Below the pieces are notes generated by a model that saw only the letters and a program-made list of their open reading frames with translations, was not told the DNA's origin and searched no databases. From Pseudogymnoascus verrucosus (lineage: Eukaryota): a stretch of 64,000 nucleotides of DNA. The position numbers and the translations under genes were made by a program. Below are positions 1 through 64,000 of the stretch, piece by piece. Location of the stretch: assembly GCA_001662655.1 (NCBI GenBank), contig KV460224.1. One strand, given 5' to 3'. Position 1 is the first letter of the stretch. Each line of letters starts with the position of its first letter.

Positions 1-650
1 ACGGCGACTACGTACCGAAACTCCCTGGGGATTTGCTCCTTAATGGGAACTTTGACAAGAGCGTTGAAGTTATGGCTGCGCATAACGCCAATGAAGGCAT
101 CCTCTTCGCAACGCCCTTTGCAAAGTCCAACAAAGACATGGCAACGTACCTCAAGTCTGCTGTCCCATCCTTGGACGACACGGCATTGGAAGTTATCCTC
201 GACTCTGTGTACCCTGAAGTCTTCGACGGCTCTTTTGACTACACCGACCAATTCGAGCGAGCCGCGACCATTGTGGGCGAGGCATTTTTCTCGTGCAACA
301 CGCGTTACCTCGAAGCCGCGTTTGGGGAGAAGTCATACAGCTATCTCTTTGACGCTGTAAACAGGGGCTTCCATGGCGAAGACTTGACATACACTTTCTA
401 CAACGGCCCATCAGCTGTCGCAGATGGCGGAACCGTCAACGCAACAGTCGCCAAAGCGCTGCAGAGTTATATCACCCACTTCGTGGCGACGGGTAACCCG
501 AACGGAGGTTCTGCGCCATTCTTCCCTCAGTACGGGTCGAATTCGAGCGTGCAGGTCGTGGCGCCGGATGACTTTGGGACTCAGATTACGGATCCTGAGG
601 ATAACAAGAGGTGTTCGTGGTGGCAGTCAGCGACCGTGTATGATGACTGA
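1..650 (+). CDS. Carboxylesterase type B / lipase, 3' part (5' end outside window)
   Basis: Open frame from window start: DGDYVPKLPG..HNANEG (catalytic Glu region)..FHGEDLTYTF (catalytic His)..YITHFVATGNPN, typical of COesterase C-terminal halves. Confidence 0.85.
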   Translation, partial: GDYVPKLPGDLLLNGNFDKSVEVMAAHNANEGILFATPFAKSNKDMATYLKSAVPSLDDTALEVILDSVYPEVFDGSFDYTDQFERAATIVGEAFFSCNTRYLEAAFGEKSYSYLFDAVNRGFHGEDLTYTFYNGPSAVADGGTVNATVAKALQSYITHFVATGNPNGGSAPFFPQYGSNSSVQVVAPDDFGTQITDPEDNKRCSWWQSATVYDD

Positions 651-963
651 GGAGTTGAAGTTTAACTGGAGGAATTAATCGTTACGTCCAGCCTCGGGAT
701 GTGAAATGTTGGCTATATTTCCGAAATATGAGTACACCATACTTGAATGGTCCCGCTGTCGCTGCCCCTCCTCTTCTTCATTTCTCGACAACGGGAGCAT
801 CTATTCCTAGCTGTCTAGGGTGAGGCAAAATTTATATAAGGAGACAAAACAAAATGACAAAAACATACAACAGTGGGTATTACTATTCCTAAGGCAACGT
901 AGGTAGATACAGGCACTTACGCTACTACTATATTAGTTATTAGCTTTATTACCCTCCTTTATA

Positions 964-2803
964 ACGTATTTCACGTACGAGTGGGCCACACGGACGAGTG
1001 GGCCACGAAAACACCAAAATTGACTATTACTGCCTACTACTACACCACTACCCTACATAATGACCCTTATTCGATCGTAATTGAATCCTCGTGCCTCGTA
1101 CATGTACGGGAGTTATGGCCCATAATACCACATATGCCACAGCGCTTCTGTCGGCCTGTAGAACCCACCTGCCGACTACGCTCACTTGCCACCTCCGTAC
1201 GGACTTGAGCTTCTACCTCAGCACTCTGAAGCATATCCTCTCCCTCTCGTACGGAGAGACTGCCGCCTTGCATTATACGCCTCTTGCGCTTCCTTTCCCT
1301 CCTCTTTTTCTGTTCATTTGCTGCTTGTAGAGCCTTAACTTCTGCCTTGAGTAGAATAGCAGAATGCATCATAACCTAAGCTCCTTTGGCAAGCCGGCTT
1401 AGTGCGTCATTAATTGAGGTAGGAGAGCTATTCTGATGTTGTATAACACGGTTCTTAATATGCTCTGTCTAGAAATCAAGCTCCCTTATAGTTTGAGGAG
1501 TCTTTGAAGTCTAATTGTTACTCTCAACTATAGGAGGAGTTGGAGTTCTTAAGTGTAGATTTAAGTGAGAGAGGACACTCTGTGGCTCGTACGGAACTAG
1601 CCCTGTAGCTCGGAATCCGCTCTTAATGTTCTGCTCTGTAAATGTAGCTTTAAATGCTTCTTTAAATGCAGAGAGGAACTCAAGCTTTGTAATGTGGTTT
1701 AGCTGGTTCCGTACGAAGGTTTCAATCTGCTTTCCGTACGAAAGCTTTAGTAGTGCAAAGCAGCTTACATCAAGAGGCTGAAGAATGTGTGATGAGTGTG
1801 GTGGCATACAGAGCGTGATTATCTTCCGTTCTGTGTAGTAGTGCTGAAATTGAGCAGAGAGGTAGCTCTCATGTCCGTCGAGAATAAGAAGGCAATAGGT
1901 TCCGACTATACGAGCATTTGTATGCTGATCGAAGTGTTGAATCCACTTATACCTAATTGAATTTGAAGTCCACCTATTCTCACTTAGTGTAATCACCTAG
2001 TCGTCTAGTAATCCTGAGTCCTCATACCAAGCAGAGAGGTGATTCTGCGCCTTAAAAATGATGAATGGCGGGAGTGCCCATCCGTACGAATTAACACCTT
2101 GGATAATTGACACCCACTCTCTATTCCCTGGCTGTATAGTCTTCGGACGGCTCTTTGCTTCTAAGCTTGTAACTACCTTTGCAGTAGCAATAACTCCCAT
2201 TGCGAAACCTGCTTCATCAAAGTTGTAGATATCCTGCTCTAAGATTCCGTATTTTGCAACTGTGTTTCGTACGAGGGAGAACCACCCTTTAATTATCTTC
2301 GGATCTTCGCATTTTGCTCGTTTATAATTATACTTCCGACTAAACTTTGCTTTGAGTTCCGTACGACGCTTAATGAAGGTAGTAGTCCAGTTCTTCCCAA
2401 CAGAGCTCTCGCCTCGTTCGGAGAGTAGAAGGTCAGCCATTTCTTGTACAGCTTGCAGCCGGGGCGGAAATCCACGTGAATCTAGGTTAAGGATGTACCG
2501 AACGAGAGCTGACTCTTCGTACGGAGTCAACTTCTGTAAGTTAGGAATAGAATCGCGTCGGGAAGCCATTCCATTCATTCTTCTACTAAGGGTCATCCGT
2601 GGTACATCGTACGACAATGCAGCAGCTCGGACACTTTTAAATTGATGTTCCTTTAGTGCCTGAATAGCTAGAAGTAATCTATCCTCTTGATTAGAGGATT
2701 GGGCTTGTGTTGGTTGTGGCATTGTTAACGGTAATCTAGTTGACGCGTTTTGGTGTTTTCGTGGCCCACTCGTCCGTGTGGCCCACTCGTACGTGAAATA
2801 CGT
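964..2803 (-). mobile_element. Fot1/Pot2-type (pogo, Tc1-mariner superfamily) DNA transposon, full length, lightly RIP-inactivated
   Basis: TIRs acgtatttcacgtacgagtgggccacacggacgagtgggccacgaaaacaccaaaa at both ends; TA TSD (962-963, 2804-2805); transposase broken by TAG stops. Confidence 0.95.
1067..2722 (-). pseudogene. Fot1/Pot2 transposase (HTH-psq, CENP-B HTH, DDE_1, C-terminal CCHC) with premature stops
   Basis: ORFs 1997-2722, 1511-1996 and 1067-1372 are collinear with the intact 544-aa transposase at 24012-25646; TGG>TAG stops at 1997 and 1511. Confidence 0.93.
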
Positions 2804-3165
2804 TAGTCTATAATTAAGTATGGTAATAAAGTTGAAGGCGCGGGGTTTAGATGCTTGTTAGTCCAACTGATCGCTCATATGCGAACAGAGATGTTGTCCA
2901 TCCTAGGCCAACCCATCTTCTGTAGTTCTTATATTTATTCTGTTAATTTGTCCTATAATATATTGTGTGTATAAGTACTTTCTAAACTTCCACCTACTTC
3001 TAGCTACTATTACCCTTCTTACTAAGGAACAGTTGCTAATAAACATTATAAACTCTTTCCTAGAGTTGTTATAGAACCTTAAAACATTCCCTATAAAACT
3101 AAATCTCTTAGTGCATGCTACCTAGCTCCTTTATAAGCTTATAGACGCTTATAGACAAGCTTAGA

Positions 3166-3578
3166 CTTACTAAGGAAGTAAGCCTAGGGCTTGTAGCTAG
3201 CAAGGCTTCTATAAGTGCTTAGGTTGGAATATCCTATTAGTATAAAGGGCAGTGTAGTACAAAGAGGTGCTAGTGTTATAAGGAAGGAAAGGAGTGTATA
3301 GTACACTCTTATAATAATGATTATAATTGTGGCTATTTATTAGGCCTAGCTACTCGAATAGAAATAGCTTTAGTTAAGAGGCCTCACTAGAAACGAGCAC
3401 GGGCAGACACAGTAGATAATACTACGTAGCTATATAGATCAAATGATAACTTCTACTATTTCTAGTTTACAGTTGAGCCGGCCAGTTCATGAACAGGCCG
3501 GCCCAACTATGAACAAGAAAAATCTCTGTTGGGCCGGCCGGTTCATGAACCAGCTCATATCAGGGTTGGGCCGGAACA
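3166..3578 (+). mobile_element. RIP-degraded 3' end and right TIR of a Ginger-type element related to 13837-15872
   Basis: 3166-3305 aligns by eye to 15686-15827 (aagggcagtgtagtacaaag..ataaggaag); ends in ggttgggccggaaca, the same terminus as 15858-15872. Confidence 0.85.
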
Positions 3579-4942
3579 TAGCAAACAAATATAAAAAAAT
3601 AAACAACTGAGAAATATCTCCAAGTCCCGCCTAAACCTTCTATTGGCTAATCGTAAACCTAGCTCTTAACACTTTATAATTACAACTTTTGCTATTGGAG
3701 ATTAAGGAGTTATACGCAAACAACCCATACACGAACGCAACGTCCTGACTTGTCCGTCTGTCCAAATTACGCGTGCGGTGCACCAGCCCCAGTCCCAAGA
3801 CATGAACTCAACGCTATAACCTCCCTACCCCGTCCTGAAGCGCACGCGCAACTCTCGAACCCCCTCACCTCGTCCAAGAATAACTCAGCCAGAATTCTGT
3901 AACACAATCGGTTGTGGATCACCAGTCCCACTACTGATTTGTCCCTGCATATGCGCTAGGTTCCAGTTTGTCACATCGAAAGCTTTCTGATCTGGATGGG
4001 GATGCAGGGTTATATAACGAGCTGTCCTTGGCCGCTTTATCCTCGCATTTTGTTTCTTCATTTCGACATAGTATCGCCTTGTCGTCTTCTGGTCTGAGCA
4101 CTACTAGTGGGGTCTGCTCGCGCCGCTGCTTCCCGGCGATTTCTTTATTCGCTGTGGTACAACTGCCATCTTTGACAGGGGAGAGTTCTCTCTGGGCGTC
4201 GTCAAGGAGGGAACAGAGGGTTTGACTTGTGATAATTAGCGCGTCATTCATATTGTTTGGTGGTCCAGTTACGGCATCCGTCACAAAGTGTCGTAATTAG
4301 AAGTGGAGTTAAATTGAGTTAGGTTTTAGGTTACTAGTTTTATTAGGGAAAATATGCTTGATGTTAGATAGTAAATCGACCGGGTGGATAGCATGTGGCC
4401 GACCTGATATTTCACTATTTGTTTAGCAACCAGGCACAGCTTTCCAAACCCCTTTGCTTCATAGAAAGGTTCCTCGTGGACGGCGGCTGGGGTTTGGTGA
4501 CTGTCCCAGGGTCAACTTTCCTTCGAGGTAATGGCCTGTAATCGCCTCCTCGTGTCGGAAAACTTATTATCAATCTCTAACCACAAATGTAGGCTACGAT
4601 TCTCTGACAATCATCAAGATCACTTGTGAGTTTCTGCGGCCTTATCGTAGGAAGTTGAGTCTGAGACTTCTATAGTTTCTTTGTTCTACTGTCCTGTTCT
4701 TAGGAGCGGTAACTGCAGCGCGTAATTCCTCAGTCGAAACATAGAACTTGACTTTTAAAATAACCCTTTTCTATTTCTTACACTCTATAGGCTTATTTGC
4801 AACTGTTTGTAGGTTATAAGTTTCGTGTTGGCGGACAATAGCGCGAAATTCAAGTCGCTCAGTCTCATCAGAGTACTTATCGTACGTGGCGAGCGCTTCC
4901 TGATAAGCCACATTATAAATGCTTTAACTAATGCATGGCATT

Positions 4943-6866
4943 TCAAAACCTCGTCTGCCATTTTGGGTTCGTCCTTATACGCTCACCATACACCCAAAAG
5001 GCCCACGGAACGATCGCCAATGCCAGAGCTATAAACGCCAATAAACTGTTGCCCCAGCCAAGCCCTAATTTGTTGTATAGATTCAAACCAAACAAGGGGA
5101 AGAGAGCACCAAAAAGGCTTCTCAGAACGGCGCTGGCGGCAATGACGCTTGCAGAGTGGCTCGTGAAGGCATCTATTAGGTAAGTCTGAACACACATGAC
5201 TATTCCAATCATGCCAAAACCAGTGACGGCTGTTCCTATTTCAGGAACTATCCAATGTACCCGTTTCTCAGCTCCCCAACCATAAATAAACAAGCCAGCT
5301 GGGATGGCGAGTGCTGCCGGGAATGTAATAATTGGTGGAAGACGGTCCTCAGGACGTGGCTGCCGCCCTGCTTTGATTACCGATCGGATACTGCGATCAG
5401 AGAGCGTGCCGGCATAAGCTAAACCCGCCACAGTGCCCACCCCAGAGCCAAGGAACGATAGTCCTGCCATTGAAGAATTGAAGCCATATCTGTAGAAAAT
5501 TAGTAGTTGGTTCTTTACGGAGGGTTTGAAATTTATTGCCAAGAAACATCATCTGAGCTCTTAGAACTTATGAATATAGATGATTGGAACAATAAGAAGC
5601 ATTTATCCTGAAGTACTTACTGATCTCTGAAGACAAACGTGAAAGTTCTAAAATAGTGAAAATGACAAGTTAACGATCATGATCCAGAATCCAAAATCAA
5701 CGGGGCGAAATGTACTCACGTGAAGAGGATATAAAGCAATCCATATGCGACGGCGATGTACACACACATCATAGTGACGATTGGAGAGAAAATGAACATT
5801 TTTGCTGGTCGAACAATATTATAGAGAAAGGCGTCCTTCTCACTGAGCCCAGTGTCAAGCTTCGAGCATAGAGCAGTATTACCAGTCTCTTTCCGCAAAC
5901 GGGCAACTTTGCGGGTTAAAAGGACGGGAGCATATGTTTCTCGCAACAAGAAAAATGATATCAAAGTGATGACACCCGACTGTTTGATGTCAGCCACGCA
6001 TAGTCTCCTAGTGCCACAGGAACATGTGGTGTACCAGAATTGTAAGAACCCAGAACACCCAGCGCCACCCCTTGGATTCGCATAGAAACCCGCCTACAAC
6101 TGGGAAAAAGAGTTAGCACCTGTTACTTTGGAATGGTCTAGGGAACGTACCAGGTCCTATCATAGGCCCTAGAATTGGACCTACAGACCAGATCGCCATC
6201 GCTCTGCCCCTCTTTTCTGGAGGCATCATATCCGAAATCGATCCACCGCCGCACGTAATGACAGCGACCCCAGCGACGCCCGCCAAAAAGCGAACAGCAA
6301 GAAGCATGCCCATATTGGTTGCAACAGCTGAAAGAATGGTAAAGATGAGGAACAAGACATTGCATATGTTATAGACTGGTAGACGCCCGTATATCTCGCT
6401 CATTGGTGCCATTAACAGTGGACCAAATGCAAATCCCAGAACGAATATAGAGACGAGAAAGGTAGCAAGTGTGTTAGATGTACTTCCGAATTCTTCCAAT
6501 ACTTGAGGGATTCCTGGGGCGAACATAGATGAGGCTAACGGTCTAGAAATCCCTTAGCTCTTGACCAACTTCCTTTGGAAAGAGAATAGCTAACGTGATA
6601 AAGGTGATGAAAGCCAACAATATAATCATACCCCATTTCTTAGGCTCTGGCCAGTTCTGAGGGTTTGCCTCGTCGTTGCCATCCTCCCAGCCTACCAAAT
6701 TTGAGTTTGCGTTAGACTCGGCACCATGTGTTTCGTTATTTCTCGTCACATTTAACGAACTATTCTTGCCCTCCTCTTCTTTATTAATATCTTGCAACTG
6801 GATTGATGTTGAACGCAAGGAGCCGTCATGCTTAGAGGGGGATTCCTGGTCTGTGGAAGTGGCCAT
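4943..6866 (-). CDS. MFS multidrug transporter (DHA1 family), multi-exon
   Basis: [37 protein letters not shown] motifs across ORFs joined by GT-AG introns, including a ~27-nt micro-exon near 5621-5647. Confidence 0.9.
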
Positions 6867-9728
6867 TGCTTCTGGAGAAAAGGAAGGACAATATTAAAAC
6901 GGTGTAATCTGAAAGTCCTGTGCCGCACCAAAACTAGACAACTCAGAGGGAAGGGATTCTGAATATATACGCACAATAACAAAAGCAAACTAAGCCGTCG
7001 TAACTTTCTTTCCAGAAGCTGTCATTTTTATTCCCCCCTGTTTGAATAATATAAAGGTATAAAAATAATGCAGCGTTAAAAAGCGTGGTATTGTAGTTGC
7101 ACAACCGAACGCGGAAAGCTGTGGCCCGGAAGTGCCAAAACCAAGACATTCGCTCTCGCTCTCGCTCTCGTACTCATTCATTTCACATCCTCGAATTTCC
7201 TTGAAGAGACCAACGCCTCTATAGAATAAATACGAGTACGAGAATCCCACAGCGGATATAATCATAGGCATATCAAATAATCACTTGCCGGAAAGTGGTG
7301 ATACAAACAATTTAAAACATTAAGATACTAAATCCTGTTTATTTACACAACACTAAAATTAGCATAGGGTGCTTTAAGCAATTAGTTTTGTTTTATTGTA
7401 CTAAAGATGTTAGAGTTGATAATGCATATATGCTATCTATTCTCAACCTTTGCACAAATAGAATGAGAGAGTGTAGCTTAACTAAGAGCTGCAAAATACT
7501 AGTTATAGATTAAAGAAAAACAATAGTGAAATAAACAAGCCACTGCTAATAGCGTCTTACTTTCACTAACTGCAGAACAGGCTAGCATTTCAGCCTGATA
7601 GATCTCATGTGTAACTGCTTGCTGCTCAACCACTTGTGAGCAGCTAAGCTATTCGACAAGTAGCTATCAACCTTTACCTTCTAAACCTTGCAAATTATAC
7701 AGCCTGTCCTCGTTTTGCAGTGGGATCGTCTCGAGCATTGGGTAATTGTGCCTAGCGATGGACTCTCATGCATGTTGATATCTAGACAGTGCTGATAGCG
7801 CTGCTACTGGAGGGCGAACGCCGAGGAATGACAGTGGGTGCTAGCTAAGGTTGAACTCGTATATGGACTCCTCGTACGAGAAGACACGTGCAAATGTACT
7901 AGTGAGAAGCAATATTAGGTTGAAGTGGGGAAAGCTGATGTGATATGAGGATGGTTAAGGCTTGCTCACACCTTTAATGCAAAAAAAGAGTAATAACGGA
8001 TGATAGCTGAGCCGTCCTCACGTCAGATTCTTCGGCACCTGCCTAACGCCCTTGAGATGGAGGCTCTTATGTTTAGTGTATTATGGTGAATGTATGATCG
8101 GCAGAAATGTATTGCTGCTCTGTTTCAGTGAATGTGAATACGAGCGAATACGAGCGAATACGAGCGCGTAACGCTAACGATTAACCCCAGATGTTGATAG
8201 GCTGTGAGTCAGCCTCGTTGGCGCCATCCTGGCGCGGGTAACTCCCTATCGACGGCATTTGCCGTCTCTAATATCAAACTTTCCGAAGTGGGAGCATTTG
8301 GTTCCCAAGTGCGGATCCCAGATTTTAGTAGCAGCCCTATGATAGATCCAATCTACAAGGTATAAGTTATCTCAGACACAAAGTGTGAATATCTAAGCTT
8401 GATTTGGGCCCCTCCCTATTTCAGCCCCTTCATCAGGGGCTGACAGAGTGGTTTGTGTTAGGGGTAATTCGGGAGTACCAGGCATCCTCTACTTTATAAG
8501 TTATAAAGTAGAGGATATATTATAACCCTTGTTACATTCAGTACCATCGTTCACTATCATCGCCGCGAGCATCGCCATTGATACACAGCTAAAATTGTAT
8601 GGGAATCCCCGGTCACCGTAAATAATCTCTTGGCAGCCGGAACAGAGAGACTTCACAGTAACACTAGAAATAGAATATATTAAACGATTGAATTACTACA
8701 CTATTCTACGGATCCTACGTACTATTTGTATTCGCTCAGGGTGCTATACTCTGCCCCTGAGCAGCTGAACAATTAGGTGCAGTGCTCCATAGAGTGGTGC
8801 CCCGAGACAACTGCCTCACGCCACACTAATGGAGAAGCCGGACTACGGTACTGGGAATAATTGCTTTTTTAGGGCCAAAAGACTACCGTATCCCACGGTC
8901 CGTGTCCGCCTTCCCACAACAGTTTGATAGAACGAGGATCGTCAGTTGCAACGAGTTCCATGACGAGGAGGCTGAGACTTTGTTTCTGTAGTTGCGCGCC
9001 CTAGTGTGGACTCCTGTAGCCGGAAGATGGGAAATGATGATATAAAGTATCTAGAGCCGTCCTTTAATTCAGTATTCGTTCTTTAACCCTACCATGGTTA
9101 TTCTTGGCCGCTGGGTTTGGATTCTCGGACCATCGGATTCGCATTTCGCACTCGGGCTCGGGCTCGCCTAATGGGATGGCAACGCGTCCGCCCCATTGTA
9201 ATTCGAGCAAGTGGGTTTTCAAGTGGGACCAGAACAGGGGTATTCAGTAGTGTATGTCATCTTTGTTCCCAATCCACACCACTCCAGAAACGGTGTTACG
9301 GAGGTGTTGTTCAAAAGTTTTGTCATTAGGGAGTCCTAAAAAAGCCACTGGCATGGCTGCTTGTAGTGCGGCGGCGTATCTCGCCATATATTTTATATGG
9401 GATTGATACTTGAGTGTATGCTGCTGTGCACAAATCCTGGGTTCCCATGCTTGATCTACTCACAAAACTTTTGAACAATACCTCCGTATTGTAACAACAC
9501 AGATTTATTCTAGAATAGCCTTTAAAAAGTTGCAACGGGACAGCCTAAGCTAGTTAAGTTACCTTGACGCTGTCATGGCCTAAGCTCCAGCCAGATCTTC
9601 TGGTAATTGCCATTTTTGAAAGGCTTGAAAATCTATAAAATGGCTCTATAAGCCCCCTTTTTGTTTCATGCAATATAACTATAGTCATCAACTACAATTC
9701 ACCCCTTAGAGCAAAATATTTTATCAAA

Positions 9729-11435
9729 ATGATCTCTCGCATGCAATTCATGGCATTAGCTCTATTAGGACTGGCATCTGCTAGTCCTAATATACTAGAT
9801 TCTCTGAGAGGCCAAACCATCACTGCGGTTTTAGGGGGGTTGGATCTCACGGCTGAAGCAGCATGTGCTTGCAAGCTCCTTCTCAATTCCTACTCAGACA
9901 TGATTTTATTCCCTACATCAGCAAATTATACGGCCGAGACAAAATTATTTTGGGACATCCGCTCCGACTTATCTCCCGCATGCATTTTTCAGCCAGATAA
10001 AGCGGACGAGGTGGCAGATGGTATTAAGATCCTCTCTGGGTGTGACGCCCAGTTTGCAGTACGCGGCGGTGGCCATATGAATGTATGTGCAAGAGTCTAA
10101 ACGGTCGATGGATCTTACTAATTGGATGCACACAGTACCCAGGGTCAAATAACATCGACGGAGGCGTTCTCATCACATTGAACAAACTCAACAGTTATAA
10201 GGTCGAAAATGATACAATTGATGTCGGCCCAGGAATGACCTGGTATGATGTCTACGCAGCACTTGATCCACATGGTCGTATCGCCATCGGTGGCCGCCTA
10301 AAGACGATTGGTGTTCCTGGCCTTACTCTGATCGGCGGTGTGCATTACTTCATCAATAAGTATGGTTTTGCCATGGACAATGTCGTCAGCTATGATATTG
10401 TTCTCGGTAATGGCACCCAAGTCACCGCTAATGACACCACAAACCAGGATTTGTTCTGGGCGCTGAAGGGTGGTGCTAATAACTTCGGTCTCGTCACAAA
10501 ATTTACTCTTAAAACCTACAGCATTCCCTTAATCAGCACAACTATCCAGACTTTTAACGAAAGTGGTATCTACGATTTGGTCAAGGCTACATGTGATCTT
10601 GCTTCATTGGATGACGCTGATCCCATCGCTGCTGGTTCCATCATCACTATTCAGTACAACGCAACAACTAAGGCTGCATCTGGCTCAATATTAGGTGTTC
10701 AAGAGGGAATAAGCAACCCTCCAAGTCAGTTTGCAAACTTCTCAGCGATTCCAGGACCCATCAAGTTAAACAACGTCACAACACTTAAGCAGTGGGGTTC
10801 TGACAAGGTCACCCCCAATCAGATGTTTAGGTATGTTCTACATTCACACACGTGAATAAGCACACATAGTAATGCGAGATAGGGTTATGTTCTCTCATAA
10901 AACTATTGTCCCTGATGCCGATAGACTATACAGTATTTACCAAGCCTGGAGAGCCGCAGTAGACCAAATTGCGGATGTCCAGGGTCTTTACCCAACATTC
11001 GTGATGAATACTGTTGCAGCAGGTGCAGCTAGAGTAGGACAGACTAACGGAATTGGCAATGTCTGGGGACTCAAGGTTGAGCCTACCATCTGTAAGTCAG
11101 TTCCATTAGTTCTGGGTCCAAAGGTGGGCAGCGATGAATTATACTGATCTGTATAATCTTTAGGGTGGCAGTTTAGCACCGGATGGGATTTGGCACAGGA
11201 CGACCTCCGTGTAACGGCTTGGTCGCGTCAGTTAACTGAACATCTTCATGGTATTAACCGGAAGCTTGGTCTCGCCAGAGACCATATCTACATGGGAGAT
11301 GCGGGTGAGTGGCAGGATCCCTTTGCGTCATTCCCAGAAGCGAACGTGGAGCGGATGAGGGCTATTAGATCAGCTTATGACCCGTCTGGAACTTTCTCCA
11401 GATTGAACTGGGGTGGCTTCAAGCTTGGATTCTAA
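9729..11435 (+). CDS. Secreted FAD-linked oxidoreductase (BBE/VAO-like FAD_binding_4), multi-exon
   Basis: Signal peptide, FAVRGGGH (covalent FAD His), DLFWALKGGANNFGLVT, C-terminal YDPSGTFSRLNWGGFKL; introns near 10083-10135, 10832-10883, 11092-11163. Confidence 0.9.
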
Positions 11436-11714
11436 AGGGGCCTGGAGGCATCCTGGTCACATAGAGTCGGGAACAATTATCGCAACCCCTTTTACAATCT
11501 TCATTTTGTCCCATCCCTAATTGCTAATTGTGCACGGAGGTACACCATTTTCCCCTAGGCAATGAGATCTGCAAAGTGTGTGGTGGGTCAGCGCAGCTCG
11601 TAGGCATGATCATGCTTTACCATGGCCTATGCCGTGGCTTCATCTTCATCTCATTTCCCACTTTAAATGCCCTTATGGCCCTTATTAAGCCTTAATTAAT
11701 CTCGTTCTATCTGA

Positions 11715-12215
11715 CTTGGTACGAGCGAGAGTTTCTCTATATGCACGTTAAGTTGCTGATCAACTCGTACTTGTATTATAACAGTTACTGCATCAATTAG
11801 AATACAACCTAGTAATATATAGTCTGCAGGCACTACAACCTAAAATCTGAACTTGGGTTAGGGTGATGAAGATATGTTAAAGCATGGATCTTTATATGCA
11901 AAGAGCATTCTGACCTACTACCCTATAACCCCTACTAGGAGATAACCAGCGGGGAAATCCACATGGGGTCTTCATCCATGGCAAGTATTTGTTGTGCCAG
12001 TTAATGCGCTAGTGCCTACTGAATCCGATATTTAACTCGTATACTCGTATTTAGTACGAGCGATTGTTTTTGTATATACACGCTGAGCTACTGATCAATT
12101 CGTACTCGTATTTAGTACGAGCGAGTGTTTTTCTATATACACGTTGAGCTACTGATCAATTCGTACTCGTATTTTGTGCGACCGGGGCTTTCTCCATTAT
12201 ACACGTTAAGCTGCT
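11715..12215. repeat. ~60-bp imperfect tandem repeat (about 3 copies at 12035-12215 plus a detached copy at 11715-11777)
   Basis: Unit tagtacgagcga.tgttttt.tatatacacg.tgagctactgatcaattcgtactcgtatt. Confidence 0.85.
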
Positions 12216-12323
12216 AATTATAAGTCTTCATATAAAGAGAGGTGCATAGTGTAGTTGGTTTCTAGTTTTCAACCTCAATCTCAATCACAACCTCAACCTT
12301 AATCTCTAGGGCAATTTTCAATC

Positions 12324-13286
12324 ATGGCAACAACACTTACACTAACTACCGCTATCACTAGCACGTCCATTGTTGATATTGAGTCCGTTGGAGAGGAGAA
12401 GCGTGATATTACGACTCTGTTGAATTACTGGAAACGCCTTGAAAACCGTTCAATATCTGTGGATTTTAGCACCCCGGGAGCTCAGGAGCGTCTCGATGAA
12501 CTCTCAAATCTCAATGAAGCACATACGGTATTGATACACGACGTTCGCGGTGACGAGTCAAAGTACACGCTAGAGCGTAATGGATTTCAGTACGTCCATC
12601 ACCATGTTAAAGAGTTGGAGGACTGCTCCAATGAAGAACAAGTGAGAGAGGTTCTCCTTCCGGCTACTGAAGAGCTGGTCAAACAAATGTAAGCATAATT
12701 GGCTAGACATGATCTTCTCTATACATGTTGCGGCTAACATAACCCTGCTTATAGTACTGGTGCTACTAAAATCGTCACCTTTGCACACCGGATCCGTTGT
12801 TTCGCTACTGATGAGCGCCAGTTTGCCGCCTCCCAAGCACCTGCACATGACGTGCATTCTGATTTTACCTCGAGTGGTGCTATGGAACATCTCAAAGATA
12901 TTATACAAGATCAGGCTGAATTCAACCGCCTACTAGACGGTCGCATCCTTGCCATTAACGTGTGGCGACCATTGAAGCAAATTCGCAAAGACCCATTGGC
13001 TGTTTGTGATTGGAGATCTGTCGATTCGGAGACTGATTTAGTTGCAAACCGCATGATATTTTCACACGGCTGGAAGGAATTGGCTAAGGCTAATTTCAAT
13101 CCGAAGCATATGTGGTATTATTTGGGCGGCCAAATGCCAAATGAGCCATTGTTATTCAAACAGTTTGACAGCAAGGCAAAGGATGGTATGAACTTGCCCC
13201 ATACTGCGTTCGTGGACCTGAAATACATTGAGTGCAATCCTAGAGAGAGCATTGAAATCAAGATGTACGCTTTTCTCTCAAGCTGA
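12324..13286 (+). CDS. AsaB/CmcJ-like hydroxylase/desaturase-family protein, one intron
   Basis: IHDVRG..YTLERNGFQY, INVWRPL..DPLAVCD, WYYL..QMPNEPLLFKQFDS, PHTAF, PRESIEIK; intron about 12689-12754 (gtaagc..ctaac..tag). Confidence 0.85.
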
Positions 13287-14042
13287 GCGCGAAGATCTAG
13301 TACTCTGCCATCCTTGTATGTATTTAGAATTCTACTCGGCCGTATCAGTTTCATTTAGTTACCACCTTCCAGAGTCGTTCCTATTTTCAACTATAATGTT
13401 TCAACACTTGTGCCACCCGTCAGTATTAGAGGAGCATACCTGATAAGAAGACGTGAAATACCTCGACGCTACTTCGCATATAGATCTGCATCGAACCAGT
13501 GTTGCCAGTAGTTCAAACTGTCAGTTTAACAGTTTGAATTCTCGATATCAGAGGGTACTATGTAGGGAAAGTTGACACAGCGGTTGTCTTGTTGCTTCAG
13601 TTATTATCTTGTTAACAGAGCAACTATTATGCACATACAGTATACTGGGACGTGCGTACTACCCTGCCAAAACTGTCGGTTTAACAGTTCAAGCTGTTGG
13701 CAACACTGCATCGAACTAGCCTTTGTACACCAGGACAAAGTCTGTTTGCAGAATAGGGAAACAAAATTAGTACGTCTCTTTAGAGCGCTGCACAGATGGA
13801 CCTGATAAGACTAATAATGACCAAAGCCTTTATATCTGTTCCGGCCCAACCGTGAGCTGGGCCCACTCATGAGCTGGCCGGCCAGCTCATGAGCGGGCCG
13901 GCCCAACCACGAGTTTTGAAGCTCACGGTTCGGCCGGCCCAACCGTGAGCCCAACCCAACCCAACCCAACCTAACGTAGTAGTGTAGAATAGTATCGTAG
14001 AAAATTCAAATCTATAACCTACAACCTACAACTATAGCAATT

Positions 14043-15827
14043 ATGGCTACTATTGCTTCGATCAATCCATTTCCACATGATGTGCGCACTGCTTTTGAGG
14101 CCTATATGAGTAGTACTACCTACTATAACCGTGAGCAATTTACACACGAAAAATGGCACTGCATGCACACAATACTCGATAATCCTACTGCCTACATACC
14201 ATATAATAAAGAGAGCTCAAACCTTAAGACACGCACACTCTCTAGCTTTATGCTTATTAATAATAAGCTACATAAGCAAGGTGATATACGGCATCCACAC
14301 CCTAGAATTGTGGTTCTAAAAGAAGAGGTGTTTGATATTATCATACAAGAACACCTTAAGCTCTTACATGCAGGCCGGAATAAGGTGTGGCCTACTATAG
14401 AGCAACAGTTCTATGGAATAAAGCGAGAGGATGTTGAGTTTATACTCAAACGGTGTAAGAATTGCACCTTAAACAGACCAAATACTACGAAAGCTCCATT
14501 AGTTCCTATTATAAGTGGACGGGCGTGGGAGAGAGTTCAAATTGACCTAATTGATATGCGTCACGAGCCATCAGGGCAGTATAAATGGATTCTTCATATA
14601 AAGGATCACTTCTCAAAGTATACACAGCTATACCCATTGAAAAGCAAGCACGCAGAGCCTATTGCAGAGCGCTTTGCTCAATTCATTACAGCTTTCCTAC
14701 CTCCGAAGATTATGCAGTCTGATAATGGGAAGGAATTCAAAGGGGCTCTCCTTATTCTACTACGGAAGTATGGAATTCAGGTGGTAAATGGAGCACCACG
14801 ATCACCACAAACGCAAGGCCTAGTTGAGCAGGCAAATGGAGTAGTTGAGAATAAGCTCCGGGCATGGAAAATGGATCATGGGTCTACAGAATGGAAAGAT
14901 GGGCTGCTTGAGGTCACGCTTGCAATGAACACCCAAATCCACTCTACAATTGGGTGTGCGCCAGCTGAGCTTCTATTCCGAGAGCGGAGCTCACACATTG
15001 ACTGGCTCAACAGTCAGGCCCGGAAGGATCTATCAATTGGAGTTGAGCAGGAAGACCCAACTATGGGCCCGATATTTGAGAGTGATCTCGAACCCGAAGC
15101 TCTAATTGACCCACAGCTCCGCCAGGCGCCAGAGCTCTCAATTGAGCTCAGAATTGAGAGCTCCCACTCCGAGCCAGAACTCGGAATTGAGCTCCCAATT
15201 GAGAGCTCACATTCTGAGCCAGAACTCGGAATTGAGCTCGCAATTGAGAGCTCACACTCTGAGCCAGAACTCGGAATTGAGCTCGCAATTGAGAGCTCAC
15301 ACTCTGAGCCAGAAATTGGAATTGAGCTTCGGCGTAGGACCCGGGCTCGAGTTCCAGCTCAGCTTAGAACTGAGCTTCGGCTTACACCAGATCCTGTAAT
15401 TGAGAGAGCTATAGTAGCTACTCAACGAGCAAGGATTTCTATGGTGCGGAAGTATACAAAGAAGCATGATATTCAGCACTTTGATATAGGAGCAATAGTC
15501 TCTATAAAGGTTCCTCGAGAGGATAGAACCTCAACTGATAATAAGAGGCTATTTGCAAGAATTCTAGAAGAGCCTTACCCTCATAGGTATCGCATTCTTA
15601 CACCTTCGGGTGTAATACAACGCCTTATACCTACAAAATCACTCGGAGTTGTAGAGCAAGCTCTATGGTCTGATATCATTATTCCTACTTCTACAAAGCA
15701 AGTAACACTAGGGCTTGCAGCTAGAGAGGCTTCTACAAGCGCACGGGTTGGAATATCGTGTCAATGTAAGGGGCAGTGTAGTACAAAGCGGTGCCGGTGC
15801 TATAAGGAAGCAAAGGAGTGTAGTGTA
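14043..15827 (+). CDS. Integrase-like transposase (H2C2 zinc finger, rve DDE core, C-terminal Cys-rich CXC-like domain); 3' end in gap
   Basis: EHLKLLHAG..CKNC; VQIDLID..DHFSKY..QSDNGKEF..PQTQGLVEQAN; CQCKGQCSTKRCRCYK; architecture like KRBA2/SCAND3-type Ginger2 integrases. Confidence 0.88.
15129..15329 (+). repeat. In-frame 45-bp tandem repeat (about 4.5 copies) inside the transposase
   Basis: PELGIELAIESSHSE repeats. Confidence 0.9.
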
Positions 15828-17044
15828 NNNNNNNNNNNNNNNNNNNNNNNNNCTCACGGTTGGGCCGGAACATATCTTTCAATAAATACTCCAGGTTAAT
15901 CTTAGCACAACATTCAGCACAAAAATAAGGTATAGGGAGTGTTAATTGCTGCTGGTTTGAAACTGCATAGCATGGTTGTGCTCAGGTTTAAGCCATTAAG
16001 AATAATTATATCATTAACTAGGCATCTGTTATCTGCAAATTGATCTTAGTAGAAAAATGGTTAGAATCAGGGTACGGAGATGGTCCCACTGCCATGGGGT
16101 TGCTCTTACTCGCTTGGGCGATTACTGATATTTGCCCCACTTCGTATATTTGCCTCTCGGATTCGGTCGTATTCGCGCTCACTAGAACAGAACACGCACA
16201 TTTCTAACGTCATCACGTCGTCACCACCCACGACCAGACTTCGAAATCAAGTTCAAATAATTACAGTGCGTGGAAGGCTCGGGTGGCACCCATTAGGGAA
16301 TAAGTTGACAGTCGAGCAAGCTAAGACAGCGTTACGCCTATTCATTGCATAAAAATTATATGTGCTTTTACACAGAAGTAAAGGGGCAAAATACAACGCC
16401 CCATTACAGATGCTCATGTTAAGGCCCTTGCGCATGGCTTCTCTACGTGGGGCTTGGGTGAGACTCTAATTTATCAGTGCTGAGATCACTACCGCATCAG
16501 GTCCAATTGTGGCTTTCTCGCAACTCGTATTTCTCACCCGAACCGGACAGGCACTGTATACGAGTTTCAATCTCAGAGCGTAGGTCTTTGTATCTGTCTA
16601 GTTTTAGATAGGATATGTAGTGACGACGTAGTACAATGACAACGATCTGCATCTAGGAAGCTAGAGAAACCGACATTCTGGCAGAGGTGCGAGGCGAGTC
16701 CCGTCGAATTTGTTTCCCCTCGTACTCGCACCGAAGTCAGACTCACACGCATCCTCATATAACTCAAAGATTGCATCTCCATGTCTGTAATAGGTACTGT
16801 TATACCGGTTTATAACCGCCGGAATATATTCGTACGCAAACTGCGTATGGTGTACGAATGCTCATCAGCAACAAACCTTACGAAGTAATTATAATATAAA
16901 GTCCTTGGCTTTGCCAGTCTAGGGATAGGAAAACCAGACAGCCATTGATCTTTCATTCTTATTTTTACACCGAACTCGCTACTTCCACATTCAGACTACT
17001 GCACTCATCTCCGTTGCACACATAACTCTACCCCCTACCTCGAA

Positions 17045-17313
17045 ATGGAAACTTCCACTCTCGCAATCCTCCAGACACGTGATAACGAAAGCTTTTGGCA
17101 CAAGTACAAATGGTTAGTTATAGGCGGCGCTATCGCTATACCTATTCAACTCGTTGCACTATATTTCTAGTACGTATCTTTCGTCCCTCCTCCTTATTCT
17201 AGCTTTGTGGCAAGCGGGAACAAGGCATCGTATATCCTATACTAAGTGTTAATTTGTACAGTTTACGCTACCGAAAGCGCAAGAAGTCCTCAGGGATAGG
17301 CAGTCATGCGTAG
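17045..17313 (+). CDS. 58-aa single-pass membrane microprotein, two exons (17045-17169, 17262-17313)
   Basis: METSTLAILQTRDNESFWHKYKWLVIGGAIAIPIQLVALYFY-LRYRKRKKSSGIGSHA*; gtacgt donor, ctaag branch, tacag acceptor keep the frame; hydrophobic span followed by a basic stop-transfer. Confidence 0.6.
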
Positions 17314-19539
17314 GGTGGTTTACTTCGACCACTAGGAGGTAGATGCGGTTAAACAGTGGCAACTACAAGTCAGTTTTTAATCTCTTGGTGTTCGGTTTAG
17401 GCCAGACCGTTGAAGCGTGGCATGCGTACCTGCGACTGATGAATATCCGGTACTGGGTGCTTCTCCATACCAGTTGCAAAAACTGCTCGATGGCTTTTGT
17501 ATGAGAGTTTGGTTATGTTGTTCGTCTGCAGGAGGGGTGCGTTTGGATAAAAGCTGGCAGAAAGGGGCGGATACGTGTTCAGTCTTACAGTTGTGGGTCG
17601 AGAATTGAGTTGGACTGCAGAAACTGTTGATGCAACCGGCGAAGCTCTAGATATCTAAGCAATATGTCGTGTCTAATGCTAGTCAAGGTGGAATGTTATT
17701 AGTGCCTAATTGTTGTATGGAGGACTCCTCGCGCCAGCTCGTCGTCTCTCGTCTTGTCTGATACCTGATGGCCCTGTGTGGCTGGGAGTGTTGCTCGGTG
17801 ATTGTGGGCTATTGCTTTAAACCCTTTCCTTCGAATTCGAGGTCTTTTAAGTCGATGAAGTGGATGTAAGATGGCTTCTCTTTTAAGACCTTAGCATGAG
17901 GGTAGTGATGGAAGAGCAACATGCTTAGGGTCTCATTGAAGCCACCTACAAAACGAACCATCCAGTTTATCTAGCGAGCTTCGCCAGGAACTCTAGAAGA
18001 AGAGAAGAGAGATTCAAGCCCCTCCTGAACATCACCTTAGACTAGGAAGTGAGCCCAGCTACACCGTCCTCGAACAGCGGACATGGGCCCAAGACGGCCT
18101 CAACAATATTTAGGTGCCTATCGACGCAAAGTTCTGAAACTTGTGCATATAGAGATGGATGTTGTGATCAAAGTGGCCACTGCTGGGCATAGAGCGCAAC
18201 AGACAAGGGGTCTTCGGAAAGAGACTACGTGGTTGATTTGTAGGGTGGTGTTCTTATTAGTTCGGTTCCTAACGCTAGTTTACGCTCTATGTTGAGTTAA
18301 GGAGCACCAGTCAATCGGCCACGCCGCGACCAAGATTACACTGCTTTCAAATTGCCGTTTTAACTATGGCTGAAATCGCGCGTGCGGTTGCCATCTATAG
18401 CCGAATGTGGCAATAAGTTGATAGAGATAATAGCTTACAGCGATCACAGTGGTCCCATCTCAAGTTTCTGCTGGTTACCACCCGGTGATCACGGTGGTCT
18501 CGCCTCAAAGTTCTGCTAAAAAGTGCCATTATCCGTAGGTATACCGCCTACGGCTATGTAAATATACCTTGAGGTTATAGCGGCGAGAGGCTTGGTTGAA
18601 GCATTGTGCGCGGTGACTGGACTGAGCAATGGAATAATGATACAGGGAAGCATCAAGAGTACGACGGAACTCGACGCGCTACGAGAGCTCTTTGCGCAAT
18701 AAATGTTAAACCTTTCGCCGCGCTACTTGCAAGTGGATGAACTACCAGTAATATTTGTCAGACGGCACAGTCGAATGCTTCTCCATCGTCCCACCGCCAC
18801 ACCGCAGGGAACTGTTACATCGTGGTCCATCGATGTTCTCAACATCGGCAAACTACTTGTGCTCCAGCGCCACACGAGAATTAGAGGATTTAGGCTACTG
18901 GGATTTACATTGACAGCGTTTAGGTTAGCGGGTTTGGGTTGAAATGATTTAAGGAATTAAGGGATTAAGGAATTTAAGTCAACATATTTAGTGCAAGCCT
19001 TGAACCAGCACGTAGACATAGCTCAGACGTTTAAACTTAATACGCGAAGTAACATCTCAACCACCAATTAAGATGGCACTTAATTCCTAATTATAAGCAC
19101 TGAAAGTACCCTAAAAACAGAACAGTTAAAACTCAAACTCGAAACTAGTAATAGAGATGCGACTCACAGTCATTGGAGTATTTATAAGTACTACCCGATT
19201 GACAACAGGTTGTTGGTTGAAGTGGGCAACATAGTGGTGCTCAGCGGCTAAGTCGCGCTACCACTACTAACTACCTTAAAGATGGCAATATCATACTCAC
19301 CCGTTAAATTTCAGCAGCTAATCATCTCAAGACGGAGTTTAATTTATAAAAAATTATGTTTAACTATTTTGGGGAATTGAGTTTGCGCCAACCACAACAG
19401 GACGTGCCGGGCTTCAAACCCCGTTAAACGTCATCTAAAGCTCCGGACGCGTTTTTAACAGAGGCATGACTACTACGCAGCTAGATGCGACGATAGAAAG
19501 ATGTTTTTGTAGCTAGTTCGCCCTTGTGCGGAATACAGT

Positions 19540-20717
19540 CGCGAAGTATAGTGTCCTAGAGTCGGAGATCTACAAATTGATGGCACTTGGCTTGTAATGG
19601 GCTATATCTCTGCTTAGTTTAAGCTTAGTGATATAAGAGAAAGTTAGTAATAAAGGAATATATAATTAATACATTACTAATATATATAGGATCCTGTAAG
19701 CAAGCTCGAGCACCTACTTTATAAGATAATATTAATTTAACTTAAGAGGATAAGTCTAAAATCCTATCTTAAGCTTTAACCTCTAGGAATCTTAGGCCTA
19801 CTTAACACTTAAGGTTACACTAAAGTTCAAGTTCACAATTAAGATCACGAAGAGGGTACGTTTCCACATTAATAGATTATCAATACATTCCTAATGTATT
19901 CATAGTAGAATGCTATTATGACAAAATATTACTTAAAATATGCTGTTAGATAAAGAGAGCATCGAGCTTCAAATAGCTGCAGCTGAGGCTTGGCGTCTAG
20001 AAATAGAAAATGAAAAAGGTGTAGCTGAGGCTCGTTAGTTAGAGCTAGAAAATGAGAAGTTAGAGCTAGAGCTGATGAAGATGCGGAAGGATTTACAGGA
20101 TTCCTAGTAATCAATTGATAATGCATTAGTAATACACTCCGTACAGAATCCTCGCACTTGTCGTGTTCTGGTTGCGGTGGTATTGTAAGAGGAACCAGCG
20201 ACGTCTGCATAAAATACCCAGACCTCAAGGCGGGTGCTGAGGTCAAAGCGAGCCTTCTAAGTTCGATGAAAATTAGGCGAGCTTGGAACACCTGGCCCGA
20301 GCTAACCCCAGCGCCCAGCCTGACCTACTACCAGGACTGTGGCTGACCTAGACTGTGGCTCATTATGCTGTGGCTGAATTGTTGGGTGAATACGAATAGT
20401 TGTCACGGGGCTGTTAGATTCGAAGAGTAGTATAGATCTTCGGCGGCAATTGAAGGGAATCTTGATTCATCCATAGAATTATGAGAATATTTTACATTTT
20501 GCATATTCGTTCCGAGCACCGCCCCCTGAGCTTCAGCATCTGCTGGTCCATCGCCTCTGCCTCTACATGCTTACCTTGCAGGCGAAGACCCGTTGCTGCA
20601 CTAGAAACACCATCTTTGTATGTTACTACTCAATGACGTAATATGACGCAGCAAGCACCACGTCATCTCTGCGACCTTCACTATCATATAGGTGGGTAGT
20701 CTGCAGTCTGAACAACA
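19540..20717 (-). mobile_element. Possible LTR-retrotransposon relic (LTR-like 20401-20717 plus RIP-degraded internal sequence)
   Basis: TG..CA bounded ~317-bp segment (tgtcacgg..aacaaca) next to AT/TpA-rich decayed DNA; no TSD or recognisable RT. Confidence 0.3.
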
Positions 20718-20849
20718 TTCCGGCCTATGTCGACGTGTAATTCAATTGACATTCTATACTGTATCGGAGTCTTATCAAGTTGGAACACCCTCTCCCATAA
20801 CTTCCCTAAGAGCACTATCTAGGTTACACACAGGCCCCCTCGTTTGAAC

Positions 20850-21422
20850 ATGTCAGATAGCAAGGTAAGCGAAGAAGTCTTACGTCTTCACCATCTCCCT
20901 ACCTCCCGAGTCTCTCGTGGCCTGACTAACTTCTGTAGCAGCTCCCGCCCTACGGGCAGTTCTGCTGGTTGGAAGTCCCGGTCACCGACATCGAGCGTGC
21001 AAAGGACTTCTACACATCCGTGTTCAACTGGGAGTGCAGCCCGCAGGGGAGCCCTTCACCGCTGACTGGGGCGCGAGACGTCATTCATATGTTCACCAAG
21101 GGCGGCTTGCACGGTGCGTTCGTGACCGTCGCCGAGGACTGCATGGTGAAAGCATACGACGAGAAGAGCCCCGGCAAGGCGCCCGTGCTACCAACATTCT
21201 GCGTGGAGAGCATCGAGGAGACGCTCAAGGTGGTAGAGAGCAAGGGGGGGCGGTTGCACGTGTATGTGCATGGAGACTGCCTTTTCTTTTCTGGTGGTAA
21301 TATGGAGATGTGCTGACTAGGTGAGAAATAGGCCGAAGACGGACATTGGTGGCGGCATGGGTTTCTTCGCCCGTTTCATCGATAGCGAGGGGAATTTGCA
21401 GGGGATTTGGGCTCAGAATTAG
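20850..21422 (+). CDS. Glyoxalase/bleomycin-resistance (VOC) family protein, three exons
   Basis: MSDSK|LPPYGQFCWLEVPVTDIERAKDFYTSVFNW..SIEETLKVVESKGG..|PKTDIGGGMGFFARFIDSEGNLQGIWAQN*; canonical introns. Confidence 0.85.
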
Positions 21423-21779
21423 TGAACAGATATAAGTTAACGTCCCTCCCTTCGTAGCGAGAAGTGTACCCTGCCGAGAAAAATGATGGATACTTTGACT
21501 TCAAGTATCTCGAGATCTGTTCACACACCGATATCTCTCATATTTTGGCATAAGTCGTGTTCCATGGTGTTCCATGGTGTTCCATGGCTACTCCTGAACA
21601 CCCTGCACCCCCCGGACAACAACATCGGTATATAGTTCTTGGGTTTATGCAAGTAATACTTCATGATCAAGCACGCCTATAGTCCAAGTGAAGGAAGTAT
21701 GAATAACACTTTAAACATCTCTAAACTAAACCAAAAGACAAAACTGTTAGTGACACACATATCTCCGAGTCCTTCGAAT

Positions 21780-23227
21780 ATCCATATTTTGCAACTATAT
21801 TTTATACAAGGGAGAACTACCCTTTAATTAACTTAGGATCTTTACATTTTACTCTTTTATAATCAGTGTTCGGCACAGATCGCCAATGACCTAATCTGAT
21901 CCGGATCATGATCCAGATCAGACCTATCCGGCGTCTTTATGATCTATTCGTAGGATCTGAGGATATATCCGGATCATGCCAAGAGTAAGCCAAGAGTGCC
22001 AAGGCCACAGTAGTTGTAGAATTAAATCTGTAATACACCATTTAAATATTATAGGAAAGTGACGATTCCTATAAAAATGAGCGACTCTAAGTTATCAGAT
22101 TTACTAAAGAAGTTAAACAGAATTAAGTAAAGCAGTAGTTCTATGATGTCTTTACTTAATATAGAGGCCGCTAATACTATCCTAAAGAAGAGAAGAAGGA
22201 CGCTAAGGCTAATTTACTACAATTACCTATAGAACCTAACTCTAACGATGATTTATATATCTCCTATAGTATTTACTAAGAACTAGAATGGAAGCGCTAG
22301 CTTGTTAAGCCCTAGCTAGGTCTAGTAATAGATATTCTTAAATATTAGGCAGCAAAGCAATATTAGTATCTAATTATAGCTGCAATTGCTTAAGACCACT
22401 TAGCGATTCCTATAACATTAGCTCCATCTAAACAGGTATTTAGTAATAGAGCTGATATTCTTACGAAAAAGAGGAATAGGCTCTTACCTAAAACGCTTTA
22501 GTATTTACTTTGCTTATAAGATTAGGGTTATATACTAGAAGGGGGCGAAACTAAGGCCGAAGACGCTAATGACGAGAGGGAATATTAGTTATATAGCTAC
22601 TCTATTCTATTCTATTTATATATTTTAAGCCTCATTATCCTTAAGATCTAGATACAACCTATATCTATCCGTTAGACGTCTAATAGATCATGATCTATCT
22701 ATAGGGGCCACAGATTAGATCTAGATACAGGTTGCCAAACACTGTTTATAATTATACTTCTAACTAAACTTTGCTTTAAGTTCTATATAACACTTAATAA
22801 AGGTAGTAGTCTAGTTTATCTTAATAAGGCTTATACCTTGTTTAGAGAGTAAAAGGTCTACTATTTCTTATATGCTTTATAGCTAAGGTAGAAATCTATA
22901 TAAATCTAAGTTAAGGATGTACTAAACAAGAGCTAACTCTTTATATAGAGTCAACTTATATAAGTTAGAGGTAAAGTTACGTTATAAAGCTTTTCTATTT
23001 AACTAGTTATAAAGAGTTGTATATAGAACATTATACAACATTACACTTACTTAAATACTTTGAAATTAGCCTTATTTAATTACATTAATAGCTAATAGTA
23101 TTTAACCCTCTTAATTAGAGGATTAGGCTTATGTTAGTTATAGCATTTTTACATTTGTTAAGCTAATGCATTTTAGTGTTGTTAGTAATTGCTTTGCCTA
23201 TATAATCACTTTGCCTATAAAATACGT
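21780..23227 (-). mobile_element. Heavily RIP-mutated 5' half of a Fot1/Pot2 element, interrupted by a hAT derivative
   Basis: Aligns to about 2246-2803 with C>T/G>A changes; ends aaatacgt followed by TA. Confidence 0.85.
21864..22744 (+). mobile_element. Non-autonomous hAT element (881 bp, internally deleted)
   Basis: TIR cagtgttcggca / tgccaaacactg; 8-bp TSD TTTATAAT (21856-21863, 22745-22752); RIP-decayed hAT dimerisation motif AAIA.DHLAIP.T.AP...VFSN.ADILTKKRNRL at about 22380-22530; gatc-rich subterminal repeats. Confidence 0.92.
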
Positions 23228-23929
23228 TAATCTTAATTAGTCTTATTAAACAACTTTTATATCTATAAGATAAATATACTATAGTAACTTATTTCTTCTA
23301 TTAAAATGCTAACTATAAGCTAAAGACCCTTAAAGTAATTATTAAGGGTCTAATTCTACAATTAGTTAATTAATAGGAGTATCTTAAAGAATCTTTAAGA
23401 CACTATTATAACACTAGGTCTTAAACTATAAGACTTATAAAGGTTTTATTATATTAGTTTACTTAATAAAGGAGATAGGGGATTAGATATAAAGGCTTTT
23501 ATAAAACATATTACTAGTATATAATAAATACTATATTAAGTTAAGTATAAAGCTCCTATCTAAGAACTATCTATCTACTTATATAGTAGCGTTATACTAA
23601 AGGGAATAGTTAGAATAGTAGACTCTCTAACTATTCTTATAATTCCTACTAATCTAAATTATATATATATCCTATAAGAGGTACTATACTTATTATAGGT
23701 ACTAATTCCTATAGGTGCCTTTCTTAATAAGTACCTTCCTCTAGCTAAGTGCCTTCTTAAGAAGGTACCTTTTCCTAAAGGTACCCCTTCTAACTAAGCT
23801 ACTTATATATTATAGCTAAAACATATAACCTATATGCTATAAGAAAGAGTAATAAGGTAAAATAGCTTATAGCTAATTAGTAGTAGGAAATAGACATAGA
23901 GATTATAAGTAGCTTAGTTAATAAGGGTA

Positions 23930-25770
23930 ACGTATTTCCCGGGCGAGCTGGTCACCCGGGCGAGCTGGTCACCAAAACACACTAAAACGCGTCAACTCAA
24001 CTACAGACAACATGGCACAACCAACACAAGCCCAACCCTCTAATCAAGAGGGTAGAATTATTCTTGCTATTAAAGCAATTAAAGAAGGCAATATTAAGAG
24101 TATTCGAGCTGCTGCAATGTCATACGATGTCCCATTTGAATCGCTACGTACGCGACTTAACGGTGTTACTTCTCGACGCGACTCTACCCCTAACTCACGA
24201 AAATTAACTCCGTACGAAGAGTCAGCTCTTGTTCAGTATATCCTCGACCTAGACGCACGTGGATTTCCACCCCGGCCGCAAGCTGTACAAGAAATGGCAG
24301 ACCTACTACTCTCTGAACGAGGCAAGAGTCCTGTTGGGAAGAACTGGGCTACAAGCTTTATAACGCGTCGTACGGAAATCAAATCAAAGTTTAGTCGGAA
24401 GTATGATTATAAACGAGCAAAATGCGAAGATCCTAAGATAATTCAAGGGTGGTTCTCTCTCGTACGAAATACAGTCGCAAAATACGGCATCTTAGAGCAG
24501 GATATCTACAACTTTGATGAAGCAGGTTTCGCAATGGGAGTTATTGCTACTACAAAGGTAGTTACAAGCTCAGAAGCAAAGAGCCGTCCGAAGACTATAC
24601 AGCCAGGGAATAGAGAGTGGGTGTCAATTATCCAAGGTGTTAATTCGTACGGATGGGCACTCCCGCCGTTCATCATTTTCAAGGCACAGAATCACCTCTC
24701 TGCTTGGTATGAGGACTCGGGATTGCCAGACGATTGGGTGATTACACTAAGTGAGAATGGGTGGACTTCAAATTCAATTGGGTACGAGTGGATTCAACAC
24801 TTCAATCAGCATACAAATCCTCGTACGGTTGGAACCTATCGCCTTCTTATTCTTGATGGACATGAGAGCCACCTCTCTGCCCAATTTCAACACTACTGCA
24901 CAGAACAGAAGATAATTACCCTCTGTATGCCACCACACTCCTCGCACATTCTTCAGCCTCTTGATGTTAGCTGCTTTGCTCCGCTAAAGCTTTCGTACGG
25001 AAAGCAGATTGAAACCTTTGTACGGAACCGGCTAAACCACATTACAAAGCTTGAGTTTCTCTCTGCATTTAAAGAAGCATTTAAAGCTACATTTACAGAG
25101 CAGAACATTAAGAGCGGATTCCGAGCTGCAGGACTAGTTCCGTACGAGCCACAGAGTGTCCTCTCTCACTTGAATCTACGCTTAAGGACTCCAACTCCTC
25201 CTATAGTTGAGAGTAGCAATTGGACTTCAAAGACTCCTCAAACTATAAGGGAGCTTAACTTTCAAACAGAGCACATTAAGAACCGCATCGTACGACATCA
25301 GAACAGCTCTCCTACCTCAATTAATGATGCTGTTAGCTGCCTTGTTAAAGGGGCAGAAATGATGATGCATTCTGCTATTCTACTTAAGGCAGAAGTTAAG
25401 GCTCTACAAGCAGTAAATGAACAGAAAAAGAGGAGGGAAAGGAAGCGTAAGAGGCGTATAATGCAAGGGGGAAGCCTCTCCGTACGAGATGCAGAGGATA
25501 TCCTTCAAAGTGCCGAAGTTGATGCTCAAGTCCGTACGGAGGTAGCAAGTGAGAGTAGTCGGCAGGTGGGCTCTAAGGGCCGACAGAAGCGCTGTGGCCG
25601 ATGTGAGAAAATAGGACATAATACCCGTACGTGCGAGAGGCGCTAGGAATTAATTACGATCGAATAAGGGTTATTATGTAGGGTGGTGGTGTAGTAGTAG
25701 GCAGTAATAGTCAATTTTAGTGTTTTGGTGACCAGCTCGCCCGGGTGACCAGCTCGCCCGGGAAATACGT
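23930..25770 (+). mobile_element. Intact Fot1/Pot2-type DNA transposon
   Basis: Perfect TIRs acgtatttcccgggcgagctggtcacccgggcgagctggtcaccaaaacac; TA TSD (23928-23929, 25771-25772); uninterrupted ORF. Confidence 0.97.
24012..25646 (+). CDS. Fot1/Pot2 transposase, 544 aa
   Basis: HTH-psq N-terminus, YNFDEAGF, LILDGHESH, LQPLDVSCF, C-terminal CGRCEKIGHNTRTC. Confidence 0.96.
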   Translation: MAQPTQAQPSNQEGRIILAIKAIKEGNIKSIRAAAMSYDVPFESLRTRLNGVTSRRDSTPNSRKLTPYEESALVQYILDLDARGFPPRPQAVQEMADLLLSERGKSPVGKNWATSFITRRTEIKSKFSRKYDYKRAKCEDPKIIQGWFSLVRNTVAKYGILEQDIYNFDEAGFAMGVIATTKVVTSSEAKSRPKTIQPGNREWVSIIQGVNSYGWALPPFIIFKAQNHLSAWYEDSGLPDDWVITLSENGWTSNSIGYEWIQHFNQHTNPRTVGTYRLLILDGHESHLSAQFQHYCTEQKIITLCMPPHSSHILQPLDVSCFAPLKLSYGKQIETFVRNRLNHITKLEFLSAFKEAFKATFTEQNIKSGFRAAGLVPYEPQSVLSHLNLRLRTPTPPIVESSNWTSKTPQTIRELNFQTEHIKNRIVRHQNSSPTSINDAVSCLVKGAEMMMHSAILLKAEVKALQAVNEQKKRRERKRKRRIMQGGSLSVRDAEDILQSAEVDAQVRTEVASESSRQVGSKGRQKRCGRCEKIGHNTRTCERR

Positions 25771-26195
25771 TACCTTTAGGAAAAGGTACCTTTTATAGAA
25801 GGTACCTACTAAAAGAGAGGTGCCTATTAGGAAAGGCACTTATATAGAGCAAGGTGCCTCCTTAAGAAAGCACCTATAAGAATTAGTACCTATAATAAGT
25901 ATAGCACCTCTTATAGGATATATATGTAATTTAGATTAGTAGGAATAGTAAGAATAGTTAGAGAGTCTACTATTCTAACTATTCCCTTTAGTATAACACT
26001 ACTATATAAGTAGATAGTTATTCCTTAGATAGAAGCTTTATACTTAACTTAATATAGTATTTGTTATATACTATAATGTATTTTACAAAAGCCTTTTATA
26101 TCTAATCCCCTACCTCCTCTATTAAGTAAACTAATATAATAAAACCTCTATAAGTCTTATAGTTTAAGACCTAGCATTATAGCTATAAGTTATAA

Positions 26196-26755
26196 CTATG
26201 TTTTATATAAGGAAGAACTACCCTTTAATTATCTTTAGATCTTTATATTTTACTTACTTATAATTATACTTCTAACTAAATTTTACTTTAATTTCTATAT
26301 AACACTTAATAAAGGTAGTAGTCTAGTTTATCTTAATAGAGCTCTTATCTTATTTAGAGAGTAGTAAGTCTACTATTTCTTATATAGCTTATAGCTAGAG
26401 TAGAAATCTATATAAATTTAAGTTAAGGATATACTAAATAAGAGCTAACTCTTTATATAGGGTTAACTTCTATAAGTTAGAGGTAAAGTTATGTTAAGAA
26501 GTCATTCTATTTATTCTATTATTAAGGGTCCTTTATAGTATGTTATATAATAATGTAGTAGCTTAAATACTTTTAAATTAATGTTTATTTAGTACTTAAA
26601 TAACTAGAAGTAATCTATCCTCTAAGTTATAGGATTTAGCTTATGTTAGTTATAGCATTATTAATAGTAGTCTAGTTAATACATTTTAGTGTTTTAGTGT
26701 TTTAGTGTTTTAGTAGGTAACTTATCTATATAGGCAACTTATATATAAAATACAA
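26196..26755 (-). mobile_element. Heavily RIP-mutated 5' fragment of a fourth Fot1/Pot2 copy
   Basis: Aligns to about 2260-2803 with extensive transitions; decayed TIR at about 26700-26755. Confidence 0.8.
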
Positions 26756-27709
26756 TAATATGTTTTATAAAAGCCTTTATATCTAATCCCCTACCTCCTC
26801 TAATAAGTAAACTATATAATAAAACCTCTATATATTCTATTATTTTAGAATATAGCTAGAAGGACGTAGGGTACTAGCTTATAAATAATAGTATATAGGA
26901 GTGTAAGTTAGATAGGTTATAGTATAATTCTATAGGTCTACTATAAAGGATATAAAAAAGATAAGGAGGAAACTCCCTATGTAACGTTCCTTAAATACCT
27001 AAAACCTCCCTTAACTCAACTAACCCCCTATGTGCCTAAGGTTTCCTTATGCTATGTGCCTAAGGTTCGCAGTCGCGATCTAAACACAACGGCCCTAAGT
27101 CTCGAGGGCGCCACGTGATGACCGTAACCGACCTGAAGGAGGCATCCTTGCATTAAGTCTATAGTCGTATGTAACAGTTATCCTCATGTCGAATACTATA
27201 TACAATCTTATCATTCCTAAGTGATTCTCTAGTGGGCGAACATTATCATTTCGGAATCGGAAAGAAGGCTTCATCATAGTATAGAATATCACGTAGATAC
27301 AATAATCAATGAATATATGACCTACTTGTCGGCCTTCCGAAGAGCCCTCCGAGATACTGAAGCCCGAAGGATGACAACTCTTTAGGGCACAAGTAGCTTT
27401 TCATTGTAAATTGCACACGATGTGACTTGGGGGATTCCAAGGATTGTATAGGATATTAGTAAGTGTTCATCCTGAAGGATTCTTAGTAATCGCTCTTGGC
27501 ATTTTCTGAAGTATCTTTACATATAATTTACTATGTAAATGTACCTATTATGGCGATATCTCATCCTACCATAACTCTCGCCGAGCTCATCATTGCTCCT
27601 CCAGTCTATTTAAACAGCGCCAAATAACCCCTCTAGATATTCCATGGCTCATAGTAACAACTCAATATACTCCACACATATAGTAACAACTCAATATACT
27701 CCGCACATC

Positions 27710-28642
27710 ATGTCTACTCAAGCACGCAAAGCAAATGCCAATCTTGACCTTACTGGCAAATCCGCCGTCATCGCTGGTGGATCACAAGGAATCGGAGCAG
27801 GCATCGCCATCCGCTTTGCCCAGGCAGGTGCAAATGTGCTCATCGTTGGACGTAACAAAGAGCGACTCCAAGCGGTTATTTCAGAAGCTCGCAAAGTCGC
27901 CAAGTCCACTGAGCAGAAGCTCGATTATCTGTCCGCAGACCTGAGCCTTGTATCAGAAATCAAGGCTGTGGCCAAAGAAATTGAGGCAAAGACCGGTAGC
28001 CATGTTGATTATCTGATTCAAACCCAAGGTGGCATGCCGAATGGCCTTTTTGAGACTACCTCTGAAGGAATCGAGGTGCACTTCGCCGTCCAAATCCTGA
28101 ACCGTTTCCTCCTGAACTACCTACTTGCAACCTCCGGTGCTTTAAAAGACACATCCATCGCCATCGTGGGTCCCGGAAGCACTCAGACTGAATTCAAGCT
28201 CGACGACATCGAGCTCGCGAGCGCCAAAGACGAGAACCGCTACTCACAGATAGCAAAGCACGCCGCACGCGATTCCGTGGTCACAGACACCTTCACCAAA
28301 TCGCTACAGACTCACTTTCCACAGCTCAAGTTCTTCCATCTCGCCCCCGGCTTCGTGCAGACAGATGTCATGACCAACCAAGACGTGCCGACGCCGATAC
28401 GGTTGGCGATTAACTATATCGTGTTCCCACTCGCTGCGAGGTCGTTTGGCAATACGACGACGAGCTATGCTGATATTCCTGTGTTTTTGGCGGCAAATGA
28501 GGGGAGGGATGCTGTGGTTGAGGCGGAGGGGTATTTTTTGAATGAGAAGAATAAGAGGGTGGAGCTGAATCTGTATGCGACGGAGGAGAAGAACCAGGAG
28601 GCGATGTTTGAGAAGCTGAAGGGGTATTTGGATGGTCGCTGA
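27710..28642 (+). CDS. Short-chain dehydrogenase/reductase, intronless
   Basis: VIAGGSQGIGAGIA Rossmann motif, ADLS, HLAPGFVQT; alternative upstream ATG at 27644. Confidence 0.85.
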   Translation: MSTQARKANANLDLTGKSAVIAGGSQGIGAGIAIRFAQAGANVLIVGRNKERLQAVISEARKVAKSTEQKLDYLSADLSLVSEIKAVAKEIEAKTGSHVDYLIQTQGGMPNGLFETTSEGIEVHFAVQILNRFLLNYLLATSGALKDTSIAIVGPGSTQTEFKLDDIELASAKDENRYSQIAKHAARDSVVTDTFTKSLQTHFPQLKFFHLAPGFVQTDVMTNQDVPTPIRLAINYIVFPLAARSFGNTTTSYADIPVFLAANEGRDAVVEAEGYFLNEKNKRVELNLYATEEKNQEAMFEKLKGYLDGR

Positions 28643-29229
28643 TTGATGGTATGTATGGTGTGCTTTTTGGATGGAAGTGGGAGTTGGGAGTCATGGGTTG
28701 GGTGTAATATCTACGTTAAAGTACGCTACTCAATACTTGTAATAATATAATCAAATGACGACTCTGGCACTCTCCCATGATCCGACATCATTGCCATGAA
28801 TGTACTCGGACGCATGTTGACCCCCCTGCTGATGAGTTCGGAGCTGACTATCGAGCCCACCGATGAGTTTGGATCCGCTCAACGAGGCTGTGCACATTTA
28901 TCAGTGCACCGTCTGTGCTATGGCTAGGTATACAAGATCGACCTGTCAAAGAAATGCCCGCCGTATCAGAGTGTGGGCGAAAATAGGCGCCACAGTAGAT
29001 CTGCAAATCCAGCAGCATGCGTATGTTTCGGTGTGATTGAAAGTGGATGGCTGGCTCTATTGTATCTTACTTTTGTTCGGTATTGGTAGTTCGACGTGTA
29101 TGAATGTAAGCCGCCCGCCCAATAGGCACGTCACACGCGATAGAAGCATATAAAAAGGCGCCACTCAGCGTCAGCTTAGTTCCCCCCTGCCAGCCTTGCA
29201 GGAATGGGAGCGCGCTGAGAGCTTTTTCT

Positions 29230-30049
29230 ATTACGCCTTTTCAAGTATTCATATCCGTCCGTAGCTTTCGGGTAATGCGCCAATACATAACCAAGCTGGT
29301 ACCTGCGATGGGCGACGGAGATAAGTGGTGGCTTAGGTGGTGAGAGGGGAGTGAGTGGGTGGTGGTTGGTGTGGGTTAGGGTATGGTGGCAACATACCAT
29401 GGTTGTAAAGACCTAATTTGTCGGCTTCATTCCGAATTGCCTGACAGGTCAACTCGAGTTCCTTATTCTTGATATGCTGGACAAGTTTGGCCTTTTGAGC
29501 AGAATTGAGAGCCTTCATTTTTTTCTTCGACAAATTGCACTTCAGAAGGAGCGCGTGAGCAGGGCTAAAGACTGCGGAGACCAGCCATATCAATTCGTCA
29601 TAGGCGTCGCTGGCTCATGACTGACTTGACTTTAGTAGCATGTGACCGAGACCAACTTTTATAACTTTGACGGATTTTTCAAGTTGTTCCGTTTGAGCCT
29701 CTCTATCTGTTTGGTTGGTAGGCTGGCTAGTAAACTGTTTCAAATCGTCGTGACTCAACCCCTCTTTATTGATTCTTTCGGCGCATGCTTCCAGGTGTTC
29801 TTCGCACTCTGTGAGCTGCGCTAACTTGTCGCGCACCTTTTTAGTTTCTTCTCGACGTAGCCGACACAAAAATTCGTCTTGGAGCGATGCAAGCACAAGT
29901 CCACACTCAACTATGAGTTCTTTAATCTCAACATCAGTGGCGACGTCATAACCCTCTACCCATTTGGCATCGACTTTGCCTGAAACGGATAATGTGACTC
30001 GGCAGCGATGCATATCCTGATAGGACCGCGAGAGTGCAAACCGTGCCAA
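29230..30049 (-). pseudogene. Hypothetical coiled-coil protein gene with an in-frame TGA; 5' end lost in repeat/gap
   Basis: ORFs 29615-30049 and 29333-29593 are in the same frame, separated by one TGA; gtatgt..ctaag..cag intron near 29303-29397. Confidence 0.45.
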
Positions 30050-30064
30050 AGGAAACTCTTTTGT

Positions 30065-30345
30065 CAGGGTGGTTGGGGGTAATCGTTTTCGAGGGGGGAT
30101 GTCGTTTTCGAAGGGGGGGACCGAGGCGTTCGTTGGGGGTGGTTGGGGGGAAACCGTTTTCCAGTGGGGAAATCGTTTTCGAGGGGGAAATCGTTTTCGA
30201 GGGGGANNNNNNNNNNNNNNNNNNNNNNNNNNNNNNNNNNNNNNNNNNNNNNNNNNNNNNNNNNNNNNNNNNNNNNNNNNNNNNNNNNNNNNNNNNNNNN
30301 NNNNNNNNNNNNNNNNNNNNNNNNGGAAATCGTTTTCGAGGGGGA
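30065..30345. repeat. 18-bp tandem repeat (gggggaaatcgttttcga) spanning an assembly gap
   Basis: Units visible on both sides of the N run. Confidence 0.85.
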
Positions 30346-31020
30346 ACCCCTCTTTTTTAGGTGACTTTGCACTAGCGGGTGGAAATGGGTGATAATGGGT
30401 GATAGTGCGTCTACAGATGACTACTCACCCTTACTCGGCTTCATGGGGCTACTAACTTACTCTCTGCCTGGGCAGAGTTGCGGACGGAGCTGTATTTTTA
30501 CTTGGTTTACTCAACGGACTTAGTTGGTTAATTCCTGCGCCGTGCTCCTAATTGGAGCAGTGTTCCGCGCCAGGTCGGTGAGAGGGTACATGGCTTACTG
30601 ATAGCATTGAGGAAGAGATAGCGCAGGTGATGCTGATGACCACGACGACGTGGAGCCGTGATGACCGCGAACATTATAAACGCGGTGGCGGACATTCGTC
30701 GAATCGGAGGTCTAGTAGACATGTGGTCAGGGACATAGGGGCCTATAAGTGTGGTTGGGCTAACGCGATCGAGATGTGCTGCGAGATGGCCACTAACGGG
30801 CGATGGGGGATACAGAAGAGGCAGTTGGAGGCAAATTATCTCCGAAATGTCCAAGCCAAGCCGTATACTCTAGAAAGGTATTTAGTGGAATACAGCGAAT
30901 CAAGCCTGGGCTTCCTTTGGGTATCGTAGGGAGTGACAGTGGCAGATGCGCCACGGACGGGGGCACACATAAAGATCAACAGGGTTGTCACATAATATGG
31001 CAGGGGAGTTAGGGGCAGTA

Positions 31021-31132
31021 CAGTACGGCGACAAACGTATTCATACGGGTCTGTGCTCAAATTGCAGTAAACGAGTGTCTTTTTGTATGGGAAAAAGCAC
31101 AGACCCGTATGAATACATTTGTCACCGTACTG
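31021..31132. mobile_element. 112-bp Tc1/mariner-type MITE
   Basis: 37-bp TIRs cagtacggcgacaaacgtattcatacgggtctgtgct (2 mismatches), TA on both flanks. Confidence 0.88.
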
Positions 31133-31669
31133 TACACATCGGCGAGTGCGGTCAGTATTCTCTTAACCCATGTTCAGCCTCCGCCAACATGGTAAGTTAT
31201 ATGTCTATGCTTTTAATGTATCTTACTCTGCTACTATAGCTGCAGTACTACTTGCAGCGTGGGTACAAAGGACATTATTTGGGCTTGCGCCTCGCAATGG
31301 TGTAGTACAGTACGTACCATCCCACTAGATCCTCTCCAGTTTCCTCCAGGCTGACCCATCCATCGCCTTTCCGGATCCAAACTAGAATTCACACACCTTA
31401 GCGATCATCAGTGTCCACCACGGACAGCCTTATTGTTGTACTGTTCGGTTCCTCATATGGCCCTGAATAGCTCCATTAAATTATAAATGTCTGCACTTCC
31501 CCCTCTTCATTGCTCTTGATACCACCATATCTCCATCGCCTTCATCATCAGTTATTATAACTTTTATCACCTTCGCCTTCTCACTGCTCTCCGCTTGGTC
31601 TTTGTCCGAACCCTGGACCCGTTCTCACATTGCAACAACCTCCCCCGTTGCCCTTCGCCCTTCGCCATC

Positions 31670-32209
31670 ATGACAATGCCGTCGCAGCAACAAAACAACA
31701 AATACCCAGGCAGTAATGCCCCATATATCGCGGGTCTCAGTACTGGGTATGTGTATACATCCCCCATCCTCTCGTGAAGTTCGCTGGTGCAAATGTGATA
31801 CTTGTTGCTCTCCACATCACGTGATCGCCATTACCACCCACCCCTGTCACCGCCCCCCCCCCCAAAGTCCCCAAAGTACCCCCTCACACCCAGCCTGCGC
31901 CCATACGTGTGTACCAATCTAACTGAACCTCCCTCCAGCTTCTCCCTCGACACACTAGCCACTGCTCCTCTCGGCCCCACGTACGACCGTCTTGCTGAGT
32001 GGGCGGACAACACCTCAACACGCGATAATCCGGTCACGGATTTTCTGTTCGAGATTGTCCCTGTTGAGAATCCGACTGAGAAGGGGACTTCTGGGAAAAA
32101 ATCGACCCAGAAGAAGTCGACCAACAAGAAATCGACTCAGAGGCAGGACGCGGCTCACAATAAATCGACTGAGAAGAAGCCGACTCAGAAAAAACAGAAG
32201 ACGAAATGA
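31670..32209 (+). CDS. Small hypothetical protein with Lys-rich (KKST) tail, two exons
   Basis: MTMPSQQQNNKYPGSNAPYIAGLSTG|FSLDTLATAPLGPTYDRLAEW..; intron about 31747-31938 (gtatgt..ccag) keeps the frame. Confidence 0.5.
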
Positions 32210-33182
32210 CGACGCGTCGAAGAGCGCGTTGTGGGACGAACGGCGGCGGGCTTGGGTTTCCACGTGTGTGATTTGGGACGTCTCTTGTCTTGGTGCCTTA
32301 GATGGAATTTGGACGGTGATGTGTTATTTCTGGGCGGTGTGTCGCAGGGTGTGTCGCGTGGAGTGAGGGGGAATGCCGGGATGCCTGGTCTGTTCTATTC
32401 CTTAATAAGAAAATATTGTCCTCTCAGCTCTGCCCGATTAGCCAATGCTAAGTCCGTGCTAGAGAAACTGCATCTTGTTACTGTATACATGGTTTTATGC
32501 GTAGAATCGGAGTGCTTTGCCTATTGGCGCAAGTACTAGGTACATGTGTAAGCATATATTCTCGACGAATCGATACCGAGTCCTTCATGGAAGAGACCTG
32601 AGACCCCTAAGGATAGTCGACGCTTAACCAAAACCACCATAGCGCGAGTCTAAGGGAGCGGCACGGAGCCGTCGCCGGAGAACTCCCGTCGCCGCGAGAC
32701 ATTAAGGCAACCACAAGTAGAAGTGGCGAGTGCCAACAAATCGCCAATTAGACAAGCTCAATTCCGCCACTGGGAAGGCTGTCGTACCTGCCTCTTTGAG
32801 TCGTGGGTGCACGTGCAGTAGTATTATGACATGAATTTATAAGATCTAAGTTATGGGTCGTACTTGTGATATCGTGATATCGTGAGGTACGGCTTAGAAA
32901 AGACCCACCCACTACTTCTAGCTTTGGAGATCAGGGACTACTAAGCGGGGACAGCGGAGACAGCGGAGACAACGCGGCAATCCGTCAGGTTACGCGCTCA
33001 AGATAAATGGGCCGCGGCGCTAATACGCGCTAATTGACTCTAGTTAGTCTAGTCTTTGTCACCACATTGTTCCGTTCCCACATCATGTCTTGAAACACAG
33101 CTTCATCGCCATTGATTTCCACGCCGCAACCCATTCAAATTACCTCCCCTTTTTGTCTACCTATAATTCGTTCTCTTCTTCA

Positions 33183-34286
33183 ATGTCCCAAGTTAGCCCT
33201 CCTCTCCAAATCGCAGTGTACATCGCGGCACATGGATTTGGACATTTCACCCGCACACTCAATCTTCTCTCTCTCTTATCACATTCTAAGAAGTACAACT
33301 TTCACATTCGCACCTCATCATCACTACACACGGAACCACTAGCATACGCTTTACACCCCAGCATCGTCCAAACAAATCCCTACCAGCTAGACGCGGAACA
33401 GTCACTCCACTCTCTCGCCAACTTTGACCCCTCCCTCCCGCTAGCAGAAGAGACCAAGTTCCTAAAAGAGCACAACATCCAAGCCATCATCGCAGATGCC
33501 CACTCCCTACCATGTCTGCTTGCACAGACCGTTGGAATCTCGTCAATCCTCATCACCAACTTCACTTTCGACAGCATATTCCAAGCTATCCTAGATAGTG
33601 ACCCAACATGCACGAACAAGGCGGCGCTCCAGCTGAAAATCGACGAGATGACGCATCAGTACGCACTTGCGCACTCCGTTATTCGATTACCAGGACACAT
33701 CTCCTTCCCCTTCTCCGGCCCGCAAATAATAGACGCACCAATGCACTCCAGGAAAGCGCTGCAGACTCGGAGCGAGACGTTGGCTGGGCTAGGGCTGCAG
33801 TGTCTGGAGAGTAAGAAGATCTTGCTCAACTGTTTCGGCGGGCATAATTCAGATTCCCTTTCTGGGGTTCCAAAGTTGCCAGAGGGGTGGGCGTGCATCA
33901 GCCAGACGATCCATTCTCCGCCGCTCTTCTATAAGATCTCGCATAATGTGTATATGCCTGATCTCATTGGGGCGTGTGATGTTGTGCTTGGGAAGCTTGG
34001 GTGGGGGACGTGCAGTGAGGTCATTGGGAATGGGTATAAGCCATTTATTTATGTCCCGCGGAGTGCTTTTATTGAGGAGGCTGGCTTGCTGAGGTGGATG
34101 GAGAGCGCGCATCGAAGGATTGTGAGGCTAGAAGTGGATGAGTATGAGAGCATGGACTGGCGGGGGGCGATTGGAGAGGCGGAGAAGGTGGTCACTTCAA
34201 GTTCTGTGTCTGCGAAGAATTGGGAGAAGGATGATGCGGAGTTGGTTCGGATTTTTGTAGACGCATTAGAAGGTGCATTGAATTGA
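33183..34286 (+). CDS. GT-B fold glycosyltransferase-like protein resembling the L-arabinokinase N-terminal domain; intronless
   Basis: YIAAHGFGHFTR, ITNFTFDSI, YMPDLIGACDVVLGKLGWGTCSE, FIYVPRSAFIEEAGL. Confidence 0.8.
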   Translation: MSQVSPPLQIAVYIAAHGFGHFTRTLNLLSLLSHSKKYNFHIRTSSSLHTEPLAYALHPSIVQTNPYQLDAEQSLHSLANFDPSLPLAEETKFLKEHNIQAIIADAHSLPCLLAQTVGISSILITNFTFDSIFQAILDSDPTCTNKAALQLKIDEMTHQYALAHSVIRLPGHISFPFSGPQIIDAPMHSRKALQTRSETLAGLGLQCLESKKILLNCFGGHNSDSLSGVPKLPEGWACISQTIHSPPLFYKISHNVYMPDLIGACDVVLGKLGWGTCSEVIGNGYKPFIYVPRSAFIEEAGLLRWMESAHRRIVRLEVDEYESMDWRGAIGEAEKVVTSSSVSAKNWEKDDAELVRIFVDALEGALN

Positions 34287-34487
34287 ATTGTACGTGAACA
34301 GCGCCCTTTGTAAGAAAAGTAGTCCAGGCCGTGAATTCATCTTGTAGGTAGGTGGTACTGAAGAACAAACGGAACAAACAGAACAATCAATAAAAATAAA
34401 ACCGTCGTTCTCATGTTGAGATGGAAGGTGCCATTTTCAAATGCAGTAGCACTGGATACGCTGCTGCATGAATGCGCAACATGAGTA

Positions 34488-36672
34488 TCAGTCATCCTCA
34501 AACAAAATAACCACTGCCTTGAGAAGTGGCTTGAATACCCGCTTATCATTTTGATCCCTGGATATGAAGTTCACCATTGGAACTATAGCTTCTTCTATAG
34601 TAGCACCCATGGGCAGCTCTCCTCGTGGATGTATAAAAAATGCAGCTTCGACGCAAAGCTGTATTGCACGTCCTTGATGGCTTTGAGTAATATCCATCGA
34701 GCCATCCATAGCTTCGACTTTCATAGTAGTTTCGTCAAACTTGGTACCAGGAACGTATGTGAGCAATTCGTAGTTCTCAATGTTAAGGCACAACTCCACC
34801 TTGGTTGTCAGGGCAGCAGTAAATATAGCGACGAAGCTACGTCGTCTCTCTTTCCATTGTTCAAGCCCTTCGCCCCATGTGGAGAATCCGTCCCAATCCA
34901 GTAGCGGTGAATCGTCTTCCGTATCTGAGAAGAAGGGTGCAAGGGCGTTGGAAAGTTGAATGGCCAAGGTTTCAGCTTGTTGTGGAATAAACTCTTCGAG
35001 AAACTCTTTCGATTTGACGCATTTGCTCAGAGCAGCAAGATCCCAGTTTCGCAAGGTTACTGCCCCATCTAAAAGAAGAGAAAAGTCAGCATTTGATACA
35101 GGAACTTAGGCTTGGAGTCTATAACCATACCACGATTCCCCCTGAGACATTCGCGATAATATTGTAAACCTCTTCCAGCTTCAAATATTGGGATGTCAGA
35201 CTCAAAAACCCACTCGCGCACGGCTGCACCCGTCAAAGCTCGCATGGCTGGCTGAATACTCAGTTTAGACAGTAGGCGCCTGGCTTTATCCAGCAAATAA
35301 GTCCCAGAGTCATGGAGTCCCAAGACCTTGCAAACAAGTACGCGGAGTGTCTCATGTTGACCTAGTGATTGTATGAAAGGGGTTTTGATATTTCCGTAAG
35401 GACAAAAGGTTTGCTGTGTCAACCAGAAAACTTTCCTGATGCCGGTTTCGAGTTGCTCTGTCGTGGACCTGCGGCTAGATGTTGACGATAGCTGGGTGAA
35501 TGTCCCAAGAAAGTTCTGAGACCGAATCTGCCTGTGTAATGCTTTACGAACTTGATGGTGATGGGTTGATAGGTCGTCGGAGGACCAATCGTGGTGTTTG
35601 GTCAGTTCTCGTTGTACATCTAATAGAAGGTCATTGTCGGTTTTGAGACTTGCGATTGTTTCTGTTTGTTCGTGCTCGTTGACTCTGTGCTCAGCGAGCT
35701 GACTTCGAAGGGAGTAGATTTCATGGTTTGCCCCATCTAGCTGTGTCTGAAGCTGTACCATTGACTTATCAACAGAGGCATCTGTCTGTGTTGAAGCACT
35801 TTGTTCTTGATCTTGTGCCACCATATGCGTACATCGCGTGCATGAGAACTTCACGCAGGCACTGTGCTGCCAGACTTTACATTTTTCGCAAGAAATCCAG
35901 TGTTCAGGCTGTAGTCCTTCTTCGGTAGCGCCGCATTCACAGTCGATTCTTTCTACCTCGGCATCGGCAAGCTTGCGACTTTTGCGACGAACACGCGTGC
36001 TTGCTCTAAGCCTTTTGTATAATGGATGTTTTGGTTTACCCAGTCGTGGGGTCGCTGGGCTGGCGGGGAATTGTTGTGCATCACTCTGCTGTTGTTGCGA
36101 ATTAGCAAAGAGAAAGGGTGATGGCCAGAAATACATACACGCTTCCTTGGCGGTGTTTGGGATCTCTCAACATTGTAAGCTTGAACTGCGGGGATAAGCA
36201 CATTATTGCTCTTTTGACTCTTTGAAAGGCTTAGGTCAACTGGGTTTGCATTGTTGGAACGTAGCGCACGCGGTTTTGTAAGCTCTGGCTGTGCTGTTCC
36301 AAGTTTGGATCCCCAGCTTGCTGGTACCGAGCCGAACAGCGAGGCGACGCGCCCCTGAAGATCTCGTAGCGGATTCGATAATGGCGAGAAAGTCGTGGAA
36401 TTCATTGTAGAGGTAGCGTTGCTAACAGACAGAAACTGACGTTCCTCTTTAATGACTTGCAATTCGACGCTCGGCGAGAGTTCGCGCTGCTGCGAGGCGG
36501 CCGGACTGTCACGCACCCCCCTCGACTGAGGGAAGACGCAGTTGCTACCACGTTTTACGCAACGATTGCACGCTGGGGAAACTCTATCGCATTTTTGTTT
36601 CGCCCTGCGACATTCTTTGCATGGCAAATTAACAAGAAGTTTGGGCTGGGATCGAGAGTTTGTGGAAGACAT
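34488..36672 (-). CDS. ~690-aa Zn2Cys6 + PHD finger + coiled coil + putative GrpE-like C-terminal domain protein (exons 36672-36139, 36088-35131, 35068-34488)
   Basis: CKECRRAKQKCDRVSPACNRCVKRGSNC; IDCECG..WISCEKCKVWQHSACV; heptads LQTQLDGANHEIYSLRSQL; both introns have canonical donors, branch sites and acceptors, and phases (0 and 1) join the three ORFs in frame. Confidence 0.8.
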
Positions 36673-37466
36673 TATGTGCCTTTGGTAGCTGTGTGGTCGT
36701 ATCAATGTAGTATGCTCGACCTTAAAATGACCTTGCTCTCCAATATTGAGACTAGTGAAGTCGCAGTGTTCTCTTTTTAGTTATTGGCAAACAGTAGAGA
36801 TAAAGAATCAAATTTAATGACTTTACTTCGCTATTTGAGATTGGTAGCGCACACGTAGTCGTTGGGATGTATGTTGTATTAGCAGCACATAAAAGCGATA
36901 ATCTAGGAGGCATAAATACTCGGCGGCTAACTAGGACATACTAAGAGAAATCTAAGACATAGGGGAGAGTAGTTGCAGGGGGCATGTAGGCTGCCACCAC
37001 TAATATCATCAAGTTCACCACCATCAACCAAATGAATCACTTGTACATACATAGGTATTTTTGAAATGAGCATATATAATCATTTCTAATACCGGTGTGT
37101 GTCATCAGAGCTGTTCTATGTCCATCTATTCCTATCTTGTTCTACAGTATGTGACAAGTCATCCAACCCCTTGAATATCGTTTCTGCCTATCCACATCAT
37201 CTCTAACCTATAGCTCATACTTATTAAACTACGGCTTGCCCGTCCTCCTTCCAGCTCATCATTCTCAAATAATAGCCTGCATATCACATCGCCCATGCTT
37301 ATTCATTCCACAACTTTTCGTCAGCTTGCATCCACACCCACGCGGAACATACACGTCCAGGCGCGCACACACGCGCACGCACGCACACTGGCACACACAC
37401 TCGCACACACACATAACCACTGCAAAATCCTTCGCAACAACCGCCTTTTTGGACACCTTGAAGCCA

Positions 37467-39984
37467 ATGAGCGATGATGATCAAGCTAGAGATGTATATA
37501 TGAGCAGAGTTCAAGAAGAAGCACATTATCTCATGTTGTCTACTGGCACGATGCCTCGCAAAGAAAGGAAACCAATACGTCGCCGCAAACCTACAGCGAG
37601 GAAAACTGCAGTGAGGAGTATATTCAGTAAGCCAGAGCGGAATGCATCGAGCCTTGAATATGACTCCGAAGATTCAGAGATAGAGGCAGCCGCACAAGGG
37701 AAAGGGTATGGATCTCACTGTATCACCTCCGCAGAAGCTAATGAGAATAGTGCTCGCTACATTGCCGCAACTGATTTCGGAGCGACGTATACTGCCATTT
37801 CGCTCCTACGTGTCGACGAGAATGGAAATGCAGACCCAAATATAATACCCATCTCAAATTACCCAGACGACCCGAGGACTGTGATGGGCGAATCAAGTAT
37901 TCAAGTTCCAACTCAGATTGGATATTGCGACAACGACCTAGAAGAACAGCTATCCGTCGAACCGGATTCTAGGACGTACGATGCCCTTCTTCAGTCTGAC
38001 TCTGACGAGTACCAAGTGTCGAAGTCCAGATGGTACAAATCTAAGCTTCGGGAGACCAAGAAGAACCAGAAGACTACAATTTGGGGATTCGAAGTCCAGA
38101 ATAAGCTCAACCCAGAGATGGATAGTGCCAAGGTAAACCTTATTTCTGGGTTTAAGCTTTTATTAGACAGGAGCGAAGATACAAAGTCGGAACGAGAGTA
38201 TATTTGCAATACCATGGAACAGTTACAACGCCGAAAACTCATCGCAAAAGATGAGAACATTATCGCCACTTTTTTGACGCACTTATTTCTACATGCAAAA
38301 CAACAGTCGAGAGATGTGCATGGGATCCCTGCTTCAGCTTGTATTGAGCATGCCCTTAGTGTTCCCATATTATGGGATGCTTATTCCCGACTACTGTTTC
38401 AAAATGCTATACAAATAGCAATTGAAGCCTCGGGGTTTGGTACTATGGAAAATTTGTTCTTTGTCTCTGAGCCCGAGGGAGCCTTGACCTACGTACTGTC
38501 ATCATCGTCGGATTACAGGGTACGTAATAGCATTCATAAATACAAGCAGCTACTAAGAAATTGAATCATAGCCTGGAGATAAGGTTTTGAACCTTGACCT
38601 TGGTGGCATAACTGTAGATGCTGGAATTTTTGAAGTCAAGCACGACTTCCCCTTGAGACTCGGTGATGAACCCCTTGTTACACCAGAAGGTAATTTTAAT
38701 CCGCTTTTAAAGTAGCAAAGATACTAACATGATTTAGGGCCCTTGCATGGATCAAGCTTCCTTAACAGCGATTTTCGGAAGCACCTTGAGAAACGCTTAG
38801 AAGACGATATTGAACCTGTAGAGAGAAACGGGCGTAAATTTCAAGACGTCCTCGATGAATCCACCTGGGAGTTTGAGAGGAATATTAAACGAAATGTGGA
38901 CTTTTATAAGCCACTGCCATTACGATACATCAAAGCTGACGGAATTAAAAAGGATCGTACGAAGCGATTCATAGATAATAATGTGATACTAGAACGGTAG
39001 GCCTCTATAATTTGGGATGAAGTAGGTGATGGGAGCTGATTTTGGTAGATCTGATCTTTATGATATATTTGAGCCTCGCTTGACAGGAATCAGGGCACTA
39101 ATACGACAACAACATATCGCTGCAAAACAGAAAGGGCATATCGTGGACAAAGTTGTCATGACCGGAGGTTTCTCAACATCAGAATCTATTCGGGGTCTTG
39201 TACGGATAGTCCTCAAGCAAATATCGGCAGAATTTGGCTATCCAGTTGCGTTAATGAACGATTGGAACAATACAGTACCGTAAGTCCCCCTTTTCAAAAC
39301 GTAATATCCCATTAAACTTATATATATGTGACAGTCCAGATTATATGTCACGCGGGGTAGCCCACCGGGCCTACCAGAAATACGGTGGCCCGTTAAGAAT
39401 ATCGGAACTCAGCTACGGGTTTGAGATAATGGAGACATATGATCCCGAAGTATTTGAAGCTCATAGAGGCATTACACCCCATGTGGACGAAACTGATGGT
39501 TGCAAGTACGTGAAAAATGTACTAGATTGGCCTCTTACCAAGGTATGCATTGTATCCATTTAAAGTCTAAGAAATCTACTTATCTCAGAAGGGTATTGAA
39601 CTTGGCGAACATGCAGAATACCCAGTTCCCCTTTATCACTATTTCAACGTAAGGAAGAAAACAGTCACATTCGAAGAAACACTCTATGTGTCCAACACAT
39701 GCACGGAATCGCATTACAGTAAGCACCATGAGATGAACAGGGGAAAGTTCCAAGTTGCAGGGGTAATCTCAGTCGACATGACCCCCCTTGCGACAAGCGG
39801 CAAACTAGAAATCGTGAAGAATAAAAAAACTAGGCAATCCTTTTACGTGGTCGAATTTGACCTTGTTATAATTGTTAACAGCCGTGGGTTAACATACGAG
39901 GCCCGTTATCCAAGAAAAAGTAAAGTCAGCTGGGGCCAAAGCCAGAGTTGCATCGCAGCCGCATTTAGGCCTGGAACAATGTGA
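37467..39984 (+). CDS. Divergent Hsp70-family (HSPA12-like) actin-fold ATPase, multi-exon
   Basis: Phosphate-1 IAATDFGATYT, GFKLLL, LSVPILW, VSEPEGAL, phosphate-2 LNLDLGGITVD (exon from 38572), GSSFLN, adenosine motif VVMTGGFSTS; about five GT-AG introns. Confidence 0.85.
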
Positions 39985-40543
39985 CAGAACTAGCTTCTCT
40001 ACCCCGCAATAGGATATGGAATTTCTTGGAAGTTTGGAATGTGGTAGGGCGAGTAGACTGTTTCATTATACTCGAGTAGAGATGACCGGCGGTTTACTTT
40101 GGTGATCGAATGATGGTGGTGGGACGAAGAATTTTCGGATTGGAAATGTCATGCAGGATACAGTGTTGGATCGGACAATAGCAAGGTGGTGTTTAATATT
40201 TCACATAGTGTATTGCTTGAAATTAGGTTTTAATTGGCGTATTTTGATTGCAGCGATATCACAGTGGAATAGTCAGTATCTACCTGCATAAATGTATGTG
40301 AGGAAGCTATTGGTTTTGTCACGCACGACATCGTTGACATCAGCCCCCTCAAAAAAAGGTGGCAGAAACACAACTATCATATCGCACATCTGCATCTCCT
40401 TGTCCTCTACAACAAATATCACTTCGCCTTATCAAATGAGTGTGTGTTTACATGAGGCATAATTAGGTCATAAAATAGTAATGATTACACCATAGGAAAC
40501 CCTACAATCAGGAAATCGGGATAAGTGTACCTATAGTGTTTCC

Positions 40544-41899
40544 CTAACTAGACGAACGGGGCAAGGTCAGTTGAGTAATCCACCTCGAAATATACTCCAC
40601 CACATCTCCATCGACGTGGCCCCCTACCACATTATATTCATCCGGCGATGACATCCCCTTCCCCTTCCGAAACATATGGTTCATATCATCGTAAACTTTG
40701 AACTCTATCCCCATAATTTCATCCAATCCTTTCTTCCAGCCCTCAAAGTCGTCCTTTAGCGTAACCTGATAGTCCCTTCCTCCTTGCATTATCAACATTG
40801 GCTTCCCCAACCCTGCGGCGGTGGAGACAGGATTATAATTCCTAATATCAAGCCAATATGATGCAGGCACTGCGAAAGGAAGTTTCGATGTCGGCGTCGA
40901 GAGACTGAGGGTAGGACTTTCAACAAGCTCAGCTTGTTTTGCTGCGGCGTCTAGAACGGCCTCCGAAACATGGTACGTCTTATCCTTCAACGTATTAATG
41001 TACTTCATTTGCCGAATCGCAGATCTCTGCAATGCCTCCGTCAATCCAGCGAGTATCACAAGTCCCGCGATTGAAGGCTCCTCCTTTCCAACACGTGGAG
41101 CAATACAACCACCGAGGCTGTGCCCAAGTATAAAGACTGGCAATCCCGCGACCTCAGATCGCGAGCGCAAAAGCGCGATGGCCGCGCGAGCGTGGTATAT
41201 GTACTCGTCTTCTAGTGTAATATTCTCACTGAGTCTTTCTGCGTGCGCAAAAGCTGCCTTGTCGAAACGTACGCTGGCTATGCCTTTTGATGCCAGACCC
41301 CATGCCAGATCCTTGAAGGGTTTAAGTTGCCCCACTGAGGAGTTGCGGTCAGCAGCGCCAGAACCTTGGAGCATTATAATCGCTGCGCATGGGCTGTGAG
41401 GGAGGACGAGGCTTGCGGGGACATCGCGATCGTCGGCTCCGAGCGTAACTTCTGACTCCTCAAACAACGACTCATCAACATAATCCGGCGGCGACCAAGG
41501 CACATTGGAGTGGTCAGGGACTGCGCGGATGGATGTCACGTAGCCACTAGTGCTGATACGGACGACCACTTTTACAGCAATCTTTTCGAGAACGAGCGGG
41601 AAGCGCACGATTGTCACGTCACCGCTCTTGGTAACCTCGCCTTCCCCAACGGATACCACTTTGCCCTGTGAATCGAGTACAGATTTCCATGATGTTTCCA
41701 GCTTATTAGTCGACAGGAGCCAGCGAATGCGACGGGTTAAGAGATTGCGCAGGTCTTGGTAGGAGCCTGCTTCAAGAAGTTCGACAATTTTCTTGCCGAC
41801 CGTGGAGGGGTTGTCTAGGGTCCATTGTATTTTAGGCTCCTTTCCTATGACAGCGTCGACGAGAGACTGGAGTAGCGATGCGACTTTGGAGAAGGCCAT
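40544..41899 (-). CDS. Alpha/beta hydrolase with N-terminal DUF3887-like domain; intronless
   Basis: QGSGAADRN, FKDLAWGLASKGIASVRFDK, GHSLG nucleophile, QGGRDYQV, MNHMF. Confidence 0.85.
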   Translation of the reverse strand: MAFSKVASLLQSLVDAVIGKEPKIQWTLDNPSTVGKKIVELLEAGSYQDLRNLLTRRIRWLLSTNKLETSWKSVLDSQGKVVSVGEGEVTKSGDVTIVRFPLVLEKIAVKVVVRISTSGYVTSIRAVPDHSNVPWSPPDYVDESLFEESEVTLGADDRDVPASLVLPHSPCAAIIMLQGSGAADRNSSVGQLKPFKDLAWGLASKGIASVRFDKAAFAHAERLSENITLEDEYIYHARAAIALLRSRSEVAGLPVFILGHSLGGCIAPRVGKEEPSIAGLVILAGLTEALQRSAIRQMKYINTLKDKTYHVSEAVLDAAAKQAELVESPTLSLSTPTSKLPFAVPASYWLDIRNYNPVSTAAGLGKPMLIMQGGRDYQVTLKDDFEGWKKGLDEIMGIEFKVYDDMNHMFRKGKGMSSPDEYNVVGGHVDGDVVEYISRWITQLTLPRSSS

Positions 41900-43286
41900 A
41901 GCAGCGGATTAGTTGGAACTTTGGGACACAGCAAGAAAATGTTATTGTTTGGGGTTACGAGGGCTTTTGCACTGAGATGCACGACTCTGACAGAGGGCCA
42001 CGCGGAAGAGCAACGGCTTTGTCAGTTAAACGTTTCGGATGAAACGGAATGCCTCTACAGCGTCCTTGTAACAGCTGATCAGACAGGGATTAGGCAGCAA
42101 CAAATGGCTATGGTCTTAGTTTAGCTTGACGTTAGTTGTCTTGCGGCGCAGCAAGGGAAGATGCATCACAATTTGGAGAGGCGGATAAATTGCGTGGCCA
42201 ATTGTTGCCAAGCCTAAACCGGGATGTGGAGCGAAAGGTTATTTTGACCCTCCTGAATCCAACATACAACTACGGCCCGCGGCGGCGTTTGTGAGGCGGG
42301 GTAAACCGATGATTATGGATGTGTGACTACTCTGATGTTAGATCCAATGCTATCTATCCCCCGCAATAAAGGGTCCAATTTTAATGTGGAGGTGGGGGTA
42401 CGATGGCAAAGTGGACCAAGTCTGGAATCAGGATGCATACCGTTCTGGCTAGTCTTCACAGTCCAGCCGCCTGACAAATATCTGGAACTATGAGGCACCG
42501 CAACTTGTCTCCGAGGAAGGGGGCGGCAAAGATGCGACAAAGTAAATTTGATGGCGCCTATTACAAAAATAAGGTTCAAGATACCCTCATATCCAGACAC
42601 CCGGTCCGGATAAATCCTTCGTATGCATCATACCATGCAATAGAAAAATACCAGCTTCGTATAATTTAGTCATTCATTTTATCATATCATCGACAATGCT
42701 TGTTTTACCCATGGCCATTTAGCTGCGGATCCTCCAAGTCTTCGGATCTCTAAACCATTTCCGGTGGCAACGCACATCTCTTACCTGCTACAACAGGAAC
42801 CAAAAACAACTACAATGCTTCCCTAAACCATTTTAAACTTAAGGTCAATATCTGTTGCCAAATTACTTCGTCAAATTATATGCTGTTATGAGGTAGTTAG
42901 AGGTGGTTACGAGAATGAGCAGTTTCGATAACTAGGTCTGAATCCTATGACCTCATTCCAACGTCGTTAAATAGCTTCTGGTTAATTCTAAAGGTGCTTT
43001 AACTGACTCCATTGCCATTTTGGTCAATTATATGGGGAGATCATTGATGTTCACTTGTATGGAGATGCTAGATCAAAGCCAAGGAATCTAATCCTTTTCA
43101 AACATACATTAATACCATTTTTTTTTAGGAGATGCTATGCTCTAGGAGGAATATAGCCGTCAAAAGGTACATATACTTCTCTCTCTCACATCCATCTCTA
43201 TCTTTTCTATATTGACATGACTTTCAGCCTGAATAATATTCATCTTCTAAAGTATCAATTCAATTCTCCACAGCGTCAACGCTAAT

Positions 43287-43475
43287 ATGAAGCTCTTTCT
43301 CGTCATTACGGCTCTTGTCGCCGTCACTATTGCAATCCCAACGCTAGATAACCAAGCCGCTACTCCCAAAGATTTAGGTAAACGACAATTAGGCTGTACA
43401 GACTGCGATGATGGCCTCTAGTCATGCTCGACCTGCAACCCAGCTGGTGGTTGCAGAAACTACATCGCATACTGC
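43287..43475 (+). pseudogene. Small secreted Cys-rich peptide precursor with an internal TAG
   Basis: MKLFLVITALVAVTIAIPTLDNQAATPKDLGKR-QLGCTDCDDGL*SCSTCNPAGGCRNYIAYC; TAG at 43419-43421. Confidence 0.6.
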
Positions 43476-44408
43476 CAAATATGTAGTTATCCAAAGGCAT
43501 ACTCCCTCGTTTCAACTTATAATACGTGGTTAGTGGTGGAAGTGTTACGCTTGTTTGCGAATGCGCCATATCTACTTTCGCAGCTTCCTTTACGTGGATG
43601 GATGGTTCCAAGCCAAGGTGCTATTAATATGAAATAAGGGAGAGAAAACTGCAGAAATTGGCCGGCACCAATAAATAAATTGTCTCTACAATCCACGAGA
43701 GTGCTTAGCCTTGACGCGTAAGGACTTGTGACGGTGGATGCCCTTATTATTTTAATCTGTAATAGAAGAAATATGTCATAGGAATACGAGACTATCCCAA
43801 CTAATGCCTCCGCAGACACCTCGAATGCCCCATAGAATTTCCTCTAGTAATCTTGTTGCTAGGAACAAATCCCTGCTTGTCGAATGAATGCAAACTAACA
43901 TGCATTACATTGCGACTTGTGGAAGACCTATTCTCTGTATTATAAATTAACGGCGAGGATATGCACAGTTACTTAGCGAAACTGATACGGGGGGACTACA
44001 ATTTCAGCTATATCTCCTAGTCGAACCAGACAACAGACGTAAAGTAAAGCATATGCTGTAGCATGTTTACAAATTAGAATATTTTTGTCTCGGCCTTATT
44101 AAAGAATCGAACTGGGTCCAGCTATGGTCTGCGGCCGAGGGTAAAATCTTAGGAACAGGACTGGCAAACTTGCAGCGGTCGTTGAGATCCATACATCCCA
44201 TTACCCCTCTTCGTATACCCCTGACCTAGTCCTTCGCACTTTATTGGTGCTGTGTTAAACGACATGATGGTAGCACAGAATTCGATATGTGCTTAAATTT
44301 GCTGCGCTTACTGGATAACGGCTTACTGCTATTGGGCCAATGTACAACTTAAAGTCATTTATACTATGCGGGCCAAACCTCGTACCAGCCTATTTCAACT
44401 ACGATCCA

Positions 44409-45380
44409 CTATATTTCTTGGACCGTGTCAACATCAGCGACCTTATCAATTCCCCTCATGTTTCTCGGTATCTTCACATTTAGCTTTTCCAGTTCATCCT
44501 CCCACGCTTTCACGATGTCCCATTTGACTCCGTCCTTTGTTGTCGGCGGAAGTGGGGATGGAAACCCATGCAGTTTTGCGTGTCGTAAAGCCATGCCATC
44601 ATTAGCTTCATCGGTAGACCAACCTCTGAACTGGCCACCGGCTCCGTCAAAGGAGCGAAGGAATTCGTATGAGGGGTGGGACATACACGCGAAATCGTAG
44701 TCGATGAGTGCTGTGATGCGGTTGGATTTGGGATCGAATAGGATGATGTTAGCGCCTGTAATTTAAAGCATTCAGCTTAATGATGGAGTTTGAGAATTTG
44801 AAACTCGTTGAGTAACTTACTGAAGTCAGCATGTATGATAACTCGATCTTGCTTTGAGTCCAGATGTTCGAATTGTATCGGCAAACCACGCTCGACAAAA
44901 GTATCCAGACGACTCAATAGAAGCGCTCCCCCAGGCGTACACAAACGGTGCTATTTGTGGAACAAAACCAGCGAGAGCAGCAGAGGCGAGTGCAGTGGTG
45001 GCGACTTCATTTTCAATGCAGGTTGTCCGTATCATGCCCTCAGCATCAGGGTTGGCGAGGCGGAATATAAGCTCCTTGGTATCATCAGGAATGGGGACAC
45101 AGCCAGGCTGTCCAGGCCCATCGTTGGTCGCTATGATAGGTTCATTGAAGTAAACACGGTTGACAAAGTTGTTGTATTTGAAAGGGCATTCTGGGTCGCA
45201 TTGAATGGGGGTAACCTCAGCTTTTTCCTGGTAGAGAGGGACTTCGAATTAGGACTCAGGCGTGTGGGATGGCATGGGCGAGGAAAAGGTTACCTTGAGG
45301 CCAAATCGTTCCTGGAGAACGGCTTGTATGAAGTCTAGTCGGGCCTGGTATTTAACGTGGTTATGGGAGATGGTGGCCAT
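44409..45380 (-). pseudogene. APH/choline-kinase-like phosphotransferase, internally deleted and truncated
   Basis: CPFKYNNFV, IFRLANP..IENEVA, IIHADF..NIILFD..ITALIDYDF; region between ESSG and HADF is short and out of frame. Confidence 0.7.
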
Positions 45381-45755
45381 ATTTTTCTACATCTGTATTA
45401 TCTTGAATTTGACAGGAAGCAGTGAACGCTTTGTTGTATTTGGCCTATTGACACCCAAAGAGCCCATATCCCCCCCTCGCTGTTTCCTAGCTGTAAACCA
45501 ACAGTTTATGCGTCCTACAGTAGTTGTGAACAAGACATTGCCAATTATGCTTGCATGCATAAAATACAGACCTTGATTGGCTGTATAGCTCCTTTCATGC
45601 TATGAAATCACGACTGCTACTTTATTCTATTCTTGGCCTCAGGCATCTTTAGCTTTCACAGCATTCCCTGTTGGCTGTGCCGCCCATTTTATACTGAGTC
45701 ACCGCCTCACACCCTCTCTTGAATTTCATTAATGGGTCACGTTTGATTATTGAAA

Positions 45756-47196
45756 ATGGTGGAACAAGAAGCGTTGCAAGCACTCGGCGGATTTGGTGAA
45801 TGGATCTGGGGTGACGATGCTGAGACAACTGTGTTTGCTCTGGCTTTTGGAGATGGCAAGACATTAATATTTCGATTTGTGGTCGATCAGACTGAGCCTG
45901 AATCTCTTGCGACACGAGTCGTGAACTTCTTTCATGGCCTCAAAACTATCAATACAAGAGCTCGCTTTTTGGGCTGGGCCTCTATGCTCACGAAAATATG
46001 GTCATCAGTTGCTACAGTCTGGGACGAGTGTAGTGACGAACCCACTGTTGAAGATCCAGACGTCGTCATTGATATTTATGAAGCCAGGCTAACAGATAAT
46101 GCCCCCCCGCAGATAATGTGGAAAATTTGCCATGAGGTGGATCTGTTCAACAAATACGCTTACCTTCTCTTGCCACAAGACCAACTTCTTGTGAAGCAAC
46201 CGACAAACACAGTGGATTTTAAAGATTTAGTCCGGCAGCATCAGCTTGGTGGGAGAGGCTGTACTACGCTTGCACATATGCCATCCAGTCCCCAAACAAA
46301 GTATGTGTTCAAAGGGATCGACTTCAGGACCTTTTTGTTTGGCTACGAAAGCGGGCATATTCGAGAAGAAGTCAAAATATTCTATCGATCAATGGAGCTA
46401 GTTTGCAACATGCCACCCCATCCTAATGTTATGTTCCCAGCGTAGACTTTGGTCACTATCTGCAAGGAAGGTGATGACAGGCCACTTGTGTGCGGGAGTC
46501 TTTATCGGTTTATCCCAAAGGGAACTCTTGCCAGCAACATCGAGCATAATAATCAATATGGTAGACGAATATGACTATCTCAAAAGGTCAAATGGTGTTA
46601 TCAGATGGCTGCAGCGGTTGCTCATACACACCTTGTTGCTCATACTTATCACATGGATATCAAGCCTGGAAATTTCTTACTGGACGAAGAGTCGAATCTT
46701 GTGCTTATTAATTGGGAGCAAAGTGATGCACCCGTCACCACAGCAGCCCTAGAGATTGATGGGACGTGGGACATTGAAGAAATACGCAGTGAAAACCAAA
46801 CCACCACCCTTCGATACACAAAATACACGGGACCAGAGAGATGTAACATGCCAATACATGCCAATTACCACACCAAGAAATCATGGCTGGAACGTATGGA
46901 GCGTGTTTTTAGAATGGGGGAAGAAATGCCCAAAAGCCCTGGAACTCGCAGAAGTGTTTAGTCTGGGTCGTTCTGTGTGGATGTTACTACGCCAACCAGA
47001 CCTCGACAAATTCGACGATATAACATGCACAGAAGAAGTGGTGGAGGATTGGGAGTCGTCAGAGAATATCCCGGAGCATTGGAAGCGTGTGGTAGAGGAT
47101 TGCCTTCATAAGGACCCGAATAAGAGGATTGGCCTCCGCGAGCTTGTTGCTTTCTGGGATAGTGAAAGACAAGCAATGTATGAACGTAATACCTGA
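45756..47196 (+). pseudogene. Protein-kinase-like gene with a stop and a frameshift
   Basis: YVFKGID, PPHPNV, YHMDIKPGNFLLD, EVFSLG; TAG at 46443-46445; 10-bp duplication acatgccaat at about 46846-46865 shifts the frame. Confidence 0.85.
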
Positions 47197-47536
47197 GCTT
47201 AAATTGGATGGGATCGAGCAAGATTCTCCCTGTTCCCGTCAAAGAGAATTATCGACTACGAACCAGTCCCTCTTTCTTAGAGAACTTACATAGAGCAGGA
47301 GAAATATCAATTAAATGGAATAGTCGATTCCGAAGAGCAATATCAAAAGGCAGAGAGACGTTTCAAGATGATAAAACGTACGAATGGGGCTGTAGTAGGG
47401 CTGTATTCTATTCCTACAAGTATTGTAGCCAGATGCCAGATTGAAAACTGAGTTTTCAGAACAAGTCCCACCGCATTACCAATCCACGCTCTAGTTTCAG
47501 ACACAACAGGAGACTCTAGGGTAGAGCTTTTACTTT

Positions 47537-49297
47537 TCAGCCCGTCGTAGGATTCAAAGGAAATCTGACGCAGCCTTCAAATTTATCCCAATCGAAAAAA
47601 AACAATTCCTTCAAATCGCCATCCCTAAGATTCCTGCAGTCTGACTTGTGGTCCTTCTCGTTCCAACCTCTGATTCGGCACGTCTGATTATAATAAGATT
47701 AGCGTACGAAAGAGCAAACGATAGACTCCCAACTTACTACTTCGCAGTACCAGAAGAGCGAGCACTTGGTACACTTCTTCAACGACGCTGCTTGCTTACC
47801 GCACCCATGGCATGTTCTCAGCCCGTTTCTCTTCACTGAGTATTTTTGGACCCGATCGCTCAATGCTAAGATGTCACGTAGCATCATAGGGAATATCTAG
47901 TAGAACACGCTGTGTTAGAAACTGTGCTAGGTTTCTGGTGATTATCGTACCTTCAAATTCGAGGACTCCTTAAGACAGATCGCCGGATCAGAATGCATAA
48001 ACCCGCGACGATTTGCGTACAAAGTGGCAACTGTACACCCTGTGTCGACTTCTGAAGGCACAAATTCGCTCCCGGCCCCATCCGTATGAAAGATGAGCGG
48101 AATCGATACGCCGGTAATATCTTGGATATCCACCTGGAAACGGGTCTCGGTGTAGATGTCGATAATCTCAGCGAGCAATAACCAGTGCCGACGTGGTTGA
48201 TGGGTTGTCGCATCACTGCTTGAGTAGAACTCGGTGGTGATGTACTTGTCATCGGGCAAGCCATAAACGTGTGGGAATGTCGTCTGGTTGCGGAGATCTG
48301 CAACTTGTCCAGGTCGCTTTGGCTTCTCTCTCCTCCATAGCCAGTTGTCAAACTGCGTCGGATCAAGTCCGGAAGGAACATCATCCACGGCAGTTTTCCA
48401 CTGCATTGAACGTCCGTATAATCCGTGTTTTGAGGGATCCTTCAACAGAGCTTTGTTTTCAAGAACATTGGGGCCGTCGTTGCCTCCAAGAACAGCCCAC
48501 CCAAGCATCGCCTTCTGTGCAAAAATACCTACTCTAGCTAGATCCCCATTGACGACAGTAATTTTTACTACGTCTAGGAACGCCCTTGGCAAACCAGAAT
48601 CGTTAGGCCCATGTTCATTGTAAAGGGTTACCTGACGATCAACATGTCGAAGTTTTTGCGACGAGCCTGCCGATATCCCCATCAAGCCATCTCTGCCAAT
48701 GAGGTGATCTAGCACGAGAATCTCGTTGAGCCTTATATCGCTCTCTCGGCTTTGATCGGGTGGCAACGAGCAAAGACGACATGCGCAGGTAAACGCGAAT
48801 TTTCTTTGAAGCTCCTCTTGGCGAGCTTCACGGTTGTTGGTGACGCCGAGATAGTAAATTGTGATCTCCTCGCCCTTTTCTAAGTTTCGCAATGCATGGA
48901 CGGTGTGTCGCTTGATGTTCTCGTTCCAGCATTTTTGAGCGTTGTTGTCGCAGGCGTGGTTGATGCGACATGCATCAAGGAAAATACCGGCATTGTCCTG
49001 CCCAAATGGGAGGGCGTTTGTCCTCATGATACCAAGATATTTTGAGGCAGAGTCATCGGCGTAGATATTATGCATGGAAAGAAAGGCTTGGCGTTGGTTT
49101 GGAGTAAGAGCATCGACTTGCAAGCGTACGTATGATCGGAGAGTTTCGCAGTGGGGCAGATTTTCTGGGATCCTGAGAATGGGCTCTTCTGAGAGAATCC
49201 GTGTGCCCATGGGGATATCTCGGGTAGCGACAAGCCCCTTTCCTTTACCAGGAACATCTTGGATGGTGTACATCGGTTCAGTTGTTAGAGTCGACAT
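47537..49297 (-). CDS. SET-domain lysine methyltransferase with C-terminal MYND finger (SMYD/Set5-like)
   Basis: GKGKGLVATRDI, RINHACDNNA, GEEITIYY, FTCACRLC, CHGCGK..CTKCSLFWYC..HKSDC; two 3' introns. Confidence 0.85.
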
Positions 49298-50056
49298 GTT
49301 TGTGTTGTCGTTGTTCCTCAGTTAGCTGAATTCAATGTTCAGGTGGAAATGGCCTCGCGACTACTTACCAGCTCCAGTTAATCATTTGAAAAATCTGGAA
49401 AGGTTCGAAAGAATTGGTATTTGAAGGATTTGGAAAGGTTCAAAAGAATTTGGGGGTCGTTGGGGTTTGAAAGAGTTGAGAACAATTTTGAATGGTTCGG
49501 ATTTGTTTTTTTGAATGGCAGATCACACGGCAAACGAATTGCAAACGGGTTCCGGACTCTCAATTAGCACTATATTTCCTTTAAATTATATATGTATTCA
49601 AAGCCTGGCATTTAAGCACCTGTAAAACACACTCAACAATACGATTAGGTGAAATTTGGTGAAATATAAACAGTAGATCGAACTCATTGTACAGGGTGAA
49701 GCATTCCATCATGCGCCTCAGTTAAAACGGCATACGGAGCCCACAAACATACCACATACAATCAAGGCACTTCTGAGGTTTGGTTACATACCGCGTAGTT
49801 GGAACACACATCATGTAACAGTTTTATTCATTTAGAAACATCAACTGCTGGATTTTTTTCATTGACTGAATGCTACCCTTCCATCCATGTCCACCATTTC
49901 ATCTCCAAGCAGCTTTTCTGATAATACGACTACAAGGATGCAATCAAATATGCCCATGCGTATGACGAGGCGTAGACGGACCATCTCCAACTCCAACTTT
50001 GTGATCCATCTACTCCTGTTGCGGCCAGACCATCCATCCTGAAATACATATAATCC

Positions 50057-51377
50057 TTACATCCTATGCTTCCTGCATCGCCTGCAAGCCACAATATAAC
50101 ACTGCTTGCATTCTTGAATGAACCTAGTAATCATCAATTGGCCGCATATTTCGCAGTATCCGGGACCCTGGATATAACGCCAGTCAAGATGCTGACATTC
50201 GTGGTTCTCTCGAAGATTCTGAATTGTGCGTTTGAACGACTCGAATCTCTCGCGCAGTCGCAATCCACGAGTCGCTTGTCGACGAGCTACAAGCACGTTT
50301 GCATGCTCAATGAGTCGATGTTCGTCCCATTGCGCGCAGGTGCAGACTTTCCATCTCAGCCCGCAGAGGTAGCAGAATTCAGTGCCACAACGACAGCTAT
50401 TATAGTGTTAGCATTTGAGGTCTCTGTGGGGTGTGATTGGGAACTTACGTGATATGGTTGCAGCCATAGTTCAGTTCCACCACACTCGAACACATGTAGC
50501 ATCGTTGCCAGCCATTCTCTCTCACCATTTGCAAGATCTGCTCAAACTCTGGATCACTGGGGCATTCTCCGTTGCCATGAGCGGCTTCTTTGCACAGTGT
50601 GCATGTCTTTGAGTCGCATTTGAGACATGTAGCCACGTTGTTGGCAATGTTGGCGAGTTTGATAAACGCTGAACAGGTCTGTACAGAGCAATACGTTTTG
50701 TTCGGAGTCTCATACTCGACCCTTTTGTCGATAAAAGCATCGACCAGGTCGGAAGTCAGGAGTGTGTGGATTGCCTCCAAAGCAATTGGTTGGCGACAGC
50801 AACGTGGCGGAAAGAGGGATTGGTCTGTAATCGCCGCCGTGACAAGGTCCTGGAGACAATCGCGACAGTACTCATGGCCGCATGGACCACATCCAAGTTC
50901 CTCAAGTGTCTTCTCATCACCGCATGCTTCACAAAGATCTGTGTCATAATTGACCGTTACGGGTGTGAAGAGGCTTTTAAGCTTTGACAGTATCCGACGC
51001 CCCAGGGAAGCCTTGAAATCCTTGGAATATGGTAGTCCGGCATGTTCTTTGGGAGTTTGGGCGAGATCGTGATCTCCACCAGCAATGCTTGCCTGTGAAG
51101 TTGTGTTCAGAACAGTCGGCACGTGACTTTGGGCATAATCCGAACTTTGAGCCATGCTCCCATTTGAGAAAGATAGATCGTCATTTTCCAGCTCTTGCTG
51201 TTGCAGCTGCAAGGCGTGTGATTCGTCGGTGAATTCTCCACTGCGACCCTTCCCCGCCGCCGAGGACCCGCTCAACCCCAGATATCGGAGCTGTAGCTTG
51301 GCGATGAGATCCGCTGTCCCATCGTCGATATCGTCGAGACGATCGCTGAGAGGATCGCCGACGCTGAGATAAGCCAT
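50057..51377 (-). CDS. RBR (RING-IBR-RING, Ariadne-like) E3 ubiquitin ligase
   Basis: CEAC..CGHEYCRDC..FPPRCC, YCSVQTC..CLKC..CTLC..H, WQRCYMC..GCNHIT|CRC..FCYLCG; intron about 50396-50448. Confidence 0.87.
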
Positions 51378-53145
51378 GTTTGGGTTCGATGAGATAAGCG
51401 AGATGAGAAATGGTTGATTGGATGCACGTGACTGTGTGGTGATAAATTGTAGAAAATTATGCCCTCAATAAGCCTAGCGGGGCGGACCGTGCCGATCGTG
51501 CGCGGTCGCTAATGGATAGTCCCATCATTTTAGGGCTACGTTAGTCCTAAATAGGATAGCGCGACTCTATTAAAGTGTAGGCCCTCAGAGAGTTTATCAA
51601 AATCTCGAATTGCACTCTCAAGACATCCAGAATATGCCAAAATAAGCCCCAACATTCCGTCGTATTTTTTTAAATTCCTTCATGGACTCATCCCTGCCTT
51701 CTTTCCCTCCGTGAAAACTCTGATCAGGCATGCGATGCTATTTGCTCAGTAGAACAGTGCGTGAGCCATTGTTTCAGCCTTTTCATAGCCACGTAAGCAA
51801 GCCACAGAATACTCCCCATCACGTGCGTTTGCTTCCCTCAAGACGTGACTTCTTTCTTTCCTAGACCCAGCTATGGCAGGTATTCATATCTTATTTGCAA
51901 TAAAGTAGCTATTGCTTCATACATATTATTGACTCTGTTAGATAACCCAAAAAGCCGAAGAATAGTTTCAGTTATTGACGAAACTGCTTCAAAGTACGAC
52001 CTATTGTCAACAATACCTTCAACCTCCGCTCTCCGTTTACTTTCCGCGCGACTAATGAGATGGGCTCAATTACAAGGCTCCGCGCAGCCACAAAAGCACG
52101 TGCAACCTCACACCACATGAACAATCCGATGGCCCATCCAGGCCATCGGGCCTTTCTACTCCACACGGGGCGCCGTTACTACGCAAGGAAGAGTTTTTTT
52201 AGGTAGCACGGAGTCATAGGCACAGTATCGCAGATCGTTGTGCTTGCGGCTCATCGTGCGAACGCTGACGTGGCAGCCAGCCTTATGCAGGGGGTTCCGA
52301 TCACAAGACAGGAAGGCTCCGGGGTCGACTCCGTGTCAAAGGAAATTGGAGAACATCACGGGAGCAATCCTAATTTTCACTCAAAAATTGCTGAGAAAGG
52401 GAAAGGGGGTGTGGCAGGGAAGGAAGGCAAAAAAGGGGGGGGTGAGGTGAGATCAGCGGCAAAAATGGTGAGAGGTGGTGGGTGGGTTGCAAACCAAACA
52501 CACTCGGGCTAAGCTCTATGCAGGCACCAGGAACACTACCAAAGCCTTCTCGAAAGCCTCAATGATCTTAACCTCTCTTTCTTCCAATCAAGCGGTTGTC
52601 ACGTGGGAGAGAGGGCAACTACAGGCCAGTAGGGAAAGCAATGTGAGACAAGCAACCTTCCCTGGGGTACTACTACTCCAGTCCCGCATATACGAGATTG
52701 TCTCGTTTATTTACCCCGATGGAGGATTCAGGCGTATTGGCAGGTTGTTCCATGGGTCCTTCTAGCGCTGTGATTCCTGTTGAACATCCGTGCTACAGCG
52801 TGTGGTTTGCTGGCGACGAATGCACGTAACATGTTACGTGGTGTGGCTGAGGCTGCGATCGTGGCTGAGTGTGGTGGTGCCGCAGCATTTTGTTGCGGTG
52901 TGTGACAGCGGAGAGTTAGTCTAGCGTGATGGAACTTGTTCACCCTTCCGTCTCGGTGCACGAGCAGGTGGTGAGGCACGTAGGGATATCGGGAGATTAG
53001 ACCAGATGAGGGTTTGTCGCCATTTTCAGCCGCGCCAAGTATTGGGAGTTGAAACGCGTATGGAGAGAAACCGGTTTTGAGGAAGGATTTTGTTCCCAGC
53101 ACCTCCTGCGAGGAAACGCTGTCTCACGCTAGGCTTCTTTGAAAT

Positions 53146-53290
53146 ATCTTGGATGCTCTTGGATGCTCTTGGATGCTCTTGGATGCCGTCGGATGTTTTT
53201 GGGTGTTGTTGGATGTTGTCTTGGATGTCTTGGCCTTTTTGCAGTGCCAAGCTATCTCGTCTTGCGTATCTTGGATGTCTTGGCTTTTTT
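53146..53290. repeat. Degenerate 10-bp tandem repeat (cttggatgct / cttggatgtc)
   Basis: Directly visible. Confidence 0.75.
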
Positions 53291-56249
53291 CCGCGGTACC
53301 AAACAATCATCAGACGGGTCGCGGAACAAAACTTTTGACAGGCCGCCTAGTTGAGAGCTCTAGTGGAGCGCGGGTATGGCCTCGACTAATACATATCCGA
53401 TACATATATCAAGGGGTCTTGTTCAACTGGTGGATCTGGAACGCGGCACTCACAATGAAGTGTCTCCAAAGTACTTATCTATACTTATGGTACGCGGTAT
53501 ATATGTACCAGTACACATCCAGGGAGGATGGTGGTCCTGGCTCGGCACTGCTTGCTCTCATTTTGTTTCTGCTCAACCACACGAATTAAGGTTGAAAATA
53601 AACTGGCATTTGCCATCTGATATCAATCCTAGAGCTGGAAGTTCTATTGCGTGAATTTCTGGTACATGGGGATGGATGAGATGCACCTCCGCACTCTCGC
53701 TGTACAAATTTGATGGATCGGCTGTCCGAACGGCTGAGATGCAGCGAGGCTGAAATCATTATGCCCATAATCCATATGAGCAGTGGCTCCACGGGCATCG
53801 TTTATGCGTGGTTGGTTGTTACTTTGGTCAGTGCGAACCCTTCTAATGCCAACTTGACCGATTGGCTGAGTCAAAGTCCAGCCACTGAATATTGTTGGGT
53901 GCACGATGTGGTTTATGCGCGGAATGTTCCTATTCAATTAATTTACCCAGCGGTTGTGCGCATGAACTATACAGAACGGCATCCAGCGGGTGCCATGGCT
54001 GACCACGGCACCCCGCCATTCATGGTCTTCAAGCCGCCACCAACATCGACGCACCCTACTACGTCCAGGCAGCGCAGCCCGAAGAATTTTTTCAAATAGT
54101 GTCTTACATTTACATTCCAGAATGATCGTGAAACACGGATGGACCAATCACCAGCGACCGGTGGTTGATTGGGCGCCATGCTATGTCCATTGAATGGCCG
54201 TTGGGAGTGCTGGATTTGCTGTCTCTTTTTTCTCGCATTTGTGTCGTCAATTATAGGAATACAAGCGCGTTGTACCGCCTATACAGTGCCAGTTGTATCT
54301 TGCTTGTCTCCTTGGGGAAGATATATACGGGAATTGGTACTGTGCTGGTCCCTGCGCTTCAGGGCAGATGACGATCACGGCGTGTCACTGCCGACGTCCG
54401 TGGGCGGGGGGCAATATCAAATTTACAGGGCTGCCGGGTGTTCAGTATCTGGTAACTGGGAGGGCATACTGTATGTATGTTCAATATTGACGTATGTATA
54501 CCTGAAGTCAAAGCGCAAATGCGCGCACTATGAACGTCGAACAATTGGGCCTCCCTGTCAAGAGAGGTAGTTTCCACGTTACCCGCGAGTTGGTGCGACA
54601 GGAAAGGACAGCCATGGACGACTCTCACCGAGGGCGATCGCCATTCTTTTTCGAGGCTAATACGAATGGGTAAGCAAACGCGTTTGCTGAACTGCTGCCA
54701 TATGTACATTCGTACTGCGTACAAGACCAGGGTAGTTTCTGTACATCTTCGGTACTTGATTGACATATTGACCTGTACTAACTACAGTAGGGAGGGTGCT
54801 GCAAAACATCGTCTAAAGTCAGTAGGAGTGGCGGTGAGAGTGGGGAAGATCGCCAGAGAGTGGACTTCCTAAGAGCCCGGCTCCGTTGGACCCCTTGCTT
54901 GTCTCCCTCCAGGAAGCACGAGGCACCAACCCACCTAATCGCTGTCCCCATGCAACTCCCCCACTAATAGACCGCTAGGGACACTATCTCCCATCATGGC
55001 GGTAGGTAGTGTGGGCAGTGTGGGCAGAGTGGGCTCGTTGCCTTTCTTTCCAGAAAGGTACACTTTGTTTGATGCGATGCGGCACTCAAGGGTACACGGC
55101 TGCCTCGTCGACATACTGATCCATGGAGGCGCAGCACCGACTTCCGTCGTCCGTGGAGGCCGGGACGAACAATGCCCATTGTTGCGCTGTCGTTCCCGAT
55201 CATTCTTTCTTGCCTGTTTGAGCGAAATTGGGACATGAGGTTGGGGAAGCCAGTGAGCTGTGTGGGTGAGTTCGTTGACTGGTGTGTGGTACCTCGCTGG
55301 TTTGACGTCCGGCAACCTCAACAAGGCTAATCACTTACGTCCTTCCTTCCCACCACTCAAATCCTCGTTCGTTGGCTTGAGCTTCCCCATTTCTGCACCC
55401 ACTCACAGCACCGACGGATTATCCCTGTTCATGTCAGTCAATCCCCCAATATTTCTCACTCCCTCACAGGGTCGTCGTAATAGCTCCCATCGTCGCCTTT
55501 ATATTTATACTCTGCTTCTCTCCCACATTTTTTTCTTTCCTACCCACACGATCTGCACTCGTCGCTCACACATTCATTATACCCCTTCGCCTCACTCCTT
55601 ATACATACTTTGTCTGTCTATTCCCAGTTATTACACTGAATACTCGCCATCCGTGCAGCTTCGTTATCTCCGCTATCCGCACCTCTTGTTACTTCCCCTC
55701 CTCGCCGCCACTTCTTACCTGTGCTATTCGGATCCATTCCTTAACTACACGATTCGAATTTTCACCTTTACGACGCTCCTTATTATCGCAACATTCCTTA
55801 CCTAAGAAGTAATCGCCATGCCTTTGCCCCCGCCGCCCTCTGTACCTCGCCAGCTCTTACTGACACTCGTGCCTCTCTAGTAAGAAGACATAACTGCCTC
55901 CTCGTACCCACTCGACCGCCAATTTGACCGGATCTTCCTGTCTTTCGAGCATCCCACAAACCCAGGCGGTATATCTCTATCTTCTCGGCACACCATCCGA
56001 CACACCTAGCCAGCTCTGGCTGCCGCCCAAATCCCATTGGTTTCAAAGCTTCATCTGCTACTTCGTAGCACTTCGTAGCTTGCTGCCGCTCGAGTCACTC
56101 CTCACATACTCCACTACACAACCGTGTCTTTGCAGTTCTTGTTCAGACCAGCTCTTGTTACCTCGTCGGCATACCTGTGCCTTCGTGGCGCTCCGTCCAA
56201 CCTCATCAGCTCAAGTCACCACCCTGGCCCACGCTATCCCCCCATCGGA

Positions 56250-56860
56250 ATGTCCACTCCACGCGGTGGCAATACTGGACGCCATGACGCTACTAAAGAG
56301 GGTGGCCAGGCAGATGGAAACAATAATGTGGCCGAGGATGGCAGTGAAGACGAGTACGCATACCACCGCTTGGTCCTCGTATACACCCACTGACGCACCC
56401 CTAGTATAGTTCTCGATGCCCCCACCATGACGGACCTGCTCCCTATGCAACAGCCCCAGAACGGTGAGGGACCTGGAGTACACGAAGGAGGTCCCTGGAA
56501 CGGGTAAGCCGCCGCTCTTCTGTCCCCTCATGGCTGACTTCCGCTAACGCGTTCGATAGTAACTCCTTCGCAGGCCTCCACGAGCCTCTTCTGTCTCCCA
56601 TTGACGAAGCTCCTCACAATGGGTATGCATCCAATCCCTCTCCCCTTCCACTACCATCCACCCGCTAACCCCGTCCAGGTTGCCCGCCAGTAACCTCGAA
56701 TCTCCCTACGATCCGATCGACAACTGGTTACACTCCGTGGACCCTCCGATTACACACCTCCTCCATCTACTCGGCCTACAGGAGGATAGGGATCGTCTCC
56801 AGAGACGCCCGACAAGGAAGAACCACAAGCACAAGCACAAGCCCCAACAGCGGAAGTGAG
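56250..56860 (+). CDS. Small multi-exon hypothetical gene
   Basis: MSTPRGGNTGRHDATKEGGQ..; three consecutive intron signatures (gtacgc..ctgac..tag, gtaagc..ctaac..tag, gtatgc..ctaac..cag); exact frame not resolved. Confidence 0.4.
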
Positions 56861-57299
56861 TGTGCTCGAACACCGATACCCTCCCTGTTCCATACAGAGG
56901 GTGGCAGCTCAAGACACACTATCTACGCAGGGTGTTCGACGAGAGGCTATCCACGAGATTAATGATGTACGCATGGGTGGTTGGATGACCATAACGATTA
57001 ATGGCGGGCGGGAAAACGGATAATGGCAGAAACGAGCGATGAACAAAACTTTAGACGATCTATCAACCATGTAATTTATGTATACTCTACGATCACCACA
57101 ACATAGGGTTATATATACGGCCACGGACATAGACTATGAATCAAATATTTCCTTTGTCATACCCGCTAGTTATAATTCGCGATATAAATTACACATATGA
57201 TGCTATCTCTTCAATAACGCTTGCGTGCTCTTCCTCTAAGTACCATGTTCATCAACTTATTTCTCACTCCATACATCATAGATTGAACCACTATCATCC

Positions 57300-57680
57300 C
57301 TCGAGCTCCTTCGTACCAGACTCCCCGCATCTCTTAACTACATGCTCGCCTTCATCTACCTTGCGTACTTAATGATGACGCTTCTTCTAGAGACCGTCCC
57401 AGCTTTCGAGGATACATGGATTGAATGTCTTGGTGACTTGGGCAGGTACCGAATGGCTATCGAGGACGACAATGGCAAGAATAGGGAGATTAATACGTCG
57501 CTCGTTAGTGGTATTTGAAGGCCGCTGGCTGATCGCCCCTCTACAGCTGGTCTCGCGATCCTGGCCCGACCAAACGCGCTCGCGCAACTCTTCTACAACT
57601 GGACGTCTTTACCACCACCTCGCGATCCTAGCTAGGCCAAACGCGCTCCCACAACTCTTCTACTACGAAAAGTCCATTAC
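57300..57680 (+). pseudogene. Fragment of a fungal Est1/Ebs1(SMG5-7)-like TPR protein gene
   Basis: LELLRTRLPASLNYMLAFIYLAY.MMTLLLETVPAFEDTWIECLGDLGRYRMAIEDD, then frameshift/stop, then TTGRLYHHLAILARPNALPQLFYYEKS. Confidence 0.75.
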
Positions 57681-60600
57681 AGACTGCATTTCCTTCACTG
57701 CAGCCCGAAATTCAAAAACTGTTTGTGCAGAAGTTGAACCCAGTTGCCCACTATACTTATTAGCAGGTATCACCTGAGAAGTACATGTCCCTCCTCTCCC
57801 AACTCTACTCACAATGCCTTTCCTCACGACGCCCTTTCCTCAACGCAAACTCGACCATCACACCACACCATATATCCACCACCGCGGAAAACCACCAAAA
57901 TAGGAAAGCCGCCGCCTAATAACTTCCCTCACCGCTCATTCATTCCAAATCTTCACCGGTAATATATGCGCCGCCCGATCCTGCGCAAGCGCGGACGGTG
58001 CCGACGCGGCCCAACTAACCCTCCGCCACGCTTACGGGTTGGGTTACCTGATCCGAGTACGACAGCCGAGCAAATCAAATCGCATCAAGGCGGCAAACGC
58101 GGCCTTTAATCTCCCGAGACGTCAGCACCATGAATATGCTTCTATTTTGAGGCGGGAGCTAAGACTCTTGACATGTGCTTTGTACAATTGTACCGTGCGC
58201 TTTAATATCAGAATTACTAGGACGCCATTTCTGGCCCTATTTCTGTTTCTACCTTGTTTCGTCACCTCCGCGGGCGCACCAGCATCACTAATTCGCAGAG
58301 TCGCCAGCGCACTCGGTGACCGACGCGCCTTGCCAACCCCACGCTCACCGCCCTCCATGCATATGCCTTGGGGATAGCCTAACAGCCCACTGCAAACCAT
58401 GCAGAGCTACCAACTTTCCAATACGAGGGAATGTCATTGGGAAGAGCTGTTGGGGGCGGTTTCTGGAAATTGCCAACACAGTCCGCACCCTCACGAGGCA
58501 GCGGGTGCGGGGCGGTATAGATGGTGGGGGTGAGAGTGGGAGTGCGTGGCATTCAACAGCTAAAGTTGGGGGAGTGGGGGGTATATCCCTCAACCGTTTC
58601 GGTAGGTGCTCGCGTGCCTTCCCAACAGCATAGGCTGAAGGTTGACTGAGAGTACCCAAGATTTGGGTGGGATTCTTGTTTCCCATACTACAACCCCCAC
58701 CTTGCATCCCAGCCTTGGATCATATCAGATGTTTTATGCTTTAAGGCGTGGGTTGGGGGATCGGAGAGTTTAGGGATATTACCTGGGACACCATTGGCCT
58801 TTCTTAGGTGCACAATGCACTTTGACATACTCTGCACTACCATCCACCACATGGGTGCATACGTGGGGTTTGAGAATGGAGAGGGGTAGTGGGGGATTCA
58901 GAGACTGCTGGGAGTTCATCCCCATCAACCCCACGTACTTTATGTTGAAGGAAGCCCCCACGCTGCTCTCTTCCCCCATCAAAGATGTACGGGGGTATAG
59001 GCAATTTGCGGCGGCGTGCGGCAATTCACGGCATTGGATTGTTTACGGCATTGGTTTCTTCTCATGAGCTGAACAACGCGGCGATGGGACGCCATAGAGT
59101 GGGATGGTCAGAATGAGTACCATATACTAAGCCTTGAGTATCATACGAGTACCCTCTGGTCCCAGGTACACATAGATACAGGACACTCTGTCCTGAAAAA
59201 TTGCATGCGCGTCCATGTCGAGGCTCGCCGCCGGAGGAGGGCAATCCGTCATCTCCGTCCTCCTCCCACCAGCTCAATCCAGGCTAGCCTTACAAGGCGA
59301 TATCCACAATCCATCATTTAATCTCCACCGGGATCAAAGACAGGTCGAAGATCTCACTCCACAGTCTCCATAGAAACTCCGCAGCGATCCCGGCGCTACA
59401 CGCGTATGCTCCACATCGGCTCCTAGCATATCACCGCGCTTTACTTGGGACAGAATAGACTGACAGCCTAATTTTCTAGCACCGCGCCAATCTAGGAATG
59501 GGCGCAGGGACGCACGGCGCCGAGGCACGCTTGTTTCCGCCCTGGTCACTCTGCCGAGGCCCCTGGAAACACAACAGGGTTCTCAACACCCAAACGAGCG
59601 TCAATCACCAACCACAACTGTAGGGCTGACAAGTGTAGCGTGGCGTGTGTGCTAACTGATAATTACCAAGCGTCATATAATTTCCCAACATGCGCGCGGG
59701 TTTCCACTGTCCTCCCGTCAGCTAACATTCGCAGTGATTCGCAGCCTGCTTCTCACCACAGTCCGTTTTGCCAACGCCGACGCGCGAGTCGGTGTCGGGT
59801 CAGCGGATGGCATTTTGAGTGCCCAGGTAGTTAGCCAGTATGAAACTGAGGGCTGGGCCGTGGTCCGTCCTGCGGGTACTATTCGTAAGCTCTCCTTGAT
59901 GTTGTGGAAATCTGTTTGACAGATCTCACTTGCGGCCTTGGGCACAGCTACACACATTTAATACTGCTCTGTTTGAGTTTTTCCCAAGGCCGTAAATGGG
60001 ATCTACTAAACAGATGCCTAGGGTGTCAGAGATACAACTTCGAGGATAGACGCCACAATAATTCTTCTGTGGCTACCGGTCTGGGGAGTGGAAATGACGC
60101 CAAGAGAATCCAAGAGGTAACTCAACACTGTTTGGTGAGTTGGGATCCGCTAAATGAGGCTGTGCATATTTTATTACTGTACTTTTTGAGTTATACCTAA
60201 GGCCGCAAGCGGGATCTACCAGACATATGCCCGTTGTCAGGGGTCTTGGTGACCAGAAGCCAGGTATCGAATGAAGAGCTTGGTCATCTTGGAGTCTCTA
60301 CCAATGGAGTATGTGGTGTATTTTGGTGGAATAAATCATGGAATAGCCATCCCACACCGCTACTACTCTACCAATCCAAAAAATCGACCCCTCAACCCAC
60401 CCTGGCTAGTCCTATCACGATTTCTCACCTGGAGTGATGGCGAAAGTACACGCGGGTCTCCTGGCTAGATCTTAAAGTTGGCTCAAATCCTATCCCTTCC
60501 CTCAATGCAGCCCGCCTCATTTCGATCCCCGTCCTATCGGCGACTACATATAGAAAGTCCTTCCCTGAAAGAGGCCGAGCGCTGCAGCCTTTCTGTATGT

Positions 60601-61619
60601 GATTAATCAAGCCGATCGGGCGTTCGGCGATCGATCTAGGACAACAGGATTCTGCATCACGTACCAGTAACCCTCTAGTTTGCGGCGTCCAGAGCCGTGC
60701 GTTTTTCAGCCAAACAAACCCTCCACTCCACGTACAACGTGGCCTGGTGGGACTTCCTTGCAACGGTAAACGGCAATGCTCTTGGTGGCTTAGCATACAT
60801 AAAGTTACAGCTCGCGTTTCCGATCGCGCACCTGCTTCCCCGGAGCCTTGGTCCGAGCGCATCTGCTTTTACGAACGGCTGGCAATGCGAGCTGCCAATT
60901 GGTTGCTTCATCTGTACGAGAAGCGGTCGGCATGACTTGTTAAACCAGGTATGGGTATCAGGCATGGATCGTAAAAATATACTCGTACTTCGGATCATAT
61001 TATACGTCCATGGGTTCCTTGTAGATTCTTCGTCCGAACCGAGAATAGGCCAATCGTAAAATTAGAGTCTGCGTCAGTTCTGTGTCCTAAACGTCTCGGG
61101 CCATTACTCGCCTACCTCTGGCTAGGGGTCGTGCTCGCCATAGAGGATTAGATCTGGCATGTCCTAGCGGCTCTTACCCCTCCCCGGTAGTTCATCAACT
61201 GGGGCGCGTTTAAGGGTTGGTGACTCTTCACATAACCATAGCAAATACTCCACGTAACAGGTCACTAAGCTTGTCACCGACCTCTCATCCTCCATTTTTA
61301 GTTCCGTCCGATCCCACCCGCGCTCCCTCGCCTCATCTCTGCCCATAGGGTATCACTACTTCCTTTTCCCCGCAACTAGCCCACAAAATGAATAAACGAC
61401 TACATGACGAAGATGCCTTATAGATTACCTGGTCCAACATCGAACTAAACCGACCGCACTCTTCCTGTTAGCCCACTAACTCGCGGCACGGCGTGATTCG
61501 AACGGGTGACACAGCTGGTGTCGTGGCAAGGCGGAAGATTCATTGTGATAGTACAACGTAGCGTACATGTATCGGCGATCCCGTGAGCAGCGCTTGCCTC
61601 TTGTTCCAAGCTCGAGGAG

Positions 61620-61720
61620 TGGTGTGTGGCTTGAGGTGTGTGGCTTGAGGTGTGTGGCTTGAGGTGTGTGGCCTCATGTATGTGGCTTCATGTATGTGGC
61701 TTCATGTATGTAGCTTGATG
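61620..61720. repeat. 14-bp tandem repeat (ggtgtgtggcttga grading into tgtatgtggcttca)
   Basis: About 7 units visible. Confidence 0.85.
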
Positions 61721-62364
61721 CGTCTTGCTTGTGTTACTAACAAAATATCATCATGGTTCCAAGCCAAAGGCATAGTTATGTTGCCACAGTGAGCTTTCTG
61801 GCGTTCCTTACACAGCTCTGCGCTAAGAATAAAGTGATTGTCATTAGGCGGAATATGTCTGGTATATCGTGAACTGTAATGTAAGGGTTTGCTTACTTAT
61901 CGATGGGGTCGCCAGCTTGAGGCTGCGATTTATATGGGATTATGTCAGATCTTGCCATCATTTATTCTTGAACACTGGTTTGAGTGGACGAAACTTGGTA
62001 ATATTCGGAGTTCTGGCATACCGGAGATGCGGTTGTCCCCGCAGTTTTGAACGCCCCAACTTTCGGCTCAGGAGCATCGCCATAACATCATATAAGGTCA
62101 TAAGTGCTGCGTGTGTCCAAGATACTGATCAGTAAACAAACTTTCTCGATCGGAAATTCCGAAAATGGTAGCTTCGCTTTCAAATCGAGGGTTTATAATA
62201 TGCTGTTTCAGATGCAGTTGCTGTCTATAACATGGACATATTCATGGGGTATATATAGTTGCTTGCTGCCATACTTCGATTTAACACTACTGTCAATCCC
62301 AGTACTCCCAGCATCTACGGCATTTATAACATCTTCAGCATCTACTCGCAATTTTGAGATCACA

Positions 62365-63372
62365 ATGTCTCTCCCAAATATCTTCCTCATCGGTGCCTCT
62401 GGCTACATTGGAGGCACCTTCCTCACTTTCCTGACGAAAGCCCGCCCAAATTTGCCCATCCGAGCGCTTGTCCGGAGTGAAGAACACGCAGACATCCTAA
62501 GGAAATTTTACGGATCGGCTGTCACGCCCGTCATTGGATCGCTCGAGGACTCTGATTTCCTTCGTGCGGAGGCTTCGAAGGCGAATATTATTGTCCAAGC
62601 AGCTCCTGGTATGGAGACAGCTATTGCAGCCCTCATCGAAGGCGCTGCGCTCAACCCCTTGAACAAGTCGCTCAAGGAGTCAGACCGCCCTGCCATTGTC
62701 CACATTTCGGGCTCCAGTAACATTTCTCACCCGGTCTTGGGAGAGCTCTTGCCGCGTGTCTTCAGCGATGTGGATGACCTGGATGATATCTTGGCGCTGG
62801 ATCCTAGCCGCATCCAAGTCCCATGTGAGAATGCGATCAGGACTCTCAGCAAGGAGAAGAATGTTCGTTCTGTCATCATCTCACCGCCTACCATCCTTGG
62901 CCACGGGAAGGGTGCGATCAAGACGGAGACGTTCCAGGTCGGCTGGTACAACGCGATCATCGAGAACGGCGCCTCGTTCCTGCTGGGCAAGGGAACGAAT
63001 GCGTGGAGCACTGTTTCCATTAGTGATCTCGGTCGTGCAATCTTGTTTGTCTTTGACGAGATATTGAAAGGCGAGCAAAGTCGAATCGAATACGGAGATT
63101 CCGGCTACTACTGGGTTGAGGCATTCGAGGTGTCGCTGATGGATCGCGCCAAGGCGATTGGCGAAAGGCTGTTCAAGGAGGGAAAGATCGGGACGCCTGA
63201 GGTGGAACTCAAGTCGCTTGAAGAGGTGACCTCAAGATGGTCAGTGTATATGGGATATCTTATCGGAAGCAGCTCTAGGATCAAGGCGGACAGGCTCAAG
63301 GCACTGGGGTGGAAGCCTTTGGATTTTGACTGGAAGGTGCTGGTCGAAGAAAAGGGCGGTAAGAGATGTTAG
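62365..63372 (+). CDS. NAD(P)-binding Rossmann protein (NAD-dependent epimerase/dehydratase-like), intronless
   Basis: IFLIGASGYIGG, IRALVRS, ISPPTILGHG, WSTVSISDLG, SSRIKADRLKALGWKP; likely start MSLPNIF. Confidence 0.85.
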   Translation: MSLPNIFLIGASGYIGGTFLTFLTKARPNLPIRALVRSEEHADILRKFYGSAVTPVIGSLEDSDFLRAEASKANIIVQAAPGMETAIAALIEGAALNPLNKSLKESDRPAIVHISGSSNISHPVLGELLPRVFSDVDDLDDILALDPSRIQVPCENAIRTLSKEKNVRSVIISPPTILGHGKGAIKTETFQVGWYNAIIENGASFLLGKGTNAWSTVSISDLGRAILFVFDEILKGEQSRIEYGDSGYYWVEAFEVSLMDRAKAIGERLFKEGKIGTPEVELKSLEEVTSRWSVYMGYLIGSSSRIKADRLKALGWKPLDFDWKVLVEEKGGKRC

Positions 63373-64000
63373 AGGTGCGGGCAGGGAGTAGATTCTGCCT
63401 TTTAAAACGCATCATAGAGTCCATGTTGCAGATCAAATGTAGACAGTTAAGTTCGCATAGTCTGTTTGATCTCTCGTACGCCTGGATGATACTGGTTCTC
63501 TGGTCCTTGCCATCGCCATATTAACAACAATCGAACGTCGGGGCGGGTGCCTGTATGTGTAGGAGTATGGGTACGGTTACCTTTCATCGGTGGCTTGCTG
63601 AGTACGCGCGGGGACGGCATAACCCGGGAAGGGCCGAAGGCGGAGGAGGTTTATTGCGGTTTATGTTTCCGGACGCATGTATTCTGGGCGAGGCCAGTGC
63701 GGCTACATCCATCGAGTCAGTGGCGATGTAAGAAGGTGTAGCATGTATGTACAAGATATGTGCGTTCAGGGGTGCTAGGAATAAGAATAACGAGGAAACT
63801 TAGCTGTGGGTTAATGGGCGCGGGATACAACACGAACACCAATCTGAGACCATCCCCCTTGGCTTGGAAGCTCACTCCATTCTAAGATCCTACCCATTTC
63901 CCCATGTTCATTATTCCTGTACTCACATAGATTGACCCATGCCCATTAAGACCCCACTATTACCTGCACTTTGGACATATCTCTGCATGCTCAGCTGGCA

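What the first reader, a model, noticed from the sequence alone, without database searches (positions are those of the whole stretch)
34488..39984. Head-to-head pair of a divergent Hsp70 and a Zn2Cys6-PHD protein ending in a GrpE-like domain: candidate dedicated chaperone/NEF signalling module
Seen: two intact spliced genes transcribed divergently from a ~800-bp shared interval (36673-37466). One encodes an HSPA12-like Hsp70. The other encodes Zn2Cys6 + PHD + coiled coil + a helical region + a tail YELLTYVPGTKFDETTMKVE..AIQLCVEAAFF..PLLKAVVIL. Known: the GrpE beta-domain reads roughly G..FDP..H.A..V..V...GY..LRPA.V.V and follows a long helix and helical bundle; GrpE is the nucleotide-exchange factor of DnaK-type Hsp70s. 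Inference: the tail is a GrpE-like fold, so this is a co-regulated cognate Hsp70/NEF-like pair whose NEF partner carries DNA- and histone-reading domains. It could be a nuclear sensor, or a non-self/defence switch in an accessory region. I do not know of a characterised fungal system with this architecture.
Basis: partly seen in the sequence, partly recalled or inferred. Interest (0 to 1): 0.85.

Follow-up and report, generated by a model that had tools for sequence, protein, structure and literature searches.

The report
Fungal orphan Hsp70 with GrpE-like partner
Two back-to-back fungal genes encode an unusual Hsp70-type ATPase and a zinc-finger protein whose tail is predicted to fold like the Hsp70 cofactor GrpE, and the same pairing recurs across many distant fungi, giving a testable clue to a chaperone branch of unknown function.

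Summary
Window 34488-39984 carries two intact spliced genes, head to head across 794 bp. One is a 689-aa Zn2Cys6 / PHD-like / coiled-coil protein (identical to Pseudogymnoascus sp. VKM F-103 V499_06591). The other is a 754-aa divergent Hsp70-superfamily ATPase of HSPA12 type.

Linkage is very strong. All 19 of 19 metagenome loci with at least 2.7 kb upstream of an Hsp70-like gene carry the module on the opposite strand, down to 18-30% identity. Annotated genomes of Xylogone, Aspergillus wentii and A. nanangensis show adjacent pairs.

The Zn2Cys6 head is lineage-specific. I read this as a new, non-organellar variant of the Hsp70-GrpE theme. I found it in no paper, though earlier notes of this scan describe the same pairing in other genomes.

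The parts
34488..36672 (-). Partner gene (3 exons, 689 aa; V499_06591): Zn2Cys6 + PHD-like finger + coiled coil + conserved C-terminal module
   Evidence: Splice sites read; product identical to P0001
36520..36624 (-). Zn2Cys6 binuclear cluster (residues 17-51)
   Evidence: Pfam Zn_clus E 1.9e-8, 34.7 bits against cut-off 21; spacing CX2CX6CX6CX2CX6C read
35840..35965 (-). PHD-like Cys/His finger (about residues 219-260), atypically short last spacer
   Evidence: Pfam PHD 18.9 bits and PHD_5 15.7 bits, both below cut-off; recurs weakly in relatives. Coordinates approximate
35495..35776 (-). Long coiled-coil helices (residues 282-341 and 347-375)
   Evidence: AF2 model, pLDDT 73-95; only generic coiled-coil matches
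34491..35452 (-). Conserved fungal module (residues ~390-689, spans intron 2); not in Pfam
34491..34778 (-). GrpE-like beta domain (residues 594-689) carrying PGTKFDETTM and KAVVIL
35069..35130 (-). Intron 2 of the partner gene (GTATGG...CTGAC...TAG)
   Evidence: junction ...GNR|DGAV... matches P0001
36089..36138 (-). Intron 1 of the partner gene (GTATGT donor; tandem CAG/CAG acceptor, annotated form uses 36086)
   Evidence: P0001 reads ...PPRKR|SDAQQ
36673..37466 (.). 794-bp divergent intergenic interval (presumed shared promoter); CA/CG-rich tract just upstream of the plus-strand ATG
   Evidence: CGG-pair motifs not enriched (2 against a window mean of 4.8)
37467..39984 (+). HSPA12-type Hsp70-superfamily ATPase gene, 6 exons, 754 aa
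   Evidence: Exon map; orthologues P0004 and P0165; PDB and Pfam profile hits; Atlas neighbour
37767..37796 (+). Phosphate-1 loop ATDFGATYTA (family consensus DFGTTFSSV)
38593..38619 (+). Phosphate-2 loop LDLGGITVD in exon 2 (family consensus LDAGGGTVD)
39152..39181 (+). Adenosine-binding motif VVMTGGFSTS

Best explanation
This is one copy of a conserved two-gene module of filamentous ascomycetes. One gene encodes an HSPA12-type Hsp70-superfamily ATPase. The other, transcribed divergently from a shared short promoter region, encodes a partner built from a long coiled coil, a helical region and a small C-terminal beta domain arranged like the nucleotide-exchange factor GrpE. Shown: both genes are intact; the partner's module is a real, widespread family; its predicted fold matches GrpE specifically but with moderate scores; and the head-to-head pairing has been kept over very deep divergence. 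Inferred: the partner dimerises through its helices and docks its beta domain on the ATPase's nucleotide-binding domain, as GrpE does on DnaK. That docking would either tune ADP/ATP exchange or couple the ATPase cycle to the partner's variable N-terminal head. In this genome the head is a Zn2Cys6 DNA-binding cluster plus a PHD-like finger, so the likely output is transcriptional: a chaperone-gated or chaperone-recruiting transcription factor.
For: Linkage. A search with the Hsp70-like alignment found 54 metagenome loci. All 19 with at least 2.7 kb of upstream flank carry the module's last exon on the opposite strand, 1.9-3.3 kb upstream, E 1e-23 to 1e-74. After removing three near-duplicate loci, 16 distinct loci remain. 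L046 holds a second tandem pair. Among the 17 pairs compared (14 of those loci plus three named pairs), identities fall to 18% for the module and 26% for the ATPase. Annotated genomes show consecutive accessions: Xylogone KAH8816829/30, A. nanangensis FE257_009718/19, A. wentii OJJ32936/37, and Pseudogymnoascus V502_00033/34 and V500_11253/54. Fold. The tail model has pLDDT 92.2. Six of Foldseek's top eight hits are GrpE or GrpEL1. GrpE rows are the only shown rows covering the beta part in all three VIA lists. The best hhalign local alignment, though not significant, places PGTxFD on GrpE's GexFDP and KAVVIL on RPAMVxV. ATPase. The phosphate-1, phosphate-2 and adenosine motifs, an invariant Lys (K212) and the SEPE Glu are conserved. 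DNA-binding theme. Among 48 long module proteins, 2 carry Zn_clus, 3 carry PHD-like fingers and 17 carry C2H2 fingers.
Confidence: 0.5

Rival explanations
1. The pair is a true functional unit, but the partner is not an exchange factor. It would be the ATPase's dedicated client or adaptor, for example a transcription factor held or released by the ATPase. On this reading the GrpE-like look of the small beta domain is convergence or very remote ancestry without a shared mechanism.
Against: The fold hits are specific. GrpE entries fill six of Foldseek's top eight places in a library of 350,542 chains. They are the only beta-part matches shown among 48,161 chains. The conserved motifs fall on equivalent GrpE positions.
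Confidence: 0.27
2. The pair is a conflict or non-self recognition system (allorecognition or defence-like). The ATPase would act as a switch and the partner as a variable sensor or effector.
For: The window is rich in transposons: two Tc5/pogo DDE_1 ORFs, one retro-element integrase, and AT-rich blocks. Some genomes hold several paralogous pairs: a tandem pair in L046, and at least three ATPase copies on one contig in L042/L051. The module is 51% identical next to a 97% identical hydrolase in a sister strain. A second contig in run X1 has the two flanking genes ~15 kb apart with nothing like the pair at 80% identity. N-terminal heads vary. There is a weak PADLOC hit of P0151 to candidate PDC-M61B (E 2.4e-4).
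Against: No effector, HET, NACHT or toxin domain was found in either protein. The PADLOC hit covers 45 residues of the generic phosphate-2 loop. Zinc-finger heads point to gene regulation. Strain divergence was inferred from one gene model without its DNA.
Confidence: 0.15
3. The two genes are unrelated neighbours and the adjacency is chance or mere shared promoter use.
For: Divergent gene pairs are common in compact fungal genomes (general knowledge).
Against: The arrangement is kept in 19 of 19 informative loci and in four annotated genera, at 18-30% protein identity. General synteny is not expected to survive that far.
Confidence: 0.03

Closest known systems
DnaK-GrpE and mitochondrial Hsp70-Mge1/GrpEL1 (Pfam PF00012 + PF01025; PDB 1DKG, 9BLS, 4ANI, 3A6M)
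   Different: No detectable sequence similarity. No organellar context: the head is a nuclear-type Zn2Cys6 cluster. The partner is 3-4 times larger, with extra helices and variable N-terminal heads. The ATPase is HSPA12-type, not DnaK-type. Exchange activity is untested. A 2025 review of GrpE-like factors has 0 occurrences of 'HSPA12', 'fungi' or 'zinc finger' (term search of its text).
Vertebrate HSPA12A/HSPA12B and fungal 'HSPA12-like / actin-like ATPase domain-containing' proteins
   Same: Divergent Hsp70 nucleotide-binding domain with SEPEAAA-, DAGGGTVD- and GGF-type motifs. The nearest Atlas structural cluster is auto-named 'Heat shock 70 kDa protein 12A'.
   Different: No cofactor is described for HSPA12. 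A 2026 review states that 'the function of HspA12 is presently unknown' (passages read). Here a dedicated, conserved neighbour is identified.
Transcription factors gated by Hsp70 (Hsf1-Hsp70 feedback; sigma32-DnaK/GrpE, the latter recalled)
   Same: A DNA-binding regulator would be functionally coupled to an Hsp70 cycle. This describes how the pair may work, not family membership.
   Different: In those systems the factor is a client of the general Hsp70. Here the factor itself carries the GrpE-like module and has its own private ATPase. Hsf1 papers were seen only as a search listing and abstracts.
Gal4-type Zn2Cys6 fungal transcription factors
   Same: N-terminal Zn2Cys6 cluster followed by a coiled coil.
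   Different: No fungal-specific TF middle homology domain was found. The C-terminal half is the GrpE-like module instead.

Membership tests
GrpE (Pfam PF01025) | Sequence match to the GrpE family model | tested here: not met
   0 of 68 module sequences hit PF01025 at E<=10. A PDB profile search at E<=10 gave 6 noise hits and no GrpE. hhalign against a 31-sequence GrpE alignment gave probability ~1%, E 0.05-0.07.
GrpE (Pfam PF01025) | Helix followed by a compact C-terminal beta domain of GrpE topology | tested here: met
GrpE (Pfam PF01025) | Homodimer through long N-terminal helices and a four-helix bundle | not testable with these tools
Long helices are present.
GrpE (Pfam PF01025) | Binds the Hsp70 nucleotide-binding domain and accelerates nucleotide exchange | not testable with these tools
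   Needs a complex prediction or biochemistry.
Hsp70 superfamily, HSPA12 type | Hsp70 nucleotide-binding domain by profile | tested here: met
   The A4 profile hits 111 PDB Hsp70/DnaK sequences at E<=0.01, best 3.4e-8. Nine of 11 relatives hit Pfam HSP70 at E<=0.1, best 5e-7. The window's exon pieces and P0004 searched alone give no hit.
Hsp70 superfamily, HSPA12 type | Phosphate-1, phosphate-2 and adenosine motifs plus catalytic Lys and Glu | tested here: met
   DFG.T, SEPE, D.GG.T.D, GGF and invariant K212 in the alignment. The Pseudogymnoascus copies carry A for T and I for G in the loops. Motif roles are recalled knowledge.
Hsp70 superfamily, HSPA12 type | Closer to HSPA12 than to canonical Hsp70; no canonical substrate-binding domain or lid | tested here: inconclusive
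   The Atlas structural neighbour is auto-named HSPA12A, TM 0.60/0.68. PDB matches stop within the nucleotide-binding domain. No tree with bona fide HSPA12 was built.
Zn2Cys6 fungal binuclear cluster (PF00172) | Model match above cut-off and six-Cys spacing | tested here: met
   34.7 bits against cut-off 21; CX2CX6CX6CX2CX6C.
PHD finger (PF00628 / PF20826) | Model match above cut-off; C4HC3 spacing | tested here: inconclusive
   18.9 bits against 24 and 15.7 against 27. Cys/His ligands are present but the last spacer is unusually short. Relatives also fall just under the cut-off, for example L006 PHD_5 at 26.7 against 27.

The most novel reading that the evidence does not exclude
The module defines a large, unrecognised family of non-organellar GrpE-like cofactors that are private partners of HSPA12-type ATPases throughout filamentous fungi. 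Weak leads (Atlas neighbours MIEAP 0.77 and GIL1_IRKI_C 0.80; earlier unchecked scan notes on Naegleria and bacteria) suggest it may reach beyond fungi. On this reading each pair is an ATP-driven switch whose output is set by the partner's interchangeable head, here a Zn2Cys6/PHD transcription factor. Paralogous, fast-diverging copies would give the fungus a set of independent chaperone-gated regulators or non-self sensors.
Probability: 0.3. Interest if true: 0.85.

Novelty: new variant of a known kind. Interest (0 to 1): 0.72.

Why it matters
HSPA12-type Hsp70s occur from fungi to humans and are massively expanded in bivalves, yet a 2026 review still calls their function unknown and names no cofactor. 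A partner gene kept next to the ATPase over very deep divergence and predicted to fold like GrpE makes the question directly testable. Does the partner bind, does it exchange nucleotide, and what does the ATPase do to a transcription factor? Eukaryotic GrpE-like factors have been described so far as organellar (review passage). A nuclear or cytosolic one fused to DNA- and chromatin-reading fingers would widen that family.

Tried and rejected
No interface test exists.
- RNA evidence: no RNA holder was listed. The two runs laid are contigs of unknown kind, so splicing and co-expression are unverified by reads.
- No whole genome is held for the window.
- Sequence routes to GrpE all failed: single sequence against PDB, profile against PDB, Pfam, and hhalign against E. 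coli GrpE alone and against 31 GrpE sequences. The -glob run was uninformative.
- The 80 GrpE loci were all at least 86% identical to E. coli and were not used.
- Foldseek on the full-length model gave only helical noise.
The survey was therefore run from the ATPase side only, so 'every module gene has an ATPase neighbour' was not tested.
- Autoregulation: CGG-pair sites are not enriched in the intergenic region (2 against a mean of 4.8).
- Bacterial relatives: 0 of 401 Pseudomonadota genomes at E<=1e-12. This covers one phylum at a strict threshold and is no real test of the earlier notes' bacterial claim.
- PADLOC gave only one weak generic hit. NCBIfam gave only sub-threshold DnaK/HscA hits.
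- Literature: searches found no paper describing this pair. One search was rejected for a malformed term.
- P0084 (a Knl1 MELT-repeat protein) is a spurious hit and was dropped from the alignments.
Full report
**What is there.** The window is fungal. The partner protein is letter-for-letter the annotated hypothetical protein V499_06591 of Pseudogymnoascus sp. VKM F-103.

On the minus strand a three-exon gene runs from ATG 36672 to the stop at 34488-34490 and encodes 689 aa. On the plus strand a six-exon gene runs from ATG 37467 to the stop at 39982-39984 and encodes 754 aa. All seven introns are 46-62 nt with GT..AG ends. The ATPase family HMM is covered without a break from position 45 to 731. 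The two start codons are 794 bp apart (36673-37466).

**The partner protein.** Its features, from N to C terminus, are:
- Residues 17-51: a Zn2Cys6 cluster (Pfam 34.7 bits against cut-off 21).
- Around residues 219-260: a Cys/His finger that scores just under the PHD cut-offs. Relatives show the same weak signal.
- From about residue 282 to the end: confidently helical in an AlphaFold2 model built on 147 family sequences, then beta. There are helices at 282-341 and 347-375, further helices up to residue 590, and strands from 594 to 685.

A full HMMER scan of 1.84 billion representative proteins with the last exon found 145 hits at E<=1e-3, of which 56 were at E<=1e-10. One hit, a Knl1 MELT-repeat protein, is spurious. 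The conserved module spans about residues 390-689. It is in no Pfam family.

Among 48 longer members, 2 carry Zn2Cys6, 3 carry PHD-like fingers and 17 carry C2H2 fingers. None carries an Hsp70 or GrpE domain. Named members come from Helotiales, Eurotiales, Onygenales and Dothideomycetes.

**Is the tail GrpE-like?** By sequence, no.
- 0 of 68 members touch Pfam GrpE at E<=10.
- A profile search of the PDB finds no GrpE.
- hhalign against 31 diverse proteobacterial GrpE sequences that I collected gives probability ~1%.

By predicted fold, yes, at moderate strength.
- The 192-residue tail model has pLDDT 92.2.
- Foldseek against 350,542 PDB chains gives no hit at E<=0.001. However, six of its top eight hits are GrpE or GrpEL1 (9a81_A at E 0.015 and probability 0.84; 9bls_B and C; 4ani_A; 9blt_B; 3a6m_A), and 1dkg_A is at rank 31.

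The non-significant best hhalign alignment places the family's PGTxFD and KAVVIL motifs on GrpE's GexFDP and RPAMVxV.

**The ATPase.** Alone it hits nothing in Pfam or the PDB. A profile of 11 relatives hits 111 Hsp70/DnaK nucleotide-binding domains, best 3.4e-8. Nine of the 11 relatives hit Pfam HSP70. The alignment shows the phosphate-1, phosphate-2 and adenosine motifs and an invariant Lys. The Pseudogymnoascus copies carry unusual substitutions in both phosphate loops. The closest Atlas structural cluster is auto-named HSPA12A.

**Linkage.** This is the strongest result.
- Searching JGI metagenome contigs with the ATPase alignment gave 54 loci at 24-50% identity.
- An HMM of the module run over six-frame translations found the module's last exon on the opposite strand, 1.9-3.3 kb upstream, in all 19 loci that have at least 2.7 kb of upstream sequence.
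- It was found in none of the 35 loci with at most 2.2 kb upstream. Those contigs are too short to be informative.
- Three loci are near-duplicates of others (L029=L030, L051=L052, L021~L022), which leaves 16 distinct loci.
- L046 holds two complete pairs in tandem.
- L042 and L051 lie on one contig, and L042 also starts with the 3' end of a further ATPase copy. That makes at least three ATPase copies on the contig.
- In a comparison of 17 pairs (14 of these loci plus the window, VKM F-4518 and Xylogone), identities fall to 18% for the module and 26% for the ATPase. Their pairwise identities are correlated (Spearman 0.47).
- Annotated genomes agree. Consecutive accessions or locus tags link the two genes in Xylogone sp. 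PMI_703, Aspergillus nanangensis, A. wentii and two further Pseudogymnoascus strains.

The N-terminal heads of these partners differ. Xylogone has no Zn2Cys6. Among 40 ORF pieces lying between the module and the ATPase in the metagenome loci, only L006 and L016 show a weak PHD signal and none shows Zn_clus. The conserved core is therefore the ATPase plus coiled coil plus GrpE-like module. The Zn2Cys6-PHD head is a local addition.

**How it most likely works.** I read the pair as a dedicated ATPase-cofactor unit (confidence 0.5). The partner, probably dimeric through its long helices, would dock its GrpE-like domain on the ATPase. Either it acts as the ATPase's exchange factor, or its own activity is switched by the ATPase's nucleotide state. 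Here that activity is DNA and chromatin binding.

Only the architecture, the fold prediction and the linkage are shown. Binding, dimerisation and exchange are inferred.

The main rival (0.27) keeps the functional pairing but treats the partner as a client or adaptor with a convergent fold.

A conflict or non-self reading (0.15) rests on several hints:
- The surroundings are rich in transposons.
- Pairs are multi-copy in some genomes.
- In strain VKM F-4519 the neighbouring hydrolase is 97% identical while the module is only 51% identical, and the gene model has no ATPase between them.
- A second contig in one sequencing run has the flanking genes ~15 kb apart.

No effector domain supports this reading.

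**Known or new.** Four literature searches found no description of this pair. Passages of a 2026 Hsp70 review say HSPA12 function is unknown. A term search of a 2025 review of GrpE-like factors found no mention of HSPA12, fungi or zinc fingers, and one passage retrieved describes eukaryotic GrpE-like proteins as imported into mitochondria.

Earlier unchecked notes of this scan report the same pairing in two other fungi and in Naegleria. They agree with my independent survey but are not independent evidence. Their bacterial claim was not reproduced in one strict, limited test.

I class the finding as a new variant of the Hsp70-GrpE theme.

**Limits.**
- Both structures are predictions.
- The metagenome loci have no taxonomic label. 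I take them to be fungal from the intron-split reading frames and their similarity to named fungal proteins.
- The survey ran only from the ATPase side.
- No expression data were available.

Noticed in passing
window 1514-2857 (-), 23931-25643 (+), 14001-15896 (+); 22001-24000 and 26001-28000: Two Tc5/pogo-type transposase ORFs (DDE_1 + HTH_Tnp_Tc5; the first is split, the second is an intact 571 aa) and a retro-element integrase ORF. Two AT-rich blocks (GC 0.29 and 0.34) look like RIP-degraded repeats.
   Followed up: no
window 40547-41908 (-) and protein P0003: The DUF3887 + Hydrolase_4 alpha/beta hydrolase next to the pair is 97% identical (433/447) to the N-terminal part of V501_08025 of strain VKM F-4519. 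That gene model continues straight into a module only 51% identical to the window's, with no ATPase between. This may be a deletion, an allele replacement or a mis-model.
   Followed up: partly
window 30000-45000, run X1: One contig (14.6 kb) is collinear with 32019-43126 at ~97% identity. A second contig (40 kb, ~84% identical in the flanks) has the flanking genes ~15 kb apart and nothing like the pair at the 80% threshold.
   Followed up: no
L046:353-12954; L042 and L051 (one contig): Tandem duplication of the whole head-to-head pair in L046, and at least three ATPase copies within ~50 kb of one metagenome contig (L042, the 3' end at L042:1-138, and L051).
   Followed up: partly
window 37330-37420: A CA/CG-rich simple tract (CACGCGCACGCACGCACAC... 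CACACACTCGCACACACACA) lies directly upstream of the ATPase start codon.
   Followed up: no
window 47945-49321 (-), 50448-51464 (-): A SET-domain ORF and an IBR (RBR-type E3) ORF lie about 8-11 kb downstream. Together with the PHD-like finger these are chromatin or ubiquitin-type neighbours.
   Followed up: no
window 33048-34283 (+): A 412-aa open frame immediately downstream of the partner gene has no Pfam match at E<=0.001.
   Followed up: no
module family (P0001 residues 420-689; P0049): The nearest named Atlas clusters are plant GIL1_IRKI_C (0.80) and animal MIEAP, commonest in Mollusca (0.77). Both are below the level that counts. P0049 weakly hits plant DUF641 (E 0.0032). This is a possible remote superfamily lead, notable because bivalves also expand HSPA12.
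   Followed up: partly
proteins P0107, P0174-P0178: Module-family members are annotated as conserved hypothetical proteins in Coccidioides immitis and C. posadasii. Neighbourhood not examined.
   Followed up: no
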